Part shown: piece by piece, positions 1-64,000 of the stretch
Position numbering within the stretch: the stretch's first letter is position 1
How the letters are laid out: every line of letters begins with the position of its first letter
From: a bacterium ADurb.Bin243
GTDB taxonomy: Bacteria > Muiribacteriota > UBA9980
Direction: 5' to 3'
Assembly (NCBI GenBank): GCA_002069765.1
Contig: MWBZ01000012.1
Span: 8,436 to 72,435, forward strand
Length of the DNA: 64,000 bases
Position numbers and translations under genes: made by a program
The notes under the pieces: model-generated
The model's input: the letters and a program-made list of their open reading frames with translations, nothing else
Databases searched by the model: none
Told to the model about the DNA's origin: nothing

Positions 1-115
1 AATCGGCGCCTTTTTTAAATATAAAAATGGCCAGCCGCTGGGCGTTTTTAGGGCCGACGCCCGGCAGCTTCTGCAGCTCGTGGATCAATCTGTCTAAACT
101 CGGAGTCAGCGGCAT
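1..115 (-). CDS. recR: Recombination protein RecR, N-terminal part (gene runs off the window start)
   Basis: Reverse-strand translation from ATG at 115-113 gives [33 protein letters not shown], the conserved RecR N-terminus (LPGVGPK helix-hairpin-helix). It lies 59 nt downstream of ybaB, the classic ybaB-recR arrangement. The + strand ORF 27..209 is antisense noise. Confidence 0.8.
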
Positions 116-174
116 AGTAATTCTTTACGCAATGCTTTCCTTAAATTTTTATAGCTTTATAAAAACGGCTTTCC

Positions 175-513
175 TTAAAAAAGCCCGGGTATCGAAAGGC
201 CGCCGGTGACTTTTGACATTTCGCGCTGCGAATGGTCGGTGGCTTTCTTCTGGGCTTCTTTTACCGCCGCCACTATAAGGTCCTGCAGCATTTCTATATC
301 GTCGGGGTTGACGACTTCTTTGTTGATTTTAATCTCGACCAGTTCCTGTTTTCCGTTAGCTACGGCCGTAACCATACCGCCGCCCGCCGTTCCGTTCACT
401 CTGTAACCTTCGAGTTCTTCCTGCATTTTAGCGATTTTGTTCTGCATGGACTGGGCCTGTCTGACCAGGTTCTGCATTCCGCCCATCATAGGCATTTTAG
501 CCACTATAACCAC
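175..513 (-). CDS. ybaB: Nucleoid-associated protein YbaB/EbfC
   Basis: 112 aa with a GTG start; conserved YbaB core (GGMQNLVRQAQSMQNKIAKMQEEL...VVNPDDIEMLQDLIVAAVKEA), typical size, recR immediately downstream. Confidence 0.9.
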   Translation of the reverse strand: MVIVAKMPMMGGMQNLVRQAQSMQNKIAKMQEELEGYRVNGTAGGGMVTAVANGKQELVEIKINKEVVNPDDIEMLQDLIVAAVKEAQKKATDHSQREMSKVTGGLSIPGLF

Positions 514-901
514 CCCTTGTCGTTAATTGAGTTCACTTATTTTATCACAACAGGCGAGGATAAGTCAAGACGCTTTGATAAAAATAAGGCTTTCAGGGAA
601 GCGCCGTATAAAAAAAGATTGAAAACCGGGCGGTAAAATGTTATCATTTATCTCGTAATTAATGGTTCTTTTTCATGTCGTATGGGTAAAATATTTAAAT
701 TAAGTTAAGAGTTCAGAGTGGAGAGTTGAGAACTAAAGGACTTTTGAAAATTTCGATAAGGCGTTTTTTAAAATTTTATATAAAAGCTCGCAGGGCGAGC
801 CCCAGCCTTAACTATTCACTATCCACTCTACACTATTCACTAATAAACTTACCCTCATGAAATGAATAAGAGCTTAATTTATTATAGAAAGGGCATAATT
901 C

Positions 902-2200
902 ATGACGAAAAAAATAAAATGCGAATTATATCTAAAAAACATATCTTCTCTGGCCACCTGCGCCAATCCCGGCGGCAGGCCAAAATCCGGAGACGATCTT
1001 CTCGACGCCCGTGAAATCAAAGACGGCGCGGTTTTAATCAGCGGCGGTAAAATATTAAAAACCGGCGCCACGCAAGAGATAGAAAGATATATAGCCGAAG
1101 CCGGCATTGAAGTGGAAAAGCGGTTATGCCTCCATGGCAAGACCGTCACGCCGGGATTCGTAGATCCTCACACGCATATAGTTTTTTCCGGCAGCCGCGA
1201 GAACGAATTCGCGATGCGCGTGGAAGGAAAAACATATCTTGAAATACTCGAATCCGGCGGCGGGATCCTTAACACGCTTAAAAGCCTTAGAAATATAAGC
1301 GAAGACGATCTTTTCGCCGAGTCAAAAAAACGCGTGGAGCGCTCGTTCATGCACGGCACCACTTCCATGGAAATAAAATCCGGGTACGGCCTGGATTTCG
1401 ACGCCGAAATAAAGACGCTTAAAGTGTGTGAAAGGCTTTCGCGCGAACCTTTATGCACCATAGCAGCCACTTATATGGGCGCGCACGCGATACCGCCGGA
1501 ATATAAGAACGACCGCAACGGCTACATAAAACTCATGATAGATAAAGTTATACCTTATGTGGCCGAACATAAACTCGCAAAATTCAACGACGTTTTCGTC
1601 GAAGCCGGAGTTTTCACCGCCGAAGAAGGCCGCCTTATACTGGAGGCGGGTAAAAAGCACGGCCTGGTACCGAAAGTCCATGCCGATGAAATAACCTGCT
1701 GCGGCGGCGCTGAACTCGCCGCTGAAATTGGGGCGGTATCGGCCGATCATCTTCTCATGGCGAGCGAACGCGGCCTCGAAATGATGAAAGAAAAAGGCGT
1801 CGTGGCCGTGGCGCTGCCCGGAACGCTTTACAGCCTGCTTTGCGGAACTTACCTCGACTTTAAAAAGCTTATGAAAATAGGCGTGGCTGTAGCTTTGGCG
1901 ACGGACGCAAACCCGGGTTCAAATATGTGCCTGAATATGCAGACTGCCATAAACCAGGCGGTCTGCCTTATGAAAGCGCCGCCGGCCGCAGCCCTCAACA
2001 TGGCCACCATAAACGCCGCCCACGCCATAGGCCTTGCCGGCGAAAGGGGCTCCATCGAAGAAGGCAAGTACGCGGATCTCGTGGTTTTAGAAGGCCCGTC
2101 ATATAATTACGCCGCATATTCCTACGGCATGAACCTGGCTGAATATGTCGTAAAAAACGGCGTATTATATTCCGTCACAAGCGCTTTGAGCAGAGAGTAA
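902..2200 (+). CDS. hutI: Imidazolonepropionase (amidohydrolase superfamily)
   Basis: 432 aa; metal-binding motifs (GFVDPHTHIVFSGSR, KVHADE, ATDANPGS) and overall similarity to HutI. A GAAAGGG ribosome-binding site lies upstream of the ATG at 902. Confidence 0.8.
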   Translation: MTKKIKCELYLKNISSLATCANPGGRPKSGDDLLDAREIKDGAVLISGGKILKTGATQEIERYIAEAGIEVEKRLCLHGKTVTPGFVDPHTHIVFSGSRENEFAMRVEGKTYLEILESGGGILNTLKSLRNISEDDLFAESKKRVERSFMHGTTSMEIKSGYGLDFDAEIKTLKVCERLSREPLCTIAATYMGAHAIPPEYKNDRNGYIKLMIDKVIPYVAEHKLAKFNDVFVEAGVFTAEEGRLILEAGKKHGLVPKVHADEITCCGGAELAAEIGAVSADHLLMASERGLEMMKEKGVVAVALPGTLYSLLCGTYLDFKKLMKIGVAVALATDANPGSNMCLNMQTAINQAVCLMKAPPAAALNMATINAAHAIGLAGERGSIEEGKYADLVVLEGPSYNYAAYSYGMNLAEYVVKNGVLYSVTSALSRE

Positions 2201-2283
2201 CGGAGCGCGGCAATTATGAAATATAGTCAATTTTAAATATAGTCGACAAACGCCGCCGCAGATTAAGGGCGGCGCAGGCATCA

Positions 2284-3687
2284 ATGGAGGAAAAAATGGT
2301 TAAAACCGAGGATTTCATAGTAAAAAATCTTGGAGAGCGCAATTTCATGTCGCCGCTCCCGCTTTCGCACAGCGACGACGACCTGGTTTCCAATTTCATC
2401 GACGACGACGAACGCTTCCTGCACGAAATTTCATTTAAAAAAGTCAGGCAGGTCGTCGCCGGGACCGCCGATAAAAGCTGCTGCTCCGATCTCATAACTT
2501 TCGAGGCCGCCGGGCCACGCGAAAAAATTTATTTCGAGCCCGGAAAGATAAAATGCGGAATCGTCACCTGCGGCGGGCTCTGCCCGGGAATAAACAGCGT
2601 CATACGCGGGATCGTCATGGAGCTTTACTACCGCTACGGCTGTCAGTCCATTTACGGCTTCAGGTACGGCTACCTCGGCATGGTGAAGGAATCCGGAATA
2701 GACCCGATACTGCTCACGCCCGACATAGTGGAAGACATACACGCAAAGGGCGGCTCTATACTGGGCTCTTCGCGCGGCCATCAGGACGTGAATAAAATGG
2801 TCGACCGGCTCATGAATTTCGGCATCTCCGTGCTTTTCTGCATAGGCGGAGACGGCACGCTGCGCGCCGCTCACCTTATCGCCGAAGAAATCCTCAACCG
2901 CGGCCTGAACATATCGGTAATCGGCGTACCAAAAACGATCGACAACGACATAAATTTCGTCGAAAAAACCTTCGGTTTCGAAACGGCGTTTTCCATAGCC
3001 GTAAATTCCATACAATCGGCGCATACCGAGGCAAAAGACTCTCTCAACGGCATAGGCATAGTAAGGCTCATGGGGCGCGAATCCGGCTATATCGCCGCCA
3101 ACGCGGCCCTCGCCTCGCAGGACGTAAACTATATACTGGTGCCGGAAATACCCTTCGATTTGGAAGGGCCTCACGGGCTGTACAGCATACTTAAAGCGCG
3201 GCTCGAACGCAGGCGCCACGCGGTAATCGTGGTGGCCGAAGGCGCGGGCCAGAGCTTTTTCGGCAGCGAAAAAGAGCGTGGAAAAGATTCTTCCGGCAAC
3301 ACCAAGCTCGGCGATATCGGAGTGTTCCTTAAAGACAGCATAAGCAAATATTTTAAAAGCATCGACTTCAAGGTCAATATAAAATATATCGACCCGAGCT
3401 ATATTATACGCTCCGCGCCCCCCATACCGTCCGATTCGATATTCTGCGCGCAGCTTGCGCAAAACGCCGTACACGCTGCCATGGCCGGCAAAACCGATAT
3501 GCTCGTGGGCCTGTGGAATTACCACTTTACGCACGTGCCCATCGCCACCGCGACGCGCGAAAGAAAGCTGATAAACCCCGAAAGCAACCTCTGGCTAAGC
3601 GTAATAGAAGCCACGGGACAGCCGTCGTATATCGGAAACGATCCTATATTTTTATCTAAAACAAGAATTATCGATCAAAAAGATTAG
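2284..3687 (+). CDS. pfk: 6-phosphofructokinase (long PFK type, ATP- or PPi-dependent)
   Basis: 467 aa; PFK family motifs GIVTCGGLCPGINSV, IGGDGTLRAA and MGRESGYIA. An alternative start at 2296 is possible. Confidence 0.85.
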   Translation: MEEKMVKTEDFIVKNLGERNFMSPLPLSHSDDDLVSNFIDDDERFLHEISFKKVRQVVAGTADKSCCSDLITFEAAGPREKIYFEPGKIKCGIVTCGGLCPGINSVIRGIVMELYYRYGCQSIYGFRYGYLGMVKESGIDPILLTPDIVEDIHAKGGSILGSSRGHQDVNKMVDRLMNFGISVLFCIGGDGTLRAAHLIAEEILNRGLNISVIGVPKTIDNDINFVEKTFGFETAFSIAVNSIQSAHTEAKDSLNGIGIVRLMGRESGYIAANAALASQDVNYILVPEIPFDLEGPHGLYSILKARLERRRHAVIVVAEGAGQSFFGSEKERGKDSSGNTKLGDIGVFLKDSISKYFKSIDFKVNIKYIDPSYIIRSAPPIPSDSIFCAQLAQNAVHAAMAGKTDMLVGLWNYHFTHVPIATATRERKLINPESNLWLSVIEATGQPSYIGNDPIFLSKTRIIDQKD

Positions 3688-6023
3688 CCGGCCTTAAAAT
3701 ATTTCATCACGGCTGATTTCAGAATATCGGGAGCCGTGACAGGCTTGGTAAGATAATCGTCCATGCCGGCGGCCATGAATTTTTCGCGGTCGCCGCTCAT
3801 GGCATAGGCCGTCAGAGCTATTATCGGCACGCGCCCGCCTTTTTCCGCCTCTATTTCACGGATGCGGCGGGCCGCTTCTAATCCGCTCATTTCCGGCATC
3901 TGCCCGTCCATTATTATCGCGTCGAATTTTTTCGCGAGATAAAGCTCTACGGCTTCACGGCCGTTTTGGGCCCACGAAACTTTCCACTTATACTTTTTCG
4001 CCATATTCGTTATTATCGCCGCGTTTATTTCGTCGTCTTCGGCGAGCAATATTTCGAGCTCGCGCGCGGTTTCTTCCGAAGCGCCTTTCTTGGAGCCGGA
4101 ATCGGTCTTATCGTAATCGGCCGCGGCTTTTATTTCGCCAACGGCGATTTCAAACGGGATGCGCACGCAGAAAACGCTTCCTTTTCCTTCTTCGCTTTCA
4201 ACGGTGATTTCTCCGCCCATCATTTCCACCAGGCCCCTGACGATCGCGAGCCCCAGGCCGGCCCCGCCGTAGCGTTTCTTGCTCGAATCGTCCAGCTGGT
4301 AAAACATTTCAAATATTTTATCTATTTTATCGGCTGGTATCCCTATGCCGGTATCCGAAATCACAGTTTTTAAAATCACGGTATTGCCGTTCACCGCTTC
4401 CCTGGTAAGTTCTACGGAAATAGAGCCCTGCGCGGTGAATTTATTGGCGTTGGTAAGGATATTTATTAATATCTGCCGGAACCTCAGCTCGTCGCCGTTC
4501 ACCAGATAATTTATGCCGGAATCGATTTTCATTTTTATATCCACTTTTTTATCCCGCAGCTGCTGCGATATTATGGAAACGCAATCGGCGACAGCCTTGG
4601 TTACATCGAAAGGGCTTTTAACTATGGTGAGTTTGCATGCCTCGATTTTTGAAAGGTCGAGTATGTCGTTGATCAGCTCCAGAAGATGAAGCGCCGATTT
4701 TTTTATGGTCCTGGTGAATTCGGACTGCCTTTCCGCCAGGCCGCTGGACGCGAGAAGGTCGGTAAAGCCGATTATTCCGTTCATTGGAGTTCTCAGCTCA
4801 TGGCTCATATTGGCAAGAAAATCGCTTTTAGCCCGGTTGGCCGCTTCCGCCGCCTCTTTGGCCCGTACAAGCTGCGACTGCGTTTTTTTCAAATCGTCGA
4901 GCGTGTTCTGCAGCTCGGCCGTTCTCGAATCAACGCGGGCTTCGAGCGTGTCGTTGTACTCGACCAGCTTCAGTTCGGACAATTTTATGTTTTCAACCAT
5001 TATATTAAAATTTTCCGCGAGCTCCCCGAGTTCGTCTTTAATCTTCACGGCGAGTTTTCTGGAGTAATCCCCGCCGGCTATGGCCTGGGTAATGCCTATA
5101 AATTCGCTAAGCGGCGACGTTATGCTTTTCAAAAGGAGTAAAGCCAGCAAAACCGCCGCGGCGAACGAAACAAAAAAAAGGGAGGTCATAAACAGCGAAT
5201 AACGGACTGCATTCGATTTTATGTCGCCTTCAATAAGCTCGATGGCGGAAGCGAAAATCGTTTTTATTTGCGCGGAGATTTCTTTCAGCTTCTTCTCGTT
5301 TTCTAAAAGCATTTTCTTTACGTTTTTATACTTGAAAAAGAAATCGCGGTATTCTTTAAAATTCTGAATCACGTCGAAATAAAAAAGCTTATTGTCTATT
5401 TTTACCGATGCGTCTTTTTTTTTCTGGAAGGCGTCGATAAGCTCGTCCAGCCTGGATGACATTTCGGCGTTTTCGGTTTCATTAAAGACGCCGGCGTTGA
5501 TTGAATCGGTTAACGCCGAAGACCATACGATCAAAAATGCGATATTCGCTTTATCTTCGCCGGCGAGTAAACCGGCCGCCTCTTTTTCGCCGGTCATCGA
5601 AATGAAAACCTGTTTAAGTTCTTCGGCGCGGCTTTTCAAAGCCTGCTGCCGGTCTTTAACGTTCAAATAACCGTTGAATATATTTTTATATTCTTCTAAA
5701 AACCGAAAAGCTTCGTCTATCTTGTTTTTTTCCCGTTCGTCCGAAAATACTCGCCTCATTTCATTCGACTGTACTATGGTTTGAGAAATAAGATCGTTGA
5801 CTTCCGCCGAATAGTTTCTGCTGTTTTCGATTATATATTCTTTTTCGTTAAGCCTTATACGGTCTATAAGATCGATAATTTTTCTGATTTTATTGGATTT
5901 TTCAACGCCGGCTATAAGATAGTTCTGGCCGAAATAGCTTAAAACCGCATTGAGCGCTATTATTATTATAAAAACGCCGAAACTGAAAGTGATTTTTGTG
6001 CTGAACTTAAAACGGTCTAACAT
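3684..6023 (-). CDS. Hybrid sensor histidine kinase (N-terminal TM and sensor region, HAMP, HisKA, HATPase_c, C-terminal receiver)
   Basis: 779 aa; H-box FLANMSHELRTPMNGIIGF, G-boxes (GGAGLGLAI), C-terminal REC (ILLAEDDEINA...MDGQMPEMSG). Its 3' end overlaps pfk by 4 nt in convergent orientation. Confidence 0.85.
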   Translation of the reverse strand: MLDRFKFSTKITFSFGVFIIIIALNAVLSYFGQNYLIAGVEKSNKIRKIIDLIDRIRLNEKEYIIENSRNYSAEVNDLISQTIVQSNEMRRVFSDEREKNKIDEAFRFLEEYKNIFNGYLNVKDRQQALKSRAEELKQVFISMTGEKEAAGLLAGEDKANIAFLIVWSSALTDSINAGVFNETENAEMSSRLDELIDAFQKKKDASVKIDNKLFYFDVIQNFKEYRDFFFKYKNVKKMLLENEKKLKEISAQIKTIFASAIELIEGDIKSNAVRYSLFMTSLFFVSFAAAVLLALLLLKSITSPLSEFIGITQAIAGGDYSRKLAVKIKDELGELAENFNIMVENIKLSELKLVEYNDTLEARVDSRTAELQNTLDDLKKTQSQLVRAKEAAEAANRAKSDFLANMSHELRTPMNGIIGFTDLLASSGLAERQSEFTRTIKKSALHLLELINDILDLSKIEACKLTIVKSPFDVTKAVADCVSIISQQLRDKKVDIKMKIDSGINYLVNGDELRFRQILINILTNANKFTAQGSISVELTREAVNGNTVILKTVISDTGIGIPADKIDKIFEMFYQLDDSSKKRYGGAGLGLAIVRGLVEMMGGEITVESEEGKGSVFCVRIPFEIAVGEIKAAADYDKTDSGSKKGASEETARELEILLAEDDEINAAIITNMAKKYKWKVSWAQNGREAVELYLAKKFDAIIMDGQMPEMSGLEAARRIREIEAEKGGRVPIIALTAYAMSGDREKFMAAGMDDYLTKPVTAPDILKSAVMKYFKAG

Positions 6024-6034
6024 AAGAATACCTG

Positions 6035-7318
6035 TTATTTATTAAAAGCTTCGGTAAAATCCGGCAGCGCGTTTTTTATGATTACCTCGTAATCGGCCGG
6101 AAATTCGATGATCCTCGTAAACATGGCGAGCCCCGCCGTGGCCGCCGCCGGAGGCGTGGTGAGATCGTAATGGAACGCCAGCTTCGGGCACGAAGCCGCT
6201 TCGGCCAGAAGCCTCTGCTGCATATCAGTATAAAAATTCTTTTCTATATTTATATTCGGCGCGAGGGTGCCCCAGCCGCGGCTCATATTTTTCTGGCTTT
6301 CCACTCCGGCGAGATGAAGCAATGCCTTTTTCGCTCCCGTCACGTTGACCGCTTTTTTAGGGATTACGAGTCCGTCAAGTCCGCCCAGCATGGCTTTCGG
6401 TATTTTTTCGTCCACCGACGGAAACGGGAAAAAGTCGTAATCTTTTCCCTGCGTCCATTTATGCTTCTCGTCGGAATAACTGCCGGTTATCCAGGCGCCC
6501 ATAAGCGTCATGGCCGCTTCGCCCTTAAATACCATTTCGTTGGCGCCGCTTTCCCAGTCGGTATCGTTGGGTTTAGCGTTGAAATAGCCTTTCAGAAGCA
6601 ACCCGCTCCACAGCTTGAACGCCGCGAGCGATTCGGGATCGTCATAGCCGGCTTCGCCCTTTAAAAGCTTTTCCCTGTATTCATAAGGCGCCGTCCTTAA
6701 AAGAAGATAATCGAACCAGAACTGGGCGGGCCATTTTGTTTTAGAGCCGAGAGCGATCGGAGTGATGCCCGCTTTTTTTATGGCGTCGCATACTTTTATA
6801 AAATCTGCCCAATTCGCCGGCGGAGTTAATTTTAAATCTGCGAAGATTTTTTTATTGTAAAAAAAGGCTATAAAATGCTGTGAAATCGGAATCAGATATT
6901 TTTTGCCGTCATAGGTGCAGGCGGTATCGATCAAAGAGCGGTTGAAGGCCTTATCGAGATTTCCTTCCTTCCAGATATCGTCTATCGGCTCGAGATGCTC
7001 TAAAATGGCGCGTACTCTGGCGCCCGCCCAGTTGGAATATATGTCCGGAGGATTGCCGGCTTTCAGCGTTTCATATATGCTCGTCTTAAAAGCTTCGTGG
7101 TCGAGCGTGGTGGCTTCGAGTTCGTATTCCGCGGAATGGTCGTTAAAAGATTTTATCAGCTGAGCGTTTCCATAACTTAAAGTGTTTGAAAAGTAATGAA
7201 GAAAAGTGATCTTTTTCTTCTGCGCCTGCCCGCGGCCGGCGGAAGGCGGCGTTGCGCCGCATCCGGCAAGAAATAAAATAAGCGAAGCGAGACATGCCAG
7301 AAGAGCTGTTTTTTTCAT
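6035..7318 (-). CDS. ABC transporter substrate-binding lipoprotein (extracellular solute-binding family 1-like)
   Basis: 427 aa; signal peptide with lipobox (LFLAGCG); overall SBP fold signatures. Sits directly downstream of, and co-oriented with, the sensor kinase. Confidence 0.65.
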   Translation of the reverse strand: MKKTALLACLASLILFLAGCGATPPSAGRGQAQKKKITFLHYFSNTLSYGNAQLIKSFNDHSAEYELEATTLDHEAFKTSIYETLKAGNPPDIYSNWAGARVRAILEHLEPIDDIWKEGNLDKAFNRSLIDTACTYDGKKYLIPISQHFIAFFYNKKIFADLKLTPPANWADFIKVCDAIKKAGITPIALGSKTKWPAQFWFDYLLLRTAPYEYREKLLKGEAGYDDPESLAAFKLWSGLLLKGYFNAKPNDTDWESGANEMVFKGEAAMTLMGAWITGSYSDEKHKWTQGKDYDFFPFPSVDEKIPKAMLGGLDGLVIPKKAVNVTGAKKALLHLAGVESQKNMSRGWGTLAPNINIEKNFYTDMQQRLLAEAASCPKLAFHYDLTTPPAAATAGLAMFTRIIEFPADYEVIIKNALPDFTEAFNK

Positions 7319-7427
7319 TTCAAAGGTTCCTTATTTATAAAAAATTTCGTAAAACATTACTACACATAATATATATTTTATCTTAATTTGTCAACAAAAT
7401 TAAGATGTTTTTATTGAATCGAGCTTT

Positions 7428-8636
7428 TTATTTGCCGGTCAGCAAAGGCTTGAAAATCTCATAAAAAACCAGGGCGGAAATTATATTGACCGCCAGCAGA
7501 ACCAAAAATTGGCTCCTGCCGTATTTTTTAGATAAATCGGCGACGGTCAGCGGGCAAAAGTAATCCACCGCGCAATTTTTATTCGAAGAAGCGTCCAGGT
7601 CGGCATTTTTAACTATGCGGTCCTTAAAAACTTCTAAAATTATCTCCACAGATTCTTTTGAAGTGTCGCAGTAAAAAGGCGTGCCGTCTTCGGCGCCGCC
7701 GTCTTTATCGTAAACGATGAAACCTATGGCATAAGGCGTCTGCACGAACCGGCAGAAATAATTAAACTCGAGTTTTTTGGCTTCGCCCGCGGAGTAATTA
7801 CGGCCGTTAAATTCTACGCTGTATATATTTCTGTCAGAAAGCCTTATAAAAGCGGTGAGGTCTTTTATATAAAAAACGGCGTATAAAAAGCATATTATTA
7901 AAAATGAGTCGAGAGCGGCTATAAGAAGCCTGCAGTCGAATAACGCCGGAAAATAAAGGCAAATAAAAATTGAATAAACGGAATTTAAAATCAAAAACAG
8001 CGACTGAAATCCAAAATGCGTTGAATAAGGTCGGTTTATAAAATGGCGGAAGCCTAAAACTATCATAAGGCAGTTGAGCGCGAAGTAAGAAAGCGCGGCC
8101 GCGTTAATAAAGCCCGAATCGGCCGCCGCGGCTCCGCACGAAACGTAAAGCGCGAAAATGATCATTGAAATCGAAAGCGACAAGAAAAAAGGCGGAAACG
8201 CCACATAGTAATCGCTTTTATAGGTGATAAAAATATCGCCTTCAAGCCGCCTCGCATCGCCGGAAACTTCGACTCCTATTTTTTTTAGAGCTTCTAGCGC
8301 GGCCCTGGCGGCGAAAGCTCCATGCTTTAAATTCAAATTTTCTTTATCGGCGTAAATCTGAAGATTAGAAAAAAGCATGCGCTTCAGGGGAAGAAGTATA
8401 TAAAATATCCCGAATATTATGTAAACGATGAAATAAAGGCCAGCTGTTTTAAGGAGCGTCGGCTTATGCAAAAATACGAAGTTATAATAATAAATCGCGC
8501 CGAAAACGATAAAAAGTAAAAAAAAGGAATACTTAAAAAGCTCTTCCGACAGCTGCAGATAGTATCCGCTCTTGTAGCCGTTCGAGCCGGAGCCGTTCCT
8601 GCTTATATTGGCTTCGTTATTTTCACTGCCCGCCAT
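7428..8636 (-). CDS. Polytopic integral membrane protein of unknown function
   Basis: 402 aa, 8 or more hydrophobic helices rich in F/Y/I; no recognisable catalytic motifs. Last gene downstream of the four radical SAM genes. Confidence 0.5.
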   Translation of the reverse strand: MAGSENNEANISRNGSGSNGYKSGYYLQLSEELFKYSFFLLFIVFGAIYYYNFVFLHKPTLLKTAGLYFIVYIIFGIFYILLPLKRMLFSNLQIYADKENLNLKHGAFAARAALEALKKIGVEVSGDARRLEGDIFITYKSDYYVAFPPFFLSLSISMIIFALYVSCGAAAADSGFINAAALSYFALNCLMIVLGFRHFINRPYSTHFGFQSLFLILNSVYSIFICLYFPALFDCRLLIAALDSFLIICFLYAVFYIKDLTAFIRLSDRNIYSVEFNGRNYSAGEAKKLEFNYFCRFVQTPYAIGFIVYDKDGGAEDGTPFYCDTSKESVEIILEVFKDRIVKNADLDASSNKNCAVDYFCPLTVADLSKKYGRSQFLVLLAVNIISALVFYEIFKPLLTGK

Positions 8637-8684
8637 GCTTCCTCTTCTTTCGTAACCCGCCAGACCGGAAACTCCTGCCGATGA

Positions 8685-10211
8685 TTAACTAACGCCGCCG
8701 CGGACGGCAAACCCCCTGCTTGTTAATTCCGCCATCACCGCTTTAGTGCGGGCGTTTTTCGCGCTTAAATAATTGCCGATAAATTTTTTTCTGGAAATAA
8801 GCGTTTTCAACACCAGATCGCGATAAATCGAAGCGGCCTGCCTGACGTCGAGCGTTTCGGTAGGAAATATTATCTCGCACTGATCGTTTTGCAGCACCTT
8901 AAATTTATCGACGCCGTGCGCGCCGGAGCGTTCTTCGAAATACCGCGTGCCGTAATGGGCCAGCATGGTATTCGGGCCGATAACGTCGCAGTGCTTTACC
9001 ATGAAATCCAGGTTTTCGCGGAGCGTCTCTTCGGTATCCGAACGGTCGCCCCACATCATCATTCCCATCAGGAGCACGCCGTTTTTTTTCATAAGCGCTG
9101 AAACCGACCTCATAGTATCTGTGGATATTATTTTTTTGAAAGATTTTTGGACCCTGCCGGAAACGCTTTCGAATCCGCACATTATCTGATAAAGCCCGCA
9201 GGCGCGGTACCGCTTCAATAAATCGGCGTTACTCAGAATATTAGCCGCCGAGCTCTGTATCCAGAAGTTGATTTCAAAGCCCCGTTTTTTTTCGAATTCC
9301 AGCAATTCTAAAAATTCTATATTCCTGGAACGGTCCTGCCAGAAATCGCTGTCGCCGAAATAAAACACCCTTCTGCCGTATGCGTTGTATAAAATTTTTA
9401 AAATTTCGAGGCATCTTTTCGCGCTGAACCCGCGCCATTTGTGCCCCCAGAAAGCCGAATCGGCGCAGAAAGAACATTTTTTAACGCAGCCGCGGCTGAA
9501 ACTTACTACGAAACCTACCGATCCGCCCAGCGGCGGAAGGGTATAAAGGTCCATGTCGAAATACTCGAAGGCCGGAATCTGAAGCTCGTCGAGGTTTTCA
9601 ATCTGCGGCATCGGAGGCGTAAAAATTGTTTTGAAAATTTCCGCGCGGTCAAAAAGGCCTTCGCCGCAATTAAACCCGCTGAACTTTCCGGAACCGGCGA
9701 AAATCTCTTTTAAAGTTTTGTAAAAACCGCGGCCGCGCGCGGCGAATTCTTTGCAATACGCTATTCCGCGAAGATCTGCCAAAGCGGATATCCGGTTTTC
9801 TTTTACCGCCGAAAGCAGCCCTGCGAATACCTTTTCGCCTTCGCCCGCGGCGATAACGTCAAAATATCCGCGGCCGATGACCTCGGCGGCGTATGACGAT
9901 AAAAAATTACCGCCGCCGGCGATGATCGAGCGGGGAGAGTATTTTCTGCAAAGCGCGGCAGTGTTGAGAGTTTCATATGCAAAAGCCGATTTCGCGCCCG
10001 AAATGGCTATGACGTCCGGCGCAAAATTTTTGCAGGCGGCCGCGAGGGATTTAACTGGATCAATTTCGAGCGACAGGTCCAGGACCGAAATGCCGTCCGG
10101 CGCGGCGAATTCGCGCGCGGACGGAATAATGGCCAATAGCCCCGGCGAAGGCATTATACCCGGAAAAAATTCCCACGGCTTATGCGGCGGATCGACGAAT
10201 AATATCTTCAT
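8685..10211 (-). CDS. Cobalamin-binding-domain radical SAM protein (class B-like), paralog A
   Basis: CxxxCxxC cluster motif RGCVKKCSFC; N-terminal Rossmann-like B12-binding-type region (MKILFVDPPHKPWEFF). The ORF extends to 10310, but the likely start is the internal ATG at 10211, which overlaps the stop of the upstream gene (ATGA). Confidence 0.75.
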   Translation of the reverse strand: MKILFVDPPHKPWEFFPGIMPSPGLLAIIPSAREFAAPDGISVLDLSLEIDPVKSLAAACKNFAPDVIAISGAKSAFAYETLNTAALCRKYSPRSIIAGGGNFLSSYAAEVIGRGYFDVIAAGEGEKVFAGLLSAVKENRISALADLRGIAYCKEFAARGRGFYKTLKEIFAGSGKFSGFNCGEGLFDRAEIFKTIFTPPMPQIENLDELQIPAFEYFDMDLYTLPPLGGSVGFVVSFSRGCVKKCSFCADSAFWGHKWRGFSAKRCLEILKILYNAYGRRVFYFGDSDFWQDRSRNIEFLELLEFEKKRGFEINFWIQSSAANILSNADLLKRYRACGLYQIMCGFESVSGRVQKSFKKIISTDTMRSVSALMKKNGVLLMGMMMWGDRSDTEETLRENLDFMVKHCDVIGPNTMLAHYGTRYFEERSGAHGVDKFKVLQNDQCEIIFPTETLDVRQAASIYRDLVLKTLISRKKFIGNYLSAKNARTKAVMAELTSRGFAVRGGVS

Positions 10212-11704
10212 CTGGCCATAACGCCCGTTTTCTGCATCTGATAGACAGCTCTTTTCGTGATGAATTCCCTGTAGAATTCGTCGAACTCCTGGTAATTTTT
10301 CTGCACCCACGGCTTCATCGTGAAAAAACTCCAGCCCATCTTGACGAACATGTTGACATAAGTCCTGTAAAGCGGTTTCTTTGAAAAAAGATAATTTCCT
10401 AAAAACTTTTTATTGAACATAAGGTGCCTGCCGACGGTTTTTTTATAATAATAATCCGCGTCGGCCGCCGATAATTCGGCGGTGCGGGTAATGCAGTTTG
10501 TCATATCGTATTTAGTGAGATCGCGGACTTCTATGGCGCCCAGTTTTTCGCATTCGTCGTAATAAGGCGTGCCGGGCCATGGAGTTACTGCGTCGGGCCC
10601 TATTATATCGCAATGCTCGTTCAAAAACTCCAGCGCTTCTACAAGGTCCTGCATGGTGTCATAAGGCGTTCCCCACATCATCATGCCCATTATTATGAAC
10701 TCATGGGGTTTGAGCGTTTCCAGCGCGCGCATTACGAGATCGAAATCCTGGGGCTTATTTAAAACCTTCAGCCCTTTTGGCTTGGGCGTTTCTATTCCAA
10801 CCATGATCTGATAGACGCCCGCTTTTTTTAACCCGTCCAGAAGGGCGGCGTTCTTGACCACGTTACGGCAGGTCGTTTGAATCCACATTTTTATGTCGAG
10901 CTTGTTTTTCAAAACGAGGCCGATGAATTTTTCAGTGCGCTCCTGGTCATGAAGAAAATCGTCATCTCCTATGTAAAAGACGCGCTTATTGTATTTATAA
11001 CGGAGCGTAGAAAGAGCTTCGATCATATATTCGGCGCTATGGCCGCGCCAGCAATGCCGCCACAGGAGAGTTTCAGAGCAAAACTTGCATCTGCCCTGGC
11101 ATCCGCGCGAATATGTGGCTGTAAAGCCGATATTTCCGCCGAAAGGCGCCAGGGAATAGCGGTGCATAGGAAATAAATCGTAGGCCGGCATCGGAAGCGT
11201 ATCCAGGTCTTTAATGAATTCGCGTTCGGCCGTTTTGAACGGTTTTCCGTCTTTAAGGTAAGCCAGGCCGTTTATCGTCGAAAAATCTGTAACGCCGGTA
11301 TTTATAGCTTTGAGCAGTTCCATCATGGTGACTTCGCCCTCGCCGATGACTATGAAATCCAGCAATCCGCCTTCGAGGCCCTCGCGCCATAGCTGATTGG
11401 AAATGTAACCCCCGGTCATTATTTTAGCATCGGGCAGTATTTCGCGTATCAGCCTGGCGCAGTTTAAAACGTCGTACCAGAAGCTCGGAAGCGATCCCGG
11501 AATACATATAACGTCGGGACGCTCTTTTTCGAGATATTCGGCCGTTTTGTTCCACGGCCTGCTCGATTCCGCATAAGCGTCGTAAACTTTTACGTTAAAG
11601 TCGCGGCGCGCGACCGCGGCCAGGTAGATAAGCGCCGGATTAGCCGTCAGGCCCCTGAAAAATTCCCAAACTTTATGGATCGGATCTAAAAATAATACTT
11701 TCAT
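10208..11704 (-). CDS. Cobalamin-binding-domain radical SAM protein, paralog B
   Basis: Motif RGCQGRCKFCSE; N-terminus MKVLFLDPIHKVWEFF parallels paralog A. The ORF extends to 11800; the start is uncertain (11704, 11743 or 11800). Confidence 0.7.
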   Translation of the reverse strand: MKVLFLDPIHKVWEFFRGLTANPALIYLAAVARRDFNVKVYDAYAESSRPWNKTAEYLEKERPDVICIPGSLPSFWYDVLNCARLIREILPDAKIMTGGYISNQLWREGLEGGLLDFIVIGEGEVTMMELLKAINTGVTDFSTINGLAYLKDGKPFKTAEREFIKDLDTLPMPAYDLFPMHRYSLAPFGGNIGFTATYSRGCQGRCKFCSETLLWRHCWRGHSAEYMIEALSTLRYKYNKRVFYIGDDDFLHDQERTEKFIGLVLKNKLDIKMWIQTTCRNVVKNAALLDGLKKAGVYQIMVGIETPKPKGLKVLNKPQDFDLVMRALETLKPHEFIIMGMMMWGTPYDTMQDLVEALEFLNEHCDIIGPDAVTPWPGTPYYDECEKLGAIEVRDLTKYDMTNCITRTAELSAADADYYYKKTVGRHLMFNKKFLGNYLFSKKPLYRTYVNMFVKMGWSFFTMKPWVQKNYQEFDEFYREFITKRAVYQMQKTGVMAR

Positions 11705-11708
11705 AAGT

Positions 11709-13253
11709 TCAGCTCCTTTGATTGATAACTTTACCGTATTCATCGTGCTTGAATAATTTTTTGCGATACCCGAAACGCGACGCAAAGCTTTCGAACGCAT
11801 GTATCCATACGAGTTTTACGTAAGCGCGCTGGTTAAGGCGTAAAAATCTGTTGCGCGAAAACATTTTAAGGTAAAAATCGATATTCATATTAAAAAATTT
11901 AAAAAGCTCGAATTCATATACCCGGCGGGTGGTTTCGTAATCCATGTCCCCGGCCGGCATTATAACGTGCGCCTGGTCGTAAAGAGAGTAATCGGTTACA
12001 AAAATCTTTCCTTTTTCTTTCATTTCGTCAAAAAGGGGCGTGCCGGGGTAAGGCGTAAGCGGGCTCGGGCAGACAAAATCCGAATATCTGCCGAAATATT
12101 TAAGCCCCTCATGAAGCGTTTTTTGATTGTCGTATTGCGTTCCCCAGACGAGCATGGTCATTAGCAAAAGGCCGTTCGCTTTGATTATTTTCATGGCCCT
12201 ATCGATAATTTCCGGATCGGAGTAGGGTTTTTTCAAGTTTTTTAAAACGTCAGAAAACGGGGATTCGGCGCCTATCATAATTTCAAAGAGCCCGGCGCGT
12301 TTCAATACGGGCAAAATGTCCTGGTTTTTTATAACGCTTCCGCAGCAGGACTGTATGTGGAATTTGATCTTCATCTTCTTTTCGAATATAAGTTCGGCGA
12401 ATTCCAGCGCCCATTGCCTGTTATATAAAAAATCGGTGTCGCCGATAACAAAGATGTCGCGCCCGTATTTATTATAAAGCAGCTCGATAAGGCCCGCCGC
12501 ATAACCGGCCGAAGGCTTTCTCATGGTATAGTTCCATTCGTAAGCTTCGGAGCAGAACTTGCAGCGGTTCGAGCAGCCGCGGCTGAAAATAACCCCGAAA
12601 GCCCTGCTGCCGCCGAAAGTGGGCGAAGTATAGCGCTCCATCGGATACAGCTCATATGCCGGATACGGCGATTCGTCGAGGCTTTGAATAAGAGCCCTGT
12701 CCGGCGTGCTTAAAACGGCGTTTCCGTTCATAAAAGAAATTCCGTTAACCGCCCCGAGCGCTTCAGTCATGCGGCCTGTAATACATGTATTTTCGGCCAG
12801 CGACCTGCGCGGCGAAGCGTCGCGGCCTACGCTCGAAGCGAGTATCTCAGCCAGCTGCTTAACGGTAATTTCTCCTTCGCCCCTTACGGCTATATCGATA
12901 AGCCCTTCTTTTATATACTTTTCGTAAAAGACCGAAAAAATTATCCCGCCGCCGGCGATGATCGTGTCGGGCGAGAATTTGCGAATAATTTTAAGCTCGG
13001 CCGAAACTTCGTTGATCTGGCATGTATGAGTGCACGACACGCCTGCCAGATGAGGCCGGAACTCTTCGAGGACACGCTTTAGCTTTTCCCACGGCCGCTC
13101 TTCGATGCTCAAATCGAGGACCCTGAGATTGTAATTTTTCTTCAAACATGAAGCCAGTATAGAAAGCGCTGGCGAGGGTATCGTGCCGTTAAACCATAGC
13201 GACAGGTTTTCGGGAGCGTCGACGAGTAATATTTTAAATTCTTCAGAATTCAT
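11709..13253 (-). CDS. Cobalamin-binding-domain radical SAM protein, paralog C
   Basis: Motif RGCSNRCKFCSE; N-terminus FKILLVDAPENLSLWFNGTIPSPALSILAS. Its start codon overlaps the stop of paralog D (ATGA). Confidence 0.75.
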   Translation of the reverse strand: MNSEEFKILLVDAPENLSLWFNGTIPSPALSILASCLKKNYNLRVLDLSIEERPWEKLKRVLEEFRPHLAGVSCTHTCQINEVSAELKIIRKFSPDTIIAGGGIIFSVFYEKYIKEGLIDIAVRGEGEITVKQLAEILASSVGRDASPRRSLAENTCITGRMTEALGAVNGISFMNGNAVLSTPDRALIQSLDESPYPAYELYPMERYTSPTFGGSRAFGVIFSRGCSNRCKFCSEAYEWNYTMRKPSAGYAAGLIELLYNKYGRDIFVIGDTDFLYNRQWALEFAELIFEKKMKIKFHIQSCCGSVIKNQDILPVLKRAGLFEIMIGAESPFSDVLKNLKKPYSDPEIIDRAMKIIKANGLLLMTMLVWGTQYDNQKTLHEGLKYFGRYSDFVCPSPLTPYPGTPLFDEMKEKGKIFVTDYSLYDQAHVIMPAGDMDYETTRRVYEFELFKFFNMNIDFYLKMFSRNRFLRLNQRAYVKLVWIHAFESFASRFGYRKKLFKHDEYGKVINQRS

Positions 13254-14791
13254 CGGCCCCCGTCCTTCCAGGCTTCACCCATAACCGATTCGTAACCGGG
13301 CTGGTCGTAAAGCTTCTTATGATAGCGCACCGGATTCATAAAGCCTTCGAGCGCGTTCATCCAGATTAATTTAGTGAAGTGCCAGTAATTGATCCTTAAA
13401 AATCTGTTTTTTGAAAACAGTCCCATGTAATAAAACGGGTTTAAATTATAATGCCTCAAAAGCCCCATTTCGTATGTGAACCGCGTTTGCGCGTAACTCA
13501 TTCCGCCTGCGGGGGCTATTACGTGAGACTGGTCGTACACCGCCATATCTTCTACGTAAATTTTGCCTTTTTCCTTCATTTCTTCGTAAAGCGGAGTGCC
13601 GGGATATGGCGTGAGCACATTAGGGCAGGTTATGTCGGCGTATTTATCGAAGAATTTAAGCCCCTCACGGAGCGTTTCGGCGCTGTCGTACTCGGTGCCC
13701 CAGAACATCATGGCCATAAGTAAAACATCGTATTTTTTAACGATCTGCATGGCTTCGATCATGGTTTTTTGATTGAGGTGAAAACTTTTCAGCTTATTTA
13801 AGACGTTTTGAAACGGCGACTCCGTGCCGAGCATAATTTCAAAAAGCCCTATCTCTTTTAACTTCGGGACCAGCGATTCGTTGCGTATAATAGTGGTGCA
13901 CGCGGTCTGGATATGAAATTTTATCTTCACTTTTTTTTGCTTTATAATGTCTATAAATTCCTCGACCCACTCGCGGTTAAGTAAAAAATCAGTGTCGGCG
14001 AATATAAAAGTTGTGCGGGCGTAGTTATCGCGCAAAAGCTCTATGTGCCTTACCGCGTATTCGGGCGAATTGCGCCGCAGAGTATAATCCCATCCGAACG
14101 ACTCGGAGCAGAAACAGCATCTGTTTGCGCAGCCGCGGCCGAAAGTAATTCCGAAAGTTTCATTGCCTCCGTAGATGGGTATTTTATAGTGCCGCATAGG
14201 GAACATTTCGTATGAAGGAAACGGAATTTTATCCAGATTGTGAATATGCGCGCGGGTTTTAGTAACGTGAACCACGCCGTCGCAGATAAAAGCGAGGCCG
14301 TCGATAGCTTTTAATTCGGCGTATTTTTTTGATATGTCAACTGCATTCCCCGCCGCGGCCCTGTTTTTAAAAGAGCAAAGGCTGCGGGTGAGTTCGCTGA
14401 AAGTGAGCTCGCCCTCGCCGGTGGCTATAAAATCAACGAGGCCTTCTTCGAGATAGTCCTTATGGAAAACTTTAAAATGAACGCCGCCTCCGCACACCAG
14501 AGTTTTCGGCGAAAATTTACGAATCATCAAAAGAGCCGCGCGCACTTCGTTTACATGGCATGTGTGAGTGCACGGAATAGCGATCAGATCCGGCGCGAAA
14601 TCGCTCAGGCAGTTTTTTAAACTCTGCCATGGGGTTTTATCGACATTCAGATCCAGAACGCGCACGTCATAGAGCGTTTTAGTGTATGAAGCCAGTATCG
14701 CCAGAGCGGGCGACGGCAATGTGCCGTCGAACCATTTCCAGACCGATTGCGGGGCATCGAGCAATAATATTTTAAAATTTTTTTCGAGCAT
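13250..14791 (-). CDS. Cobalamin-binding-domain radical SAM protein, paralog D (first gene of the operon)
   Basis: Motif RGCANRCCFCSE; about 50% identical to paralog C over the N-terminal 100 aa by eye. Confidence 0.75.
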   Translation of the reverse strand: MLEKNFKILLLDAPQSVWKWFDGTLPSPALAILASYTKTLYDVRVLDLNVDKTPWQSLKNCLSDFAPDLIAIPCTHTCHVNEVRAALLMIRKFSPKTLVCGGGVHFKVFHKDYLEEGLVDFIATGEGELTFSELTRSLCSFKNRAAAGNAVDISKKYAELKAIDGLAFICDGVVHVTKTRAHIHNLDKIPFPSYEMFPMRHYKIPIYGGNETFGITFGRGCANRCCFCSESFGWDYTLRRNSPEYAVRHIELLRDNYARTTFIFADTDFLLNREWVEEFIDIIKQKKVKIKFHIQTACTTIIRNESLVPKLKEIGLFEIMLGTESPFQNVLNKLKSFHLNQKTMIEAMQIVKKYDVLLMAMMFWGTEYDSAETLREGLKFFDKYADITCPNVLTPYPGTPLYEEMKEKGKIYVEDMAVYDQSHVIAPAGGMSYAQTRFTYEMGLLRHYNLNPFYYMGLFSKNRFLRINYWHFTKLIWMNALEGFMNPVRYHKKLYDQPGYESVMGEAWKDGGR

Positions 14792-14847
14792 TCTGCACCT
14801 GATATCATTATGTTATAAAAGTTTATGGCAAAGCATTGCACACATAA

Positions 14848-14856
14848 ATTATATCA
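14848..14856 (-). promoter_or_regulatory. Putative extended -10 promoter element (TGATATAAT on the minus strand) upstream of the radical SAM operon
   Basis: Reverse complement of 14848-14856 reads TGATATAAT, about 57 nt upstream of the start at 14791, in an AT-rich 170-bp intergenic region. Confidence 0.3.
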
Positions 14857-14963
14857 AACCGCGCAGGTAAATGCAAATAAAAAAAACGCCGGACAAGCCT
14901 GCGCTCGATTTTTTTCGCGGCAGGGTTAAATCGTTAAACAGGTCTTTTGAATGATTATTTAAA

Positions 14964-15428
14964 TCAGCGGACAGGCATATGGCTCATTAATCTCATTAGC
15001 GGCGGCGGATTGACTGGCGCGACCGGAACGAATTTTCGGGCGGCGTTTACGCAAAGCCGGTTATAAGGAATTCCGGAAAGGCTTTTTTCAGAGGAAGCCG
15101 AAACGATATATTTATTTTCTTTTTTTTCCACCAATAAATAATCGGCCCGTTTCGTGAAAGGGTCCGGATAAAGGTTTCTCAAATATCCTTTTTTTTGGGT
15201 TAATTCTGAAATCGAGGCCGGCCATTTTTTTTCTTCGAGGTTAAACCTTAAAAGCGCCATATTATATTCGAGCAGATATGATTTGAGCAGTTCTTCCTTT
15301 GCGCCCCTGACGGCCGTTTCTGAATTTAAAGCCAGCTTATGCGCCGTAACTGCCGCAATCATTACGAAGATAATGACGATTATAATAACTCCGCCGCGCC
15401 GGCTTTGAAATTTATCATAAATTTTCAT
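14964..15428 (-). CDS. Pseudopilin-like protein (GspK/minor pilin-like N-terminus RRGGVIIIVIIF)
   Basis: N-terminal hydrophobic segment after an RRGG motif; C-terminal motif SISELTQKKGYLRNLYPDPF shared with the three neighbouring pilins. Confidence 0.45.
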   Translation of the reverse strand: MKIYDKFQSRRGGVIIIVIIFVMIAAVTAHKLALNSETAVRGAKEELLKSYLLEYNMALLRFNLEEKKWPASISELTQKKGYLRNLYPDPFTKRADYLLVEKKENKYIVSASSEKSLSGIPYNRLCVNAARKFVPVAPVNPPPLMRLMSHMPVR

Positions 15429-15831
15429 ACTTTACCTTTTCGAGGCTCTCTCCGCGGGCGCCTGATTTGATATCATAAACGTCTTTTTTTTGCGTCGACG
15501 AAGGTATTATAATCCACGTGTCGTTTTTCTCGGTTACCGGATCGATCGGAAGGGCCGTGATATATTTTTTGTCCACCAGTTCCTGAAGGCTTTCCGGATA
15601 CCTTTCATGGTCCTTATAGAACCTGGATATGGTGTCGCGCACGCCGCGAAGGTTGCTTTTTAAAACGCTTTCCTTCGTTTTTCTGGCGCTCTCGCCGATC
15701 AAAGGCTGGCTCGCCGCGAATAAAATGCTTATGATTATTACGACGGCAAGCACTTCTATAAGCGTAAAGGCTTTGATTTTTCGTAAACCGTAAAATTTAT
15801 TTGCTTTAAGCGTACATGATGCAAAAGGCAT
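15415..15831 (-). CDS. Prepilin-type N-terminal cleavage/methylation domain protein (type IV pilin / T2SS pseudopilin)
   Basis: KAFTLIEVLAVVIIISIL class III signal peptide, with Ala rather than Gly at -1; C-terminal SLQELVDKKYITALPIDPVT. Confidence 0.75.
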   Translation of the reverse strand: MPFASCTLKANKFYGLRKIKAFTLIEVLAVVIIISILFAASQPLIGESARKTKESVLKSNLRGVRDTISRFYKDHERYPESLQELVDKKYITALPIDPVTEKNDTWIIIPSSTQKKDVYDIKSGARGESLEKVKYENL

Positions 15832-15884
15832 ACTATCTTCCCCGCTTTTTTTATTTTAACGCCGATATTTAAAAAACGGACTTC

Positions 15885-18800
15885 TTATAACCTGGCGTCC
15901 CTGACTATAATTTTTATCTTCTTCCATTCGAATTCGATTTCCTTGAAAATTTCAATAGCTTCCTTTATGTCGATTTTTTCGATCATTTCCAGCTCCGACG
16001 CGAGGCGCGCAAGCCTGTTAAAACACATGTTCAATGACGCGCCTTTAAGCGAGTGGGCGAGCTGCGAAATATTATGGGCGTCTTTGCGCTCTACCGCGTC
16101 CGCGAGCCCTGCCAGCGATTCGGCGAATTTATTCAAAGACATTTCCAGGAGCTTTTCAAACAATAACTTATCGTTATCCACTCTATGCATAAATTCATCG
16201 GCGTCAAAACTCGAGCATTGCTGAGCCTCCGCTTTTATTTTGCCGCCGGAAATATTTTCAGTCCCCGCGGCGAGATATTTTTCGAGGACCCGGCGAAGGT
16301 GCTCAGGGTTTATGGGTTTCGTTAAAAAATCGTTCATCCCTGCCGCAAGGCATCTTTCTTTTTCTTCTTTAAGCGCGCCGGCGGTCAGAGCTATTATAGG
16401 CACTCGCGCGGCGCCGGCGGCTTCTCCGGCTCGAATCTGCCTGGCGGCTTCTATTCCGTCCATTACCGGCATTTGAATATCCATTAATATAAAATCCGCG
16501 CGGCCGGTTCCCGCCGCTTCAACCACTTCTTTTCCGTTCTGTGTTTCGATGATTTCCGCCCCCGGGATATGCCTTTTTATCATCGTTTTAACCAGCAGCA
16601 TATTTATATGCGAATCCTCGGCCAGAATTATCAAAGGCGGCCTTTCCACGGCGGGAACTATTATCTTAGAAGATAAGTCGAGCTGCCTGTTGACGTATTC
16701 GTTAAAACCGGAACCGCTGTGAATATTTTTAAGATAATAAAACAGCTCGGCTGCTTTTACCGGCTTTACCAGATTGAAACGAACGCCGAGTTTTTTGCAT
16801 TTATCCGTGATATCCGGATCGTCTGACGAGCTGTGCAGTAGAATCACGGGTTGCCTTGCAGCCGATAAGTTTAATTTTTCACGGATCATGCTTATGGTAT
16901 CCAGGCCGTCGAGCTCCGGCATATGGTAGTCGACTATAATAACGTCAAAACGCTCCTGTGAAGATATGATTTCGAGCGCCTCGCGCCCTCCCGCGCAGCC
17001 GCAAAACTCGATGTTCCAGCTTTTAAGGGTGTGTTCGAGAATCAACCTGTTGTTGTCGTTATCATCGACCACGAGTATCCTTTTAACGTCTTCGATGCTT
17101 CTGACGTTTTGATTTTCGGCATATCCATATTCCGTTTCCAGCGAAAAAAAGAAAACGGACCCGCGCCCCGGCTCGCTTAAAAGCTCTATTTTTCCGCCCA
17201 TCTTTTCGATAAGAAGATTCGAAATTATAAGGCCAAGGCCGGTTCCGCCGTATTTTCTGGTAGTCGACGTGTCGGCCTGCGTGAAAGCCTTGAAAAGCTT
17301 AGCCTTCTGCTCTTCGCTTATGCCGATGCCGGTGTCGCGCACTTCAAAAAAATATCTGCCTTTCCTGTCGTCTATTTTGCTGAACCGCAGCTTGATTTCG
17401 ATTTCGCCGCTATCGGTGAATTTTACGGCGTTACTTAAAAGATTGACCAGCACCTGCTTTAAGCGGACCGGATCCACGGCCGCAAAATTAGGCGTATCGG
17501 GATGTATATTTATCAAAAGCTCGAGGTTCTTTTTAGACGCCTGAAATTTAATAATATCCGAAGCGGTTTCGACAAGCTCCGTTATATCGGTCTTTATGGT
17601 TTCGAGCTCGATGCGGCCGGCTTCGATCTTTGAAAAATCGAGTATATCGTTAATAATTCCGAGAAGCGATTGCGCTGAAATATTTGCATTTTCGACGAAC
17701 TGGCGCTGGACCGAGGTTAAATCGGTGTTTTTAAGAAGGTCGGTAAACCCGATCACCCCGTTTAAGGGCGTGCGTATTTCGTGGCTCATATTCGCCAGAA
17801 ACTCGGATTTGGCACGGTTTGCGGCTTCGGCATGTTCCGCGAGCTCCTGCGCGTGGCTCATCGCTTCCTGCAGGCGGCGGTTCGCTTCCAGCAGCTGGCG
17901 CTCGTAAAGCTTGCGTTCCGTTATGTCGCGGGTAACGCCGTGATAACCGGTCAGCAGTCCGGTTTTATCGCGGTACGCTACAACGGTGATCTCTGTCCAC
18001 ACCCAGCTTCCGTCTTTGCATTTTTGCTCCAGCTCATAACGCAGAGGGCCGGTTTTCACGCCGCGCCGCTCGTCTTCAAGGCGCCCGGCGTTGGCTTTTT
18101 TAATATGTTCGACGCCTTCGGGCTTTAACATCGACCATAGCTCTGTGCCGATGACTTCTTCCTTGCCGTAGCCACGCATGCGTTCGTCCGCGGGGCTTAT
18201 ATAAGTAAAACGGCAGGCGCTATCCATATGCCAGATAACGTCGCTCGAATTTTCGGCCATGATCCTGAATTTTTCTTCACTTTCGCGCCTCGCGTCTTCG
18301 CTGGTTTTCAATTCGAAATATTTCCACACGGCGTCCATCAATAAAGTAAGCTGCAATATATCGGCTTCGTCATATTCGCTTTCTTTGTTGGCTACTCCGA
18401 CTACCGCCACTACGGCGTCATCGCGGAAAATCGGCACGGTCAAAAAACGCCTGAGCTCGACATGGCCTTCAGGGTAGCCTTTTTTCAAAGGATGGGGGGC
18501 GCCGAAATCGTTTAAAACGATCGCCTTGCGCTGGCGGACGGCTTCGCCCCATACGCCGGTTTTGTCCAGAGCGTAAACGGTCTGCGGATCGACGACGGTG
18601 CATTCTTTCATAACGTCTCTGGACCAACTGTTTAAAATGAACTGCTTGGTGTCCTCTTTGTAATAATAAATATAGCCGATTTTGCTTCCGGTAATCGCGA
18701 TAGCCTCGTTGAGGGCGTTGTCCAGATATTGCTGGTTGCTTTCACCCCTGAAATGCATTATATTCAAAACACTTCTGAGGCGCTCCACGTTGCGGGCGTC

Positions 18801-18908
18801 TCCGCTTCCGGCGGAATTTTTCGGCGCCCCGGCCTTACCGCGGGAAGCGTTTGAAATATTATTTTTTTTCGTAATTTCTTTCACCATAATCGGATCCTCG
18901 CGCGGCAT
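15885..18908 (-). CDS. Hybrid sensor histidine kinase/response regulator (GAF, PAS, HisKA, HATPase_c, two receiver domains, HPt)
   Basis: 1007 aa; H-box FLANMSHEIRTPLNGVIGF; two REC domains (ILVVDDNDNNRLIL... and PLIILAEDSHINMLL...DIQMPVMDG); C-terminal HPt (AHSLKGASLNMCFNRL). Confidence 0.85.
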   Translation of the reverse strand: MPREDPIMVKEITKKNNISNASRGKAGAPKNSAGSGDARNVERLRSVLNIMHFRGESNQQYLDNALNEAIAITGSKIGYIYYYKEDTKQFILNSWSRDVMKECTVVDPQTVYALDKTGVWGEAVRQRKAIVLNDFGAPHPLKKGYPEGHVELRRFLTVPIFRDDAVVAVVGVANKESEYDEADILQLTLLMDAVWKYFELKTSEDARRESEEKFRIMAENSSDVIWHMDSACRFTYISPADERMRGYGKEEVIGTELWSMLKPEGVEHIKKANAGRLEDERRGVKTGPLRYELEQKCKDGSWVWTEITVVAYRDKTGLLTGYHGVTRDITERKLYERQLLEANRRLQEAMSHAQELAEHAEAANRAKSEFLANMSHEIRTPLNGVIGFTDLLKNTDLTSVQRQFVENANISAQSLLGIINDILDFSKIEAGRIELETIKTDITELVETASDIIKFQASKKNLELLINIHPDTPNFAAVDPVRLKQVLVNLLSNAVKFTDSGEIEIKLRFSKIDDRKGRYFFEVRDTGIGISEEQKAKLFKAFTQADTSTTRKYGGTGLGLIISNLLIEKMGGKIELLSEPGRGSVFFFSLETEYGYAENQNVRSIEDVKRILVVDDNDNNRLILEHTLKSWNIEFCGCAGGREALEIISSQERFDVIIVDYHMPELDGLDTISMIREKLNLSAARQPVILLHSSSDDPDITDKCKKLGVRFNLVKPVKAAELFYYLKNIHSGSGFNEYVNRQLDLSSKIIVPAVERPPLIILAEDSHINMLLVKTMIKRHIPGAEIIETQNGKEVVEAAGTGRADFILMDIQMPVMDGIEAARQIRAGEAAGAARVPIIALTAGALKEEKERCLAAGMNDFLTKPINPEHLRRVLEKYLAAGTENISGGKIKAEAQQCSSFDADEFMHRVDNDKLLFEKLLEMSLNKFAESLAGLADAVERKDAHNISQLAHSLKGASLNMCFNRLARLASELEMIEKIDIKEAIEIFKEIEFEWKKIKIIVRDARL

Positions 18909-18920
18909 GGCCGCCCTATC

Positions 18921-19376
18921 CTACCAGCTTGAATAAAGCGTGTTATCGAGCGCCGCGCCCCGGGCCCTCGATTTTATGTCGAAGACTTTTTTATCGGTTT
19001 CGGATATTAAAATTATCTCCCAGCTCGCCTCTGCCGAAACGGGGTCGAGCGGAATGGAACGCAGGTATTTTTTCTCGACCAGCTCTTCGAGCGACGAAGG
19101 AAACCTGTTTTCATGGCGCAGCCCGGGCTCGGCCGCGAGCCGGTCCAGATAATAACGGTCGATCGCGCTTCGCACCGTGTTAAGAGCCCCGCGGAGACTT
19201 TCTTCCTTTTCTTTTTTCACGCTATACTCAAAACCCTGTACCACGGCCATTGCTAAAACGGAAAGAAAAACCGTTACCGTAAGGATTTCGACAAGCGTAA
19301 ACGCCCGCCGCCCGGCCTTTTGAAGAATTATTCTTTTTTTTAACCCGCGTCCGCTGAATTTCATGCGCGCCTTCAT
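18921..19376 (-). CDS. Prepilin-type pseudopilin
   Basis: RRAFTLVEILTVTVFLSVLA signal peptide with Ala at -1; C-terminal FPSSLEELVEKKYLRSIPLDPVS. Confidence 0.7.
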   Translation of the reverse strand: MKARMKFSGRGLKKRIILQKAGRRAFTLVEILTVTVFLSVLAMAVVQGFEYSVKKEKEESLRGALNTVRSAIDRYYLDRLAAEPGLRHENRFPSSLEELVEKKYLRSIPLDPVSAEASWEIILISETDKKVFDIKSRARGAALDNTLYSSW

Positions 19377-19443
19377 TCGTTTTCGCTTACAAATATTTTA
19401 AACCGCCCCGGTAAAAATCACTTATAATTTTTAAATTTTATTT

Positions 19444-19836
19444 TCAGTATTTTTCATAGCTGACGCCTTTAATATCGGTTCCCGCGGGCGGCGAGCCGTT
19501 TTTTCCGCGCAGGAATACCGAGCCGTTTGCGGCGTCGTAGCCGATATCGCCGGAAGCGTTGGCTGCGTCCCATTTTAAATACGCGTTCTTAAGCTGCGCG
19601 CCTTCCATGGCCGATATGCTCGGCGGAAAGCGGCCGTTTTCAATGTAATAGCGGCCGATCGCGCCCCTCAGTATGGAAAGATTATTTTTAACGGCCGCGT
19701 CTTTTGCAAGCCCGGCGCGCGAAGAAACGTTTATAACGGCTATCGACGACAGCATGGAAATTATCGCGATAACCGCCAGAAGCTCGATGAGCGAAAAACC
19801 CTTCAAGCTTTTTTTATTATGAGCGAAAATCCTCAT
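19444..19836 (-). CDS. Major pseudopilin / type IV pilin (GspG-like)
   Basis: Canonical KGFSLIELLAVIAIISML prepilin peptidase site (G at -1, E at +5). Confidence 0.8.
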   Translation of the reverse strand: MRIFAHNKKSLKGFSLIELLAVIAIISMLSSIAVINVSSRAGLAKDAAVKNNLSILRGAIGRYYIENGRFPPSISAMEGAQLKNAYLKWDAANASGDIGYDAANGSVFLRGKNGSPPAGTDIKGVSYEKY

Positions 19837-20396
19837 AAATTGCCCTCGATCAAATCTCTTATTTTAAAAGCGCTGAACGGTATGTAAAAATCGAAAGCAA
19901 TATCGGCTTTCTTTTCGTCCAGCTCGTTCATGGATATCATTTTGGGCGCCAGATGAAATTTAGCCCTGGCGCTTTCTATAAAATTTAAAAATGCTGAGGC
20001 GGCGACGGAACGGAACCCTGCTTTCACTTCGAGCGCTTCGATGAAATAGATTTTTTTTAACGAATACTCGGCGCTGAAGTGTTCGCAGCCGGTTTCCTTT
20101 GCCAGAGTGGCTATAAGCCCCTGAATGAGCTCGACATCTTTTGCCGCGAAACTGCTTTTAAAGTAATTTTTAAAATAAAGCGCGCCCGATTTGAAATCGT
20201 CCTTTTCCTTGCGCAGCGCGGCGCATGATTTAGCGGCCAGCGCGTTTTTCTCTTCGAGTTCGCTTATAAGCGGCATAAGCGCAGCCGCGCTGCCCTGCGG
20301 CGAAACGGTCAGCACGTGCAAGAATCCCGCGAATATAAGCGCCATAGAGCTTATTATAGCTATATTAAACAGCCTGGACCTTTCTTTTTCATTCAA
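19833..20396 (-). CDS. PilO/GspM-like pilus assembly protein (tentative)
   Basis: 187 aa; single N-terminal TM, coiled-coil, then a periplasmic domain; positioned between pilN-like and pilin genes. Confidence 0.35.
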   Translation of the reverse strand: MNEKERSRLFNIAIISSMALIFAGFLHVLTVSPQGSAAALMPLISELEEKNALAAKSCAALRKEKDDFKSGALYFKNYFKSSFAAKDVELIQGLIATLAKETGCEHFSAEYSLKKIYFIEALEVKAGFRSVAASAFLNFIESARAKFHLAPKMISMNELDEKKADIAFDFYIPFSAFKIRDLIEGNL

Positions 20397-21060
20397 AAAG
20401 CTCAGCCTCCTTAAGAGTTATTATAATATAAGCGCTAACCCCGCCGGCCGAAGCTTTGAGCGACGAAACGAAAATCTGCCCTATCCAGCGGCAGGCTTTC
20501 AGATTATCTACCAGCCTCAAATAAGTGTCTTTAGCGGCGCAGTTCATTTGAAACTCCATTTTCTTCGTAGAAAAATCTATCTTTATATTGCCTATTTTCA
20601 CTTCGCCGCCGAATTCGCCGGCGTTTTTAAAAAGGCTTTCCATTATGGCCCGTTCGCTCGTTTTAGTTTTTTTCAGGCTTTGCGCCACGGCTTCTTCGAA
20701 TTTTAAAGTTTTTTCCTTGAGCTCCGGCGTGAAAGAAATTTCGAGCGTATCGGAAAAAGGCGTTTCTCCGTCGTAAAAAAAGCCTTTTTTAACCATGGTT
20801 TCGAAAGTATCGAAATCGTTTATCACTACCCTGGTGTTTTTCAGCTCGCGTTCTCTGGAGGCGAGCCGGTCCTGCAATTCGGTTATCCTTTCGTTCGCCT
20901 TCGTGTAAGCCGACGAATAAGAAAAATAGCAGTATGCTATATATGCAATATATAATAAAGGCAGCGATATGATGACCGCCCTGGCTATTATAAAGCTGCG
21001 GGAGTATTTCAGCGCCGAATCGCGTTCGACGAAAAAATTCATGTTTATTTTTTTATCCAT
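20389..21060 (-). CDS. PilN/GspL-like pilus assembly protein (tentative)
   Basis: 223 aa; N-terminal TM (IIARAVIISLPLLYIAYIAY) followed by coiled coil; lies directly downstream of pilM with an 8-nt overlap. Confidence 0.4.
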   Translation of the reverse strand: MDKKINMNFFVERDSALKYSRSFIIARAVIISLPLLYIAYIAYCYFSYSSAYTKANERITELQDRLASRERELKNTRVVINDFDTFETMVKKGFFYDGETPFSDTLEISFTPELKEKTLKFEEAVAQSLKKTKTSERAIMESLFKNAGEFGGEVKIGNIKIDFSTKKMEFQMNCAAKDTYLRLVDNLKACRWIGQIFVSSLKASAGGVSAYIIITLKEAELFE

Positions 21061-22081
21061 GAAGCTGGCGCTCCTTCATTGCGTATAGCGGCAAATATTG
21101 TATTTTATCCCTATCGGACGCATAAACGGCTTCGAGCGAAAGAAAGTTCGACAGGAAAAAATCGAGCCCGCCGTTTTTGCATAGGCCGCCGCTCAAAAAA
21201 GCCTTTGAAATCCTTATCTGCGGAAATTTAGAGGCGAAAAATTCGAACGTGAGGTGTATTTCTTTTAAAAAATTGTCCATCACGGGCGATTTCTTACTTT
21301 CAAAAGCTTCCAGTATCGAAACATCCGCTTTATCGGGGAAGAGTTTAACCGACATCAAATCCATGGTGTTTTTCTCTTTTTGTTTTATGCCTGCGTCGAA
21401 GGCTTCAGGAGTTTCGGCGGAATTAATTTCCTTCGCGGCGGAAGGTTTTAACTCGTTTTCAAAATGTCTGCCGGCCGTTTCTATTATTCTGACGTAAACC
21501 GGCTGATAATTTTTGAAAAAATATACCGTGCACACTTCATAGCCGATATTTAATAACGCGAAATCTTCGACCAGCATGCCGGCGGATGAAAGATAATTGT
21601 AAACGGCATGGCTGGAAAGCTCGATAGAGTTAATAATGATTCCGTTCTCCGCGAAAATATCGGTGATTTTATTTAATATCTCATATTTTACAAGGCAGAG
21701 ATATGCGCTGATATGCTGCTTTTTATCGTCGCCGGTTTCAATAGAAGTTATATGTGCGTCTATTTTGGCGCCGGCGTAAACTTCTTCTCTTATCTGATCT
21801 TTCGAGCGCCATATCACATAATCTTTATTAACGTCGGCCTGCGGCTCGTCGTTTACGATTTTGACGAAAAGCTGGCGTGCCCACTGGTCGGGCAGAACCA
21901 GGTCGCATTCGGAGATCCGGGCTTCTTTTTTAACGCGCTCGAGCGTATGCGACAATTTTTTCGCGTCGGCGAAAGGAAGCGTAAAAGTGCCGCCAACGCA
22001 ATTTACCGGCAGGACGAAATCGTATGCCTTATTTTTTTTCAGCGCCTTGACGCTGTATCCGCCTATATCTATAACAGCCAC
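21053..22081 (-). CDS. pilM: Type IV pilus assembly protein PilM (actin-like ATPase fold)
   Basis: 342 aa; N-terminal AVIDIGGYSVKAL phosphate-1-like motif of the actin/FtsA fold; operon context pilM-N-O. Confidence 0.65.
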   Translation of the reverse strand: MAVIDIGGYSVKALKKNKAYDFVLPVNCVGGTFTLPFADAKKLSHTLERVKKEARISECDLVLPDQWARQLFVKIVNDEPQADVNKDYVIWRSKDQIREEVYAGAKIDAHITSIETGDDKKQHISAYLCLVKYEILNKITDIFAENGIIINSIELSSHAVYNYLSSAGMLVEDFALLNIGYEVCTVYFFKNYQPVYVRIIETAGRHFENELKPSAAKEINSAETPEAFDAGIKQKEKNTMDLMSVKLFPDKADVSILEAFESKKSPVMDNFLKEIHLTFEFFASKFPQIRISKAFLSGGLCKNGGLDFFLSNFLSLEAVYASDRDKIQYLPLYAMKERQLHG

Positions 22082-22174
22082 TTATGCACCCGCTTTTTAA
22101 ATTAATTTCTTTATTTTGCCGGCCGCGTAAGCCGGCCGCAGATCATCTTTTAATATCGTTTTTATTCGCGCCGA

Positions 22175-24043
22175 TCAGTCTTCGAAAGTCATGCGGTTGA
22201 TTTCGTCGATAGTGCTTATACCTTCTATAACCCTCTGCCACGCGGACTGACGAAGCGTGGTCATGCCTTCGGCGACCGCCTGCTTTCTTATATCGAGCGG
22301 CGACGCTTTTAAAATAATCATATTTTTAATGCAATCCGAAAGCGGCATGGTTTCATAAATGCCCGTACGGCCTGAATAGCCGGTGTTATGGCAGAAACGG
22401 CAGCCTTCGCCCTTATAGAATTTATGGTCTTTATAGCGTTCGAAATCGCCCATCAGCTTGACCGTTTCCTCGTCGGGAATATATTCGCGCCGGCAGCTGG
22501 AGCATATTTTGCGTATAAGCCTCTGCGACATTATCAGATTGAACGACGCGGCGAACTGATAAGGGTCCACGCCCATATTGACGAGCCGCCCTATGGCGTC
22601 TATTACGTTATTGGCGTGGATCGTGGAAAGCACGAGGTGCCCCGTGAGGGCCGCATTGATAGCTATATTCGCCGTTTCGAAGTCGCGGATTTCGCCGACC
22701 ATTATTTCGTCGGGGTCCTGACGCACTATCGAACGAAGGCCCGAGGCGAAAGTGAGCCCCTTTTTTTCGTTGACGTTAATCTGCACGATATCGGGTATCT
22801 GATATTCCACCGGGTCTTCGATAGTTATGAACTTGTCTTCCGGGGTTTTGATGGCCTTTATGGCTGAATAAAGCGTCGTAGTCTTCCCGGAGCCGGTGGG
22901 GCCGGCTACGAGTATCATGCCGTAAGGCTTGAATATATTTTTTTTGAATCTTATAAGGTCGTGCTCGGGAAATCCGAGCCTTGCAAGGTCGAGCCCGAGA
23001 GCGTTCTGGTCGAGGACCCTTATTACGACCGTTTCGCCGAAAACCGATGGAAGCACCGACACGCGAAAATCTATGGCGCGGTCGTCTATATAGCGTTTGA
23101 AACGGCCGTCCTGAGGTATGCGTTTTTCGGAAATATCGAGGCTCGCCATATTTTTAAGGCGCGATATTATGAAATTTTTCGATTTTACGTCTATGGTTTT
23201 AACGACATAAAGCGCGCCGTCTATGCGGTATTTGACTTTAAGCCCTTCGGGGTAAACCTCGAAATGTATGTCGGAGGCTTTTTTGCGAATGGCCTTGAGT
23301 ATTATCGAATCGACCGTCTTTACTATGGACGAATCGGACATCGTCTTTAAAAATTCCGCGTCGGCAGCCGCGTCGTCGGCTTCTTCGCTGACCGCCCTGA
23401 GCGCGGGAGTATCGTCGGTATCGGCAAAGAGGGTATTTTCGCTCAACGAAGTTTCGATCATCAGATTGATTATGCGGGCGATATCGCTTTTTACAGAAAC
23501 GTAGGCCAGCGTTGGAATGCCGATAACGGATTCGATTTCTTCTATTCGCTCGACGTCGGACGGGTCGTCTATGACGATTACGAGCTTTTCGCCTTTCATG
23601 GCGTAAGGTATGAACTGGTAGCGCCTTATTATATTCACGTCGAATTTTGAAAAAAGCGCGTCGTCGATCTTCGTTTCGTTTAAATCGACGAATTCCGAAT
23701 TATGCTGGACGGCGATGGCCCTGTAAACGGCCGCCGGATATACGATTCCGCGCTCTATCAAAAGGTCTTTCAAGTTTCCGGGAACTGCGCCGAATTCGTT
23801 TATAATCCGCTCGAGCTCGGAAGCGGCGAGCCTGCCTTCGGATATCAGCACGTCTTCGAGCGAACGGGCCTTCAGCGAAGAAAAATAAAATTTATAAGCA
23901 GCCTGCTCGTTTTCAATAACTTTAAGCTTTATAAGCTCCTTAACGCCTTCGGAAAAATTCTTCGACGCCAGCGTCTCCAGAGCGGCTTTATCTATGCGGT
24001 TCCTGTTTTTAAGTTCGTATAAAATTTTTTCCCACACGGCCAT
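22175..24043 (-). CDS. Type II secretion / type IV pilus assembly ATPase (GspE/PilB family)
   Basis: Walker A GPTGSGKTT, Asp box, His box, tetracysteine CSSC...CRFC, N-terminal GSPII_E_N-like domain. The ORF extends to 24088, but the ATG at 24043 is preceded by AAGGAGAA. Confidence 0.9.
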   Translation of the reverse strand: MAVWEKILYELKNRNRIDKAALETLASKNFSEGVKELIKLKVIENEQAAYKFYFSSLKARSLEDVLISEGRLAASELERIINEFGAVPGNLKDLLIERGIVYPAAVYRAIAVQHNSEFVDLNETKIDDALFSKFDVNIIRRYQFIPYAMKGEKLVIVIDDPSDVERIEEIESVIGIPTLAYVSVKSDIARIINLMIETSLSENTLFADTDDTPALRAVSEEADDAAADAEFLKTMSDSSIVKTVDSIILKAIRKKASDIHFEVYPEGLKVKYRIDGALYVVKTIDVKSKNFIISRLKNMASLDISEKRIPQDGRFKRYIDDRAIDFRVSVLPSVFGETVVIRVLDQNALGLDLARLGFPEHDLIRFKKNIFKPYGMILVAGPTGSGKTTTLYSAIKAIKTPEDKFITIEDPVEYQIPDIVQINVNEKKGLTFASGLRSIVRQDPDEIMVGEIRDFETANIAINAALTGHLVLSTIHANNVIDAIGRLVNMGVDPYQFAASFNLIMSQRLIRKICSSCRREYIPDEETVKLMGDFERYKDHKFYKGEGCRFCHNTGYSGRTGIYETMPLSDCIKNMIILKASPLDIRKQAVAEGMTTLRQSAWQRVIEGISTIDEINRMTFED

Positions 24044-24104
24044 TTTATAATTCTCCTTTACCTTCCGGCCGGCGCGCCGGGCCCGCAAAACTTTCGCGGT
24101 TAAA

Positions 24105-25331
24105 TCAGCTTACTATGGTGGCCGCCGTTATCATGGGCAGCAGTATCGCTATAATAATCGTTCCGAAAACGGCCAGGACGAATATGAGTATCAGCGGCCC
24201 GAAAAGCGATTCGAACGCCGTAGTGAGAGAGTCCAGTTCTTCGTCCATAGTGTTGGAAATATTATTAAAAATCTCAGAAAGCGTGCCCGACTCTTCGCCC
24301 GTTTTAATTAATTTCGGTATTATATCCGAAGCGAAACCGCTTTTTTCGAAAGAAAAACTTATGGTATTGCCTTCGCGTATGAGCCTTACCGCCTCTTTGA
24401 TCTTAGCGTTAATCACGCCGTTGGTCACCACATTAGAACTGACTTCCAGTGCGTTTACTATATTAATGCCTGATTTTATGAGCAATCCGCTGGTCCTGTA
24501 AAAAATCGAATAAAGGCTTTTTTCCACGAACGACCTGATGAGCGGAATTTTCAGGGAATACTTATCGCTGAAGCATTTGCCTTCTTCGGTATTCAGCCAG
24601 TTATAAAGCATGAACGCGAAAGCGGCCGCGAGAAAGCCGAGCGGCAGATAAAACCCGCCGACGAAATCGCCTATGAAAAAAACGACCTGCGATATAGGCG
24701 GAAGCGAAGCCCCCATTTCACGGAACATCTTGGTATATGTAGGCACTACGTTTAAAAAGAGATACGATACGCCGATAGTGCTTAAAACAAGTATGACCGC
24801 GGGATAAGTCGCCGCCGCTATCAATTTTTTGTAAAGCGCCTGTTTTTTCTGGTAATACTCGCTTAAATTGGACAGCACGCCGCAAAGGTTGCCTGAAGTT
24901 TCGCCGCTGGCGACCGTTTTAACGTATAAATCTTCGAAGACGTCGGGGCGCCTGGCAAGCGCGAGTGAAAAAGAAATGCCGTGATCAACGGAATTTTTAA
25001 CGCCGCAGATAATTTCGGTAAAGTAATCCTGCGCGGAACGTTTTTCGGAAAGGACGGCGAGCGCCTCGTTCAGCGACATGCCTGATTTTATAAGCATGGC
25101 GAGCACTCTGGAAAATTCTATAAGGTATTTGGTGCGGTTGAATAAAAACCTTATTTTTCTTAAATTTTCAGCGCTGAAATACGCTCCGAAATCGAACGGC
25201 ATTTTTTCGATTTCGAGAGGAAACATTTCCTGCCGTTTAAGAAGCTCGCTTACGGCTTCGGCCGAGCGGGCGTTGATAACGAGCGATTCCGTCCTGCCCG
25301 TTTTGGTGGAGGCTTTTACTTTAAAATCCAT
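24105..25331 (-). CDS. Type II secretion system protein F / PilC platform protein
   Basis: 408 aa; two T2SSF repeats and three TM segments; adjacent to the GspE/PilB ATPase. Confidence 0.85.
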   Translation of the reverse strand: MDFKVKASTKTGRTESLVINARSAEAVSELLKRQEMFPLEIEKMPFDFGAYFSAENLRKIRFLFNRTKYLIEFSRVLAMLIKSGMSLNEALAVLSEKRSAQDYFTEIICGVKNSVDHGISFSLALARRPDVFEDLYVKTVASGETSGNLCGVLSNLSEYYQKKQALYKKLIAAATYPAVILVLSTIGVSYLFLNVVPTYTKMFREMGASLPPISQVVFFIGDFVGGFYLPLGFLAAAFAFMLYNWLNTEEGKCFSDKYSLKIPLIRSFVEKSLYSIFYRTSGLLIKSGINIVNALEVSSNVVTNGVINAKIKEAVRLIREGNTISFSFEKSGFASDIIPKLIKTGEESGTLSEIFNNISNTMDEELDSLTTAFESLFGPLILIFVLAVFGTIIIAILLPMITAATIVS

Positions 25332-25427
25332 TTTTCAAATTATCTTTCACATAAGAAGGTTTTCATATTTAAACTTCATTATATTAAATTTAAAAATTTT
25401 TTTCAAGTAAACGCCGAAAATAAAAAT

Positions 25428-26000
25428 CTATTTTTCGGCTTTGATAGCGTAATGGTAAGGATATATATCGTACGAAGAACTTATTTTTTTAAACTTAAGG
25501 GATTTGAGCTCTCCCGCGATATGATCGGCGCCTACGCGCTCGTATAAAGGCGGCCCCTGTGGAGTAGCTTCCGCTTTCCAGTCGATTATGAGAATAATGC
25601 CGCCTTTTTTAAGTATCCTGCGGGCTTCCTGAAGGAACAACCGCTGATCGGCCAGTTCGTGATAAACGTTTATAAGATAAACCACGTCGGCGAAATTATC
25701 GCGCAAAAGCGTATCGTTTTCCTCGGACTTAACGCAAAGCACGTTGGTTATTCCGTTAGCTTCGGCGTTTTCCTTGAATTTCTGGATCATTTCAAAACTG
25801 ATATCGACGCCTACGATTTTCGCTTTTCTATATTTTTTAGCCAGGGCCACCGCAAAATAGCCTGTCCCCACGCCGAGCTCGACGGCCGTTTTAGAGTCGA
25901 GACCGCCGAATACGGTGGAAAGCAAGTCGGGATCCTGCCACTTTATGCGTTCCGGATCGTTTAATTTATGAGCTTTTTTTTCATCGAACTTAATGCCCAT
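25428..26000 (-). CDS. Class I SAM-dependent methyltransferase
   Basis: Motif I VELGVGTGYFAVALA. The start is trimmed to the ATG at 26000, preceded by AGAGGAGATAAG; the ORF track extends to 26075. Confidence 0.8.
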   Translation of the reverse strand: MGIKFDEKKAHKLNDPERIKWQDPDLLSTVFGGLDSKTAVELGVGTGYFAVALAKKYRKAKIVGVDISFEMIQKFKENAEANGITNVLCVKSEENDTLLRDNFADVVYLINVYHELADQRLFLQEARRILKKGGIILIIDWKAEATPQGPPLYERVGADHIAGELKSLKFKKISSSYDIYPYHYAIKAEK

Positions 26001-26026
26001 CTTATCTCCTCTTTTATTTATTCGCG

Positions 26027-27241
26027 TCAAGCCCCGAACATGAAAGCCAGCGCCAGGTGTATGCGGGCGCGCCATGCGGCTTCGTTGTGCTGCGCGTCTT
26101 TGAATTCACGGTACTTATAACTTTTGAACTGCGGGTAATTTTTTCGTATCTCGCCGTCGAGTATGCGCGAAGAGCGGAGCGCCGTACGGCCCTCCAGCAG
26201 GCCCATATCCATCCAGAGCCTGTTGCGGGAGTTATCGAAGCCTTTAGACATCGCCCATGGAATTATGGAGTAATTGTCCCAGTAAAGGGCTGGAGAAATC
26301 ACCAGCATGCCGCCGAAGACTTCCGGATATTCGAGCCCCATGTAAAGCGATATGAGGCCGCCGAGCGAAGAGCCGCCTACGGCCGTATTGGAAGGATCCG
26401 TTAGCGTGCGGAATTTTTCGTCGATGAAAGGCTTTAGCTCTTCCACTACAAAGCGGGAATAATCTTCGCCCAGGCCGCCGCCGCCGCGTTTTTCGTCGCG
26501 CATCGGCGCGTATTCGTCGAGCCGCGCTTCGGTATTGTAAATTCCGACGACTATAATTTCCTTCATTTTTTTAGTTTTGACCAGCCGGTCTATAGCTTCG
26601 TCCACTCCCCAATCGACCCCCTGGAAAGAAAGCCTGGCGTCGAAAAGGTTGTTACCGTCGTGCATATATAATACCGGATAGCGCTTTTCACGGTTTTCTT
26701 TAGAAGAATAACCTTCGGGCATCCATACGATAACGTCGCGCTTAAGCTGAAGGTATTTAGATTCGACGTTTTTATAAAGCTTGTAATCGCCGATTAAATT
26801 CAGCTTATAGCTGTGGACCGCGGCGTCTTTTGGGAGCATATCCTTCCACGCTTCCACTTCGCATTCGAGGCGGCATTTAACGATGCTCTGGCCGCCTGTT
26901 TCAAGGCTTATGAACCTGTTAGGAATATCGAAGCCTTCGAATGACTTTTCTATTTTTTTAAAATCGCCCCTGGTAAATTTGAACTCGATGCTTTTGGCTT
27001 TAGGGAGATAGGCGTTAAATTCGTATGTATACGGCGCAATTTTGGTCATGAGCGCGCCCGCCGATTTCCAGTTTCCAAGAAGCCTGTGATTGCCGCTTAT
27101 AAAAACCCTGTCCTTTTCGGGAGTGGTTTTGGGCACGGTAACTATTACCTGCAAATTGAAGTTATCCACTTCACCGAAGGCCGGCTTTGCAAAAAATATG
27201 AGAACGGCGAAAGTTGAAAGGAAAAAGATTGACAACAGCAT
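26027..27241 (-). CDS. Secreted esterase (alpha/beta hydrolase, putative-esterase/enterochelin-esterase-like family) with N-terminal beta-sandwich domain
   Basis: Signal peptide; GGSSLGG nucleophile elbow; LYMHDG motif; N-terminal about 100-aa Ig/CBM-like domain. Confidence 0.7.
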   Translation of the reverse strand: MLLSIFFLSTFAVLIFFAKPAFGEVDNFNLQVIVTVPKTTPEKDRVFISGNHRLLGNWKSAGALMTKIAPYTYEFNAYLPKAKSIEFKFTRGDFKKIEKSFEGFDIPNRFISLETGGQSIVKCRLECEVEAWKDMLPKDAAVHSYKLNLIGDYKLYKNVESKYLQLKRDVIVWMPEGYSSKENREKRYPVLYMHDGNNLFDARLSFQGVDWGVDEAIDRLVKTKKMKEIIVVGIYNTEARLDEYAPMRDEKRGGGGLGEDYSRFVVEELKPFIDEKFRTLTDPSNTAVGGSSLGGLISLYMGLEYPEVFGGMLVISPALYWDNYSIIPWAMSKGFDNSRNRLWMDMGLLEGRTALRSSRILDGEIRKNYPQFKSYKYREFKDAQHNEAAWRARIHLALAFMFGA

Positions 27242-27272
27242 ATGTACTCCTCTTAAAATTTATAATAAAGCT

Positions 27273-27836
27273 TTAAACCGTTTTAAAATAATATACGCCG
27301 TCTCTGGCGTTAAGATTCATAAAAATATGATCTCCTTTTAAATTAATGGCGAAAGCCGAAGGATCGAGCGAATGTTTTTTTATCAGGGCGCATGAAAAAT
27401 CTATCAGCGATTCACGGTATTGCCTGATTGCGACGCTTTTTAAAAGCCTGTATTTTTTAATTTTCTGCGGCGCGAGCACTATGAGAAAAATATAGAAAGC
27501 CGTAGCACCGTAAAGCGCATAAATAATATTTTCCGGAGAACAGAATCTCAGCGTAAAGAAAGCGAAAGCCGTTATAAGCCCGAAAAGCATTAAATTACGG
27601 GCCAGAACGAAGTCGGCCGCTTTCAGGTAACTTATGACGGATTCGCATGAAGCGGTTTTACCCGAAGCGCCGCCGATTATTTTTATCAGCTCGAACGCGG
27701 CGTCGCGGGCTTCGCGGAATTGCTCTTCAGGCATCTGAGCCGCGAGAGCCTGCTTGATATCGCCGTGCGGATCCGTTGAAAACGGCGATTCGATTTCTTT
27801 TACCGCGGCTTTTATTAATTTTTCAATATATTTCAT
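27273..27836 (-). CDS. Hypothetical membrane protein
   Basis: 187 aa; two central hydrophobic helices; no recognised motifs. Confidence 0.4.
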   Translation of the reverse strand: MKYIEKLIKAAVKEIESPFSTDPHGDIKQALAAQMPEEQFREARDAAFELIKIIGGASGKTASCESVISYLKAADFVLARNLMLFGLITAFAFFTLRFCSPENIIYALYGATAFYIFLIVLAPQKIKKYRLLKSVAIRQYRESLIDFSCALIKKHSLDPSAFAINLKGDHIFMNLNARDGVYYFKTV

Positions 27837-27845
27837 CTCGCCTGC

Positions 27846-28499
27846 CTATAAAGCCATAATTTTTTTAACGAGCTTTTCCACGCAGCGGTTCAATGATACG
27901 ATATCGGGCGCGAGCATATAAGCCGGCGCGGTGACTAAAAGATTATTCGTGTCGAAGCAGATTTCCTCTGCCGAACAGTTGACGTGCTCTGCGCCCCAGC
28001 CGTTTATAGCGGCGGCTATTGCCGGATCGTTTCCAACGGTGACTCTGGCCTTTTTCGAAGCCAGAACTTTAGCCACCGTTACCGGAGCCATGCACATAGC
28101 GCCTATGGGCTTTTTCGCCGCATGAAAATCGACGATCAGCTTTTCTACCTGCGCGTCTACTTTAGTGCCTTTTCCGCCGTTTTTGCTGAAATCGCAAAGG
28201 TTCAGCGAAGCGCCCAGGCCGCCCGGGAATATTAAGGCGTCGTAATCCGCGGCGCTTATCGCGCCGATCTTTACTATTTCACCGCGGGCGATTCTGGCCG
28301 ATTCCGCCAGCATATTTCTTTTTTCTCCGCTCTCTTTTTTAGAGTAATGGTCGAAAACCCTTACCTGAGGGGCATCAGGAGCGGCGCACTGATATTTCGC
28401 GCCCTGCGCGGCAATATTTAAAAGAGTGAGGGTAGCTTCGTGTATTTCCGAACCGTCCATTACTCCGCATCCGGAGAGTATTACAGCTATTTTTTTCAT
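27846..28499 (-). CDS. elbB: DJ-1/PfpI superfamily protein, ElbB-type (glyoxalase / isoprenoid biosynthesis-associated)
   Basis: MKKIAVILSGCGVMDGSEIHEATLTLL N-terminus; conserved Cys in MCMAPV. Confidence 0.8.
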   Translation of the reverse strand: MKKIAVILSGCGVMDGSEIHEATLTLLNIAAQGAKYQCAAPDAPQVRVFDHYSKKESGEKRNMLAESARIARGEIVKIGAISAADYDALIFPGGLGASLNLCDFSKNGGKGTKVDAQVEKLIVDFHAAKKPIGAMCMAPVTVAKVLASKKARVTVGNDPAIAAAINGWGAEHVNCSAEEICFDTNNLLVTAPAYMLAPDIVSLNRCVEKLVKKIMAL

Positions 28500-28533
28500 G
28501 AACGACCTCCAAATTTTATTTTTTCTTTATTAT

Positions 28534-28959
28534 TTATTTTTTCTTTTTATTAGGCTTGTACGTTATCGTTTTTACTATTTTCAGATCGGTATCGTATTTT
28601 ACGGCTTTGATCAAATATCCGTCCTGATCGTATTCGAAATCGACCTTCGCCGCGTTTCTTTCTTCGAAGTCGATGACCCTTAAAGTGCCGTCGTAGTCGT
28701 GCGACGAAAGCGAAAGTATCCTGCCGCCGTAGCTCCTGATTTTATAATAACGCTTATTTCCGTCCAGCTCGCTTATTTCGTTGATGCCCTTTGGCAGGTT
28801 GTTAGCCTGATAGGCGACGTCTTCGTAATACTTTTCGGTGGCAGAAAAGCACGTCGTAAGGATTATAAGCAAAATTACAAGCGAAAAGACCGCGGCGATA
28901 ATTTTTACGATTTTCTTTTCCATAGAAGCTAATATACTATAAATAAAAAAATAAGTCAA
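28534..28959 (-). CDS. Hypothetical membrane-anchored protein
   Basis: 141 aa; N-terminal TM, Lys-rich C-terminus; sits in an AT-rich segment. Confidence 0.35.
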   Translation of the reverse strand: MTYFFIYSILASMEKKIVKIIAAVFSLVILLIILTTCFSATEKYYEDVAYQANNLPKGINEISELDGNKRYYKIRSYGGRILSLSSHDYDGTLRVIDFEERNAAKVDFEYDQDGYLIKAVKYDTDLKIVKTITYKPNKKKK

Positions 28960-29088
28960 TTATTCTTTACGCCCGCAAAGCATATGGCGCGGTAAATAAA
29001 TAAAATGAAAAGATAAATGATTGCCGATTGAATATTTTTCTGATATAATATGCCGCGTTTAAAATTTATACTGAATGGGCTGCGTTTC

Positions 29089-30414
29089 ATGATACTCGAC
29101 CGCGAAAAAATCAAACCGGAAATTTTTAAGATATCTTCGAAGCTGGCGGAGGCCGGATATAAATCATATCTTGTAGGCGGCGCCGTACGGGACATAATTT
29201 TCGGCAACGTCCCCAACGACTACGACATATTGACCGACGCCAGATGCTCTGAAATAGCGCGCATATTTAAAAGCGTCGTCCCTTACGGAATGAAGCACGG
29301 CACGGTACTCGTGGTGATCGGCCGAGAACCCTACGACGTCACTTCTTATAACGACGGCGAACCCGCGCCGTTGAGCCTGGAAAACGACCTCGCCATAAGA
29401 GATTTCACTATAAACGCCATGGCGTGCGATTTAAACGGCCTCGAAGTCATAGACCTTTTCGGCGGGCTCGAAGATTACGCTAAAAAGCGCATTAAATGCG
29501 TAGTATCGGCCGAAGCGCGGTTCGTTAAAGACCCGCTGCGTATTCTGAGGGCCGTGCGCCAGGCGGCCAAATTCGGTTTCGCTATCGAGGAGCGGACTTT
29601 AGAGTCGGCTAAAAACCTTTCGCATCTCATAACCGCAGCCGCCCCGGAAAGGATAATGAACGAGCTGGTAAAACTTCTCGGATCGCCTCAAAACGGCAAG
29701 TATTTAAAATGCCTGCTTTCTATTAACGCATGGCACGAAATTTTTTACAAATATTATCAAAACGTAATATTTCCCGGCGGCGAAAAAAATTTTTTTACGC
29801 TAAACGGCGAATGCTATAAAATTTTCGATGAAAACTCCGCAAAAAGGTACGGCTTCAAACTCGCGCTTTTGATCATATTCAGCCTTTACCGCGCCGCCGG
29901 AGACAAAATTAGATTTTACGAATATAAAAAGCTTGTCAAAGCTTTATTCGAGCTTAAATTTTCAAAAAACGACTTCGACGAAATATCCGCGCTCGTTTTT
30001 CTGGCTTATTATCATCTGAGCGAAAAAGGGCGCGGCGAAGGCTGGCACGGCGACATAATTAAAGTAAAAGAAGCCATGATAAGCCATCGCGAGCTAACCA
30101 AACAAAAAATCGACGCGCGGGAAGTATTTTTGCTGTGCTCGCTTTTCGGACGCTCGACCGGCGATTCCGCTCTGGAAGCCGGATTTGCCGCCGCCGTTAA
30201 AACCGCCGAAAAAGCGGTAACTGAAAGGCATCCGGTTTATATAGAAGATCTGGATATAAACGGCGACGATATCAAGTCGGCCTTCGGAATGCAAGCCGGA
30301 AACAGGATCGGCGAAGCGCTAAAATACGCAAGAAGCCAGGCGGTCATCGACCCTTCGTGCAACAACAAAGAAGCGTTAAAAAATAAAATCGCGCAATTTT
30401 TAAAAAAAAGTTAA
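29089..30414 (+). CDS. CCA-adding tRNA nucleotidyltransferase / poly(A) polymerase family protein
   Basis: Head-domain motifs GGAVRD and DxD (DYDILT), then RILRAVRQAAKFGF; the ORF is open from 29050, with the start chosen at MILDRE. Confidence 0.8.
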   Translation: MILDREKIKPEIFKISSKLAEAGYKSYLVGGAVRDIIFGNVPNDYDILTDARCSEIARIFKSVVPYGMKHGTVLVVIGREPYDVTSYNDGEPAPLSLENDLAIRDFTINAMACDLNGLEVIDLFGGLEDYAKKRIKCVVSAEARFVKDPLRILRAVRQAAKFGFAIEERTLESAKNLSHLITAAAPERIMNELVKLLGSPQNGKYLKCLLSINAWHEIFYKYYQNVIFPGGEKNFFTLNGECYKIFDENSAKRYGFKLALLIIFSLYRAAGDKIRFYEYKKLVKALFELKFSKNDFDEISALVFLAYYHLSEKGRGEGWHGDIIKVKEAMISHRELTKQKIDAREVFLLCSLFGRSTGDSALEAGFAAAVKTAEKAVTERHPVYIEDLDINGDDIKSAFGMQAGNRIGEALKYARSQAVIDPSCNNKEALKNKIAQFLKKS

Positions 30415-31064
30415 ATTTTCGCTCCGGCCTCTTCTAACAGCCTTATGATTTTTTCGCAGCTCTTTTCATTGGCAAGCCTCAGCACCGTCCAGCCGGATTT
30501 ATTTTCATCGTTCACGTCGGCGCCGTGCTTGATAAGCAGCTCCGCCATTTCATAAGCTTCGCAGGCCACCGCCTGAATAAGCGCGCTTACGCCGTTATTG
30601 TCCTTCGCGTTCACGTCGGCGCCGTGCTCGATAAGAAGCGAAGCTATTTCGACGTTATTTGAAACGGCGTTAAGCGTGAGGGCGCTCATGCCGAAAATGG
30701 TCTGTTTTATATTTACGTCCATTCCCTTTTCGATTAAAAGCTTTACGACTTCTATATGCCCCATGCGCGAAGCGTAAAAAAAAGCCGTGTTTCCAAGCCC
30801 GTCAAGAGCGTTTATATTGGCGCCGTGATTTAATAAAAGCCTTACTGCCTCGAGCTGCCCGGCGGAAGCCGCTATCATAAGGGCGCTCATGCCAACCGCG
30901 TTATCCTTCGTGTCTACGTCGATGCCGTTGGCGATAAGCTGGCGGAGTATGTCGCAGTTGCCGTAAGAGGCCGCATAAATATAAGCCATTTTAGCCACGT
31001 CGCCGTCGGCGGCGGATTGCAGCAAAGAGTCGGATATTAAAGAATCATGAGTGTCGATGCCCAT
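30411..31064 (-). CDS. Ankyrin-repeat protein
   Basis: 217 aa; about 6 tandem 33-aa ANK repeats (G-TALM-AA--GH-E-V-LLI--GADVN). Confidence 0.9.
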   Translation of the reverse strand: MGIDTHDSLISDSLLQSAADGDVAKMAYIYAASYGNCDILRQLIANGIDVDTKDNAVGMSALMIAASAGQLEAVRLLLNHGANINALDGLGNTAFFYASRMGHIEVVKLLIEKGMDVNIKQTIFGMSALTLNAVSNNVEIASLLIEHGADVNAKDNNGVSALIQAVACEAYEMAELLIKHGADVNDENKSGWTVLRLANEKSCEKIIRLLEEAGAKI

Positions 31065-31077
31065 TTTCAGCCTCCAT

Positions 31078-31692
31078 TCAATTAGCCCTGTCGATGTTTT
31101 TGTTGATTATTTTTATTTTATTTACCGCCACTTTAACAGTATCGCCGGAAGCAGTCCTGAGCGAAATGAATCCTTCGGCGATTTTTCCGCTTACCTTGTC
31201 GCCGTTTTTAGATATGATTTTATCGTACGGCCGGTCGGTTTCATAAACCGAATAAGCTGCGATTATATCGCAGAATTTAAAATTTATCACGCCGTGCTCC
31301 GTATCGATGGCGATTTTTTCGTTTATTATTTCGCCCGTAAGAATATCGTTGTTCCTTAATATAATTTCATCGGCTTTCGTTTTTTTGCCGCTCCCGGCAT
31401 CTTTGCCCGCGCTCTGATTGACGCTTGACGGCGAGATTTCCATGCCGCCGCTTTCACGTGAAACGATTGTCTTGATCTTCGAGGCCTCTTCGGCCGTGAT
31501 TAAGGGCTTATGCTGAATAAAAAGCTTTTTGAGGCGCTCCATCGAAAATAATTCTTCGAAACTGGCGCCCTTTGAATATTTCATGACTGCGGCAAGCCCG
31601 CCAAGGGCCGCCGCCATAAACATGAACATAAAAAGCATGACGGTAAGCCTGGATATGCCATAATCGAATCTTTTAATTCTTTTAATTTGCAT
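31078..31692 (-). CDS. Hypothetical membrane-anchored protein
   Basis: 204 aa; N-terminal TM then soluble domain; no motifs recognised. Confidence 0.35.
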   Translation of the reverse strand: MQIKRIKRFDYGISRLTVMLFMFMFMAAALGGLAAVMKYSKGASFEELFSMERLKKLFIQHKPLITAEEASKIKTIVSRESGGMEISPSSVNQSAGKDAGSGKKTKADEIILRNNDILTGEIINEKIAIDTEHGVINFKFCDIIAAYSVYETDRPYDKIISKNGDKVSGKIAEGFISLRTASGDTVKVAVNKIKIINKNIDRAN

Positions 31693-31737
31693 AATTTTTT
31701 CCCGATTTTATAAGCCGCTTTAAAACGCGGCGGGTTT

Positions 31738-32757
31738 TCATTTTTCTCCGAGCCTGCCGGCTATCTTTTCGAGCTCAGCTTCTGCCTCTTCCACAAGCGT
31801 TTCGATTATTTTCTTCATGGGCAGTATGTCGTTAATGAGCCCTACGCTCTGGCCCGCCATGAGCGAGCCGTACTCGATATCGCCTTCTACCACGGCGCGT
31901 CTTAGCGAACCCGTCCAGAAATTTTCCACTTCGAACTGTGCCTCTTCGCGCCCGATCGCGCCTTCTTCGAGCTTTTTAAGCAGCTCCAGCTGGAGTTTTC
32001 CGAACTCTTCGCTGCCTTTATTTTTAATGGCCCTCACGGCCACCACCGGAAGTTTTGAATCGTATTGCGGCGTGGACGACGCCTGCCTCGCGCGGGCTTT
32101 CAAAAAAGCGTTCTTGAAGTTTTCGTGCGCGGTGCATTCACGGCTCATGACAAAGCGCGTCCCGAGCTGGCAGCCGGCGGCGCCCATAAGCATAAGATGG
32201 GCCATGATGCCGCCTTTGGCAATACCGCCTCCCACGAATATGGGAACGGTGTCGCCGAATCCGAAAAGCACCTGTTGAATGAGGATGGTGAGCGATACAT
32301 GGCCTATATGGCCGCCCGCTTCGCTGCCTTCGAGTATCAGCGCGTCGATGCCGTATTTTATCTGCTGCTCGGCGATGGATTCCTCGGCCGCGAAAGACAT
32401 GGTCTTTTTGCCGGACTCCTTCATGCGCAGTATTTCGGATTTTTTAGGTATGCCGCCCGCGAAAACGACGAACGGCGCTTTTTTTGAAAGCAAAACCTCG
32501 TACTGCGACTTATAATTAGGCGCTATGGTGACCAGGTTTACCGCGAAAGGCGTTTTGATGTTTTCGATGCAGCGGTCTATTTCACGCTCGAACACTTCGG
32601 CCGGAGCGTTTCCGCCCGCGAAAACCGGAAAAGCTCCGTTTTCGCTGACCGCGCTGACCAGTTCAAAATTGCTTATCCATGTCATGCCGCCCGAAATTAT
32701 GGGATATTTCACTCCGAGAAAGCCGGCCCCTCTGGCGGCGAGTTTTTCAAATCGCAT
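31738..32757 (-). CDS. Nitronate monooxygenase family protein / enoyl-ACP reductase FabK-like (FMN TIM barrel)
   Basis: 339 aa; NPD/FabK family glycine-rich FMN-binding stretches (VFAGGIP..., GSEAGGHIGH, GGGIAKG). Confidence 0.75.
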   Translation of the reverse strand: MRFEKLAARGAGFLGVKYPIISGGMTWISNFELVSAVSENGAFPVFAGGNAPAEVFEREIDRCIENIKTPFAVNLVTIAPNYKSQYEVLLSKKAPFVVFAGGIPKKSEILRMKESGKKTMSFAAEESIAEQQIKYGIDALILEGSEAGGHIGHVSLTILIQQVLFGFGDTVPIFVGGGIAKGGIMAHLMLMGAAGCQLGTRFVMSRECTAHENFKNAFLKARARQASSTPQYDSKLPVVAVRAIKNKGSEEFGKLQLELLKKLEEGAIGREEAQFEVENFWTGSLRRAVVEGDIEYGSLMAGQSVGLINDILPMKKIIETLVEEAEAELEKIAGRLGEK

Positions 32758-32769
32758 TCAACGCACTCC

Positions 32770-33570
32770 TTACAGATAACATTTCATTTCTTTTCCGATT
32801 ACCCCCGCGTACAGCTCGATATAAGGCTTGATAGAACTGGAGTTGATCTTGCGGAAAAGCACTTCTTCTATCTGGAAAAACCCTACGGATTCATTCATTT
32901 CGACTGTAATCCTTATAGGCCTGTTTTCGCCTTTGCCGATTTTAACCGATTCGACCGCCGAAGAAGAGTATTTGTGTATATCTCCGACCTTCGCGTCGGG
33001 ATGGAGCATCATCGGTATCCTCGCGCGGCCTTTTTCCATGTCGCAGCCGTCGGCGATGAGTATGGACCCCGCCTCGAGCGAGTATATTTTCTGCGTAGCC
33101 ATATGGCCTACGATGCATTCGGTTATCATCGATTTGGCCACTACTTTTTTATAGTGGTCGTTTTCGTATATGACGCCTAAAATTCGGTCCAGCAGAGAAG
33201 ATGCAAGCAGCGCCCCCATCTGTTCGTGGTTTTCGCGTCCGACGCTCATGCCGATATCGTGTATGAACCCGGCGATCAGTACGACGATCATGCTGTCTTC
33301 GAAGCCGCAGCCGGCTTCTTTTTCAAGGTTGAGCTCGATGCCCGATTCCTTTAAAAGTTTGATCATTTTCAAGGCGTTTATGGCCACCTTGCGCATATGC
33401 ACCGGCCCATGGTCGTTATGGTCGAGCCTTTTAATGGAGACTATATTGGCGTAATCCTGCAGATGCTGTATTTCGTCGTCGGCGAGTATTATCTCGGCGG
33501 CCTTTAAAACCTTTCCGGATACCATGCTTAATATTTTAGCGTCCAGCGACACTTCTTTAGGCGATTTCAT
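32770..33570 (-). CDS. HD-domain metal-dependent phosphohydrolase
   Basis: H...HD motif (FIHDIGMSV) with downstream His/Asp ligands. Confidence 0.6.
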   Translation of the reverse strand: MKSPKEVSLDAKILSMVSGKVLKAAEIILADDEIQHLQDYANIVSIKRLDHNDHGPVHMRKVAINALKMIKLLKESGIELNLEKEAGCGFEDSMIVVLIAGFIHDIGMSVGRENHEQMGALLASSLLDRILGVIYENDHYKKVVAKSMITECIVGHMATQKIYSLEAGSILIADGCDMEKGRARIPMMLHPDAKVGDIHKYSSSAVESVKIGKGENRPIRITVEMNESVGFFQIEEVLFRKINSSSIKPYIELYAGVIGKEMKCYL

Positions 33571-33656
33571 CGTTTTACCATTCCCTTCTTCTAATCGGAG
33601 ATAAAATATTATACCAGATTTTTATTATTAAGTAAAAGAGTTAACGAACTTTAATT

Positions 33657-34886
33657 TTAACGTATGGCGCTTGTGAGGTCGAATATAGGAAGAAACATAG
33701 CAATCGAAATAAAACCTATAAAAAGCCCCATAGTTATTATGAGGGCCGGTTCTATAAGCGAGATCACTCCGTCGATGGCTATTTCGACTTCGTACTCGAA
33801 AAAATCGGAAGCCTTTATTAAAAGCCTGGGCAGAGTGCCGGTTTTTTCGCCGGTTTGAATCATCTTGGTCACTATGGCCGGAAATTCAGGCTTGCCCTTC
33901 AGGATATCGTACAGCGTCAAACCTTGCGATACGCCGCCTTTGAGAGAAACCACTATCTTTTTAAGCACGGTGTTTTCGACTATGTTTTCGCAGACTTCGA
34001 GGCTTTTTAGTATCGGAACTCCGCTCGTCAGCAGCGTGGCGAGGGTCCTTATGAACCTGGCGATAGTGGCTTTCATAATCATGTCGCCAAAAACCGGCGT
34101 TTTTAAAGTAAATGCGTCGAAAATGCCCCGCGCCCTTTCGTTATTGTTTATAAGCCATCTGAAAAGAAAAACGAATGCTATAAATCCGGCTATTATGAAC
34201 AAATAATAGTTTTGCATAAATTCGCTGGTTTTCATAAGTATGACCGTCGGGGCGGGCAGCGCGGTCTTGGCTTTGGCGAACACTTTCGTAAATTTAGGAA
34301 AAACGTAGGCCACAAGGAAAAAAATTACGCTCGCCGCTATCAAGCTCAAAGTAACCGGATATATCAAGGCGGACTTGACCTTGGACCTTATTTTAGTGTC
34401 GCGTTCGGAAAATTTGGCGATGCGCTCGAGCACTTCGTCGAGGCCCGCGCCGGTTTCTCCGGCCTTGATCATATTGGCGGCGACTTCGTCGAAAATCTGC
34501 GGATGTCGGGATACGGCATCGTAAAACGTCTGGCCCGTGGCGATTCTCGTTTTCACGTCGTTTATAACGGATTTGAAATAAGGGTTCTGGGTCTGGTCTA
34601 TAAGCGACTCCAGGCTTTCTATAAGAGTTACGCCCGCGGAAATAAGGGTGGAAAGCTGTATGTAAAAATAGGTGACTTCCTTCTGCGTGACCCGGTTGAA
34701 AAAAAGGCCCGCCAGAGACGACGAAGCCCTCGCCTTTTTCTGCACTTCTTTTATTTCGATAACGTAGTAACCTTTTTCTATGAGGGAATCCGCCAGCGCG
34801 CCGGAGCTGGCCGCTTCGGCGTAAGCCGACTGCACCTTGTCGCCGCGGTCGGAAAACTTATATTCAAATAAAGGCATATGCTTCAC
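33657..34886 (-). CDS. Type II secretion system F-family protein (second GspF/PilC paralog)
   Basis: 409 aa; duplicated T2SSF domain architecture with three TM segments; no cognate ATPase adjacent. Confidence 0.75.
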   Translation of the reverse strand: MKHMPLFEYKFSDRGDKVQSAYAEAASSGALADSLIEKGYYVIEIKEVQKKARASSSLAGLFFNRVTQKEVTYFYIQLSTLISAGVTLIESLESLIDQTQNPYFKSVINDVKTRIATGQTFYDAVSRHPQIFDEVAANMIKAGETGAGLDEVLERIAKFSERDTKIRSKVKSALIYPVTLSLIAASVIFFLVAYVFPKFTKVFAKAKTALPAPTVILMKTSEFMQNYYLFIIAGFIAFVFLFRWLINNNERARGIFDAFTLKTPVFGDMIMKATIARFIRTLATLLTSGVPILKSLEVCENIVENTVLKKIVVSLKGGVSQGLTLYDILKGKPEFPAIVTKMIQTGEKTGTLPRLLIKASDFFEYEVEIAIDGVISLIEPALIITMGLFIGFISIAMFLPIFDLTSAIR

Positions 34887-34925
34887 CCGTCCTGCAAAAT
34901 AAAATAACCCGAACGCCGGCCGGCG

Positions 34926-36587
34926 CTAAATTTTAATTATAAACGCTTTTATGGCCTGCTCCTTGCCTTTAACGAAAAAAGACGGAAGCAGCTCGCACTT
35001 GAATCTGTCCTTTACGGCGTTATAAACGCTTTCGTTAATTACGATTTCGTTATATCCGGCTTTCGCCTGAAGCCTGGCGGCCAGATTTACCGTGTCGCCG
35101 ATAGCGGTGTATTCCATACGGTCGAGCGATCCTACGTTGCCCACGATGGCTTCGCCCGTGTTGATTCCTATGCTGAAGCTAACTTCTACGCCGTATTCGC
35201 TTTTATATTCTTCCGTCATCCGCTTTACCGTTTCGATAATTTCTACGGCCGTCATGACCGCGCGAACCGCGTCGTCGTCGTGCCTTACGGGAGCGCCGAA
35301 AAAAGCCATCACGGCGTCGCCTATGAATTTATCCAGAGTGCCGTCGTGGCGGAAAATAATCTGCGTTATCTCGGAAAAAGTTTTATTGAGCATGGAAAAG
35401 ACGTCTTCGACCTTGAGCTGCTCGGACATTTTCGTGAAGTTTTTGATGTCCGCGAACAAAACGCTTATGTCGCGTTTTTCGCCGTCCAGCTTGAGTTCTC
35501 CGCTGGTCTGGGTGAGCTGGTCTATAAGGTTCGGAGATATATAGCGCTCCATATTGTTTCTGATATTGCGTTCGCGCTTTATCGCCATGATCAGCTTGGT
35601 GTTTTCTATAGCTACCGATACCGCGCTGGCGAAGTTTTTCAGAAATTCCGCGTCGGCCTCGTCGAAAGGCTGGGAGGCGTCTTTTTCAAGGTAAAACGCA
35701 CCCTGAAGGCCCTGCTGAGAAACCAGCGGAATGCACAGGATCGATTTTGCGGAAAGCGCCATAACGCTTTCGGCCGAAGCGAACCTTTCGTCCATGAGGC
35801 TGTTTTTGACCAGCACCGGCCCCGGGTTGTCTTTCATATACGCCAGTATCGATTTTGAAACGAAATTTTCGTCGAGCTTCAGATCGTTGAGGCTCATTTT
35901 TCTTGCCACATAAGGCACGAAACGGCCGGCTTTTTTTTCGTAAAGCAGCACGAGGCCCCTGTCGACTTTTTTGATTTCGTGAACCAGGTCGAGCGCTATA
36001 TTCAGAAGCTGTTTCAGGTTCAAAATTTCGGATATCGATTTGGTGAGCTCGAATAAGATCCTCATTTCGGAATTAACGCGGGAGCTGTCTTTAGCGAACG
36101 AATTCACCATATCGCCGAGCCGGGCCTGAAACGCCGGAAATTCTCTGGAAAAGTTCGCAGGGGTGAGCTGAGAGTTGAATTCTTTCAAAAGCGCGTCCAC
36201 CTTCTGCTCAAAATCGTTGACCACCGCGCTTTGCAGCGAAGCTTTTTCGCCGGCGTATCCCGCGATGTCGCTTTTGCTCATTATGATCGACTGCAGAAGC
36301 TCTTCGTCGTTGAATTCTATGAGCACGTCGCCGATTCTGGACACGTCGTAATTGGATATAGGAGATTCCTTTATCTTTTTTCCGTTGAGAAAGGTTCCGT
36401 TGGTGGATTGATTATCGATCAGATGCCACACACGGTCCCGGCAAGCCAATTTCGCGTGGATCCTGGAAGCTATGGTGGACTTTATCATTATCGAGCATTC
36501 GGGGCTTCTGCCGATAGTGTACTCTTTATTTTCGTCGAGTTCGACCGTGCTGAACTCCCTGTTGCTGTTCACTATAGTAATATTCAA
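34926..36587 (-). CDS. FHA-GAF-class III adenylate/guanylate cyclase
   Basis: N-terminal FHA domain (YTIGRSPECSIMI...SRIHAKL...STNGTFLNG), central GAF domain, C-terminal cyclase catalytic domain (VLFADIKNFT...FIGDAVMAFFGAP). Confidence 0.85.
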   Translation of the reverse strand: MNITIVNSNREFSTVELDENKEYTIGRSPECSIMIKSTIASRIHAKLACRDRVWHLIDNQSTNGTFLNGKKIKESPISNYDVSRIGDVLIEFNDEELLQSIIMSKSDIAGYAGEKASLQSAVVNDFEQKVDALLKEFNSQLTPANFSREFPAFQARLGDMVNSFAKDSSRVNSEMRILFELTKSISEILNLKQLLNIALDLVHEIKKVDRGLVLLYEKKAGRFVPYVARKMSLNDLKLDENFVSKSILAYMKDNPGPVLVKNSLMDERFASAESVMALSAKSILCIPLVSQQGLQGAFYLEKDASQPFDEADAEFLKNFASAVSVAIENTKLIMAIKRERNIRNNMERYISPNLIDQLTQTSGELKLDGEKRDISVLFADIKNFTKMSEQLKVEDVFSMLNKTFSEITQIIFRHDGTLDKFIGDAVMAFFGAPVRHDDDAVRAVMTAVEIIETVKRMTEEYKSEYGVEVSFSIGINTGEAIVGNVGSLDRMEYTAIGDTVNLAARLQAKAGYNEIVINESVYNAVKDRFKCELLPSFFVKGKEQAIKAFIIKI

Positions 36588-36600
36588 TCAAATCACCCGT

Positions 36601-39600
36601 TTATTTTATATTTTCCCATCTGCGTTCGTCGGTCAGATCAAGTATTATGGCTGGAGTTTTAAGCCCCTTCGCCTTGCTGTTTTCGATAAGCCCGCTCTGC
36701 ACTTCTATAGAATATTTGCCCGACGGCATCGACAAAAAGCGGGGATCGAATTTCAAAACGCCTAGATTAAGGCGGGTTTCCTGAATCGGAAAGCTCTGTT
36801 CTGAAATATTTGCGCCAGTATTGAAATAGCCTATTACGTTATAAGTAGGCGTTCCTGTGGTGGATTTAGCTTTGTCCCAGTAAAGCGTCTGGTTCTGCTC
36901 ATCGAAAATGAGATTTTCGGAAGGCGAAACTTTTTTGAATAACGCGTCGTTTCTCTGAAGATAAAACTGGACCGGTTCGGAAAACTGTCCTTCTACCGGA
37001 GGGACTTTGCCTGCAAGTATGGGCTTTACCCTTACCGTATGAGGGCCGAGCGAGACGTTTTCGGAAATTCCGTAACTCGCGCTGGCGGTGTAAGTCAAAT
37101 TATTATTATGGGTCATTATCACGCCGTCGAGTTCCACCACGTAAGAAGCGATAGGAAGCTTATCCACTAAAACAGGCTGCCATCTTAAAATGCTGTTGTA
37201 ACTATCGAGCTGTATCTGGGTTATCCTGGGCAGCTCCCCCGATTCCTGGTTTACCTGAGTGTTGAAAACGCACACTTCCGAATAAGGCCCGTTTATTTCA
37301 GGGCTGGTATCGGCTATAACGGCCCTGACCGATATTTCGTGAGTGCCGGGGCTCAGGGCGTCCACCGAATATTCCGATCGCACGCTGAGATTCGGCGCCT
37401 CACGCCCGTCCACCTTAACGCGGTAAAAGCAAATCTGCTCGTTAATGACGACCGGAAGCCACCTTATGAGCTTGCGCGAATGAACGTAAGCCAGCCCCAT
37501 TACCTGAGGCACGCTCGTGTCTATGAAAAGGTCGAAAGGGTCTGAAAACGGCCCGTTCAATTCGGGATTATAGGTCTGCAGAACCGCCTGCACCAGCACT
37601 TCATGAGTGCCGCTTCTCAGGGCGGCGGCGTTATATTCGTTTTTGGTGTAAACCATTCCGCTGAGGTATCCGTCAACTTTCACCCTGTAAACGCACGGCT
37701 GCTCGTTAGCGTAAACGGTCTGCCACGTGAGGATCTTTGAAGCGGGATTATAAGCGATGCCGCCGACTTTGCCGATCTCCGGAAGGTCTCCGACAGGAAG
37801 CTTTATCGCCGCAGATTTCATACTGTAGTTGAATCCGTCGAAAGAGCAGACTTCGAGAACGCAGTTAAAAGAATCCATCGGCAGCCTGTTTTTGACCATC
37901 TCGAGAGAGACCGAGTCGGTGGAGACCACTTCTATCAGTTTTGAATAAACGTTGCCGGAAGGCCTGTCGTAAGAGGCTAAAATATGGAAGATAAAATTAG
38001 ACACCGGCTCGTTTAAAGACCATTTAAGTTCTTTGGCGGTCGGCTCATAGCCGAAGTTTTCAGGATAAGGAATCGATTCGTACGGCCTGGTCCCGTCTTC
38101 AACAAAAAACGAATATTCGACGCTCCACGGGCCTTCGTCGGTAACGGTTATCTGGATATCGGATTCGTCGAGCGTGACAGCCTGCACTCTAAGTTTGTGC
38201 GGCCCTTTGACAAGCCCGGGCGGAACTCCGTAGCACGCCAGGCGCGTAATAAAAAGATTGCTTATATCGTCGTCGAACATCACGCGGTAGCCGTAAACGG
38301 TTTCCGCGTCCGCCAGGGGCTGCCAGTTAAAATAACCCGACCGCGAGTCGATGCCCGTAACCTGGGGCAGGTCGGAAGAAGCTTTTATCGTGAATTTATA
38401 GATATCTGAAAGGGGACCGAAATCAAGCGGGTGCAGGCTTCCTGCGATTTTAGCCTGAACCTGGACGGTGCGCGAGCCGCTCATGAACATGGCGACCGAA
38501 AATTCGGGCCTGGAAAGATATTGCGGCATAAGATTGCCGTCGATTCTGACCGCGTATTCGACCTGTTTGCCTTCCACTGCGACCGGAGACCATTTAATGA
38601 TTTTATTGACCGAATAGTAAAAAAGCCCCGTTACTTTCGCTATATTAGCGGGGTTATGTATATTGAGAGTGTATTCGGCTGTGCTCACCTCGGAATTGGC
38701 GTAACCGGTTTTAATGGCTATGGCTTTTACGGTAGTGGTGGCCGAAATTTCTATAGTGCCCGAGTACTTGAGGCTGTCCGCTGAAGGCGCGCTATGATCG
38801 AGGGTATAATATATTTCGGCGCCGGGAGTTTTAGAGGATAAAAGGACCTCGAGCGTGTTTTCGTAAATGCCGGATTCGTAATTAAACTCGGGTGCGGAAG
38901 CGGCCGTGGAAGTTTTTATTATCTCATACGCGGCGGAAACCGGCGCGGAGGAAAGCATTCCGGCTTTAACCGCATAAGCTTTTATAGTGAGCGTTTTAGC
39001 TACGACGACCGGCTTGGAATATAAAATAGAATTCAAGTTCGGCTCGCTGCCGTCGAGCGTGTAATAGATGGACGCTCCTGCCGTGGCCGTAGTTATATCG
39101 ACTTCACGGGTAGAATTGTAAACTCCGGGCGCCACGCTGAAAACCGGCGCGGACGCTTTAAGCGGAACGTCTACGGCTTCGTAAGCGCCGCCGGTCACGG
39201 ACGAATTTAAATAACCCTGCTTTACGGCTACGGCCTTTAAAGTCAGCGACGAATTCAATATAACCGGGGAGCTGTCGGAATATAACCGTGAAACTCCCGG
39301 AACCGGATCGCTCGAATCAGTGGTGTAATAAATTAGAGCCTGCCCGGTAGAAGTGGAAATTTTAACCTCGTAACCGGTTTGATAAGTTCCGGGCGGAGGA
39401 TCGAAAACTGGAGCCGAGACGCGTTTGGGCGGCTCGATAATATTCAAAGTATAATTTTGCGAAACCACGTCGGATTCTATCATTTCGCTTTTAACGGCTA
39501 TAGCGGAGATTTTCTGGGTTTTATCAATAAGTATCGGCGCCTGATATAGCGTGCTGGACGAATTAGGGACCTTCCCGTCGGCTGTGTAATAAATTTTAGC

Positions 39601-40614
39601 GCCGCTCGTAGCCGTGACGATTGCGACCTCGAAGGTTTTGTCGTACGTGCCGGAGGCCGCTGAAAAAACCGGATTTGCTACTTTATCCAGGGACTTTATA
39701 GAGTCTATTACGGCTTTAATGCTTGCGGGCGCGGTGACGGAATTTATGACGGTCTTGTTTACGGAAACGCTTTCGCTCAGTCCTTTTGCCTTTATCTCTG
39801 TCAGCGGGCCCGTCGACTGCAGGGCGTAAACGAAAGCTTCGAGCGCGCCGCTGGCTTCGATAATATTTCTGGGCGGAGGCAGTATCTGGTTCTTCTCATC
39901 CGCCGAAACCGAATCGCTGGTTAAAACATGCATCAGCGAAACGCATGCCCTGGCAAGCTCTAAAACATTGGCCAGGCCTCCCGCGTTATTTACGATCTGA
40001 GTCTGGGAAATATTTTTGATTTCATCGTAATTTTTTACTATGGAAGTTTCGCCCTGATATGCGCTTAAATTTATAAAAGGCGGCGGGTCTATATTTTTTT
40101 CGGCGCAAAACAGCGCAAGAGAGGTTGAAAAATCGTTTATTTCGATATTTTTTATTTTTACGCTCTTCAATCCGGCCGGAATTTCGGAAAATTTAGGTAT
40201 CCTTCCGATAAGATTGCGGTATAAAAAACGGTTCGTGGCGTTTTCTTTCACGGTGATCATAATAAAAGAATCGGAGCGGGCGGGCGAGAACCGGAGCGAA
40301 AAAGTCGAGCCCGAAACCGACGCCGCGACAAGTTCGTTGTTGAGATAACGGTCGGTCGCCACAATGGAATACCTGCCGCCGGTAAAATCGGATGCCCTGA
40401 AAACGTTTTCCGGAGCGCCGTTCGACGCGGACTGAGGAATGCTGCCTTCGAAAGTGAAAATTTGATCGTCGTAGGGCGGCGCGGGCGAGCTGCCTCCTCC
40501 TCCGCCGCCTCCGCAGCTTATTATAAAAACCAGCGCTGAAACGAGTATAATCGAAGCGAATAACCTTAGTTTATTGAATGGCACTTTTTTCTCCAATGCG
40601 CTATTTTTCGGCAA
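36601..40614 (-). CDS. Large modular surface lipoprotein (1337 aa) with poly-Gly linker and two families of tandem Ig/Fn3-like repeats
   Basis: Lipobox IISC followed by GGGGGGGSS. Four about 82-aa chitobiase/hexosaminidase C-terminal-like repeats (motif AxIYYTxDGSxP) precede five or six about 95-aa repeats (motif YRVKVDG...GTHEV-V-AV). Confidence 0.7.
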   Translation of the reverse strand: MPKNSALEKKVPFNKLRLFASIILVSALVFIISCGGGGGGGSSPAPPYDDQIFTFEGSIPQSASNGAPENVFRASDFTGGRYSIVATDRYLNNELVAASVSGSTFSLRFSPARSDSFIMITVKENATNRFLYRNLIGRIPKFSEIPAGLKSVKIKNIEINDFSTSLALFCAEKNIDPPPFINLSAYQGETSIVKNYDEIKNISQTQIVNNAGGLANVLELARACVSLMHVLTSDSVSADEKNQILPPPRNIIEASGALEAFVYALQSTGPLTEIKAKGLSESVSVNKTVINSVTAPASIKAVIDSIKSLDKVANPVFSAASGTYDKTFEVAIVTATSGAKIYYTADGKVPNSSSTLYQAPILIDKTQKISAIAVKSEMIESDVVSQNYTLNIIEPPKRVSAPVFDPPPGTYQTGYEVKISTSTGQALIYYTTDSSDPVPGVSRLYSDSSPVILNSSLTLKAVAVKQGYLNSSVTGGAYEAVDVPLKASAPVFSVAPGVYNSTREVDITTATAGASIYYTLDGSEPNLNSILYSKPVVVAKTLTIKAYAVKAGMLSSAPVSAAYEIIKTSTAASAPEFNYESGIYENTLEVLLSSKTPGAEIYYTLDHSAPSADSLKYSGTIEISATTTVKAIAIKTGYANSEVSTAEYTLNIHNPANIAKVTGLFYYSVNKIIKWSPVAVEGKQVEYAVRIDGNLMPQYLSRPEFSVAMFMSGSRTVQVQAKIAGSLHPLDFGPLSDIYKFTIKASSDLPQVTGIDSRSGYFNWQPLADAETVYGYRVMFDDDISNLFITRLACYGVPPGLVKGPHKLRVQAVTLDESDIQITVTDEGPWSVEYSFFVEDGTRPYESIPYPENFGYEPTAKELKWSLNEPVSNFIFHILASYDRPSGNVYSKLIEVVSTDSVSLEMVKNRLPMDSFNCVLEVCSFDGFNYSMKSAAIKLPVGDLPEIGKVGGIAYNPASKILTWQTVYANEQPCVYRVKVDGYLSGMVYTKNEYNAAALRSGTHEVLVQAVLQTYNPELNGPFSDPFDLFIDTSVPQVMGLAYVHSRKLIRWLPVVINEQICFYRVKVDGREAPNLSVRSEYSVDALSPGTHEISVRAVIADTSPEINGPYSEVCVFNTQVNQESGELPRITQIQLDSYNSILRWQPVLVDKLPIASYVVELDGVIMTHNNNLTYTASASYGISENVSLGPHTVRVKPILAGKVPPVEGQFSEPVQFYLQRNDALFKKVSPSENLIFDEQNQTLYWDKAKSTTGTPTYNVIGYFNTGANISEQSFPIQETRLNLGVLKFDPRFLSMPSGKYSIEVQSGLIENSKAKGLKTPAIILDLTDERRWENIK
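36970..38634 (-). repeat. Second family of tandem about 95-aa domain repeats inside the lipoprotein gene (coordinates approximate)
   Basis: Recurrent W-P/TV......YRVKVDG......S-Y......GTHEV-V-AV units. Confidence 0.5.
38665..39678 (-). repeat. Four tandem CHB_HEX_C-like domain repeats inside the lipoprotein gene (coordinates approximate)
   Basis: Repeated about 246-nt coding units, each encoding SAPVF...G-Y.....V-I-T-T-GA-IYYT-DGS-P......Y..P......T-KA-AVK. Confidence 0.6.
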
Positions 40615-42754
40615 GTATAACTATAGATCCCGGGCGCACTTTAATTTTTTTCGAGTTTACCTGCGGCATTTCGCCGTCTTCGAATATATCTTTTCCTGAC
40701 TGCTCGAAAGTGTCCACCTTCAGACGCCATGACATCTTCGGCCTGGCGGGCGGAATTTCGTAATCGAGCTGCTGCGAAAAAGCGTTAATCGCTATGTAAA
40801 AACGCCTGTCGTAGTTTTTAATCGAAGTGATTTTTGAAAGGCCGTTTATAGTGAATGCCAGCGAATGCGAAACATAAGACCAATCGGGCTGGTTGAGCTT
40901 TACGCCGTGCCAGTCTATAAATTTCGAAGAAAGCTCCGGATTATGCGAATCGCTTTTATTGAGGAAAGTTTCAAGGCAGAAAATAGGGTTTTCTTTTCTA
41001 AACGATATTATTTTTTTGAAATAATTAAAGATTTCGGGATATTTGTCTATGAAATCCCAATCGAGCCACGAAAGCTTGTTATCCTGACAATAGCAGTTGT
41101 TGTTTCCGCGCTGGGTCCTGTAAAATTCGTCGCCGGCGAGTATCATGGGAGTGCCCTGAGAAATCATCAAAATAGTGGCGAAATTTTTAACCTGCCTCAT
41201 CCTCTTGCGGTTAATTACGGCGTCGCCAGTTTCGCCTTCGGCGCCGTAGTTGAAGCTGCGGTTATCGTCGGTCCCGTCGGCGTTGTTTTCGCCGTTTTCG
41301 AAGTTATTCTTTTTGTTGTATGTAACCAGGTCGCGCATAGTGAAACCGTCGTGCGAAGTGATAAAGTTTATGCTGTGGTAAGGCGCCCTGCCGTTGTCGT
41401 AGAGGTCGGGGCTGCCGCAAATTCTCGTAGCCAGCGCTGAAACGTAGCCTTCGTCGCCTTTTATGAAGCTGCGGACATCGTCGCGGAATTTTCCGTTCCA
41501 TTCGGCCCACCCGGCGGGGAACTCGCCCACTTTATAGCAGCCGGCGGCGTCCCAGCCTTCGGCTATCAGCTTGGTTCCCGATAGTATGGGGTCTTCGGAT
41601 ATGTCGCGCAAAAGGCTGTTCACTCCGATCCATGCGCCGCTGGAATCGCGGCCGAGAATGGCCGCCAGATCGAAACGGAAGCCGTCGACATGCATTTCTG
41701 AAACGAAATACCGGAGGCTGTCGAGGATCATCTGCTTTACGGCCGAATGATTGCAATTGAGCGTATTGCCGCAGCCCGAATAGTTTTTATAAAAACGGTT
41801 GTTTTCCAGATGGTAATAAAGCCTGTTATCTATGCCGCGGAACGCCACGCTGGGGCCGACTTCGTTGCCTTCTCCGGTATGGTTGTAAACCACGTCCAGT
41901 ATGACTTCGATATTCGCGCGGTGCAGATGCCTGACCATGTCGCGGAACTCGTTGACTACCCCTCCTGGCGCGCCGGAAGAAGAATAAAGCGAGTTAAGGG
42001 CGAAAAAGGAAAGCGAATTATAACCCCAGTAATTTTTAAGCCTCTCGCCGGTTTTAGGGTTTACGCGTATTATTTCGTCTTCGTTGAATTCATGGACGGG
42101 AAGAAACTCTATAGCGGTAACCCCGAGTTCGGTAAAATAAGGTATTTTTTCAATGATGCCGGCAAAAGTGCCGGGTGACGAAACTTTAGACGACGGATGC
42201 CTGGTGGTCCCGCGGACGTGCGTTTCATAAATTATAGTTTTATTAAGAGGGATGCGCGGGTGATGATCGTCCTGCCAGTCGTACTGAGAATCGTCGATAA
42301 TGGCGCATTTCATAGCGGTTGCGCAATTATCGACGCCGGAAGGCGCAAGGTCGGCGTCGGACGGGGCGTTTCGGTCGTAGCCGTAGGCTTCGTCGAAGTG
42401 CCAGCGGTTGTCGGCGCTTACCAGAGCCCGAGCATAAGGGTCTATCAGAAGCTTATTGCGGTTAAAACGGTCGCCCGTCAGCGCCGGCGAATAATCGCCA
42501 GAAAATCTGTATGCGTAACAAAGCTCGGAAAAATCTGGACCGGTGACATGCGCATGCCAGATATCTCCGGTCCTGTTTTTTTTAGGGTTGAATTCTATGG
42601 AAATGAAAGGCGTCTGGATATCGCTCAGTTTGTAAAGCTCGAGTATTACTCCGGAAGTATTTTTAGATAAAATGGCGAAATTCATTCCGCCTTTTTTATC
42701 CAGGGAGCTCCCTAAAGGGTATGGCTTTCCTTTTAATAATTTATAATCCTGCAT
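40601..42754 (-). CDS. glgX: Glycogen debranching enzyme GlgX / isoamylase (GH13)
   Basis: 717 aa; GH13 catalytic regions (VILDVVYNHT, GFRFDLA, EGWD, FITSHDGFT) and an N-terminal CBM48-like domain. Confidence 0.85.
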   Translation of the reverse strand: MQDYKLLKGKPYPLGSSLDKKGGMNFAILSKNTSGVILELYKLSDIQTPFISIEFNPKKNRTGDIWHAHVTGPDFSELCYAYRFSGDYSPALTGDRFNRNKLLIDPYARALVSADNRWHFDEAYGYDRNAPSDADLAPSGVDNCATAMKCAIIDDSQYDWQDDHHPRIPLNKTIIYETHVRGTTRHPSSKVSSPGTFAGIIEKIPYFTELGVTAIEFLPVHEFNEDEIIRVNPKTGERLKNYWGYNSLSFFALNSLYSSSGAPGGVVNEFRDMVRHLHRANIEVILDVVYNHTGEGNEVGPSVAFRGIDNRLYYHLENNRFYKNYSGCGNTLNCNHSAVKQMILDSLRYFVSEMHVDGFRFDLAAILGRDSSGAWIGVNSLLRDISEDPILSGTKLIAEGWDAAGCYKVGEFPAGWAEWNGKFRDDVRSFIKGDEGYVSALATRICGSPDLYDNGRAPYHSINFITSHDGFTMRDLVTYNKKNNFENGENNADGTDDNRSFNYGAEGETGDAVINRKRMRQVKNFATILMISQGTPMILAGDEFYRTQRGNNNCYCQDNKLSWLDWDFIDKYPEIFNYFKKIISFRKENPIFCLETFLNKSDSHNPELSSKFIDWHGVKLNQPDWSYVSHSLAFTINGLSKITSIKNYDRRFYIAINAFSQQLDYEIPPARPKMSWRLKVDTFEQSGKDIFEDGEMPQVNSKKIKVRPGSIVILAEK

Positions 42755-42760
42755 TATTCA

Positions 42761-43249
42761 CTATTTTTCTATTTCTTTAATGGCGACGTTGAGGTTAAGG
42801 CTGCCGTACTGCGTCTGAAAAGGAATTAAAATAGCCGGAATGTCCGATTCCGGTATCTGTATTTCACGGCCTACGAAAAGAGTGGGCGGCGAAAAGTCAA
42901 CGCTGTAGCCGGAGCTGACGAGTATTGAAATAGCCCTTCCGGTGACCATATTAGTCATTTCGGCCAGAGCCGAACGGGCGAGCGAACTCAATTCTTCTTC
43001 GACGGGTTCGAAAAGCATTTTACTGGCCACTTCGCACGCAAGCTTGCTTTCGAGCGAGTAAATAACCCTGCCTTTAACGTTGCCGACGACCCCCAGAATT
43101 ATCACGGCCAGTTTTTCTTTTGAAGCGACTGACTCTTTTGCCAGCGAAAGCCCGGTACGGGTGAAAGTTATGCCTGCGACTATCTGCGGCAATATTTGAG
43201 CGGCCGCCTCTATAAAAGGATTAATAAGTTCCTTTTTGATTTTAAACAC
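42761..43249 (-). CDS. cheX: CheX/CheC-like chemotaxis phosphatase
   Basis: 162 aa; CheX-like fold signature (AEMTNMVTGRA) and size; directly downstream of a CheY-like receiver gene. Confidence 0.55.
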   Translation of the reverse strand: MFKIKKELINPFIEAAAQILPQIVAGITFTRTGLSLAKESVASKEKLAVIILGVVGNVKGRVIYSLESKLACEVASKMLFEPVEEELSSLARSALAEMTNMVTGRAISILVSSGYSVDFSPPTLFVGREIQIPESDIPAILIPFQTQYGSLNLNVAIKEIEK

Positions 43250-43307
43250 CCCAATGTCTGTAGAACATAATATAAAACGCGGTTCCGGTTAATAAAATAA
43301 ACCGGTC

Positions 43308-43682
43308 CTACATTTTAAGAACTTTGTCGATAGTGGCTATAAGGTTATCTTCGGTAAACGGTTTGACTATAAAATGCTTCGCGCCGAGCGTGAGCGCTTC
43401 TATTACTTTATCTTTCTGGGAAGCGGCCGAAACCATTATAACTCTGGCCTGCGGGTTTATCTGTTTTATCTGCTTAAGGCCTTCTATGCCTGATTCCCCG
43501 GGCATGGTTATGTCCATGGTGACCAGATCGGGAGTTTCCGCCTGATAAACTTTCAAAGCGTTTTCGACATTTTCGGCCTCGACTATATTGTCGAAACCGA
43601 ACTTCGCGAGAATTTTTTTGATGGTATACCGCATAAACTGCGCGTCATCAACAATAAGTATTTTTTCGGCTCTTTCACCCAT
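43308..43682 (-). CDS. cheY: Single-domain response regulator (CheY-like receiver)
   Basis: 124 aa; receiver signature residues are present, including the conserved lysine (KPF) near the C-terminus. Confidence 0.85.
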   Translation of the reverse strand: MGERAEKILIVDDAQFMRYTIKKILAKFGFDNIVEAENVENALKVYQAETPDLVTMDITMPGESGIEGLKQIKQINPQARVIMVSAASQKDKVIEALTLGAKHFIVKPFTEDNLIATIDKVLKM

Positions 43683-43739
43683 CGATTTTCTCCTTGCGTT
43701 TTTTGCGTTTCAGGTAAGTTTTGAGTTTTTCACTTAATA

Positions 43740-43768
43740 TTTTTACCACAATATAATTACATTGTCAA
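43740..43768 (-). promoter_or_regulatory. Putative sigma70-type promoter (TTGACA-N17-TAAAAA on the minus strand) upstream of cheY-cheX
   Basis: Reverse complement of 43763-43768 is TTGACA; a 17-nt spacer precedes TAAAAA at 43745-43740. Confidence 0.35.
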
Positions 43769-43814
43769 CAAATAAATTTAAAAATTTTACTTTTTTTGTC
43801 TTTAATTAAAACCG

Positions 43815-44516
43815 CTATACGCCTTTTTTATCGGCGGGCCAGATATACTTGTGCATTTGAAGCTGAAATCTAGCTTTAACACCGTCTTGCAGCATCCATT
43901 TTATTATTTTTTCCGGACGAATTTTTCCGTACACGGCCGAAAACAAAACGCCGCACTTTTCGGCTAGGCTATATTCAAATATAATATTTTTGCAATATTC
44001 GTAATCGGCCCGGTCGCCTATAACGAACTTTATTTCATCGACGGATTTTAAATGATTGAAGTTGTCGAAAATCATCATACCGCTGCTGCCCGAAGAAGGA
44101 GTTTTGACGTCCATTATTATTACCGCCTGATCGTTTAATCCTTTTATGGAAATCGAACCAGAAGTTTCGATCAGCAGGCGCGGCTCTATGGCATCAGCCC
44201 GGCGGCCCTTTTTCTTATTATTCAAATACTCCACCAGCAGGTCAACCAGCTGCGGCGCGCCTTTTTGCATAAGCGGCTCGCCTCCGGTGAGTTCGATGAT
44301 GTGCGGGTCGAGAGCGTCTACTTTAGATATTATTTCTCCGGCGGTAAGGTATCTGCCGTACTTATACGCATAAACCGTGTCGCAATAAGCGCAGCGAAGA
44401 TTGCAGCCGCTGAGGCGCACGAACGCGCATGCGAGCCCGGCGTAAGAAGACTCGCCCTGAACGCTTTTAAATATTTCATTGACCTTGAATTTTAAAATCG
44501 AAGAATCGTTCGGCAT
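43815..44516 (-). CDS. queE: 7-carboxy-7-deazaguanine synthase QueE (radical SAM)
   Basis: Motif CNLRCAYCDT plus the QueE-type GGEPL motif; start chosen at ATG 44516 (the ORF track extends to a TTG at 44537). Confidence 0.85.
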   Translation of the reverse strand: MPNDSSILKFKVNEIFKSVQGESSYAGLACAFVRLSGCNLRCAYCDTVYAYKYGRYLTAGEIISKVDALDPHIIELTGGEPLMQKGAPQLVDLLVEYLNNKKKGRRADAIEPRLLIETSGSISIKGLNDQAVIIMDVKTPSSGSSGMMIFDNFNHLKSVDEIKFVIGDRADYEYCKNIIFEYSLAEKCGVLFSAVYGKIRPEKIIKWMLQDGVKARFQLQMHKYIWPADKKGV

Positions 44517-44525
44517 AACAAAAAT

Positions 44526-44555
44526 ATTATAACACAACGAACGTTTTATTTACAA
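44526..44555 (-). promoter_or_regulatory. Putative promoter TTGTAA-N18-TATAAT (minus strand) ending 9 nt before the queE ATG
   Basis: Reverse complement of 44550-44555 is TTGTAA and of 44526-44531 is TATAAT; there is no Shine-Dalgarno sequence between the -10 element and the ATG. Confidence 0.35.
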
Positions 44556-44740
44556 TAAAATTATAGCGGCACTAAAAAATAATGTAAATATATTCTCCCG
44601 CTTATTGAAAAAAAAAATAAAATATGGTAAGATGATATGCTTGATAGAAAAATCTTCAAATTTTTAACCTGCGGTTTTTTCCTTATTGACCGCATGTTTT
44701 ATTATTTTATTTAAGAAAGAAGCAAGAGGTCTATTACTTT

Positions 44741-47700
44741 ATGGACATTTTCGAATCCCTGAATCCGATGCAGTACGAGGCGGCAACCCTCACAGACGGC
44801 CCCCTTATAATATTCGCAGGGGCCGGCACTGGCAAAACCAAGGTCATCACGCACCGAATAGCTTATCTCATAAAGAAAAAAAACGTAAATCCTAAAAATA
44901 TACTCGCGATAACCTTTACCAACAAAGCCGCCGACGAAATGCGCACACGCGTGGACGCGCTGCTGCCGGGTAACGGCCGCGACGTATGGGTTTCGACGTT
45001 TCATAAAATATGCCTTTTCATATTGAGAAATCACGCCGAATCGCTGGGCCTGACCAAAAACTTCATCATTTACGACGACGGCGACCAGAACGCTCTTATA
45101 AAAGAATGCCTTAAAGAGCTCGACGTAAACGAAGACAATATCAAACCCAGGATGATACTTTCCAAAATATCTCTCGCCAAGTCCAATATGATTTCAGAAG
45201 ACGACTATCTTCTGAACGAAAGCTCGCACATAGACAGCATTATAGAAAAGATTTACAAACTCTACAATAAAAAGCTCAGGCAGAACAACGCGGTCGATTT
45301 CGACGACATTATTTTCCTTACCGCCAGCCTTCTTAAAAACAACGACTCCGTCTTAAAGACATATTCCACACGCTTCAAATACATACTTGTCGACGAATAC
45401 CAGGACATAAATTATTCACAGTATATGTTCGTCAAAACGCTTTCCAATATACACAAAAATATCTGCGTCGTCGGCGACGACGACCAGTGCGTATGCGCCA
45501 ACTCGCAGGTCCTCACGCCTAACGGCTACCAGAAAATAGAAAACATTATGGAAGGAAGCCAGATAGTTTCGTGTATCGGCCACGACGGCGTAAGCATAGC
45601 GCAGACCAGCAAGGTAATGCGCAGGCCTTATTCCGGGCAGGCCATAAAGATCACTCTCGAAAACCAGAAAACGCTCACCGTAACGCCGAACCACCTCCTT
45701 TTCGCAAAATACAATTCTTCGGCTTCGTTGAGTTACGTTTACATGATGTACCGTAAAGCTTTCGGTTATAAAATAGGCGTTTGTCAGGGGCTTTCGTTGT
45801 TCACCGAGTCGCGCAAGTACGATCTCGAAGAAGGCGATAAAATATGGATACTTAAAATCTGCAAAAACCCAAAAGACGCTTCGTACTTCGAATCGCTTTA
45901 TTCCACCAGGTACGGCATACCCACCCTTCACTTCACGGCCCGCTCTCTGGGAGCCACTTTAGAACAGGATAAAATCAAAAAAATATATTCCGAAGTCGAT
46001 ACTTTTGTTAGGGCCGAAGTTTTAATGCGCGATCTCATGATATACGAGGAGCATCCGCACTACGTTTCGGTCGTAAAGACCCGCTCGCTTTCTTCTCCAA
46101 AAGTTTTAAGCCTCACCATGTTCGGCGCGAACGAACGCTCGCGTGAAAACGGCTGGTACTTCCACCGCATGAACCTCGACATCAACGCCCAGAACATCGG
46201 CGTTCTGCGCGGCGACACGTCGGTGATCAAAAAAACCGGCTCGCTCGACAAATGGAAAGTGGAAGCCGTGCGCGAAGATTATTCGGAGCTCGTCAGTTTC
46301 GCTAAAACAATATCCGGGCTCGACGAGCTTCTGCTGGTCGAAAAGGCTCAGCTCACTTCAAAAGCGCCTTTCTACCAGATGCCGGCGTCGCACGTCCACG
46401 AAAATATGACGCTCGCCTTCTTCAACCATAAAGAAAAAAAGATCGAAGAGCTGCTGGTGTCCGAAATCGAAGTCATCGATTACGAAGGCTTCGTTTACGA
46501 CCTTTCGGTAAATCATCTTCATAATTTTATAGTGGACGGCTTCGTCGTCCATAATTCCATATATTCCTGGCGCGGCGCCGACGTGCGTTCGATGCTGAAT
46601 TTCGAGCGCGACTATCCCAATTCGCAGGTGGTAAAGCTCGAGCAGAATTACCGTTCCACCAAAAACATACTTCTGGCTGCTTCCGAAGTGATAAAAAACA
46701 ACGTCACCAGGCGTGAAAAAACGCTTTGGACGCAGGGCGAATCGGGCGAAAAAATAACCGTCTACGAAGCCATCAACGAACAGGCTGAAGTGGTTTTCGC
46801 CATTAACCAGATGCGCCAGGTTATTTACCGCGAAGATAAAAAATATTCGGATTTCGCGTTTTTCTACCGCACCAACGCCCAGTCGCGCGTAATCGAAGAA
46901 ACGCTTATAAAAGAAGGGATCCCATACAAGATGGTGGGCGCCATCCGCTTCTATCAGCGCAAGGAAATCAAGGACGTAATCGCCTATCTCAGGCTCATAT
47001 TAAACACCAGCGACAATCTCAGCCTTCTTCGCATCCTCAACGTGCCGCGCCGCGGCATAGGCGAAAAATCAATAAGCTCTCTGGTGGCCTTCGCCAACGA
47101 AAAGAAAATATCCATTTTCGACGCTCTGGCCAAAGTGGCCGAAATCGAAGACCTCCCCTTGAAGGCCAAAAACACCACGCTGAACTTCGTAGATCTCATA
47201 AACGAGCTGCGCGCCGATTGCGCGAAACTCAACGTCACCGAGCTTACTAAAAACGTTCTGGACAAAACGGGTTATTTAAGGGAACTAAAGGTTATAAATT
47301 CGTCGCAGACGCTCGACCGCTCCAAGAACATCAACGAGCTGCTCAGCGTCACCGAAGCCTACGATCAGGAAAAATCGGGCGGAGGATTGTCCGGTTTCCT
47401 CGAAAGGGTCACGCTTATAAGCGACCTCGACGAAATCGACGAAAAGCAAAATTCCGTTACCCTCATGACATTCCATGCGGCAAAAGGCCTCGAATTTCCG
47501 GTCGTATTCATGCTCGGCATGGAAGAAAAGCTCTTTCCGCACGAACACTCCAGCGACGAAAATTACGACATAGCCGAAGAAAGAAGGCTTTGCTACGTGG
47601 GCATGACGAGGGCCCGCGAAAGGCTTTACATCATACATACCAGGCAGCGAAGAATATTCGGTTCGGTTTTCACCAATCCAGTTTCACGCTTCGTCAGCGA

Positions 47701-48082
47701 AATACCGGATTCTCTCGTTATAAATATTTCCTGCGAAGAGGAATTTCTCAACAGCGTCCCTCAGATGACCCGCAAAGTTTTCCGCGACAGCGCGCCGCGC
47801 CGCATCGACGACGACGACGACGGTTACGGCTCGCGCGATTTGAGCACCGGCGCCGTGCATAAGCCGCATTCGGCGGCGTCAGAAGATGAACCGGGCGAAA
47901 ACCTCGCAGAGTTCGGCGGCGTCACTTTCGCCAAAAGCGACAGGGTAAAGCATTCGATGTGGGGAATCGGCGTCGTGCTCGAAGCCACGGGTCGCGGCGA
48001 CGAATGCCTCGTAAAAGTCAATTTTATGAACGTGGGCGAAAAGAAGCTGCTGCTCAAATATGCGCCGCTCGACAAAATATAA
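44741..48082 (+). CDS. pcrA: ATP-dependent DNA helicase PcrA/UvrD carrying an in-frame intein in helicase motif III
   Basis: Walker A AGAGTGKT, motif Ia, DEYQD, and motif III split as VVGDDDQ / (intein) / SIYSWRGAD; C-terminal UvrD domains. The 1113-aa length compares with about 750 aa for intein-free homologs. Confidence 0.9.
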   Translation: MDIFESLNPMQYEAATLTDGPLIIFAGAGTGKTKVITHRIAYLIKKKNVNPKNILAITFTNKAADEMRTRVDALLPGNGRDVWVSTFHKICLFILRNHAESLGLTKNFIIYDDGDQNALIKECLKELDVNEDNIKPRMILSKISLAKSNMISEDDYLLNESSHIDSIIEKIYKLYNKKLRQNNAVDFDDIIFLTASLLKNNDSVLKTYSTRFKYILVDEYQDINYSQYMFVKTLSNIHKNICVVGDDDQCVCANSQVLTPNGYQKIENIMEGSQIVSCIGHDGVSIAQTSKVMRRPYSGQAIKITLENQKTLTVTPNHLLFAKYNSSASLSYVYMMYRKAFGYKIGVCQGLSLFTESRKYDLEEGDKIWILKICKNPKDASYFESLYSTRYGIPTLHFTARSLGATLEQDKIKKIYSEVDTFVRAEVLMRDLMIYEEHPHYVSVVKTRSLSSPKVLSLTMFGANERSRENGWYFHRMNLDINAQNIGVLRGDTSVIKKTGSLDKWKVEAVREDYSELVSFAKTISGLDELLLVEKAQLTSKAPFYQMPASHVHENMTLAFFNHKEKKIEELLVSEIEVIDYEGFVYDLSVNHLHNFIVDGFVVHNSIYSWRGADVRSMLNFERDYPNSQVVKLEQNYRSTKNILLAASEVIKNNVTRREKTLWTQGESGEKITVYEAINEQAEVVFAINQMRQVIYREDKKYSDFAFFYRTNAQSRVIEETLIKEGIPYKMVGAIRFYQRKEIKDVIAYLRLILNTSDNLSLLRILNVPRRGIGEKSISSLVAFANEKKISIFDALAKVAEIEDLPLKAKNTTLNFVDLINELRADCAKLNVTELTKNVLDKTGYLRELKVINSSQTLDRSKNINELLSVTEAYDQEKSGGGLSGFLERVTLISDLDEIDEKQNSVTLMTFHAAKGLEFPVVFMLGMEEKLFPHEHSSDENYDIAEERRLCYVGMTRARERLYIIHTRQRRIFGSVFTNPVSRFVSEIPDSLVINISCEEEFLNSVPQMTRKVFRDSAPRRIDDDDDGYGSRDLSTGAVHKPHSAASEDEPGENLAEFGGVTFAKSDRVKHSMWGIGVVLEATGRGDECLVKVNFMNVGEKKLLLKYAPLDKI
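45488..46555 (+). mobile_element. Intein (356 aa, Hint domain blocks A, B, F, G) inserted between Q249 and S of helicase motif III
   Basis: Begins CVCANSQVLTPNG (block A), has TLTVTPNHLLF (block B, T-x-x-H), and ends GFVYDLSVNHLHNFIVDGFVVHN followed by +1 Ser. The central about 200 aa contains no clear LAGLIDADG or HNH motif. Confidence 0.85.
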
Positions 48083-48165
48083 GCGCCCGCGCCTTCAAAA
48101 GCTTTAGACTTTTAAGGGCATCAGGGCATCCGCAAAACGCTTGAAAAAGGGAATATATAAAATAA

Positions 48166-50460
48166 ATGGAATATATACAGCTCGAAGAAAAAGTAAAAAG
48201 TTACAACCCTAACGCCAATTTTGAATATTTGAAAAAAGCCTACGATTTTGCCCGCGAAGCGCATAAGACGCAGTTCCGGGCGAGCGGCGAACCTTACTTT
48301 ATACATCCTTTCAACGTAGCCATGATTCTGGCCGATTTGAAGCTCGACGTCATATCCATAGCCGCGGGGCTCCTTCACGACGTAGTCGAGGACACGCCCG
48401 CCACCAGCGAGATAATAACGGCCGAATTCGGTTCTACCATGGGGCTTTTAATCGACGGCGTAACGAAGCTTTCAAAGCTTTCTTTCAAATCCAAGGAAGA
48501 ATTCGCCGCCGAAAACCTCCGTAAGATGTTGTTCGCGCTTATAAAAGACATCCGCGTTATACTCGTCAAGCTGGCGGACCGCCTCAACAATATAAGGACA
48601 CTGGGCTCGCTGGCTCCCGAAAAGCAAAAGCGCATCGCGCGCGAAACGCTCGATATTTACGCCCCTCTGGCTAACCGTCTCGGAATGCACAGCATAAAAA
48701 TAGAGCTGGAAGATTCCTGTTTCAGAATATGCGAACCTGAAATCGCGGCGGAGCTCGAAACCAAGCTTTTCAAAGACAAACTGCAAACCGACAAATACAT
48801 AGAAGACATTATAACCACTCTCAAGCAGGAATGCGCGGAAAACAACATACCATGCGAAATTTTCGGTCGCCAGAAGCACCTTTACAGCATTTATAAAAAG
48901 ATCAACAACAAAGATAAAACCATAGACGACATCTATGATTTAATAGGGCTTCGGGCCATAGTAAACTCTATCAACGACTGCTACGCCGTGCTCGGGCTGG
49001 TTCACAAGCTCTGGAAACCGATCATGGGCCGCTTTAAAGATTATATCGCCGTGCCGAAAACCAACCTTTATCAGTCTCTTCACACCACCATAGTCCACGG
49101 CGGCGGCGAGCCCGTAGAAATCCAGATACGCACCCAGCTCATGCACAGAATCGCCGAAGAAGGCATCGCGGCCCACTGGAACTATAAGGAAAGCGGCTCG
49201 AAAAAGGCCGCCGAGGGCCAGAAAAACGATATGGCATGGCTCCGCCAGATAATAAACTGGCACCGCGACGTAACCGACGCCCGCGAATATATCGAAACCA
49301 TAAAAGTAGACCTCTACCAGGACGAAGTTTTCGTATTCACGCCCAACGGAGATATCAAAGTCCTCACTTCTAAAAGCACGCCCCTTGATTTCGCGTACCT
49401 CATCCACTCCGAAGTCGGCAATAAATGCGTAGGAGCGAAGGTCAACGGCAAGATGGTCACGCTCGACTACGAACTCAAAAACGGCGACATCATAGACATT
49501 TTAACTTCCAACAGCGCCAGGCCTTCCAAAGACTGGCTGAAAATAGTCAAATCGCCTCACGCCCGCACCAAAATTAAAGCGTGGTTCAAAAACGAGGAAC
49601 GCGAAAACGACCTGAAAAAAGGGCGCGACAATTTCACCGAATATTACGCGGGCCATATAAAAGACGTAATCAAGTTTTACGAGGAACACAATAAAACGCC
49701 TTTCCTGCATGAAAAGCAAAGCTTCTCCAGGGACGATTTCGATTTGAACAAAGTGATGAAGTCGCGCCTCTTTCTCGACGCGCTTTCGGCGCTCAACTTC
49801 AAGGCCATAGACGATTTCTTCGTCATCATAGGCCGCGGCGAGTATCAGATCCGCAATATATTCGCGAAAATGTTTCCCGAATTTATAGAATCCGTTATGA
49901 ACAAAGGCAAGCCCATGCACGTTCTTCAGCAGAAAAAGGCGCCCGAAAAAAAATCGCGCTCGGTCAACGGCGTCATAGTTTCGGGCCTCGACGACGTGCT
50001 GGTGCGCTTTTCCAAATGCTGCACGCCGGTGCCCGGCGATCCGATAATAGGCTTCATAACGCGCGGCCGCGGAGTGTCCGTCCACCGCAAGAACTGCCCC
50101 AATATTTCGATCGACCAGGCCGAAAAGGACCGCATCATCGAAGTCAGCTGGGACCAGAGCCGCCTTCTTTCCCATAATATAGCCTACGCTACAAGAATAA
50201 GAGTGAAAGCCATAGAGCGTCCCAACCTTCTTCTCAACGTGACCAACCTTATATCCAACTTAAAGCTCAATATTTACGAGCTTCACGCGCGAATCGAAAA
50301 GAACTTCGCGATAGTCGAGTTCACGGTGGATATAATAAATATCCAGCAGCTCGACGAATTCATCAAAAATATCGAAAAAATCGACGGCGTAATGAACGTT
50401 TACCGCACCGAAGGCTCCAGTTCGCCTTCTTCGGGACAGCCGCCGGCGCATAAAAAATAA
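48166..50460 (+). CDS. relA: Bifunctional (p)ppGpp synthetase/hydrolase RelA/SpoT
   Basis: 764 aa; HD hydrolase domain (HDVVED), synthetase domain (RAIVN...DYIA), TGS and C-terminal ACT-like domain. Confidence 0.9.
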   Translation: MEYIQLEEKVKSYNPNANFEYLKKAYDFAREAHKTQFRASGEPYFIHPFNVAMILADLKLDVISIAAGLLHDVVEDTPATSEIITAEFGSTMGLLIDGVTKLSKLSFKSKEEFAAENLRKMLFALIKDIRVILVKLADRLNNIRTLGSLAPEKQKRIARETLDIYAPLANRLGMHSIKIELEDSCFRICEPEIAAELETKLFKDKLQTDKYIEDIITTLKQECAENNIPCEIFGRQKHLYSIYKKINNKDKTIDDIYDLIGLRAIVNSINDCYAVLGLVHKLWKPIMGRFKDYIAVPKTNLYQSLHTTIVHGGGEPVEIQIRTQLMHRIAEEGIAAHWNYKESGSKKAAEGQKNDMAWLRQIINWHRDVTDAREYIETIKVDLYQDEVFVFTPNGDIKVLTSKSTPLDFAYLIHSEVGNKCVGAKVNGKMVTLDYELKNGDIIDILTSNSARPSKDWLKIVKSPHARTKIKAWFKNEERENDLKKGRDNFTEYYAGHIKDVIKFYEEHNKTPFLHEKQSFSRDDFDLNKVMKSRLFLDALSALNFKAIDDFFVIIGRGEYQIRNIFAKMFPEFIESVMNKGKPMHVLQQKKAPEKKSRSVNGVIVSGLDDVLVRFSKCCTPVPGDPIIGFITRGRGVSVHRKNCPNISIDQAEKDRIIEVSWDQSRLLSHNIAYATRIRVKAIERPNLLLNVTNLISNLKLNIYELHARIEKNFAIVEFTVDIINIQQLDEFIKNIEKIDGVMNVYRTEGSSSPSSGQPPAHKK

Positions 50461-50500
50461 TTTACCGTTTCAATAAATTCTTAAAAATTTTGGGGGAAAT

Positions 50501-52075
50501 ATGAGCATCAAATCTCATCCTAAGGGATTATACGTACTTTTTTTCACCGAGGCATGGGAGCGCTTTTCATACTACGGCATGCGCGCCCTTCTGGTTTTAT
50601 ACCTGGTAAAGCATCTGAACATGGCCCGCCACAACGCGCTTGAAATATACGCGCTTTATACCGGCCTGGTCTATTTCACTCCTATGATCGGCGGATATCT
50701 GGCGGATAAATACCTCGGCGCGAGAAAAGCCATTATAATAGGCGGCCTGGTTATGGCCCTCGGCCATCTGGCGATGGCTTTCGAATCGCTTCTCTATCCG
50801 GCCCTCGGACTTTTGATCGTCGGAAACGGCTTTTTCAAGCCGAATATTTCCACCATAGTCGGCGGCCTTTATGAAGAGCACGATCCGCGCCGCGACGGCG
50901 GATTTACCATATTCTACATGGGCATAAACCTGGGCGCGTTCTTCTCGCCGCTGGTATGCGGAACCCTCGGAGAAAATTACGGCTGGGACTGGGGATTTTC
51001 GGCCGCCGGCATAGGCATGACCATCGGGCTCCTGGTATTTCTGATGGGCCAGAAAATTCTCGGCCCTAAAGGCTTTCCGCCGCACACCAACCGCGAAAAA
51101 CTTATAGCTAAAGATTATATAGATATAGGCGTTTATACGGCGGTTTCGGTGGTTTTCGTATTCGGGTTCCTCAGGTTCTGGGAGTTCTTCGGCCCAATGT
51201 GGCAGGCGTTTTCGATGACGCATAAAACCGCGTTGTCGGCCGCGCTGATAATGGCCGTTTTATCGGCCGGAAAATTATTTTCGCGTAAAAACAAAGCGGT
51301 GGCGGCGACCCTTGCCGGTTCCTCCGAAGACGACGGCGGCGACGCGCCCGTAACGTGGGAAGAATGGCAGAGGATCATCGTAATATGCATAATATCGGTT
51401 TTCGTTATATTCTTCTGGATGGGCTTCGAGCAGGCCGGCGGCACGCTCACGCTTTTCGCCGACCAGCAGACCGACAGGAATTTTATGGGTTACGAAATAC
51501 CGGCCTCGTACTTTCAGTCTATCAACCCTCTCGCCATAATGCTTCTGGCGCCGATTTTCTCCGTTTTATGGTTCAGGCTCGACGAATCCAGATACGCCCT
51601 TTCGACTCCGGCTAAAATGGCGGCAGGCATGATCACTCTGGGGCTGGGTTTCATAGTGATGTATTTCGGCCAGTCGCTCGCTTTCAGCGGCGATACGACA
51701 AAGGTGGTCAGCATGCCTTTCACCAACGGTTTCCAGGTTTTCGCATCCGACATATACTGGCGCGAATTCGGCAAAGTGGGCCCGCTGTGGCTCGCGATGG
51801 TTTATCTTATACACACCATAGGCGAGCTATGCCTTTCCCCGATAGGGCTTTCGATGGTGACCAAGCTTTCGCCGGAACGCTTCGTATCTCTTATGATGGG
51901 AATTTGGTTCGTTTCTTCGGCTCTTTCGAACTATCTCGCCGGAAGGCTGGAGGAGCTTCTGAGCATTTATCAGCTCAACATATACGTTTTTCTGATAATG
52001 TCTTCGATCGGAGCCGGCATTCTGCTGCTGGCCCTGACGCCGCTTTTAAACAAATGGTCTCACGGCCGCGCGTAG
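50501..52075 (+). CDS. Proton-dependent oligopeptide transporter (POT/PTR2 family MFS transporter)
   Basis: 524 aa; about 14 TM segments; POT signature region (GGYLADKYLGARKAIIIGGLVMALGH, FYMGINLGAF). Confidence 0.85.
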   Translation: MSIKSHPKGLYVLFFTEAWERFSYYGMRALLVLYLVKHLNMARHNALEIYALYTGLVYFTPMIGGYLADKYLGARKAIIIGGLVMALGHLAMAFESLLYPALGLLIVGNGFFKPNISTIVGGLYEEHDPRRDGGFTIFYMGINLGAFFSPLVCGTLGENYGWDWGFSAAGIGMTIGLLVFLMGQKILGPKGFPPHTNREKLIAKDYIDIGVYTAVSVVFVFGFLRFWEFFGPMWQAFSMTHKTALSAALIMAVLSAGKLFSRKNKAVAATLAGSSEDDGGDAPVTWEEWQRIIVICIISVFVIFFWMGFEQAGGTLTLFADQQTDRNFMGYEIPASYFQSINPLAIMLLAPIFSVLWFRLDESRYALSTPAKMAAGMITLGLGFIVMYFGQSLAFSGDTTKVVSMPFTNGFQVFASDIYWREFGKVGPLWLAMVYLIHTIGELCLSPIGLSMVTKLSPERFVSLMMGIWFVSSALSNYLAGRLEELLSIYQLNIYVFLIMSSIGAGILLLALTPLLNKWSHGRA

Positions 52076-52096
52076 CGCCGACGCCGAAAATATAAA

Positions 52097-53335
52097 TCAA
52101 ACGATTTCTCCGAATTTAAGCCTGACGATCGTTTCAGCGGCTTTTTCGCCCAGGCCGAGAAATCTCACAAGCTTGAGCTTCTGCCAGAACCTTTTCTGGC
52201 GGGAGCTTTTAATTTCTTCGCTCACCTTTCCGCCGAGCGTTTCGCTCGGAGCGCCGGGGCGGCCTTCATATTTAAGCGCCTGGTATAAAGATATATCGGC
52301 CCTGCCGATAAGCTCGTAAGTTTTGATGAAATCTTCGCGCGTTTCGCCCGGAAAGCCTACCATTACGATAGAGCTGACGCTTTTCAGGCCGGTTTCGCGC
52401 ACCATATAGTTGACGGCCGCCACAGCTTCGCTTATTTTATAGCGGCGGCGCATGGAATCGAGTATTTTTTGCGAGCCCGACTGAAGAGGCGCGCAGAAAG
52501 ACGTAACGCGGCCTGTCTTAAAAATAGCCGCCAGCGCGTCGAAGTGCTTGATAAGCCATACCGGCTCTATAAAGCGGATATTGACTTTGAAATCTTCGCC
52601 GGCCTTCAAAACTTCGTTTAAAAGCTCGGGCAGGCTCGAATTTATATCGGCCCCGTAGCAGCCCATATCGTCGCCCGCGAATGAAATTTCACGATAACCG
52701 AGCTTTACGGCGTCTTTTACCTGCGATATTATTACGTCCGGTTGAACGCTTTTTACGGAGCCTCTCGCGCGCTTTATGGCGCAGTAGGAGCATTCGCCGA
52801 GACAGCCGCTGGCGCCCCTTATCAAATACCACTCGGGCACGGGGACCGTATCCAGAAAATCCGGAATTTTAATGAAAGGCATTATCTTATTTATGGCGCC
52901 GAATAATTTTTTGAGCTTTATGCCCGCCATGAACATTTTATTTTCGCGATATTCGGACACGCCCACGATATTGGCGCTTATTTTATCAAGCGGCACGGCC
53001 GAAGGAAATATTTTTTCGATATCGGATATCTGCGAAGGCGCAAGCGCCGTGACGTCTCCGATAGATTGGAAAAGCGAAGGGTTTATCTTTGAAAGGCAGC
53101 CGCTCACAATAACCATGGCGCCGCTTTTTCGGCCTTCGAGCGCCTTACGGATTTTTTTGACGGCGTCGGTTTCATATTCCTGATTGAACGCGCAGGTGGA
53201 AACGAGCACCGTATCGGCCTGTTTTATATCGGCCGTCTCCGCGTGGCCGGCTTTTAAAAGATACCCCCTTATAAGGGCGATATCTAAAACAAGTTCGGTG
53301 CAGGGATGGGCTGAATTGATAATATGAAAAATCAT
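52097..53335 (-). CDS. MiaB-like methylthiotransferase-family radical SAM protein lacking a TRAM domain, paralog 1
   Basis: N-terminal MTTase domain with three spaced Cys (PCTE, STCAF, SGCL); radical SAM motif GCLGECSYCAI; VGFPGETRED motif; no C-terminal TRAM domain. Confidence 0.7.
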   Translation of the reverse strand: MIFHIINSAHPCTELVLDIALIRGYLLKAGHAETADIKQADTVLVSTCAFNQEYETDAVKKIRKALEGRKSGAMVIVSGCLSKINPSLFQSIGDVTALAPSQISDIEKIFPSAVPLDKISANIVGVSEYRENKMFMAGIKLKKLFGAINKIMPFIKIPDFLDTVPVPEWYLIRGASGCLGECSYCAIKRARGSVKSVQPDVIISQVKDAVKLGYREISFAGDDMGCYGADINSSLPELLNEVLKAGEDFKVNIRFIEPVWLIKHFDALAAIFKTGRVTSFCAPLQSGSQKILDSMRRRYKISEAVAAVNYMVRETGLKSVSSIVMVGFPGETREDFIKTYELIGRADISLYQALKYEGRPGAPSETLGGKVSEEIKSSRQKRFWQKLKLVRFLGLGEKAAETIVRLKFGEIV

Positions 53336-53343
53336 GCGGTTCC

Positions 53344-54546
53344 TTATACTCCGAATATCAAATTTTTAAGGTGCTTTTTTACCACGGCGCGGTGCATGAC
53401 GGCATACCGGCGCTCTATTTCGGCTTGCGGCACCTGGTTTTCAAATTCGGCGGCCTTAGTGTTGGGACGGCGTTCGTATTTAAAGACCATATACATCTCA
53501 TGGCGCACTTCGTCGACCAGCCTCATGGACTGGTAAAAGTCTTCCTCGGTTTCTCCTGGAAATCCGACTATGATATTGGTGCTGATCATTGCCACGCGGG
53601 TCTTTTCTATTATGTAATTGACGGTTTCCTTTATCTGCTCGAAGGTATAGCGGCGGTTCATGGATTTGAGGATCCTGTTGGAGCCCGACTGGGCGGGAGC
53701 GCAAAAAGCCTTTATCTTACCGGTTTTAAAAGCCGGAATTAGCCGGTCTTTTAATTTGTAAAGCCAGTAAGGGTCTATAAAGCGCAGATTTATTTTAAAA
53801 TCGCCGCCCAGGCATACGAGTTCATTCAGAAGATCGGCGAGATTCGTTTTTATATCCACGCCGTATCCGCCGAGATCTTCTCCGGTGAGGGCGATTTCGC
53901 GGTACCCTATCTCTATGCCTTTTTTAGCCTCTGCGACTATCGTTTTTATGGGGTCGCTTTTGAGCGGGCCGTGGGCGTTTTTTATGGCGCAATATGAGCA
54001 GTTTCCGGTACAGCCCATGGCGGCCCTTACGCAATACCATTTTTCTGAAGGCACCGTGAATAAAATCTTAGGCACGCGGACGAAAGGGAGAAAGCTTAAT
54101 TTTTCGAACCATTTGCGGGCGCGGAAAAACCTGCTGATTTTAGGATCGGTATCGTATTCGCGTTCGGAAACGAAGTGGTTTTCGAAATTCACGATTTTAT
54201 TTTCAAAATTCATTATTTCGTCGAACTTCGCTATATTCGAAGTCGGGACGCTCCGGCCGTTGAAAACGCTTTTCAGGCGCTCTTTATTGATGTCGGGCAG
54301 GCAGCCGGCCACCACGAGTTCGCATCCGGCTTTTTTTTCGCGCCCCATTTTTTCTATAACGCCGATTTCATAATCTTCCTGCTCTTTTGAAAAACCGCAT
54401 GTGGAAACGATTATTACGTCGGCGTCCAGGTGCGAGCTGCATATTTCCCAGCCGTTGGCCGAATACCAGCGCTTGATGGCGTTCATATTCATCGCGTTTT
54501 CCGTGCAGGGGTGCTTGGTTGAATGTATATAAGCTTTTTTAGTCAT
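53344..54546 (-). CDS. MiaB-like methylthiotransferase-family radical SAM protein lacking a TRAM domain, paralog 2
   Basis: Same architecture: PCTE, STCGF, AGCL; GCTGNCSYCAI; VGFPGETEED. Confidence 0.7.
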   Translation of the reverse strand: MTKKAYIHSTKHPCTENAMNMNAIKRWYSANGWEICSSHLDADVIIVSTCGFSKEQEDYEIGVIEKMGREKKAGCELVVAGCLPDINKERLKSVFNGRSVPTSNIAKFDEIMNFENKIVNFENHFVSEREYDTDPKISRFFRARKWFEKLSFLPFVRVPKILFTVPSEKWYCVRAAMGCTGNCSYCAIKNAHGPLKSDPIKTIVAEAKKGIEIGYREIALTGEDLGGYGVDIKTNLADLLNELVCLGGDFKINLRFIDPYWLYKLKDRLIPAFKTGKIKAFCAPAQSGSNRILKSMNRRYTFEQIKETVNYIIEKTRVAMISTNIIVGFPGETEEDFYQSMRLVDEVRHEMYMVFKYERRPNTKAAEFENQVPQAEIERRYAVMHRAVVKKHLKNLIFGV

Positions 54547-55865
54547 TAAAATTCTCCAAATTTATTGAATACGACGGAGCTGTTGCCGCCGGAAAAGCCG
54601 CATGAGTTCGAGATGGCTGCTTTGATAAGCATTTTACGGGCCCCGCCGGTGCAGTAATCCAGATCGCAGGCCGGGTCGGGCGTTTTAAGGTTCGCCGTCG
54701 GGTGGCATATGTCGTTTTTAACGCTGAGAGCCGTTACTACGGCCTCTATGGCGCCGGCGGCGGCCACCGAATGTCCGATCATGGATTTAGTCGCGCTGAC
54801 CGCGATATTTTTGCAATGTTCGCCGAAAAGCGATTTAATGGCGCGCGTCTCGCTGGCGTCGTTGAGCCGCGTGGACGTGGCGTGCGGGTTGACGTATGAA
54901 AAATCCGTAAGCGGTATGCCCGAATCTTTTATAGCCCGCTCCATAGCCAGTTTCATCATGCCTCCGTCGGGGCGGCACGCCGTGATTTTTTCGGCGTCGG
55001 AGCTCGACGCATAACCGGAAATCTCGCATATAATATTTGCGCCGCGCGCCAGCGCGTGTTCGAGCTCTTCAATTATTATAACAGCGCCGCCTTCGCCGAG
55101 AACGAAACCGTCGCGGTTAAGATCGAACGGCCGCGAGGCCGAAGGCGCTTCTTCGTTATTTGTGGAAAGCGCGCCCAGAAGGTTGAAGCCCGTCAGGATA
55201 TAGGCGTCTATCATTTCATCGCAGGAACCGCTCACCGCCACGTCTATCTCGCCCGAACGTATGCGCCTTAAAGCCTCTCCGATAGCGTAGTTAGACGATG
55301 CGCAAGCGTTGGAAGTGGCCATTACCGGCCCTTTTATTTTATAACGAGCCGCCAGATAGCCGGGGATAAAAAACGGAAATTTATTGCGGATTTCGTCTTT
55401 AGTTAAAAGCTCGAGGCAGTTATTCGCGAAAAGGCCGTAATCTACTTTAAAATCAGGGCCGCCTGAACGCTTGAATATTTCATAGGCCTTTTCGAAAGAT
55501 ATCCGGCTCGTTTCTATTCCCATAAAAATTCCGCATGAAAATTTCCGGAAATCTTCTATGCCGGAGGCGGCCGCCGCCTCATCAAAAGCGCTGAGCATAA
55601 AAGCGAGCTTGCGCGAAAAATATTTATGCGAATCGGGGTATTTATCCATAAGTTCCGCCGCCTGCGAAACCCGCGCCCCTATATGAACGGCGAATCCGTG
55701 CCGCTTGAATTTTTCGAGCTCTCCCACGGCGCTTTTTCCGGCGCAAAGCCCGCGGAATGTTTCATCGGCCCCTATGCCGAGAGGCGTAACCATTCCGGCT
55801 CCTGTTATTACGGCCCGCCTTCTGCCGCTTTGAATTTTTTTAATTTTAGCGTTTTCTCCGTTCAT
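54546..55865 (-). CDS. Beta-ketoacyl-ACP synthase (FabF/KAS II-like)
   Basis: 439 aa; active-site Cys context (ATSNACASSNYAIG), two His motifs (NPHATST; MIGHSVAAAG), C-terminal GFSGGNSSV. Confidence 0.8.
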   Translation of the reverse strand: MNGENAKIKKIQSGRRRAVITGAGMVTPLGIGADETFRGLCAGKSAVGELEKFKRHGFAVHIGARVSQAAELMDKYPDSHKYFSRKLAFMLSAFDEAAAASGIEDFRKFSCGIFMGIETSRISFEKAYEIFKRSGGPDFKVDYGLFANNCLELLTKDEIRNKFPFFIPGYLAARYKIKGPVMATSNACASSNYAIGEALRRIRSGEIDVAVSGSCDEMIDAYILTGFNLLGALSTNNEEAPSASRPFDLNRDGFVLGEGGAVIIIEELEHALARGANIICEISGYASSSDAEKITACRPDGGMMKLAMERAIKDSGIPLTDFSYVNPHATSTRLNDASETRAIKSLFGEHCKNIAVSATKSMIGHSVAAAGAIEAVVTALSVKNDICHPTANLKTPDPACDLDYCTGGARKMLIKAAISNSCGFSGGNSSVVFNKFGEF

Positions 55866-57079
55866 ATTTTATCCACCAGTTTCCCGCCGGTCAAAAACCA
55901 TGTGCCTTTTTTTTCGGCGGCAGATTCGGGCACTTTATTTACCACCATCGCCGGGTCGGGATAAAGCGTGACGTCGTTCGGGATCATTCTTCCCGGCGCT
56001 ATTATCAGCCCGGCCGCTATTTTCGTCCTGTGGCCTATTATAGAGCCCGCGAAACGCAGGCCGGTGTCTTTGACTCCGTCTGAGCACATTACCGATATCG
56101 TTTTTCCGTCCAGCCGGTAGTCGGACGGTATCGAGTTCATCACCGCGGAATCGTAACCGAAGCAGGAAAATTGATACGGCCCGCTGATAAGGAACGCGCG
56201 AGGATAAACCACCGAAAAGAAAATGACGTTGTTATTGGCTATATATGCCTTTTCGCCCACCACGCTGAATTTTACGGCGCTATGGTCGTCTATGTATGCT
56301 CCGCCGCCTATGACGGAAAACCGCACGACCGCGTACGCGCCGACTACGGCGCCGGATTTGATCACGCTGCCTTCTATGACGGCCGTCGGATGAACTTTAG
56401 CGCCTTTTTCTATAACCGAAAGCGCGCCGAGTATTTTAGCTTCGCTTATGGAGCGGGCGCGGAAAAGAACGCCAAGTTTTGCGGCTGCGCCGAGCTTGCG
56501 GAAGCGGGCCAGGCGCGCAAAATTGGCCGCCATGTTGACCATGGCTATATGAATGGGCTCGCAAACCCTCACGACGGCCTTTGAAGTGACGCAAAACTTG
56601 AAATGGTCTTTTCCTATCATGTGATCGGGAAAATGGCCCGATTCGTAAAATTCGTCGGGATTTATAACCGCGTTTTTCGCGCGGCTCTCTTCGAAAACCG
56701 GCGCTTTGGAATAATAAAGCGGATACTCCATAACCGATTCGTTTTCTTTGAGCCTCTGCAGTATGGCGATCTGTTTTGTAAAAAGGGTTTTTTCCAGCGC
56801 GGCGCGCACGAGCGGCGCGTCGGCCGCCATGGCGCGTTTTAAAAATTCGGCTAAAAATTCAGGCGTAAAGAAAATATCGTCGGTTAAAACAAGCGCGCCG
56901 GAGAGGTTTTCATCTTTGAGCGCGGCGCTTTCCAGGCGGACGGATTCAAAACCGGCCTCCGCAAGAACGCGCGCCTGATAATCTCGGAGCCTTTCGTTCA
57001 AAATTAAAATATCGCCGCAATGATCATTAAAAGGCGGTATTACAGTATTAGTTTTTATAATGAATGCTTTCATTTTCAT
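55862..57079 (-). CDS. Left-handed beta-helix (hexapeptide-repeat) protein with N-terminal nucleotidyltransferase-like region
   Basis: C-terminal half consists of hexapeptide repeats (VIEGSVIKSGAVVGAYAVVRFSVIGGGAYIDDHSAV...); function not assignable. Confidence 0.5.
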   Translation of the reverse strand: MKMKAFIIKTNTVIPPFNDHCGDILILNERLRDYQARVLAEAGFESVRLESAALKDENLSGALVLTDDIFFTPEFLAEFLKRAMAADAPLVRAALEKTLFTKQIAILQRLKENESVMEYPLYYSKAPVFEESRAKNAVINPDEFYESGHFPDHMIGKDHFKFCVTSKAVVRVCEPIHIAMVNMAANFARLARFRKLGAAAKLGVLFRARSISEAKILGALSVIEKGAKVHPTAVIEGSVIKSGAVVGAYAVVRFSVIGGGAYIDDHSAVKFSVVGEKAYIANNNVIFFSVVYPRAFLISGPYQFSCFGYDSAVMNSIPSDYRLDGKTISVMCSDGVKDTGLRFAGSIIGHRTKIAAGLIIAPGRMIPNDVTLYPDPAMVVNKVPESAAEKKGTWFLTGGKLVDKI

Positions 57080-57170
57080 AGTATTACAATTATAACATTT
57101 TTAACGGCCGTTTTCAACACGGTATAAAATATCGTTATGATTTATTAAACGGATTTCGAATCCCGGCCAC

Positions 57171-57199
57171 TTGTTTTTAAACGATTAATGTGATAATAT
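57171..57199 (+). promoter_or_regulatory. Putative promoter TTGTTT-N17-TAATAT upstream of the BMP-family gene
   Basis: -35 at 57171-57176, -10 at 57194-57199, AAGGA ribosome-binding site at about 57220; lies in the 154-bp divergent control region shared with the minus-strand LbH-fabF operon. Confidence 0.35.
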
Positions 57200-57233
57200 A
57201 AATTAACATTTTAAAAAAAGGACGGACAGTACA

Positions 57234-58313
57234 ATGAAAAAATTCGTTTCATCTTTATTATTGTTTCTCGCTTTAACGGTTTCCCTATCTTTCAGTCCTC
57301 TTCAAGCGGCGGAAATTTTAGCCGAATCTTCCGTAAGCGTTATATTTTTCATGCCGATAGGCAACTCCCTCGACCCGTTCATCCAGGTAAGCGAAAAAGG
57401 CATACAGGTATCCGCCGCTCTTTTCCCCAACCTTAAAATCGCAAGGGTTTATCCTTATTCCGACGATTACGTTCACGAATATATTAAATTCGCCGCCATG
57501 CGCGGGCACGATTATATAATCGGAATCGGCTCCTACTACGCCGACGCGTTCGATAAAATAGCCGATGCGTTTCCGGGCAAAAATTTTATCGTGGTGGACG
57601 GAAAGTCAAATAAAAAGAATGTCAAGTCGATAGTGTTCAACAACCGCGAAGCCGGATATCTCGCGGGGGCCGTCGCCGGCATCCTTTCCGAAACCGGAAA
57701 AATAGGGTTCATAGGCGGCAAAGAAACGGGCATCATCTTCGATTTCGAAAAAGGATTCGCCGAAGGCGTAAAAAAACAGAATAAAAAAGCCGAAATTTCC
57801 GTAAAATATATTTCAAAAACCAATGAAGGCTACACCAATCAAAAAGCCGGATTCGACATAGCCGACGCCATGTATAAAAGCGGAACCGATATAGTGTTCG
57901 CAGCGGCCGGCGCATCCGGACTCGGTTCTATCGACGCCGCGCGCCTGAATAAAAAAATGATCATCGGAGTCGACGCCGACCAGGACGAAGTAGCCCGCGG
58001 CATAGTTATGACTTCTATAATAAAAAGGCTCGATACCTCTATAGTCAATCTTCTTCAATCTATCGCGACCAATAAATACGACTCTAAAGAAACGGTTTAC
58101 AACGTAGGCAACGTCGGTTTCGCCCTTTCAAATTTCACTTTTTCAAAAAATAAAATTAAAAAAGCCGCCCTCGATAAAATTTACGACGAACTTTTCCAGA
58201 TGAAGAAAAAATATGATTACTCGGAAATATCCAAGTTGAAAAACCCCGACGAAGAAACCGAAAAAAAATCGAAGCGCAAAGAATACAAGCCGGGACAGCT
58301 TTTCAGAAAATAA
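57234..58313 (+). CDS. BMP-family (PnrA/Med-like) periplasmic substrate-binding protein
   Basis: Signal peptide; motifs typical of basic membrane protein family SBPs (FIVVDG...NVKSIVFNNREAGYLAGAVAG, IGFIGG). Confidence 0.6.
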   Translation: MKKFVSSLLLFLALTVSLSFSPLQAAEILAESSVSVIFFMPIGNSLDPFIQVSEKGIQVSAALFPNLKIARVYPYSDDYVHEYIKFAAMRGHDYIIGIGSYYADAFDKIADAFPGKNFIVVDGKSNKKNVKSIVFNNREAGYLAGAVAGILSETGKIGFIGGKETGIIFDFEKGFAEGVKKQNKKAEISVKYISKTNEGYTNQKAGFDIADAMYKSGTDIVFAAAGASGLGSIDAARLNKKMIIGVDADQDEVARGIVMTSIIKRLDTSIVNLLQSIATNKYDSKETVYNVGNVGFALSNFTFSKNKIKKAALDKIYDELFQMKKKYDYSEISKLKNPDEETEKKSKRKEYKPGQLFRK

Positions 58314-58355
58314 GCCGCCGTTTCCGATGCGCTGAAATCAAGCGGGGCCTTTAAA

Positions 58356-59408
58356 ATGAAATTTTCAAACAATCTAATTTTAAAATCTAATTCAATCACC
58401 GCGCGCTCCGGCGTCCATGCCGAAAATATGGAAGCGCTGGCGCGCGGCTTGAATTTCTGGGTTGACGCTCCGTTGAATATCGACCGCTTTACGCTGGACA
58501 GGCACGGAAAAATATCCGACTCCTTAACGGCGGAGCTTCTGGACTCTTTCGACATCAAACCAAAAAACAAGAAGTATTTCGAACGCTCTTCGACGCTTCT
58601 TTTCAGCGTAATAAAAGACTACGGGCCGTTGCTCAAAAGCATAGACGGCTCGGAAGTCGGGCTCTATTGCGGCGTCGGGCCTGCCAACGCGCGCATAGAC
58701 GATTTCAGGGAATGGGCCGCCGGCATCGAAGGCGCCGATGAATTTTATCCGTCTATGATGGCGAGTTCGGTTATAAAGCTTCTGCCGAATATCGTGATGT
58801 CCAACCTTTCTATCAACACCGGCTGGCGGGGAGAAAACGCTATTTTCTCCTCCTGCGCCTCCGCTTTCTTCGACGCTTTAAATTCGCTTCTCACCGCCTT
58901 TGAAAACGGCTCTTCACGGATCGCCGCCGCCGGTTCGGTTTCCGCCCCTTTCGAATACTTCAATATGGATTCATACAGCCGGTTTTTCGGCGCCGATTTT
59001 TTCGATCCGCCATTATGCGAAACCGCTTCGTCGATGCTTTTATGCACTCCCGATTTTTACGCCGGGCGCCTTGAAAATACAGGTATGGAGCCCGAAGGCC
59101 GCATCCTTTCGATCGATTCTTATAAAACTCCAGAAGGACTTTTTAAACGCTCCGATATCAAGAATTTTGAAAAACTGGCGCGAGATTTTTTAGAATCTGA
59201 AAATTACGATTTTACCGATACGCTTTATTTTAAAACGCACCCCGCCGCCTGCGGTAATTTTTTGACAGGCGGCGAGCCCGTTAACGTTATGAGCCTTGTT
59301 TATTCGCTGAACGCCGCCGGCGAAAAGGGCTTCGCCGTTAGCGTAAATATCGATTACTTCGGCAACCTTCACGCCGTAAAAGCCGGCGGCCGGGCTTCGC
59401 AGAAATAA
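58356..59408 (+). CDS. Beta-ketoacyl synthase-like protein, short/divergent (possible KS partner or chain-length-factor-like)
   Basis: 350 aa; region PNIVMSNLSINTGWRGENAIFSSCASAFFDALNSLLTAFENGSSRIAAAGSVSAPFE aligns by eye to the KS active-site segment (PNM-AG-VS---GL-GP--T--TACSSS--AI--A---I--G--D--LAGG-E) with the nucleophile Cys retained; the C-terminal His-His region is not evident. Confidence 0.45.
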   Translation: MKFSNNLILKSNSITARSGVHAENMEALARGLNFWVDAPLNIDRFTLDRHGKISDSLTAELLDSFDIKPKNKKYFERSSTLLFSVIKDYGPLLKSIDGSEVGLYCGVGPANARIDDFREWAAGIEGADEFYPSMMASSVIKLLPNIVMSNLSINTGWRGENAIFSSCASAFFDALNSLLTAFENGSSRIAAAGSVSAPFEYFNMDSYSRFFGADFFDPPLCETASSMLLCTPDFYAGRLENTGMEPEGRILSIDSYKTPEGLFKRSDIKNFEKLARDFLESENYDFTDTLYFKTHPAACGNFLTGGEPVNVMSLVYSLNAAGEKGFAVSVNIDYFGNLHAVKAGGRASQK

Positions 59409-59440
59409 TCCCGGCGGCGCGCCGGACACGAGGAAAAAAC

Positions 59441-60886
59441 ATGCCGGTTTCAAAAGTTTTTAATAAGATAGACAGAATAGCTCTTATAGAGCCGGCCGTT
59501 CGCTGCGAATGCCTTACCAGCGATATATTCGCTCAGATCAGGGCATCTCTGCCGTTTCTCGCCGGGGCGCTTTCTGCCGCGGGATACGGCTGCGAGATTT
59601 ACTGCGAAGAACTTATCGAATTACAGCCGCATATACCCAAAATAGCTTCTTCTTTTCCGGCCGCCGGAATATCGCTTACCATAAACACCGTCCGGAGGGC
59701 CATCGAAATAGCGCTAAGCCTGAAAAAATACAATCCTGAAATAATAATCATTTTCGGCGGATCCCTCGCGGGCAGCTTCGCCGGCGAAGTTTTAGCGGCG
59801 GGCGATTACTGCCTCAACGGGCGCGCCGAAACCGCCCTTCCAATGCTTTTGAACTCGCTGAACTCAGGCGCGGATATCGGCGATGTCCCAAATTTAATCC
59901 GCATATCGGAAGGCAAAATATTCAAAAACAATGTGCCCTCGCCTGCGGCCGATTTTAAATCGGATTATTCCGGCGTGCTTAATTTCGGAAATTTTTCAGA
60001 GAAGCGCAATATTTTAAACTTTTATAAACCTCCGCTTTATTCGGTTTTCTCTTCGACGGGGTGCGTAAACAATTGCCGTTTCTGCGTCAGCGAAAAAAAA
60101 TATATCAAACGCGAACCGGAAAACGTCATATCCGACTTTAAAAATATTATTCTCAGGCACAAAGGGTATCTTCCGCCACGCTTTATGCTGGTGGACGACT
60201 GCGCTTTCGGCGACATGGGTTACCTTAAAAATCTTCTTGCGCGTCTCGCATTTTTAAGAAAAAAAAGTAATTTTTCGCTCATGATGCAGTTTCACGTACA
60301 TCCTCTTTTAAAAGATCCGCAGCTCCCCGAACTTTTTAACGAAGCCGGAGTAACGACGCTTCTCATGGGCTTTGAATCAGCTTCCGACGTTTCTCTTAGC
60401 GGCGAACGCAAAGGTACGACAGTAAGCGAAAATATAAAAGCCATCGAAATCTGTAGAAAACACGGCATTACGCCTTACGGTTATTTCGTCGCCGGCTTCG
60501 ATTCCGATTCCATCGAAAGCGTTAAAGAAATTTTCGACTTCATTATACGGTACTCGCTGGCGGCGCAGGTACTTCCGGTAGGAGTTATGAAAAATTCCGC
60601 CGCCGCCCCGAAAACAGACGGCCATGAAACGCTCGATCCTTATTCTTTCGGCGCCTCCATGAAAGTCTCGCATATTCCCCAAAATATGCAGCCGTACAGG
60701 CTTCAGGAAATTTTAATCGAGGGTTACGACCGGATTTATTCTTTAAAGCGAACGGCATTAATGAAGACTTTCCGGGAAACGGTTTACAATCTTTTTTTCA
60801 GCCTTTGCTATCGCAAATGGCGTCCCGGACTTCAAAAACATCTTAATTACCTGCGCCTTCTCGAACGTTTTTCAAAGCGGTCTTAA
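59441..60886 (+). CDS. Radical SAM protein with N-terminal B12-binding-like domain
   Basis: Motif GCVNNCRFCVSE; N-terminal region IALIEPAV...LTINTV resembles the Rossmann-like cobalamin-binding domain. Confidence 0.6.
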   Translation: MPVSKVFNKIDRIALIEPAVRCECLTSDIFAQIRASLPFLAGALSAAGYGCEIYCEELIELQPHIPKIASSFPAAGISLTINTVRRAIEIALSLKKYNPEIIIIFGGSLAGSFAGEVLAAGDYCLNGRAETALPMLLNSLNSGADIGDVPNLIRISEGKIFKNNVPSPAADFKSDYSGVLNFGNFSEKRNILNFYKPPLYSVFSSTGCVNNCRFCVSEKKYIKREPENVISDFKNIILRHKGYLPPRFMLVDDCAFGDMGYLKNLLARLAFLRKKSNFSLMMQFHVHPLLKDPQLPELFNEAGVTTLLMGFESASDVSLSGERKGTTVSENIKAIEICRKHGITPYGYFVAGFDSDSIESVKEIFDFIIRYSLAAQVLPVGVMKNSAAAPKTDGHETLDPYSFGASMKVSHIPQNMQPYRLQEILIEGYDRIYSLKRTALMKTFRETVYNLFFSLCYRKWRPGLQKHLNYLRLLERFSKRS

Positions 60887-60915
60887 GCATTTTTCCAATT
60901 ATTTCTTTTTCTCAA

Positions 60916-60944
60916 TTGACAACCGGCATTTATTTATATATAAT
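60916..60944 (+). promoter_or_regulatory. Consensus sigma70 promoter TTGACA-N17-TATAAT
   Basis: Exact TTGACA at 60916-60921, 17-nt spacer, exact TATAAT at 60939-60944; AGGAGGG Shine-Dalgarno at about 60988 and ATG at 60999. Confidence 0.6.
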
Positions 60945-60998
60945 TAAACCGATTAATTTAAAATATATTAAATAATCACAAAATAACAGGAGGGCTTT

Positions 60999-62129
60999 AT
61001 GGTAAAAAAATCGTTCCACGCAATGTTATGCTCGCTATTAATGGTTTTTATCTGCCTTGTCCCGGCTTTCGCCGCTAACGATGCGGCTCCGGTTTCCGAA
61101 GATAAAGTGTTATTTTTCGTCAATAATCCGGCCGAGATTTCATTCGTTGAAATGGGCAAAATAATGTCATACGTTGAAAATTACTATCGCAACGTAGGCC
61201 TCATAAACAGCCAGGACGTAGAGAAATTCTTCCAGGCTCTCAGAAACCACGGCGCGCCCAACGCCGGCAGTTCAAAAGCATATGTGGCCCTGGTTATCCA
61301 GGACGCCTCGCATCCCGACAATACTTCTTATTCGCCCTGCGGAGTGCTGGCCGTTCGCGGACAGTTCGACAAAGCCAAAGTTATCGACATCCTCAAACGC
61401 CATTATGCCGAACATACCGCTAAAACTTCACACGAAAACCATTTCGCAGAAACCAAAAGCGGCGACGTAACCGTCCACCGTTTCGCGCTTCCCGAAAAAG
61501 ACCGCGAACTCACGATAATCAGCTTCGGCGAATATTGCCTTTTTTCGTCGGCCAAAATCGGCGACACCAGGCTTTTAAAAGAAACCGCAAAATATCTCCA
61601 GGACAAAAGCTTCAAAGCGAATTTAAACTCCGAAACCAACGTCCGCTTTCTCGTAAAAGCCGACGACATGGATAAACAGAAGCTCAATAAAATTATAAAC
61701 GACAAATACGAAGACCTGAAGCAGAACAAAGTCCTTTTAAAAAGAAAAGGGCTCAAAGGCTTTTTCACCAGACGTTTCGCCGATCATAAGGTAAAATTCA
61801 TAAACAACGCGATCAGCGAATTAAACGACGTAGATTTTACCGTTTACAGAATGAGAAACGAAAACGCCAACATGAAAAGAGTTTCGGTCGTTTCAACGTT
61901 CGCAAACGAAGACACGGCGCGCAAAGTTAAAAAGAACATATTAAACCATCTTAACGACGCGATAAAAGGCGCATCTCATCCCGAAGACAAACTCGGGCTT
62001 TCAAACGTAAAAATAATAGCCGACGGCAACAAATGCTCCATAGAAACCGAGCTTGGAACCGAAGACGAGCAGCTGCAGTGCTTCGCCCTTATTTCCTCAT
62101 ATGTAGCAAGATCTATTATCAGAAAGTAA
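60999..62129 (+). CDS. Secreted hypothetical protein (signal peptide, no recognised domain)
   Basis: 376 aa; N-terminal signal peptide MVKKSFHAMLCSLLMVFICLVPAFAAND; driven by a consensus promoter. Confidence 0.5.
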   Translation: MVKKSFHAMLCSLLMVFICLVPAFAANDAAPVSEDKVLFFVNNPAEISFVEMGKIMSYVENYYRNVGLINSQDVEKFFQALRNHGAPNAGSSKAYVALVIQDASHPDNTSYSPCGVLAVRGQFDKAKVIDILKRHYAEHTAKTSHENHFAETKSGDVTVHRFALPEKDRELTIISFGEYCLFSSAKIGDTRLLKETAKYLQDKSFKANLNSETNVRFLVKADDMDKQKLNKIINDKYEDLKQNKVLLKRKGLKGFFTRRFADHKVKFINNAISELNDVDFTVYRMRNENANMKRVSVVSTFANEDTARKVKKNILNHLNDAIKGASHPEDKLGLSNVKIIADGNKCSIETELGTEDEQLQCFALISSYVARSIIRK

Positions 62130-62199
62130 TTTAAACCTGATTCAATAAACGGCGCCGCATGCGCGTTTTCTATTACGGGCGGCGGCGCCTGATAAAAAA

Positions 62200-62682
62200 A
62201 TGAGATTTTATTTCGTAGACAAAATTACAGAATTTAAAAAGGGCTCCTCGATAGCCGGAATCAAAAACGTATCGATGACGGAGCCCTTTTTTACTTTTCA
62301 TTTTCAGCGCTATCCGGTCATGCCGGGCGTCCTGATTATAGAATCGCTTGCGCAGCTCGCCGGGCTCATGATCGAAATGTCCTTCGAGCCCGGCTGCTAT
62401 AAAAAAGCCATTTTATCCATCGTAGATAAAACCAAAATCAAATTCATGGCCCGCCCCGGCGACAGGATAGACATGAAAGCCTCGCTCGAAAGCCTTTCCG
62501 AAAAGGGCGCGGTATGCGAAACTTCCGCTGCCGTCGACGGCAGGCTTCTCACCGAAACCCGCCTTACCTTCGCGCTCATGGACGCCGGGGGCGTTTACGA
62601 CAAATATTTAGAGGACGAGCGGCTGGCTTTGATCGACACATTGATGCGCGATTTCAATTCGCGCGGCGAAAAGCGCGAATAA
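62200..62682 (+). CDS. FabZ/FabA-like 3-hydroxyacyl-ACP dehydratase (hotdog fold)
   Basis: 160 aa; FxxHFxxxPVMPGVLIIESLAQ catalytic His motif characteristic of FabZ. Confidence 0.75.
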   Translation: MRFYFVDKITEFKKGSSIAGIKNVSMTEPFFTFHFQRYPVMPGVLIIESLAQLAGLMIEMSFEPGCYKKAILSIVDKTKIKFMARPGDRIDMKASLESLSEKGAVCETSAAVDGRLLTETRLTFALMDAGGVYDKYLEDERLALIDTLMRDFNSRGEKRE

Positions 62683-62740
62683 GTTTTATATAATTTTTTC
62701 ATCATCATAAGAATACGCGCGGTTATTTCGAGGAAAGTTA

Positions 62741-63307
62741 ATGATAAAAACCGTCTTCGACGAAAAGCTAAATTTATTAAATGAAATTCCCGCCGGGGCA
62801 TCGATAGGCATAATCGCATGCGCCGACTGCGCCGCAGCATTTAAAACGGCCGATACCAGGCGTATCGAACAGGTAAAAAAAATTTTTGGCGGCCGCAACG
62901 AAACGCTGTTCACTCTTTCCGTAAATTCACCCTGCGACCGCAGGGTGCTGGCTCAATTCGCGGCCGCGGTAAGAGGCTTCGATAAAGCCGATTGCTATAT
63001 AATACTCGCATGCGAAGCCGGCAGGCGGTCGGCGGCCGAATATATAGCGCAGCGAAGAAAAAGCGGCGAAGACTTCAAAATAATATCGCCCGTTAAAACG
63101 GTTTCATACGTTTCGTTAGACTGCTCCGGCGTTTCCCATGAAGCGTGCGTGTTTTGCGGCGAGTGCGTCCGCTCTTCGTCCGCCGCGGCGGCATGCCCGG
63201 TGGCGGCATGCCCGATAAACAAGAAAGACGGGCCGTGCCAGAGCCGCGCGAACGATTTCTGCGTCATAGAAGGCTTCGAGTCAAGGCGGTGCTCATGGCT
63301 TTATTAA
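62741..63307 (+). CDS. MetV-like Cys-rich protein (MTHFR C-terminal-like domain with CPxxxxDGPC motif)
   Basis: 188 aa with 17 Cys; motif ACPINKKDGPCQ resembles the CPKxxxNGPCGG signature of the small subunit paired with MetF in acetogens. This is a low-certainty call. Confidence 0.35.
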   Translation: MIKTVFDEKLNLLNEIPAGASIGIIACADCAAAFKTADTRRIEQVKKIFGGRNETLFTLSVNSPCDRRVLAQFAAAVRGFDKADCYIILACEAGRRSAAEYIAQRRKSGEDFKIISPVKTVSYVSLDCSGVSHEACVFCGECVRSSSAAAACPVAACPINKKDGPCQSRANDFCVIEGFESRRCSWLY

Positions 63308-63924
63308 ATTTTCCGGCTATTATAATCAAAACGCCTTTAAAATTAATGGATATAAAGTTTCTGGCTTCTTTAATAAATAAGTGCGGCGCCGCCACGGTTT
63401 TTTTAAACGGCGCCGGCGGCCTTAACTCTTTTATCGTAAAAAACGCCCTCGACTGCGAATTAAAGCGCGGCCTCGATTACGGCCTGATTATAGATTTTCG
63501 CGGCAGAAGCGAATCCGCGCTCGATTCAGACGTCATAAGCGCGGCTGAAATGAATTTTAAGTTTATCTTTCTTGATGAACCGGGCCCTAAAAGCAAGCCG
63601 GCTCTCTGCGGCATTTCAAGTTACGGCTTCATAAGCGGCATCAAAAAAAAGTACGCGGCTAAATTTAAAATAATAGTGCAAAACTGTTTTTTGCATAAAA
63701 ACGACGAAGAGCTGCTGGCTATGCAGTTAGAAAGCGGCGCCGATCTCGCCGCGGTCCGGCCGGGCCCGGCCCGCCCCGAATTCCTCGCCAAGTATAAAGA
63801 CCGTGCAGCGTTTTTAAAAAGCTTGACGGCAGCAGAGCTCGACGGACCGGGTTTTCGCGGATGCGAAACCGGGGCGCTCTACGAACTCGACTATTCGTCC
63901 GCCGCGCAGGAAGGCTTGATTTAA
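63295..63924 (+). CDS. Hypothetical protein, possibly a short methylenetetrahydrofolate reductase-like (MetF-like) protein
   Basis: 209 aa from the ATG at 63295 (AAGGCGG ribosome-binding site 6 nt upstream), overlapping the MetV-like gene by 13 nt; weak resemblance (VFLNGAGG) to MetF and genomic pairing with the MetV-like gene. Confidence 0.25.
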   Translation: MALLNFPAIIIKTPLKLMDIKFLASLINKCGAATVFLNGAGGLNSFIVKNALDCELKRGLDYGLIIDFRGRSESALDSDVISAAEMNFKFIFLDEPGPKSKPALCGISSYGFISGIKKKYAAKFKIIVQNCFLHKNDEELLAMQLESGADLAAVRPGPARPEFLAKYKDRAAFLKSLTAAELDGPGFRGCETGALYELDYSSAAQEGLI

Positions 63925-64000
63925 TTGAAGAGCGCGGCCGAAGATTTTTTCACCATCCATGCGGGCAGGCGCCTGGTTTTATCCGCGGCGGGGGCCGCGG

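Follow-up and report, generated by a model that had tools for sequence, protein, structure and literature searches.

The window analysed here, a stretch of 64,000 nucleotides, comes from the MAG 'bacterium ADurb.Bin243', which is an uncultured relative of Candidatus Wallbacteria. Between positions 7428 and 14791 it carries five closely packed genes on the minus strand, four encoding radical SAM enzymes (D, C, B and A, in this order) and the last a membrane protein, M (Table 1). An earlier note on this DNA had described four tandem genes with CxxxCxxC motifs, and their places, strand and motifs were all as it reported. The enzyme sizes it gave (510-540 aa) were those of the longest open reading frames; the actual lengths are those in Table 1, and for B and A they follow from starts that match the starts of the orthologues. 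The ATGA overlaps from which it deduced translational coupling are real, the stop codon of D overlapping the start of C at 13253-13250 and that of B the start of A at 10211-10208. B starts (11704) 4 nt past the stop of C and is preceded by an AAGGAG Shine-Dalgarno site, while the 48-nt spacer between A and M contains a GAGGAAG ribosome-binding site. The gaps of the cassette thus measure 172, 4 and 48 nt, the first, upstream of D, being the only sizeable one. This layout shows that D, C, B and A are made together with M through coupled translation. Independent MAGs and contigs, about a dozen in all, share this gene order, and the arrangement is not due to chance. A search of the window for Rfam families and tRNAs gave none.

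Table 1. Genes of the cassette and promoter candidates (positions in the window)
Feature	Position	Strand	Description
Sigma-70-like candidate	14848-14877	-	TTTGCA, 18 nt, TG, TATAAT; consensus match in the 172-nt gap upstream of D
Gene D	13250-14791	-	513 aa; CANRCCFC at residues 221-228 (window 14108-14131)
Gene C	11709-13253	-	514 aa; CSNRCKFC at residues 227-234
Gene B	10208-11704	-	498 aa; CQGRCKFC at residues 202-209
Gene A	8685-10211	-	508 aa; CVKKCSFC at residues 242-249
Gene M	7428-8636	-	402 aa; membrane protein
Sigma-70-like candidate	7366-7394	-	TTGACA, 17 nt, TATTAT; consensus match 3' of M

The earlier note saw no promoters within the gene run; a promoter-like site does sit upstream of D. 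It matches the consensus at 10 of 12 positions and has a TG extended -10 element, and some 11 matches of this kind would be expected in the region by chance. The second candidate, 3' of M, probably serves the next gene, which encodes a solute-binding protein, and we therefore placed the probable 3' limit of the unit there; both sites are consensus matches only. The hairpin 3' of the upstream pilin-like gene is weak (z = -0.94), so that transcription may read through from upstream into D. We rejected the upstream pilin-like genes as partners or substrates because they adjoin the cassette only in the window and in GWC2_49_35, and not in the related loci L010, L016 and L019. The downstream solute-binding protein and histidine kinase genes were likewise left out of the unit, being confined to the closest relatives; in three other loci (L007, L017 and L021) the gene after M is a PFK gene. 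Elsewhere in the window, KAS and KAS-like genes accompany a second cluster of radical SAM genes.

All four enzymes matched the Pfam model PF04055 (Radical_SAM) with 42-63 bits against a gathering score of 29.5 (D 55.3, A 42.2). Against PF02310 (B12-binding, cut-off 32.1) D scored 44.5, C 47.3, B 44.8 and A 32.7 bits, the last being marginal. The class B architecture proposed earlier, a B12-binding domain combined with a radical SAM core, was thus found in all four proteins by Pfam HMM. From this domain architecture we infer that D, C, B and A use cobalamin, and methylation is one putative activity. The AF2 model of B (pLDDT 86) matched the structures of AprD4, OxsB, CysS, TsrM, MgmA and TokK with E values of 1e-16 to 1e-23, and its superposition on OxsB, CysS, TsrM, MgmA and TokK gave E values of 1e-16 to 1e-21 and TM scores of 0.63-0.71. 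The best structural match was AprD4, which has a B12 domain and has been described as a diol dehydratase, not a methylase. AprD4 is not known to need cobalamin, and a B12 domain alone is therefore no proof of cobalamin use. Hydropathy analysis revealed no hydrophobic segments in the four radical SAM proteins. Models of defence systems and phages gave one weak, generic radical SAM core match in PADLOC and none in PHROGs, on which grounds we rejected a defence-system or phage origin of the cassette.

The earlier note had grouped the enzymes into two pairs of paralogs. The D/C pair stands (48% identity); B and A are 32.5% identical, no closer than B is to D (34.5%) or to C (32.4%), and are as distant from each other as from D/C (31-35%). 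C is missing from the cassettes of L025 and L016/L026, which marks it as a lineage-specific duplicate of D. Orthologues of D (65-84% identity) were limited to Wallbacteria-like contigs, and those of A showed 54-87% identity. B was the most conserved enzyme, with 80-88% identity in most Wallbacteria-like cassettes and 69% in L016. In a neighbour-joining (NJ) tree calculated without support values, D/C, A, B and the B-like sequences of other phyla formed one clade, and the D/C and A branches were restricted to Wallbacteria. These Wallbacteria-only branches suggest an old, subfunctionalised set rather than recent copies. The enzymes of the cassette were shown to fall into three distinct, probably old, class B subfamilies, namely D with its duplicate C, B, and A. 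B-like genes were also found elsewhere in heterogeneous and uninformative contexts: in Thermodesulfobacteriota after an ABC-2 transporter, in P0072 after a Peptidase_U32 gene, and in L032 and L034 among proteins of no known kind.

About a dozen related MAGs and contigs, their flanks differing, carried the cassette in four variants: D-C-B-A-M, D-C-B-B'-A-M, D-B-A-M and D-B-A, the last, lacking M, being that of one lineage (L016/L026). The operon is self-contained and restricted to Wallbacteria-type bacteria, and is conserved as a block within changing flanks. Judged by the names of MAGs and samples, the hosts appear to be non-phototrophic bacteria of anaerobic digesters and groundwater. The earlier note had found no precursor peptide, protease or transporter gene, and we likewise detected no gene for a precursor, protease or exporter in or beside the cassette, be it that of the window or those of relatives whose flanks differ. 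No recognition-domain gene or SPASM partner was present in any Wallbacteria cassette variant, the 172-, 4- and 48-nt gaps leave no room for a precursor-sized ORF, and no small ORF was conserved across the variants. Lipid-synthesis genes adjoining the cassette were not found either.

None of the four enzymes reached the cut-off of any curated NCBIfam family. The best NCBIfam match of all four was BchE (TIGR02026), aligned over most of the length of D, C and B, with 162.8 (D), 165.8 (C), 183.4 (B) and 122.3 bits (A) against a cut-off of 481. BchE, like the four enzymes, has an N-terminal B12-binding domain and a radical SAM core, and relatives are often automatically annotated as BchE; scores so far under the cut-off mean that the four are not members. 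The next-best matches, to HpnR, HpnJ and ApyD, were about as uninformative. Among the hopanoid families, HpnR (TIGR04367) gave 78-102 bits against 650 and HpnJ (TIGR03471) 61-97 against 578, and the ladderane-type lipid B12-radical SAM family TIGR04072 gave 56-73 against 360. Of the peptide families, TIGR03975 (rSAM_ocin_1) scored 48-90 bits against 282 and ApyD 49-107 against 750.

The BchE match raises the question of whether the enzymes tailor a tetrapyrrole or another cofactor, remodelling a porphyrinoid or a comparable small molecule in the manner of BchE, and are related to the suites of radical SAM genes that Elusimicrobia carry beside novel nitrogenase paralogs. Only B, of the four enzymes, has orthologues beyond Wallbacteria, and these are in Elusimicrobia (58-62% identity). 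In L012 the B orthologue lies 9 kb from a NifH/NifD-like fusion gene and a run of radical SAM genes. Arrays of radical SAM genes next to group VI nitrogenase paralogs have been described in groundwater Elusimicrobia, with tetrapyrrole reduction predicted for such loci (Méheust et al., bioRxiv 10.1101/765248), and Elusimicrobia bacterium GWF2_62_30 (L030), named in that work, carries a B orthologue. The Elusimicrobia suites resemble the cassette in holding its only non-Wallbacteria B orthologues and in their dense B12-radical SAM arrays; they differ in lacking D/C, A and M, and none of their other B12-radical SAM proteins exceeds 29% identity to A-D. The Wallbacteria cassette, for its part, lacks the SPASM maturase, peptide, CrtI-like oxidoreductase and NifH-like genes of those suites, and no bacteriochlorophyll, tetrapyrrole or nitrogenase-like gene was found in the cassette, its flanks or the scanned parts of the window. 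Cofactor tailoring would also leave M unexplained, and we consider it improbable. The rarity of such gene combinations had been overstated, as Elusimicrobia have larger B12-radical SAM arrays, with eight genes within 16 kb in L013, and arrays of this type have been described in print (10.1101/765248). What stood of the claim that this is not a described pathway is that no characterised family takes in the enzymes and that a literature search, thin and partly misdirected, found no description of the combination and nothing linking Wallbacteria to these genes.

The neighbours of B in Elusimicrobia point in a different direction. There B usually adjoins a small conserved peptide (...KKLSRYCRSGRVLW) and a SPASM maturase, together with a CrtI-like oxidoreductase and further B12-radical SAM genes. 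The peptide and maturase were found beside B in four of the six Elusimicrobia loci (L012/L028, L013/L027, L037 and L047), in one of them with B, peptide and maturase in this order on the same strand, and the occurrence of this neighbourhood in two different orientations suggests that B and the pair are linked. In metagenomes a BchE-like B12-radical SAM gene often comes after the peptide-maturase pair (L044, L049, L052, L058, L078, L080 and L092), and these BchE-like genes were the nearest sampled outgroup to the A/B/C/D clade in the NJ tree, which carries no support values. Such a context favours a reading in which the enzymes C-methylate or cross-link a ribosomal peptide encoded elsewhere in the genome, in a proteusin-like manner, with M serving in export, immunity or scaffolding. 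Heavily methylated ribosomal peptides typically have operons with several B12-radical SAM genes, and the systems of peptide C-methyltransferases (TIGR03975, ApyD, PoyB/PoyC-type) share this feature with the cassette. In addition, a Wallbacteria homologue of the peptide-modifying arginase OspR has been characterised (PMC8597712). Unlike those systems, the Wallbacteria cassette lacks genes for a precursor, leader recognition, a protease or export, as well as a SPASM partner, and about a dozen cassettes with varied flanks have no precursor in or beside them. No homologue of the Elusimicrobia peptide was detected by tblastn in the window or the Wallbacteria loci, and the peptide clusters contained no orthologues of D/C or A. 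Around most peptide-maturase pairs a B orthologue is missing, and two Elusimicrobia loci (L030 and L031) have B without the pair. A scan of metagenomes with a back-translated pattern of the peptide gave 55 matches, none of them on contigs prefixed as the two JGI metagenomes that carry this contig, a weak negative, as these metagenomes may lie outside the collection scanned. In the literature, no paper was found to contain the sequence YCRSGRVLW. On balance we regard modification of a peptide as possible but somewhat doubtful. The earlier note had weighed peptide methylation against tailoring of a lipid or envelope polymer; the Elusimicrobia neighbours of B favour the peptide reading that it had set aside. 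Of the findings it had named as counting against its proposal, none was encountered outright: the B12-binding domain is present, the enzymes fall into no well-characterised family, and a precursor is not always adjacent to the homologous genes.

Seven transmembrane helices are predicted for M, which also has a long loop (85-146) and, at approximately 257-340, a beta-rich domain. It was said to belong to no known family, and indeed we found no match in Pfam, NCBIfam, PADLOC or PHROGs. Homologues were few: eleven among 5.8 billion clusters, and, in a profile search of 1.84 billion representatives, a family of about nine clusters. The sequence of M had no match in the PDB, and structure comparison of its predicted fold (AF2 model, pLDDT 70) gave no functional lead. 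A relationship with the small membrane protein encoded after B in the Elusimicrobia locus L013 was rejected (hhalign probability 0.04). Where present, M lies directly 3' of the A-type gene, down to 21-27% identity (21% in the multiple alignment and 25-27% by BLAST for the distant members). The residues invariant in the alignment down to 21% identity include D142, T206-H207, K288 and P301, and the conserved loops are predicted to be cytoplasmic. The N-terminal segment (GYKSGYYLQLSEELFKY...) and the loops are strongly conserved among closer relatives.

Being the sole non-enzyme of the cassette, M could itself be the substrate, with the four enzymes modifying residues of their operon's own membrane protein. 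Mmp10 and MgmA, which modify methyl-coenzyme M reductase, provide a model, and the structures matched by B include that of MgmA, a class B enzyme that modifies protein. The constant position of M after A and its conserved N-terminus and loops would fit such a role. The N-terminal motif is lost in distant members, however, M diverges faster than the enzymes (47-48% versus 70-88% identity for the same genome pairs), and L016 has D-B-A without M. A membrane protein with four radical SAM enzymes devoted to it would, as far as we know, be without precedent, and we consider M very unlikely to be the substrate.

We marginally and tentatively favour stepwise radical tailoring of a hydrophobic, membrane-resident substrate by the cassette enzymes, with peptide modification as a close rival. 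Each enzyme would cleave SAM at its [4Fe-4S] cluster and thereby take an unactivated hydrogen, and a single substrate, most likely lipid or lipid-linked, would undergo successive C-methylations or C-C bond formations at different positions. The conserved loops and the beta-rich domain of M may serve to hold or present this substrate at the cytoplasmic face. Such a scheme would be akin to that of GrsA followed by GrsB on tetraether lipids, or of HpnP and HpnR on hopanoids. That class B paralogs act on a single membrane lipid, one after the other or at distinct positions, is an established pattern (PMC13459092). GrsA/GrsB, Gmm, HpnP/HpnR, HpnJ and TIGR04072 served as our working analogy for D/C, B and A with a membrane partner, GrsA/GrsB (GDGT ring synthases) and Gmm (GMGT methylase) being likened by review description only (PMC13459092). 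Unlike the cassette, these lipid systems have no dedicated polytopic partner such as M.

Tailoring at the membrane is favoured by a self-contained Wallbacteria cassette with a co-conserved membrane protein, and is supported by the class B architecture, the tight coupling and the conservation of the block across four variants. The retention of M after A down to low identity, with invariant polar residues, argues in the same direction, as do the failure to find a precursor-sized ORF, protease, exporter or recognition-domain gene in any variant, the known lipid-acting class B paralogs and the KAS-bearing radical SAM cluster of the window. Against it count the missing adjacent lipid-synthesis gene, the L016/L026 cassettes without M, the lack of a hydrophobic segment in the radical SAM proteins, the uninformative fold of M, the peptide and SPASM maturase beside B in Elusimicrobia, and AprD4 as the top structural match of B. 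To our knowledge, no class B enzyme has a membrane partner of this kind, which would pass a substrate embedded in the bilayer to cobalamin radical SAM enzymes that are themselves soluble. That the cassette makes a new membrane lipid or lipid-linked molecule, methylated several times or cyclised, with M as a new class of membrane partner, is a proposal we hold to be rather unlikely.

Some of the most difficult C-H functionalisations in biology are the work of class B radical SAM enzymes, a family of which the greater part is uncharacterised. The cassette described here fits no characterised pathway. It is compact, bringing together three enzyme subfamilies and an orphan membrane protein, possibly under a promoter of its own, and it is conserved across a candidate phylum; similar uncharacterised B12-radical SAM arrays are not rare in metagenomes. 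Nature supplies variants in which C or M is present or absent, or B is duplicated, and these ready-made deletion controls make the cassette tractable for heterologous expression. A peptide product, if true, would tie the cassette to the widespread and undescribed ...KKLSRYCRSGRVLW peptide system. A lipid product, if true, would be a new membrane modification and possibly a new source of biomarkers from anaerobic digesters and groundwater.

The cassette on the minus strand (7428-14791) consists of five tightly spaced genes, of which D, C, B and A encode class B-type (B12-binding plus radical SAM) enzymes and M encodes a membrane protein. D and C, and likewise B and A, are joined by ATGA overlaps; B starts 4 nt past the C stop with an AAGGAG site ahead of it, and M, which follows A after a 48-nt spacer, has its own ribosome-binding site. 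The lengths of 530 aa (B) and 541 aa (A) in the earlier note were those of the longest ORFs and have been replaced by shorter starts, which agree with all orthologues. Candidate promoters, identified by consensus match only, lie ahead of D, where a 172-nt gap precedes the gene (TTTGCA-18-TG-TATAAT), and after M (TTGACA-17-TATTAT). Since the hairpin downstream of the gene preceding D is weak, transcription could possibly read through from that gene into the cassette.

Features of the window and of related loci (positions outside the window are prefixed by the locus)
Feature	Location	Strand	Remark
D	13250-14791	-	513 aa
C	11709-13253	-	514 aa
B	10208-11704	-	498 aa
A	8685-10211	-	508 aa
M	7428-8636	-	402 aa
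Hybrid histidine kinase	3684-6023		779 aa; between M and PFK gene
Solute-binding protein	6035-7318		between M and PFK gene
Paralog of pilin-like gene 15415-15831	14964-15428
Pilin-like gene	15415-15831
Hybrid histidine kinase	15885-18908		1007 aa; interrupts pilus/secretion-like operon
Pilin-like gene	18921-19376		by sequence inspection only
PilM-like gene	21053-22081
T2SSE ATPase	22175-24088
T2SSF	24105-25331
Second T2SSF	33657-34886
MiaB/RimO-like radical SAM 1	52097-53335	-
MiaB/RimO-like radical SAM 2	53344-54546	-
Beta-ketoacyl synthase	54546-55865
Hexapeptide-repeat protein	55862-57079
Bmp-type binding protein	within 52097-62129
KAS-like protein	58356-59408
Fifth B12-radical SAM gene	59441-60886		shares only 20-23% identity with A-D
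376-aa protein	60999-62129		no assigned kind
Cassette D-C-B-A-M	window, L007/L023, L010, L019, L021, L024
Cassette D-C-B-B'-A-M	L020
Cassette D-B-A-M	L025
Cassette D-B-A without M	L016/L026
Peptide gene	L037 11517-11660	+
Peptide gene	L013 9635-9787	-
Peptide gene	L012 9642-9767	-
Peptide system	metagenome loci L041-L095		pattern scan

The sequence of the window is that of contig JAKJHQ010000015 of the MAG 'bacterium ADurb.Bin243' and is also present in two JGI metagenomes; its relatives are Candidatus Wallbacteria. The cassette is kept as a block in about 12 MAGs or contigs with differing flanks. Identity between the window and L007/L010 was 86-88% for B, 83-84% for D, 75-78% for C, 70-71% for A and 47-48% for M. 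Directly upstream of the cassette lies a type IV pilus/type II secretion-like operon (14964-25331). Neither its pilin-like genes nor the downstream solute-binding and kinase genes were retained as partners, as their neighbourhood with the cassette is not conserved. The solute-binding and hybrid kinase genes between M and the PFK gene were found only in this species and in L029; L007 retains a 51-aa remnant of the kinase receiver domain, which suggests that genes were recently gained or lost there. Elsewhere in the window, a second radical SAM cluster that includes fatty-acid-like genes occupies 52097-62129.

All four enzymes carry the CxxxCxxC motif, and in Pfam each exceeded the gathering score of both Radical_SAM and B12-binding, A marginally for the latter. 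The AlphaFold model of B (pLDDT 86) matched solved structures of B12-domain radical SAM proteins, namely AprD4, OxsB, CysS, TsrM, MgmA and TokK, at E values of 1e-16 to 1e-23. None of the four reached any NCBIfam family cut-off: BchE gave the top score, yet at 122-183 bits against a cut-off of 481, and scores for HpnR, HpnJ and ApyD, as well as for the peptide C-methyltransferase and ladderane-type families, were far under the cut-offs. Two paralog pairs had been proposed earlier. D and C are indeed a close pair (48% identity), but B/A is not, since B, A and D/C are mutually only 31-35% identical. A neighbour-joining tree, built without support values, placed D/C, A, and B with B-like sequences of other phyla in one clade. 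D/C-type proteins were found in Wallbacteria-like sequences only. A fifth paralog of the D/C type, which shares 47% identity with D, is solitary on contig JAKJHQ010000008 of the same MAG (L015 10001-11563), where it adjoins release-factor-like and Ser/Thr kinase genes and has no radical SAM or M neighbour.

M had no match in Pfam, NCBIfam, PADLOC, PHROGs or PDB sequences; 11 homologues were found among 5.8 billion clusters, and 9 clusters when a profile was run against 1.84 billion representatives. By its model (pLDDT 70) and hydropathy, M has seven helices; residues 85-146 form a long loop, and those from about 257 to 340 a beta-rich domain. Fold searches returned no significant hit; the beta domain had only weak PH-like ones. 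The long loops are Lys/Arg-rich, from which we infer a cytoplasmic location for the conserved motifs RMLFSNLQIY and GFRHFINRPxSTH as well as for the beta domain. Residues D142, T206-H207, K288 and P301 are invariant down to 21% identity, and an A-type gene is directly followed by M even where M is just 21-31% identical. That M is itself the substrate seems very improbable to us.

Beyond Wallbacteria, orthologues of B only were detected: those of Elusimicrobia are 58-62% identical to it, those of Myxococcales and Thermodesulfobacteriota 38-43%. At four Elusimicrobia loci B adjoins a CrtI-family oxidoreductase gene, a gene for a Lys-rich peptide of 41-50 aa ending in KKLSRYCRSGRVLW (KNLSRYCRSGRVLW in L037), and a SPASM radical SAM gene whose PapB/nif11-like product falls under the cut-offs of those families. 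L037 has the genes for B, the peptide and the maturase one after another on a single strand, and there the CrtI-family gene and a small membrane protein gene lie 2-4 kb downstream, past an inserted AAA gene. Additional, more distant B12-radical SAM genes occur near B in L013/L027 and L037 and were not seen in L012/L028; L047 is too short to judge. This neighbourhood of B is the basis for a reading in which the enzymes would tailor a peptide. That reading is weakened by the finding that no Wallbacteria cassette variant contains a precursor, protease or exporter; we hold it with low confidence, just below that for a membrane-resident substrate.

The small-peptide and SPASM system is widespread and apparently undescribed. 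Its peptides are 27-50 aa long and Lys-rich, with the invariant C-terminus LSRYCRSGRVLW, mostly KKLSRYCRSGRVLW, and are encoded directly upstream of a radical SAM/SPASM protein of about 495 aa (PapB-like, scoring 215-234 bits where the cut-off is 340). A pattern scan yielded 55 metagenome loci, with the peptide present in 52 and the SPASM gene alongside it in about 51; a B orthologue is usually absent, and several peptide-maturase copies have a distant BchE-like B12-radical SAM gene after them. Neither the window nor the Wallbacteria loci contain such a peptide, NCBIfam has no model for the peptide, and a literature search for its C-terminal string returned no paper containing it.

Other settings of B were also observed. 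Five Thermodesulfobacteriota loci (L035, L036, L038, L039 and L040) share a unit of ABC-2 transporter ATPase, permease and, third, a B-like gene (38-40% identical to B); another B-like gene follows a Peptidase_U32 gene. In the Elusimicrobia locus L012 B and a NifH/NifD-like gene are 9 kb apart, which fits the radical SAM suites published as lying beside nitrogenase paralogs (10.1101/765248). There, 12414-21479 combines an HxsD-like gene with a radical SAM gene and a gene for a peptide whose tail is a His-Gly-Ser repeat; four more radical SAM genes come next, along with a NifH/NifD-like fusion, in agreement with the group VI nitrogenase-paralog neighbourhood of that work. A cofactor as the substrate of the enzymes appears improbable.

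This kind of enzyme is already known, as are arrays of them, including larger ones in Elusimicrobia (10.1101/765248); our literature search returned no description of these enzymes combined with M. The data firmly show that three subfamilies of class B radical SAM enzymes and the orphan membrane protein M make up a cassette that is conserved, autonomous and outside every characterised family. Tentatively, we lean slightly towards a membrane-resident substrate, because the cassette is self-contained, because M, which co-varies with the cassette, carries polar motifs that are conserved and probably cytoplasmic, and because known lipid-modifying class B paralogs carry out stepwise radical tailoring of such substrates (PMC13459092). 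D, C, B and A would then tailor a membrane-resident substrate by stepwise radical reactions, and M may serve as their partner.

Follow-up and report, generated by a model that had tools for sequence, protein, structure and literature searches.

A type IV filament operon of Candidatus Wallbacteria with a hybrid kinase gene embedded among its pilin genes

What kind of filament does a ten-gene pilus-like locus of an uncultured Candidatus Wallbacteria bacterium encode, and what is a large hybrid histidine kinase doing among its pilin genes? The locus runs from 25331 to 14964 on the minus strand of the window (the whole 64,000-nucleotide stretch of DNA analysed). All ten ORFs were found at the coordinates and in the order given by a first-pass annotation: PilC/GspF, PilB/GspE, PilM-like, PilN-like, PilO/GspM-like, pilin A, pilin B, hybrid kinase, pilin C, and pilin D (Table 1). 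The locus is a real type IV filament (pilus/pseudopilus) operon, and its order was conserved in six Wallbacteria lineages (the window, L007/L008, L009/L010, L011/L012, L013/L014, and L015). The literature places Candidatus Wallbacteria among the diderm Terrabacteria, and OmpM homologues, a marker of diderms, are present in Wallbacteria (bioRxiv 10.1101/2021.05.31.446380).

Table 1 Coordinates of the filament locus and of a further platform gene in the window.
Feature	Position	Strand	Basis or remark
Probable operon promoter, sigma-70-like	25378..25406	-	TTGAAA-17-TATAAT, 11/12 consensus match only; 47 bp 5' of the first gene
GspF1, inner-membrane platform protein (PilC/GspF family), 408 aa, divergent copy	24105..25331	-	PF00482 T2SSF E 4.7e-49
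PilB/GspE-family assembly ATPase	22175..24088	-	T2SSE E 3.3e-130, MshEN E 2e-14
PilM-type protein, cytoplasmic, actin-like, 342 aa	21053..22081	-	PilM_2 E 3.7e-6 (weak), FtsA E 2.4e-4, TIGR01175 pilM E 1.1e-9
Putative PilN/GspL-periplasmic-domain-like bitopic protein, 223 aa	20389..21060	-	Topology and low-confidence fold match
Putative PilO/GspM-like bitopic protein, 187 aa from TTG start, one transmembrane segment and coiled coil	19833..20396	-	Inferred
Pilin A, 130 aa	19444..19836	-	N_methyl E 6.3e-7, GspG TIGR01710 E 1.9e-9
Pilin B, 151 aa, GspG-like, full C-terminal motif	18921..19376	-	N_methyl/GspG-type prepilin signal
Soluble hybrid histidine kinase, 1007 aa	15885..18908	-	GAF-PAS-HisKA-HATPase_c-REC-REC-HPt
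Pilin C, 138 aa, GspG-like, full C-terminal motif	15415..15831	-	N_methyl E 5.9e-6, GspG E 2.2e-8, ComGC E 3.4e-8
Pilin D, 154 aa, GspG-like head domain WPASISELTQKKGYLRNLYPDPFT	14964..15428	-	Start overlaps pilin C by 14 bp
Second, orphan GspF/PilC gene	33657-34886		Same window

Neighbouring genes of the operon overlap by up to 14 bp or lie up to 93 bp apart. The best sigma-70-like promoter of the region, and the only strong promoter-like site, precedes the first gene; other promoter-like hexamers occur within the operon, e.g., at 19888-19861 upstream of pilin A. The kinase gene is separated from its neighbours by 12 bp (pilin B side) and 53 bp (pilin C side), and no promoter-like site, terminator-like site or significant hairpin was found in either gap. 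The earlier suggestion that the kinase is co-transcribed with the pilin genes is thus plausible, as is a single operon spanning the region.

GspF1 was 75–84% identical to its counterparts in the five other Wallbacteria lineages and scored 265 bits against the GspF model TIGR02120, under the cutoff of 424. The second GspF in the window, overlooked in the first-pass annotation, is more canonical (368 bits to the same model) and implies another type IV filament system in the genome that could supply shared parts. The ATPase ORF comprises 637 aa from a TTG start; gene callers take the ATG at 24043, giving 622 aa. In numbering from this ATG, a Walker A motif (GPTGSGKT) lies at residue 381, and CSSC (514) and CRFC (548) make up a tetracysteine motif. 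Its scores against PilB (TIGR02538, 585 bits) and GspE (TIGR02533, 519 bits) were both under cutoff, its per-residue scores against PilB, GspE, and ComGA were about equal, and its best solved relative was the Geobacter T4aP PilB (5zfr; 436 bits, full length).

The PilM-type protein has no transmembrane segment (maximum hydropathy 1.17) and is encoded separately from the PilN-like gene. The PilN-like protein comprises one transmembrane segment, a coiled coil, and then an alpha-beta-beta-alpha-beta-beta domain; its N-terminal cytoplasmic peptide is conserved, with I5, M7, F9, V11, and E12 invariant in the alignment, and its family consisted of only six protein clusters, apparently all from Wallbacteria. 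The AF2 model of this protein was of low confidence (pLDDT 52), and its top Foldseek PDB matches were the periplasmic domains of XcpY, EpsL, PulL, PilO, and PilN (TM 0.75–0.78 relative to the target, E 6e-3 to 3e-1). For the PilO/GspM-like protein, five relatives of 187–190 aa and one weak partial match were found among 1.84 billion cluster representatives, and T2SSM (GspM) matched weakly in three of eight family members (best E 0.0028). The labels "PilN-like" and "PilO-like" proposed earlier rest on the topology, the low-confidence fold match, and the weak GspM matches in relatives; neither window protein had a Pfam match. Both identities, at E-values of 1e-3 to 1e-1, are weak assignments.

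Pilin A carries a canonical class III signal (KG/FSLIE) with Gly -1 and Glu5 in 6/6 lineages; its head domain is divergent, and its match to the non-Wallbacteria family covered residues 7–78 only (hhalign, 99% probability). The signals of pilins B and C, RRA/FTLVE and KA/FTLIE, end in Ala as first reported, in 9/9 Wallbacteria orthologues and in 6/6 lineages, respectively. Most of the oddities pointed out in the first-pass annotation are usual in this protein family. The Ala residue had been taken as an anomaly and proved to be a known, processed variant: a class III signal peptide by definition ends in Gly or Ala, and in S. sanguinis all five ComG pilins are processed with Ala at -1 (PMC7212644, PMC3244431). 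Ala was present at -1 in 14 of the 44 members of the pilin family. The family profile of pilin B matched GspG best among PDB entries (5wda, E 1.8e-13), with the alignment spanning YP..L..LV...YLR.LP.DP; its AF2 model (pLDDT 87.7) matched EpsG/PulG weakly and not significantly in Foldseek (E 2–3).

A C-terminal motif had been attributed to all four pilins and read as a sign of recent duplication. It is exact in pilins B and C (SLEELVEKKYLRSIPLDP and SLQELVDKKYITALPIDP) and approximate in pilin D (SISELTQKKGYLRNLYPDP), and pilin A has only its first half (FPPSISAM), the KKYL..P.DP part being missing. Homologues in Proteobacteria, Omnitrophota, and Terriglobia also carry the motif, which aligns to the head domain of GspG; judged from these alignments, it is a GspG-family signature. 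Because the window paralogues are only 20–40% identical to each other, their duplication was not recent. Each has orthologues in all six lineages, and no paralogue is as close to pilin B as a homologue (48%) that falls outside the Wallbacteria orthologue group.

Pilin D has a non-canonical N-terminus (RRGG/VIIIV) in which Phe+1 and Glu5 are missing in every lineage. The proposal that it is GspK-like was rejected: it is half the size of GspK, and neither an N_methyl nor a T2SSK/GspK match was found in Pfam or NCBIfam. Its profile matched the non-Wallbacteria family over the head domain (residues 38–124; hhalign, 97% probability, E 4e-11), which identifies it, at the level of profiles, as a fourth GspG-like pilin in which Glu5 is absent. 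GspK itself lacks Glu5. ComGG is a further Glu5-less analogue (PMC7212644). By analogy to these two proteins, pilin D is a candidate tip or priming subunit.

Among ~39 large ORFs of the window scanned with Pfam, there was no match to Secretin or Peptidase_A24 and no second T2SSE/PilT, in agreement with the earlier statement that secretin, prepilin peptidase, and retraction ATPase are absent from these 64 kb. Extending the search beyond the window, as had been proposed, to ~82 kb of the 88.6-kb contig (record positions 178–82015 of 88644) revealed none of the three, nor were they found beside the locus in L007/L008, L009/L010, L011/L012, L013/L014, or L015. Their absence near the locus is common for type IV filament systems; T4aP genes are often scattered over the genome (PMC6060248), MSH loci all lack a prepilin peptidase, and peptidases are often shared between systems (PMC6668835).

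On balance, we consider it somewhat probable that the locus is a lineage-specific operon of Candidatus Wallbacteria for a pseudopilus-type fibre machine with an accessory cytoplasmic kinase. Since the ATPase falls under the PilB and GspE cutoffs with about equal per-residue scores, it is the pilin type, together with a search of ~82 kb of a single contig that revealed no PilT, that carries the pseudopilus call. An ordinary retractile type IVa pilus core, with PilT, PilQ/PilP, and PilD encoded elsewhere, would account for the top-scoring NCBIfam ATPase model (type IV-A PilB) and for the best solved ATPase relatives (Geobacter and Myxococcus PilB and Thermus PilF, all in full-length alignments). 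The locus shares with the PilB-PilC-PilM-PilN-PilO core of these bacteria the tetracysteine motif, a PilC-family platform, and a separate cytoplasmic PilM, unlike the fused GspL, with two bitopic proteins next in order in which coiled coils are combined with ferredoxin-like periplasmic domains, and scattered T4aP genes are common (PMC6060248, PMC6668835). We nevertheless judge such a core unlikely. The four pilins are short (130–154 aa) and match GspG and ComGC best, not T4a major pilins; the ATPase and platform fall under the T4aP equivalog cutoffs; and sequence relatives of the PilN-/PilO-like proteins were detected only among Wallbacteria-like sequences. PilT and PilD are missing from the locus and the sequenced part of the contig, as are PilP/PilQ, whose genes follow the PilO-like gene in 0/6 lineages, whereas pilMNOPQ is the most consistently clustered T4aP module (PMC6060248).

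GspG of the T2SS (PulG, EpsG, XcpT) was the best family match of all four pilins, and its segment YP...L.ALV...GY(I/L)R.LP.DPWG (5wda) is the one to which the C-terminal motif aligns. As in the T2SS pseudopilus, there is a single ATPase, no retraction ATPase, and a last pilin without Glu5. However, the pilins scored 15–38 bits, far under the equivalog cutoff of 88.85, did not match PF08334 (T2SSG), and have smaller heads, and no homologues of GspH/I/J/K, GspC, GspD, or the fused GspL are present here. The Com pilus of monoderm Bacilli (ComGA, ComGB, ComGC-GG, ComC) likewise has several small pilins with an Ala -1 leader end, a last pilin (ComGG) with a non-canonical signal, no retraction ATPase, no secretin, and a peptidase encoded apart (PMC7212644), and pilin C scored equally against ComGC and GspG. 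It differs from the present locus in lacking PilM/N/O-like genes (PMC3244431); here, moreover, the host phylum is reported to be diderm, the ComGA and ComGB scores are under cutoff, and no ComEA/ComEC lies nearby. A GspG-GspF-GspE-(4 accessory)-secretin-pilin locus of Cupriavidus basilensis (L016, CP062804.1) encodes a member of the pilin B family (P0024, 36% identity) with the same C-terminal motif, adjoining GspE/GspF and a weakly PilN-like protein; by contrast, a secretin of 811 aa is encoded between its accessory genes and its pilins, its GspG is a canonical T2SSG-domain protein, and no kinase is embedded in it.

The kinase comprises GAF (residues 59–195), PAS (214–333), HisKA (366–431; His376), HATPase_c (479–591), REC1 (about 615–735; Asp660), REC2 (760–875; Asp810), and HPt (920–975; His952) domains, and the four named residues are intact. 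No transmembrane segment was found in it (maximum 19-residue hydropathy 1.59), and no response regulator gene adjoins it. It occupies the identical site between pilins B and C in four lineages (the window, L027, L011/L012, and L013/L014); in L027 the orthologue is partial, on a short contig that ends inside the kinase and shows only the upstream pilin B. Full-length orthologues were found only in L011/L012 and L013/L014 (1338 and 1329 bits; next match 886). Among 5.8 billion proteins, all orthologues were located at the pilin B–C site and none away from this locus. The 61% identity between the window and L011 kinases is comparable to that of the neighbouring PilM (67%), PilN-like protein (52%), and pilin B (67%).

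The kinase is absent at the locus in three Wallbacteria lineages. A neighbour-joining tree of 2228 concatenated positions gave two groups, one of the window and L007 and one of L009, L011, and L014, each with 100% bootstrap, so the kinase-bearing taxa are not monophyletic. In L009/L010, the terminal 20 to about 48 nt at the 3' end of the kinase ORF survive in the pilin B–C gap, a remnant best read as the scar of a kinase deletion. The ancestor of most sampled lineages probably had the kinase, and it was deleted at least twice (L007/L008 and L009/L010), which makes it an accessory regulator rather than a structural part; with two independent losses, the filament machine does not need it. The kinase is an ancient and optional addition, deleted in sister lineages.

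These losses, which left the remaining operon intact, would also suit a functionally unrelated passenger, i.e., a generic GAF-PAS hybrid kinase inserted between the pilin genes in an ancestor and read through from the pilus promoter, as would the missing transmembrane segment and adjacent response regulator. The nearest non-orthologous relatives are generic PAS kinases from Bacteroidales, Methanolobus, and Desulfobacterales, a GAF-PAS-GGDEF protein shares the GAF module (51% identity), and the sensor end is plastic, the window copy lacking an N-terminal domain of ~106 aa found in L011 and L014. We regard a passenger as possible but doubtful, because the exact site is kept in four lineages differing by ~39% in kinase sequence, the tight spacing 3' of pilin B is maintained (12 bp and 20–33 bp), orthologues occur nowhere else, and the kinase is under purifying selection (dN/dS 0.13 between L011 and L014) with every catalytic residue conserved. 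The reading of the first-pass annotation, in which the kinase is a direct sensor of the fibre or the pilin pool in the manner of PilS, the pilins are recently duplicated, and the Ala -1 pilins are perhaps unprocessed, drew on the position of the kinase inside the pilin block and on the motif common to the pilins. PilS, as Kilmury and Burrows are said to have found in 2016, senses pilin via its membrane domain; without a transmembrane segment, the kinase cannot touch membrane-embedded pilins in this fashion. Together with the divergence of the paralogues, their separate orthologues in six lineages, the occurrence of the motif across phyla and in GspG, and the conservation of Ala -1 as an accepted cleavage-site residue, this makes that reading very improbable.

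In the pseudopilus-type machine that we favour, prepilins would be inserted into the inner membrane and cut behind residue -1, Gly in pilin A and Ala in pilins B and C, by a PilD-type peptidase whose gene lies elsewhere and which probably serves another system as well. The Glu5-less pilin D would prime or cap the fibre, and the ATPase, acting via the platform and a PilMNO-like stator, would polymerise a short, non-retracted fibre, T2SS-like or Com-like rather than a twitching pilus; a secretin encoded elsewhere would be used if the fibre crosses the outer membrane. The kinase, cytoplasmic and equipped with a GAF-PAS sensor and a full His-Asp-His relay, would most likely read an intracellular signal, and its HPt may hand phosphate to an unlinked response regulator. 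Through this phosphorelay, a cellular response could be coupled to filament operon expression, or the operon itself could be under feedback.

Sensor kinase genes within a pilus cluster are also known from PilS-PilR systems; M. xanthus carries pilR1S1 and pilR2S2 in a single T4aP cluster, and their presence varies among related genomes, C. fuscus, for example, lacking pilR2S2 (PMC6060248). The Wallbacteria kinase differs from these in having neither a membrane domain nor an adjacent NtrC-type regulator, in being of the soluble hybrid type with two receivers and an HPt, and in lying between pilin genes rather than beside them.

The operon comprised ten head-to-tail open reading frames (ORFs) on the minus strand, encoding in order a platform protein, an assembly ATPase, PilM-like, PilN-like (223 aa) and PilO/GspM-like (187 aa) proteins, pilins A and B, a hybrid kinase, and pilins C and D; their positions were exactly those of the first-pass annotation. 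The window lies on contig JAKJHQ010000015.1 (88,644 bp) of MAG GCA_022703765.1, with its first base at record position 9277. Genes identical to those of the window were present in anaerobic-digester metagenomes, and close homologues in databases were named Candidatus Wallbacteria, a candidate phylum placed among the diderm Terrabacteria via its OmpM outer-membrane tethers (bioRxiv 10.1101/2021.05.31.446380). The gene order was the same in the other Wallbacteria loci. The "generic" class of the type IV filament superfamily is defined by a clustered extension ATPase, an inner-membrane platform and at least one pilin with a class III signal, and about one tenth of type IV filament systems lie outside every named class and fall into it (Denise et al. 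2019, PMC6668835). With T2SSE, T2SSF and N_methyl in three pilins, the predicted products make the locus by definition a type IV filament system.

Positions of the operon genes, neighbouring genes and related genes in other loci (prefix L, locus handle)
Feature	Position	Strand	Evidence or remark
PilC/GspF platform (GspF1)	24105-25331	minus	Pfam and NCBIfam; T2SSF E 4.7e-49
PilB/GspE ATPase, N-terminal MshEN domain	22175-24088	minus	Pfam and NCBIfam; T2SSE E 3.3e-130
PilM, weak match	21053-22081	minus	E 3.7e-6; score 26.6 against a cutoff of 27
Small proteins with prepilin signals (n = 3; pilins A, B, C)	19444-19836, 18921-19376, 15415-15831	minus	N_methyl in all three
1007-aa kinase	15885-18908	minus	GAF-PAS-HisKA-HATPase_c-REC-REC-HPt (Pfam/NCBIfam)
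Pilin D (154 aa)	14964-15428	minus	
1113-aa kinase orthologues	L011:10513-13854, L014:10483-13824		Additional N-terminal domain of ~106 aa
GAF-PAS-GGDEF (diguanylate cyclase) protein	L028:22-1488		51% identity to the kinase GAF module over 275 residues
266-aa protein	32770-33570	minus	HD-like motif; no family match
Second platform gene (GspF2)	33657-34886	minus	TIGR02120, 368 bits (GspF1, 265 bits)
FHA-GAF-adenylate/guanylate cyclase	34926-36587	minus	
Class I SAM-dependent methyltransferase	25428-26075	minus	
Promoter-like site of the radical SAM genes	14877-14848		
Four tandem paralogous B12-binding radical SAM genes	8685-14791	minus	Best, sub-threshold matches BchE, HpnR, HpnJ
402-aa protein	7428-8636	minus	About seven hydrophobic segments; no family match
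Second hybrid kinase and solute-binding protein	3684-6023, 6035-7318	minus	Kinase HAMP-HisKA-HATPase-REC
Carbohydrate-active genes around the locus	26027-27241, 36601-40614, 40601-42754	minus	
Carbohydrate-active gene in L009	L009:11380-15615		
Further radical SAM genes	43815-44537, 52097-54546, 59441-60886, L019:16033-19938		
UvrD/PcrA-type helicase (1113 aa)	44741-48082	plus	Intein_splicing, residues 359-605

The ATPase carried a Walker A box and the tetracysteine motif of assembly ATPases. Its closest relative in the PDB was T4aP PilB; alignments with the T4aP PilB proteins of Geobacter and Myxococcus and with Thermus PilF spanned the entire ATPase, and that with GspE was confined to the C-terminal two thirds. 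The best NCBIfam model was TIGR02538 (PilB), at 585 bits against a cutoff of 675.65; the score against ComGA was 268 (cutoff 300). Since the ATPase fell below the curated PilB, GspE and ComGA cutoffs, with per-residue scores alike for all three, it was not assigned to a single subtype.

The PilM-like protein was soluble, without a transmembrane segment, and was encoded separately from the next gene, like PilM of the T4aP and unlike the fused GspL of the T2SS. A scan of 185,579 species genomes with its profile recovered five Wallbacteria MAGs and one weak N-terminal match in Eubacterium, and no related system in any characterised organism. Neither the 223-aa nor the 187-aa protein matched a Pfam or NCBIfam family, PDB sequence-profile searches with them returned nothing meaningful, and their relatives were confined to Wallbacteria-like sequences. 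The 223-aa protein comprised a conserved N-terminal peptide, one transmembrane helix, a coiled coil and an alpha-beta-beta-alpha-beta-beta domain. Its structural model was poor (pLDDT 52), and the leading structural matches were all periplasmic domains of XcpY, EpsL, PulL, PilO and PilN; topology and this low-confidence fold match are the sole basis on which we term it PilN-like. The 187-aa protein had the same topology, and weak GspM matches in three of eight relatives are the one indication that it may be PilO-like.

A search with pilin B returned nine Wallbacteria orthologues and about 35 more distant homologues, named from Sideroxyarcus, Cupriavidus, Nitrospirillum, Burkholderiales, Omnitrophota and Terriglobia. 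The most conserved stretch of the family alignment was the motif (R/K)(F/Y)P.SLEELVEKKYLR..P.DP.T. The best solved relative of the family profile was the T2SS major pseudopilin GspG (5wda, E 1.8e-13), in an alignment that crossed the GspG equivalent of the motif; at the superfamily level, the homology to GspG is clear. The AF2 model of pilin B was confident (pLDDT 87.7), with a long N-terminal helix and a small head, and EpsG and PulG were its only noteworthy pilin-type matches in Foldseek, neither of them significant.

The motif, described in the first-pass annotation as common to all four pilins, was complete in B and C and approximate in D, and half of it was missing in A. The four paralogues were 20-40% identical in pairwise comparison, pilin B was closer to a homologue outside the Wallbacteria orthologue group (48% identity) than to any neighbour in the window, and for each of the four a separate orthologue was present in every one of the six Wallbacteria lineages examined. 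It follows that the motif marks the family as a whole and that the duplications are ancient; the recent duplication that had been proposed is ruled out by the low pairwise identity and by the occurrence of the motif in several phyla. Ala at position -1, previously treated as an oddity, was shared by pilins B and C throughout the six lineages examined (for B, in nine of nine orthologues). The corresponding residue of pilin A was always Gly, and the 44-member family was divided into 30 sequences with Gly and 14 with Ala. Class III signal peptides are defined as ending in Gly or Ala, and all five Streptococcus sanguinis ComG pilins carry Ala -1 and are cut by ComC (PMC7212644, PMC3244431). Taken with its conservation, this makes Ala -1 an ordinary, conserved variant.

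Pilin D lacked Phe+1 and Glu5 in every lineage and matched neither the prepilin motif nor GspK in Pfam and NCBIfam. Its head domain was GspG-like (hhalign 97%, E 4e-11; pilins D and A were compared with an alignment of non-Wallbacteria sequences only). GspK is recognised by a T2SSK domain (PF03934), a length of about 300 residues or more, a large alpha-domain insertion and the absence of Glu5, and has the same Glu5-less pattern. The description of pilin D as GspK-like did not hold as homology, given its short length, its GspG-like head and the missing T2SSK domain, and is acceptable by analogy, for a subunit that would act at the tip or in priming; the absent Glu5 was the only GspK characteristic in common. 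The same N-terminal pattern has been reported for ComGG (PMC7212644).

In a domain scan of the window's ~39 large ORFs, neither a secretin nor an A24 peptidase nor a second secretion ATPase was detected, which bears out the earlier observation that secretin, prepilin peptidase and retraction ATPase are absent from the 64 kb, and the same negative was obtained when both flanks were added (~82 of the 88.6 kb of the contig). A PilP/PilQ module and PilT were found neither in the window nor in the ~82 kb of contig nor beside the locus in five other lineages. When a divergent prepilin peptidase was sought among ORFs without a Pfam match, the 266-aa protein beside GspF2 looked HD-like, and the 402-aa protein, with about seven transmembrane segments, had no Pfam or NCBIfam match. 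A Cupriavidus basilensis locus with a member of the same pilin family also encoded a canonical GspG and a secretin of 811 aa; the family's diderm relatives thus do use a secretin, whereas the Wallbacteria locus was without one in every lineage.

The second platform gene, GspF2, had been overlooked. It was 27% identical to GspF1 and closer to canonical GspF/PilC, and it lay between the cyclase gene and that of the 266-aa protein, with no ATPase or pilin adjoining. This orphan implies another type IV filament system with dispersed genes in the genome.

Set against the named classes, the locus appears from its sequence to lack the tested defining features of the T4aP (in PilQ, PilT and pilin type), the T2SS and the monoderm Com pilus (ComM), and has recognisable features in common with each. 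It differed from the T2SS in that TIGR01710 (GspG) scored 15-38 bits against a cutoff of 88.85, in that T2SSG, T2SSI, T2SSJ and T2SSK had no Pfam match, and in having no GspD/Secretin domain, GspC, GspH-K or fused GspL, with only weak GspM-like matches. It resembled the Com pilus in the Ala -1 of two pilins and the Glu5-less last pilin, and differed from it in sub-cutoff ComGA and ComGB scores (268 against 300 and 104 against 240), in the presence of PilM/N/O-like genes and in belonging to a phylum reported as diderm.

The kinase contained no hydrophobic or transmembrane segment, and His376, Asp660, Asp810 and His952 were intact and conserved in orthologues. A HisKA His, HATPase_c, receiver Asp and HPt His in one chain characterise it as a hybrid/unorthodox histidine kinase (BarA/ArcB/TorS-like); the best NCBIfam match, BarA, reached 481 bits against a cutoff of 890 and thus indicates an architecture class, not an orthologue. 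It is not a PilS-type kinase, which has a polytopic membrane sensor and an adjacent NtrC-family PilR, as it has no transmembrane segment and the operon encodes no regulator with an output domain. The kinase gene started 12 bp past the pilin B stop codon and ended 53 bp ahead of pilin C. Neither gap contained a promoter-like or terminator-like site, and hairpins were no more stable than in shuffled sequence (z -1.06 and -0.45); the sole strong promoter-like site was ahead of the first operon gene. A promoter or terminator isolating the kinase was thus looked for and not observed, which is consistent with the co-transcription with the pilins suggested earlier.

Among other Wallbacteria loci, the kinase separated pilins B and C in L011/L012 and L013/L014; in L027, a short contig that stops inside the kinase, it followed pilin B directly. 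It was missing from L007/L008, L009/L010 and L015. Full-length orthologues among 5.8 billion proteins were same-site copies only, the next match falling from ~1330 to 886 bits, and scanning metagenomes with the sensor region contributed nothing beyond further same-site copies and unrelated GAF/PAS proteins. The kinases of the window and L011 were 61% identical, on par with the divergence of flanking genes, and dN/dS between L011 and L014 was 0.13. A neighbour-joining tree of 2228 concatenated positions grouped the window with the kinase-less L007, and L011 and L014 with the kinase-less L009, each with 100% bootstrap support. In L009/L010 the gap between pilins B and C retained the final 20 to ~48 nt of the kinase frame, stop codon included, as a deletion scar; nothing convincing was found in the corresponding gaps of L007 and L015. 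A recent species-specific insertion is ruled out by the common site in L011-L014 and L027, the non-monophyly in the tree and the L009 scar. These comparisons argue for a kinase that is ancestral to these lineages, was retained under selection in some of them and was lost by deletion on at least two occasions. Its sensor end is evolutionarily plastic: the window kinase has a short low-complexity stretch in place of the N-terminal domain of the 1113-aa orthologues. The occurrence of its GAF module in the GAF-PAS-GGDEF protein of another metagenome indicates one sensor module coupled to different outputs.

We consider a composite working of the locus reasonably probable. Pilins A to C would be cleaved by a peptidase encoded elsewhere, and the Glu5-less pilin D would prime the fibre. 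The single ATPase, acting via the platform and the PilMNO-like stator, may then polymerise GspG-like subunits into a short fibre that is not retracted. The soluble kinase would receive a cytoplasmic cue via its GAF and PAS domains and pass phosphate via HPt to an unlinked regulator, and its expression would be coupled to that of the pilin genes. Prepilin peptidases are often common to several systems, MSH loci all lack one, and secretins have repeatedly been lost (PMC6668835). The locus might instead be the core of an ordinary retractile T4aP whose remaining parts lie elsewhere; T4aP genes are often scattered across the genome (PMC6060248), yet PilQ and PilT were missing at the locus and the pilin type was unlike that of the T4aP, and we regard this as rather improbable.

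That the kinase is an unrelated passenger among the pilin genes seems unlikely but deserves serious attention: its absence from three loci would fit, and its constant site and low dN/dS would not. Kinase genes within pilus clusters have precedent in Myxococcus xanthus, where pilR1S1 and pilR2S2 lie inside the pilus cluster and are variably present in relatives (PMC6060248), and a soluble hybrid kinase between pilin genes is a variation on this theme. Direct sensing of the fibre by the kinase, proposed in the first-pass annotation from its place in the pilin block, is hardly credible for a protein without a membrane domain. A long shot is that the locus represents a distinct type IV filament family of diderm Terrabacteria, between the T4aP/T2SS and the monoderm Com pilus, in which a PilMNO-type stator is joined to Com-like features (small Ala -1 pilins, a Glu5-less terminal pilin, no retraction ATPase and no dedicated secretin) and assembly state is coupled in some lineages to a cytoplasmic phosphorelay via the kinase, for example through contact with PilM or the ATPase. 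It would then be a filament-linked signalling module, beyond a merely regulated pilus.

If the composite reading is right, the locus documents the make-up of a type IV filament operon in a little-known candidate phylum of diderm Terrabacteria, with a T4aP-style motor and stator combined with GspG-style pilins bearing Com-style signal peptides, and no dedicated secretin, peptidase or retraction ATPase. Understanding of pilin processing and pilus regulation is unchanged, as Ala -1 pilins and kinase genes in pilus clusters were already known. The main value lies in a described example from an uncultured phylum and in a natural presence/absence comparison for an operon-embedded regulator. The same operon with and without the phosphorelay kinase in close lineages, one of them scarred, is a clean natural experiment on accessory regulation, and anaerobic-digester metatranscriptomes could show what the kinase contributes.

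In five of six lineages the methyltransferase gene directly preceded the platform gene, and it was absent in L015; the gap between the two was 9 bp in L011 and L013, and 96 bp with a promoter-like site in the window. Two genes upstream of the operon, all lineages kept an esterase that carries a signal peptide and a CBM20 starch-binding domain. Other carbohydrate-active genes encoded a 1337-aa protein with CHB_HEX_C and Fn3_assoc repeats and an isoamylase. If the machine is T2SS-like, these proteins might serve as its substrates, but proximity by itself is weak evidence, given that the genomes are collinear throughout the region.

The four tandem radical SAM genes, with a promoter-like site of their own and followed by the gene of the 402-aa protein, were directly downstream of pilin D wherever the sequenced locus reached that far, and both sets were complete in L007/L008. 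In L009, an opposite-strand gene for a 1411-aa protein of the carbohydrate-active kind intervened right after pilin D. The contig was unusually rich in radical SAM genes beyond these four; among them were a pair of neighbouring UPF0004/MiaB-like paralogues, a further B12-binding gene and, just beyond the window, the gene of a 1301-aa protein. Downstream of the radical SAM block, a second hybrid kinase, unrelated to the first, lay beside a solute-binding protein; at its place in L008 only a 59-aa receiver fragment was called. The UvrD/PcrA-type helicase contained an intein between its N- and C-terminal helicase domains.

What the first reader, a model, noticed from the sequence alone, without database searches (positions are those of the whole stretch)
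33657..36587. Orphan second GspF/PilC platform gene paired with an FHA-GAF-adenylate cyclase
A second T2SSF-family inner-membrane platform protein (409 aa) sits about 9 kb from the main locus, without an ATPase or pilins. It lies immediately downstream of a three-domain FHA-GAF-class III nucleotide cyclase, separated by 39 nt on the same strand. FHA domains read phospho-threonine signals, and cyclic nucleotides control pilus and secretion systems in several bacteria. This adjacency suggests a regulatory module, or a platform subunit gated by cAMP/cGMP signalling. The genes after them are the giant surface lipoprotein and glgX.
Basis: inference. Interest (0 to 1): 0.55.

Follow-up and report, generated by a model that had tools for sequence, protein, structure and literature searches.

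The report
Adenylate cyclase locked to secretion-platform gene
In an uncultured Wallbacteria genome, a signalling enzyme that most likely makes cyclic AMP is encoded directly ahead of a spare membrane "platform" gene of a secretion/pilus machine, and this gene pair stays together across distant relatives, which points to a built-in second-messenger control of the machine that has not been tested.

Summary
On the minus strand, a 553-aa FHA-GAF-class III cyclase (36587..34926) lies directly upstream of a full-length T2SSF/PilC-family platform protein, here called F1 (34877..33657, 406 aa from the conserved ATG). No ATPase, pilin or secretin gene lies beside them. The cyclase keeps every catalytic residue and has the Lys/Thr pair typical of adenylate cyclases. 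The FHA phosphothreonine-binding residues are also intact.

The pair is immediately adjacent in all eight distinct loci examined from the F1 clade (58-100% F1 identity), although the genes on both sides change. In four distant lineages, cyclase-F1 heads a secretion/pilus-machine operon. In three of them that operon carries pseudopilin and PilM-PilN genes, with the secretin also seen in two.

In the window's genus the homologous operon lies about 52 kb away and is headed by a third paralog, F3 (55% identical to F1). F1 is therefore a supernumerary platform kept with the cyclase. It is under strong purifying selection (dN/dS about 0.05-0.09).

Ser/Thr kinases follow the secretin in two operon versions, and a kinase abuts a cyclase homolog that lacks F1. 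This suggests a kinase, FHA, cAMP route.

The mechanism is inferred, not shown. I rate it a new variant of known cAMP control of pili and secretion. Interest is moderate.

The parts
34926..36587 (-). FHA-GAF-class III adenylate cyclase, 553 aa, soluble. Public record OQA80425.1, named 'Adenylate cyclase 2'.
   Evidence: ORF. Pfam FHA, GAF and Guanylate_cyc. Best solved relatives are Cya2, CyaB and CyaC. AlphaFold model has mean pLDDT 79.5 and shows FHA, a long helical linker, GAF, a signalling helix and the cyclase domain. Public name.
36309..36587 (-). FHA domain (residues 1-93). The conserved phosphothreonine-binding set G26, R27, S41, H44, N63 is present.
   Evidence: Pfam residues 23-82. 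These columns are invariant in the 15-sequence alignment A1. Modelled as a beta-sandwich, residues 2-93.
35601..36020 (-). GAF domain (residues 190-329). Ligand unknown.
   Evidence: Pfam GAF_2, GAF_3 and GAF. Modelled fold for residues 191-310, followed by a long helix at 310-347.
34938..35477 (-). Class III cyclase catalytic domain (residues 371-550). Carries D380, K420, D424, R490, T494, N501 and R505.
   Evidence: Pfam hit. Residue-by-residue alignments to Cya2, CyaB and CyaC. These residues are invariant in A1.
34878..34925 (-). Spacer between cyclase and F1, 48 nt. It holds a Shine-Dalgarno-like GGACGGGTGA and a window-specific GC palindrome. There is no convincing terminator.
   Evidence: Sequence. 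Alignment with relatives, whose spacers are 20-34 nt. The fold is no more stable than shuffles, z = +1.55.
33657..34877 (-). F1, a T2SSF/GspF/PilC-family inner-membrane platform protein. 406 aa from the ATG (409 aa from the GTG at 34886). Public record OQA80424.1.
   Evidence: Pfam T2SSF, two repeats. TIGR02120 GspF scores 368 bits, below its 424 cut-off. Aligns to M. xanthus PilC over residues 44-405. Three TM-like segments. dN/dS 0.05-0.09 against congeners.
36601..40614 (-). Giant predicted lipoprotein, 1337 aa, with Fn3_assoc/CHB_HEX_C_1 repeats. It lies directly upstream of the cyclase with a 13-nt gap. A homolog precedes the cyclase in 4 of the 6 lineages.
   Evidence: ORF with a signal sequence and Cys lipobox. 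Homologs upstream of the cyclase in L001, L101, L003, L006 and L007, at 33-50% identity.
40601..42754 (-). glgX-type debranching enzyme, the first gene of the apparent glgX-lipoprotein-cyclase-F1 run. It overlaps the lipoprotein ORF by 14 nt.
   Evidence: ORF. Orthologs carry CBM_48 and Alpha-amylase domains. It lies directly upstream of the cyclase in L005.
32770..33570 (-). HD-domain protein, 266 aa, downstream of F1. This position is specific to the window's genus and replaces the machine genes found after F1 in other lineages.
   Evidence: Weak Pfam HD hit at 23.3 bits. No solved relative. Conserved in this position in L001, L101 and L102. A promoter-like site lies in the 86-nt gap.
14964..25331 (-). 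Context: the in-window pilus-type locus. It holds F2 (T2SSF, 408 aa), a MshEN-PilB-like ATPase (637 aa), a PilM-like gene, two small genes, three pilin-like genes plus a 154-aa ORF, and an embedded hybrid histidine kinase.
   Evidence: F2 is 27% identical to F1.

Best explanation
The cyclase and F1 form a conserved, co-transcribed two-gene module belonging to the T2SS-like (type IV filament) machinery of Candidatus Wallbacteria.

What each protein is:
- The cyclase is a soluble, catalytically competent class IIIb-type adenylate cyclase. Two input domains should set its activity. The FHA domain would dock on a phosphothreonine protein. The GAF domain would bind an unknown small ligand and is coupled to the catalytic domain through a long signalling helix.
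- F1 is an intact PilC/GspF-type platform protein.

Evolutionary picture: in most lineages, cyclase-F1 heads the machine operon. That operon contains pseudopilin, a PilM-PilN fusion equivalent to GspL, a GspM-like gene, and a secretin and/or an ATPase. In the window's genus the same operon is headed by another paralog (F3) about 52 kb away. F1 has stayed with the cyclase instead.

Most likely working model (inferred):
1. A machine-associated Ser/Thr kinase creates the phosphothreonine mark. Candidates are the TPR-Pkinase encoded after the secretin, or a Pkinase next to the cyclase in one lineage.
2. The FHA domain reads that mark, which recruits or activates the cyclase at the machine.
3. The cAMP produced adjusts assembly, activity or expression of the filament/secretion system.
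4. F1 acts either as the platform in the cyclase-controlled state or as the cyclase's membrane partner.

Shown here: gene structure, domain content, residue integrity, synteny, paralogy and purifying selection. Inferred: co-transcription, cAMP as product, kinase to FHA coupling, and any effect on the machine.
For: Anatomy:
- ORFs and domains.
- A tight spacer without a credible terminator, and 20-34 nt spacers in relatives.

Catalytic competence:
- D380, D424, K420, T494, N501 and R505 are invariant.
- Lys aligns with the Glu, and Thr with the Gly, of the guanylate cyclase Cya2.
- FHA residues G26, R27, S41, H44 and N63 are invariant.
- The model shows FHA, helical linker, GAF, signalling helix and cyclase.

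Synteny: the cyclase is immediately upstream of F1 in the window, L001/L002, L101/L102, L003/L004/L093, L005/L094, L095, L006 and L007. The downstream context comes in three different forms (HD/NMO; pseudopilin...secretin; PilM...ATPase). The upstream context comes in several forms.

Co-inheritance: the cyclase and F1 trees agree on the main lineage groupings.

Baseline: only 1 of 80 FHA-GAF-cyclase loci in other phyla has a T2SSF gene within 10 kb.

F1 is not decaying: dN/dS is 0.05-0.09 against congeners. This matches F2 (0.08-0.12), glgX (0.07) and NMO (0.08). F1 also has 114 invariant positions in its clade and three TM segments.

Three paralogs in one genome: the JGI contig Ga0377239_000438 carries F1, F2 and F3. 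The genes downstream of F3 are homologous gene for gene to those downstream of F1 in L003, L005 and L095.

Kinase links:
- A TPR-Pkinase follows the secretin in L096 and L098. The two kinases are 48% identical.
- A Pkinase lies directly upstream of the 53%-identical cyclase in L088/L089.

Precedent:
- cAMP from the class III cyclase CyaB is tied to type IV pili in P. aeruginosa (bioRxiv 10.1101/116954; PMC10187167).
- cya1/Sycrp1 and Ser/Thr kinases are listed among Synechocystis pilus-motility genes (PMC7076178).
Against: - No experiment exists, and the organism is uncultured.
- No cAMP receptor (CRP or cNMP-binding protein) and no Ser/Thr kinase are encoded in the 64-kb window.
- No Thr is conserved specifically in the F1 clade that could serve as an FHA docking site.
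- No cyclase-T2SSF fusion was seen among the top homologs.
- The linkage is confined to one clade of one candidate phylum. The nearest cyclase homolog outside it (53% identity) has no T2SSF nearby. The sister platform clade F3 works without an adjacent cyclase.
- The eight loci descend from one ancestral arrangement, so they are not independent origins.
- dS is saturated (above 1.3), so the dN/dS values are approximate.
- The lipoprotein and glgX are also often upstream, so the cyclase could serve that part of the operon instead.
Confidence: 0.55

Rival explanations
1. Alternative-platform model. F1 is a swappable platform subunit that works with an ATPase and filament genes encoded elsewhere, such as the in-window PilB-like ATPase or the F3 operon. 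The cyclase is only co-expressed with it. Its cAMP acts globally, for example on transcription, rather than on the machine itself.
For: - The window genus has three platform paralogs but only one ATPase in view.
- The F3 operon shows no ATPase gene from F3 through to the kinase.
- F1 is intact and under purifying selection.
- In L006 and L007 the F1 operon contains its own MshEN-T2SSE ATPase. This shows that F1-clade proteins are normal working platforms.
Against: - The model does not explain why F1, rather than any other gene, remains next to the cyclase after every rearrangement.
- The L006/L007 ATPase is only 37% identical to the window's ATPase. No orthologous partner is therefore visible here.
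Confidence: 0.2
2. Operon inertia. The adjacency is historical and has no functional coupling. The cyclase belongs functionally with the upstream genes (giant surface lipoprotein, glgX, CheX, receiver protein), for example as cAMP control of carbohydrate or surface physiology. F1 simply lies at the boundary of an old operon.
For: - A homolog of the lipoprotein precedes the cyclase in 4 of the 6 lineages, with short gaps.
- The REC-CheX-glgX run is shared by the window genus and L005.
- FHA-GAF-cyclases are widespread in other phyla with essentially no T2SSF linkage.
Against: - The lipoprotein is absent in L005 and was not detected in the short ORF-poor stretch upstream of the L095 cyclase. glgX is absent upstream of the cyclase in L003, L006 and L007. 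F1 is never absent.
- Gene order around the pair has turned over repeatedly at saturated synonymous divergence, which normally breaks neutral adjacencies.
- The 20-48 nt same-strand spacing is kept throughout.
Confidence: 0.2
3. Decaying remnant. After F3 took over the machine operon, F1 is a redundant duplicate on its way to loss, and the pairing is a transient leftover.
For: - F1 has no machine genes beside it in the window genus.
- The homologous machine operon there has its own platform, F3.
Against: - F1 is full length, with both T2SSF repeats, the N-domain and three TM segments.
- Its dN/dS of 0.05-0.09 equals that of housekeeping neighbours across three species-level lineages of the genus.
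- At least 15 sequence clusters at 79-100% identity retain it.
Confidence: 0.05

Closest known systems
Pseudomonas aeruginosa CyaB / FimV-FimL / Pil-Chp surface-sensing circuit (cAMP-Vfr)
   Same: - A class III adenylate cyclase is functionally tied to a type IV filament machine, and cAMP modulates the pilus system (bioRxiv 10.1101/116954; PMC10187167).
- The CyaB catalytic domain is among the best solved relatives of this cyclase (3r5g, E = 1e-33).
   Different: - From my own knowledge, CyaB is membrane-anchored through an N-terminal MASE2 region. It has no FHA or GAF domain and is not encoded next to pilC.
- Coupling there runs through a chemotaxis-like system and scaffold proteins. No such genes flank this pair, apart from a CheX and a receiver gene further upstream.
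- The gene-level fusion into the machine operon is new.
Synechocystis sp. PCC 6803 Cya1 (slr1991) / Sycrp1 control of type IV pilus motility
   Same: - An adenylate cyclase and a cAMP receptor protein are required for pilus-dependent motility. Ser/Thr kinases (SpkA, SpkB) are also on the list of motility genes (PMC7076178).
- From my own knowledge, not verified here, Cya1 carries an N-terminal FHA domain. That would make it the nearest architectural analogue.
   Different: - Cya1 has no GAF domain (my own knowledge).
- I know of no report that cya1 is adjacent to a platform gene.
- No CRP-type receptor was found near the Wallbacteria pair.
Threonine-phosphorylation control of secretion machines through FHA proteins (T6SS PpkA/PppA-Fha1; T3SS YscD-type FHA)
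   Same: - An FHA domain is associated with a trans-envelope secretion machine. The FHA region here also hits Pfam Yop-YscD_cpl and, weakly, the NCBIfam T6SS TagH model.
- Ser/Thr kinases are encoded in the same operons in relatives.
   Different: - In those systems the FHA protein is a structural or scaffold component. Here FHA is the input domain of a second-messenger synthase.
- No kinase lies in this window.
GAF-regulated class III cyclases (cyanobacterial CyaB1/CyaB2 type) and the bacteriophytochrome-cyclase chimera 6fht
   Same: A GAF-type sensor precedes a class III catalytic domain through a helical transducer. The best solved match, 6fht, covers the helix and catalytic domain (query residues 341-529). 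The model shows the long helix at residues 310-347.
   Different: - A single GAF of unknown ligand, rather than tandem cAMP-binding GAFs.
- An additional FHA domain and an 80-residue helical linker.
Canonical T2SS (Gsp) and T4aP (Pil) operons with a single GspF/PilC next to GspE/PilB
   Same: - F1 is a typical family member: two T2SSF repeats and three TM segments, and it aligns along PilC 3jc8.
- Outgroup homologs at 39% identity show the canonical ATPase-platform order.
   Different: - Here the gene upstream of the platform is a cyclase, not the ATPase.
- The genome's genus carries three platform paralogs, one of them detached from any machine genes.

Membership tests
T2SSF / GspF / PilC platform proteins (Pfam PF00482) | Two T2SSF repeat domains covering the cytoplasmic regions. 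| tested here: met
   Pfam T2SSF, E = 3e-57, two stretches. The T2SSF_N domain is recorded for the identical public protein and its orthologs.
T2SSF / GspF / PilC platform proteins (Pfam PF00482) | Polytopic inner-membrane topology with three TM helices, and full-length similarity to a solved member. | tested here: met
   Hydropathy windows around residues 170-200, 223-248 and 367-409. Residues 44-405 align to M. xanthus PilC 3jc8 at E = 2e-76.
GspF equivalog (NCBIfam TIGR02120) versus PilC equivalogs (NF052606/NF052607) | Score above the curated equivalog cut-off. | tested here: not met
   GspF scores 368 bits against a 424 cut-off. The PilC models score 317-319 bits against a 700 cut-off. 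F1 can be placed in the superfamily only. A T2SS versus T4P assignment rests on operon context in relatives.
Complete T2SS-like machine at this locus | ATPase, pseudopilins, GspL/M-like (PilM-PilN) genes and a secretin adjacent to the platform gene. | tested here: not met
   None of these flank F1 in the window, and tblastn finds no homologs in the window. They do follow F1 in L003, L005 and L095 (pseudopilin, PilM-PilN, and a secretin in L005 and L095). In L006 and L007 a PilM-like gene and an ATPase follow F1. In the window genus they follow F3.
Class III nucleotidyl cyclases (Pfam PF00211) | Catalytic-domain homology. | tested here: met
   Guanylate_cyc at E = 1.9e-28, residues 371-550. PDB relatives Cya2, CyaB and CyaC at E = 1e-29 to 1e-35.
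Class III nucleotidyl cyclases (Pfam PF00211) | The metal-binding Asp pair, and the transition-state Asn and Arg. | tested here: met
   D380, D424, N501 and R505 (plus R490) are present. They are invariant in the 15-sequence alignment spanning several phyla and align to the corresponding motifs of CyaB and CyaC.
Adenylate-specific (class IIIb-type) cyclases | Substrate-specifying Lys, plus Thr (or Asp), rather than the Glu plus Gly/Cys/Ser of guanylate cyclases. | tested here: met
   K420 aligns with the Glu of the guanylate cyclase Cya2 (2w01) and with the Lys of its adenylate-converted chimera (6fht). T494 aligns with the Thr of CyaC and the Gly of Cya2. Both are invariant. Assigning these roles to these positions rests on established class III cyclase structure-function knowledge.
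Adenylate-specific (class IIIb-type) cyclases | Measured cAMP synthesis. | not testable with these tools
   This needs an enzyme assay or complementation of an E. coli cya mutant.
FHA domains (Pfam PF00498) | Domain homology, and the conserved phosphothreonine-binding residues (Gly-Arg, Ser-x-x-His, Asn-Gly). | tested here: met
   FHA at E = 2.9e-15. G26, R27, S41, H44, N63 and G64 are invariant. Modelled as a beta-sandwich with pLDDT of 80-90. Actual phosphopeptide binding is not testable here.
GAF domains (Pfam PF01590/PF13185) | Domain homology. The ligand defines the functional subclass. | tested here: inconclusive
   The fold and Pfam hits are clear. No ligand can be assigned from sequence. 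I saw no clean cNMP-type NKFDE motif on inspecting the sequence, which is not a formal test.
Ser/Thr kinase - FHA signalling pair (PpkA-Fha1 type logic) | A Hanks-type kinase encoded with the FHA protein. | tested here: not met
   No Pkinase domain was found among about 45 window ORFs scanned of at least 150 aa. The feature is met only in relatives. L088/L089 have a kinase directly upstream of a cyclase homolog. L096 and L098 have a TPR-Pkinase after the secretin.
cAMP-CRP type regulatory circuit | A cNMP-binding receptor encoded in the genome or locus. | tested here: not met
   No cNMP-binding or CRP domain was found in the window ORFs scanned, or in the Pfam lists of the related loci. The rest of the genome could not be searched.

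The most novel reading that the evidence does not exclude
In the window's genus, F1 has been released from machine duty because F3 heads the homologous secretin operon. F1 then survives as a dedicated membrane partner of the soluble FHA-GAF cyclase. On this reading a secretion/pilus platform protein has been repurposed as the sensor or anchor subunit of a cAMP-generating signalling complex, perhaps one that reports the state of the ATPase or filament machines. This would be a new role for the GspF/PilC family, and a direct physical link between a type IV filament component and second-messenger synthesis.
Probability: 0.15. Interest if true: 0.7.

Novelty: new variant of a known kind. Interest (0 to 1): 0.42.

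Why it matters
Second-messenger control of pili and secretion is well known. In the studied models, however, the cyclase is linked to the machine indirectly, through chemotaxis-like systems or scaffold proteins. How machine activity is converted into cAMP remains debated.

Here the cyclase gene is hard-wired to the platform gene of a T2SS-like operon. It stays with a platform paralog even when the rest of the machine is encoded elsewhere. If the two proteins interact, this would be a minimal system for studying machine-to-cAMP coupling, tractable by protein biochemistry. It would also add a Ser/Thr-kinase/FHA input to type II secretion or pilus regulation.

The finding also gives a functional foothold in Candidatus Wallbacteria, a candidate phylum for which I found no functional study of these genes.

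The practical limits are that the organism is uncultured and that the linkage is restricted to one clade.

Tried and rejected
1. Exact-sequence look-up of the 409-aa GTG-start protein found nothing. The public protein starts at the ATG and is 406 aa.

It returned only other phyla and no Wallbacteria. I used it as a baseline instead.

It confirmed only 3 loci, 1 of them new. The Wallbacteria survey therefore rests on 8 distinct loci. Matching contig lengths in the two hit lists add indirect support (P0002/P0121, P0005/P0126, P0013/P0122, P0015/P0125, P0020/P0131, P0021/P0135, P0023/P0136, P0026/P0138). That is inference only.

4. I looked for a Thr or Ser conserved specifically in the F1 clade as an FHA docking site. 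There is none. Only Y73, C299 and F363 are clade-specific.

5. The hairpin in the cyclase-F1 spacer looked like a possible terminator or attenuator. It is window-specific and no more stable than shuffles, so I rejected it.

6. The promoter and terminator scans were not enriched over shuffles.

7. No Rfam family, and so no riboswitch, is present in the window.

8. I considered the HD-domain protein downstream of F1 as a possible cAMP phosphodiesterase. It has only a borderline HD hit, no NCBIfam family and no solved relative. There is no support for this idea.

9. I asked whether the in-window ATPase is F1's lost partner. The ATPase in the F1 operons of L006 and L007 is only 37% identical to it, so it is a paralog.

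10. In Gemmatimonadota, a MshEN-T2SSE-REC ATPase lies about 4 kb from FHA-GAF-cyclase homologs. It is on the opposite strand and separated by anthranilate synthase and another gene. I judged this lineage-specific synteny and weak evidence.

11. Literature searches for an FHA/GAF cyclase linked to T2SS or T4P genes found nothing relevant.

12. I could not determine whether F3 arose by duplication within the genus or is an old paralog. F3 is roughly equidistant from all F1 sequences (50-57% identity).

Full report
**What is in the window**

On the minus strand the genes run in this order:
- glgX (42754..40601)
- a 1337-aa predicted lipoprotein (40614..36601)
- a 553-aa FHA-GAF-class III cyclase (36587..34926)
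- a T2SSF-family platform protein, F1 (34886 or 34877..33657)
- an HD-domain protein (33570..32770)
- an NMO-family gene, a 204-aa protein of unknown function, and an ankyrin-repeat protein

The gaps are -14, 13, 39/48 and 86 nt.

About 9 kb further on the same strand lies a pilus-type locus:
- a second T2SSF gene, F2 (25331..24105)
- a MshEN-PilB-like ATPase
- a PilM-like gene and two small genes
- three pilin-like genes plus a 154-aa ORF
- an embedded hybrid histidine kinase

F1 and F2 are only 27% identical. F1 is the more canonical of the two: it scores 368 bits on the GspF model TIGR02120, against 265 for F2.

Both genes are already in public records of 'bacterium ADurb.Bin243' (Candidatus Wallbacteria). 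They are OQA80424.1, 'Type II secretion system protein F', and OQA80425.1, 'Adenylate cyclase 2'. The public start of F1 is the ATG at 34877. It is preceded by a Shine-Dalgarno-like motif that is conserved in relatives.

**The cyclase is intact**

- Its catalytic domain aligns at E = 1e-29 to 1e-35 with the solved class III enzymes Cya2, CyaB and CyaC.
- I aligned 15 homologs spanning Wallbacteria, a Blastocatellia (Acidobacteriota) sequence, a Myxococcota sequence and several unnamed metagenome sequences. The metal aspartates D380 and D424, the substrate-specifying K420 and T494, and the transition-state N501 and R505 are all invariant.
- K420 aligns with the Glu, and T494 with the Gly, of the guanylate cyclase Cya2. 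ATP is therefore the predicted substrate.
- The FHA signature residues (G26, R27, S41, H44, N63, G64) are invariant as well.
- An AlphaFold model (mean pLDDT 79.5) gives an FHA sandwich (residues 2-93), two long helices (105-187), a GAF fold (191-310), a long helix (310-347) and the cyclase domain.
- I saw no hydrophobic, TM-like stretch on reading the cyclase sequence, so it is presumably soluble. This was inspection only, not a formal prediction.

**Synteny of the pair**

I used homologs of F1 and of the cyclase to recover the encoding contigs. The cyclase lies immediately upstream of the F1 ortholog, on the same strand with a 20-34 nt spacer, in every F1-clade locus examined.

| Loci | F1 identity to window | Gene order |
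|---|---|---|
| L001/L002 and L101/L102 | 82% | Same neighbourhood as the window |
| L003/L004/L093 | 72% | lipoprotein, cyclase, F1, pseudopilin, 232 aa, PilM-PilN... |
| L005/L094 | 63% | glgX, cyclase, F1, pseudopilin, 235 aa, PilM-PilN fusion, 218 aa, 161 aa, secretin |
| L095 | about 63%; groups with P0017/P0018 | cyclase, F1, pseudopilin, 232 aa, PilM-PilN, 218 aa, 172 aa, secretin |
| L006, L007 | 58-59% | lipoprotein, cyclase, F1, PilM-like 581 aa, 217 aa, 172 aa, MshEN-T2SSE ATPase |

Further points:
- The downstream context therefore takes three different forms, and the upstream context also varies. The pair itself does not vary.
- Neighbour-joining trees of F1 and of the cyclase agree on the main lineage groupings.
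- Among 80 FHA-GAF-cyclase loci from other phyla, only one has a T2SSF gene within 10 kb. The architecture as such is not linked to platforms.

**Limits of the linkage**

- A cyclase at 53% identity (L088/L089) lies directly downstream of a Pkinase-FGE-sulfatase protein. It has no T2SSF gene within 10 kb.
- A platform protein at 54% identity (L090) has no cyclase upstream.
- Homologs at 39% identity show the ordinary ATPase-platform order.

**F1 is 'orphan' only in this genus, and there is a third paralog**

I searched with the PilM-PilN fusion of L005. This led to the JGI contig Ga0377239_000438 (124.5 kb). That contig also carries an 82%-identical F1 with the window's exact neighbourhood, together with the F2 locus.

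About 52 kb from F1, the contig holds a third T2SSF gene, F3 (410 aa). F3 heads this operon: two pseudopilins, 403-, 191- and 240-aa proteins, a PilM-PilN fusion, 219- and 189-aa proteins, a secretin and a TPR-Ser/Thr kinase.

- F3 is 55% identical to F1. It belongs to a sister clade that also includes L090.
- The genes behind F3 match those behind cyclase-F1 in L003, L005 and L095. Pseudopilin, the 240-aa protein and PilM-PilN are most similar to those of L003 (62%, 55% and 53%). The remaining genes, which the L003 contig does not reach, match L005, L095 and L098, with the secretin at 65-67%.
- In the window's genus, therefore, the machine operon has its own platform, and F1 has remained with the cyclase.
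- By position, the F3 operon would lie beyond the left end of this window. tblastn finds none of its genes in the window.

**F1 is not decaying**

- dN/dS against congeners is 0.05-0.09. This is the same as for F2, glgX, NMO and the cyclase. dS is saturated, so the values are approximate.
- F1 keeps both T2SSF repeats and three TM segments. It aligns along PilC 3jc8.

**How it probably works**

*Shown here:*
- The two genes form a conserved, tightly spaced, same-strand pair.
- Both proteins are intact.
- The pair belongs historically to a T2SS-like operon.

*Inferred:*
- The genes are co-transcribed. The spacer has no credible terminator.
- The product is cAMP.
- The FHA domain reads a phosphothreonine made by a machine-associated Ser/Thr kinase. 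This rests on guilt by association in two independent contexts. A TPR-Pkinase follows the secretin in L096 and L098, and the two kinases are 48% identical. A kinase also abuts the cyclase homolog in L088/L089.
- The GAF domain adds a small-molecule input.
- The downstream target of cAMP is unknown. No CRP or cNMP-binding protein and no kinase are encoded in the window.
- I found no F1-specific conserved Thr and no fusion proteins. These would have pointed to direct binding.

**Comparison with known systems**

- In P. aeruginosa, the class III cyclase CyaB is activated through FimV/FimL and Pil-Chp, and cAMP depends on functional pili (bioRxiv 10.1101/116954; PMC10187167).
- In Synechocystis, cya1, the cAMP receptor Sycrp1 and Ser/Thr kinases are all motility genes (PMC7076178). 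That Cya1 has an FHA domain is my recollection and was not checked here.
- FHA/kinase control is classical for type VI secretion (my own knowledge).

The new features here are these. The cyclase sits as the first gene of a T2SS-like operon. It is linked specifically to the platform gene, and that link persists when the platform is detached from the machine. Literature searches found no description of this arrangement, and no functional work on these genes in Wallbacteria.

**Verdict**

- The regulatory-module interpretation is supported by synteny and residue integrity. It remains mechanistically untested.
- 'Orphan second GspF' should be rephrased as 'supernumerary platform paralog retained with an operon-derived adenylate cyclase'.
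- I rate it a new variant of a known kind, of moderate interest.

Noticed in passing
window 8685-14791 (-), also 59441-60886 (+) and 52097-54546 (-): Four tandem paralogous B12-binding radical-SAM genes (541, 530, 514 and 513 aa). A fifth lies elsewhere, along with two adjacent UPF0004/radical-SAM (MiaB-like) genes. This is an unusual local concentration of radical-SAM enzymes.
   Followed up: no
window 44741-48082 (+): A UvrD/PcrA-type helicase (1113 aa) interrupted by an intein. Pfam Intein_splicing hits within residues 359-605, between the helicase N and C domains. The same architecture is recorded in L001 and L101.
   Followed up: no
window 15885-18908 (-): A 1007-aa hybrid histidine kinase (GAF-PAS-HisKA-HATPase-REC-REC-Hpt) sits inside the pilin gene cluster of the main pilus locus, between pilin-like genes.
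   Followed up: no
window 22175-24088 (-): The only secretion/pilus ATPase in the window carries an N-terminal MshEN domain, the c-di-GMP-binding type. This system may therefore answer to a different second messenger than the cyclase-F1 pair.
   Followed up: no
window 34912-34927 (-): A roughly 15-nt GC palindrome (GCGCCGGCCGGCG) is inserted in the cyclase-F1 spacer. It occurs only in this genome and is absent from L001, L101, L003, L005, L006 and L095. It is no more stable than shuffled sequence.
   Followed up: yes
L096 15368-19171 and L098 7812-11873: A large TPR-Ser/Thr protein kinase (1267 and 1353 aa, 48% identical) is encoded just after the secretin of the Wallbacteria T2SS-like operon in two different lineages.
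   Followed up: partly
L088 6923-18243 (also L089): A 53%-identical FHA-GAF-cyclase is flanked upstream by a Pkinase-FGE-sulfatase protein (997 aa). Downstream lie a Sel1 protein and, convergently, a 1797-aa TPR-Guanylate_cyc protein. This forms a kinase/cyclase signalling cluster without any platform gene.
   Followed up: partly
L096 1-4313 (-), L090 1950-9797 (-), L006 16115-21236 (-): Giant (over 2100 aa) NHL-repeat proteins flank these operons repeatedly. They lie divergently upstream of F3 in L096 and L090, where they also carry an FGE-sulfatase domain. One lies after the ATPase in L006.
   Followed up: no
L008, L009, L010, L012, L013, L028, L031, L036, L061 (about 4-6 kb before the cyclase match): In nine Gemmatimonadota genomes, an FHA-GAF-cyclase homolog (about 30% identical) lies about 4 kb from a T2SSE-family ATPase on the opposite strand. 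In L009, the one locus examined in detail, that ATPase is a MshEN-T2SSE-receiver fusion, separated from the cyclase by anthranilate synthase and an 837-aa protein.
   Followed up: partly
homolog list of the cyclase (P0228, P0229, P0234, P0235): Nitrospirota relatives replace the FHA domain with a PilZ domain (PilZ-GAF-cyclase). This would put a c-di-GMP receptor domain in front of the same cyclase core.
   Followed up: no
window 48166-50460 (+): A RelA/SpoT-family (p)ppGpp synthetase/hydrolase (764 aa) lies in the same window. It is another nucleotide-messenger enzyme, with no obvious connection to the pair.
   Followed up: no
window 30411-31064 (-): A 217-aa protein made almost entirely of ankyrin repeats, uncommon in bacteria. 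It lies four genes downstream of F1. A 217-aa ORF occupies the same position in L001 and L102, although no Pfam hit is on record for it there.
   Followed up: no
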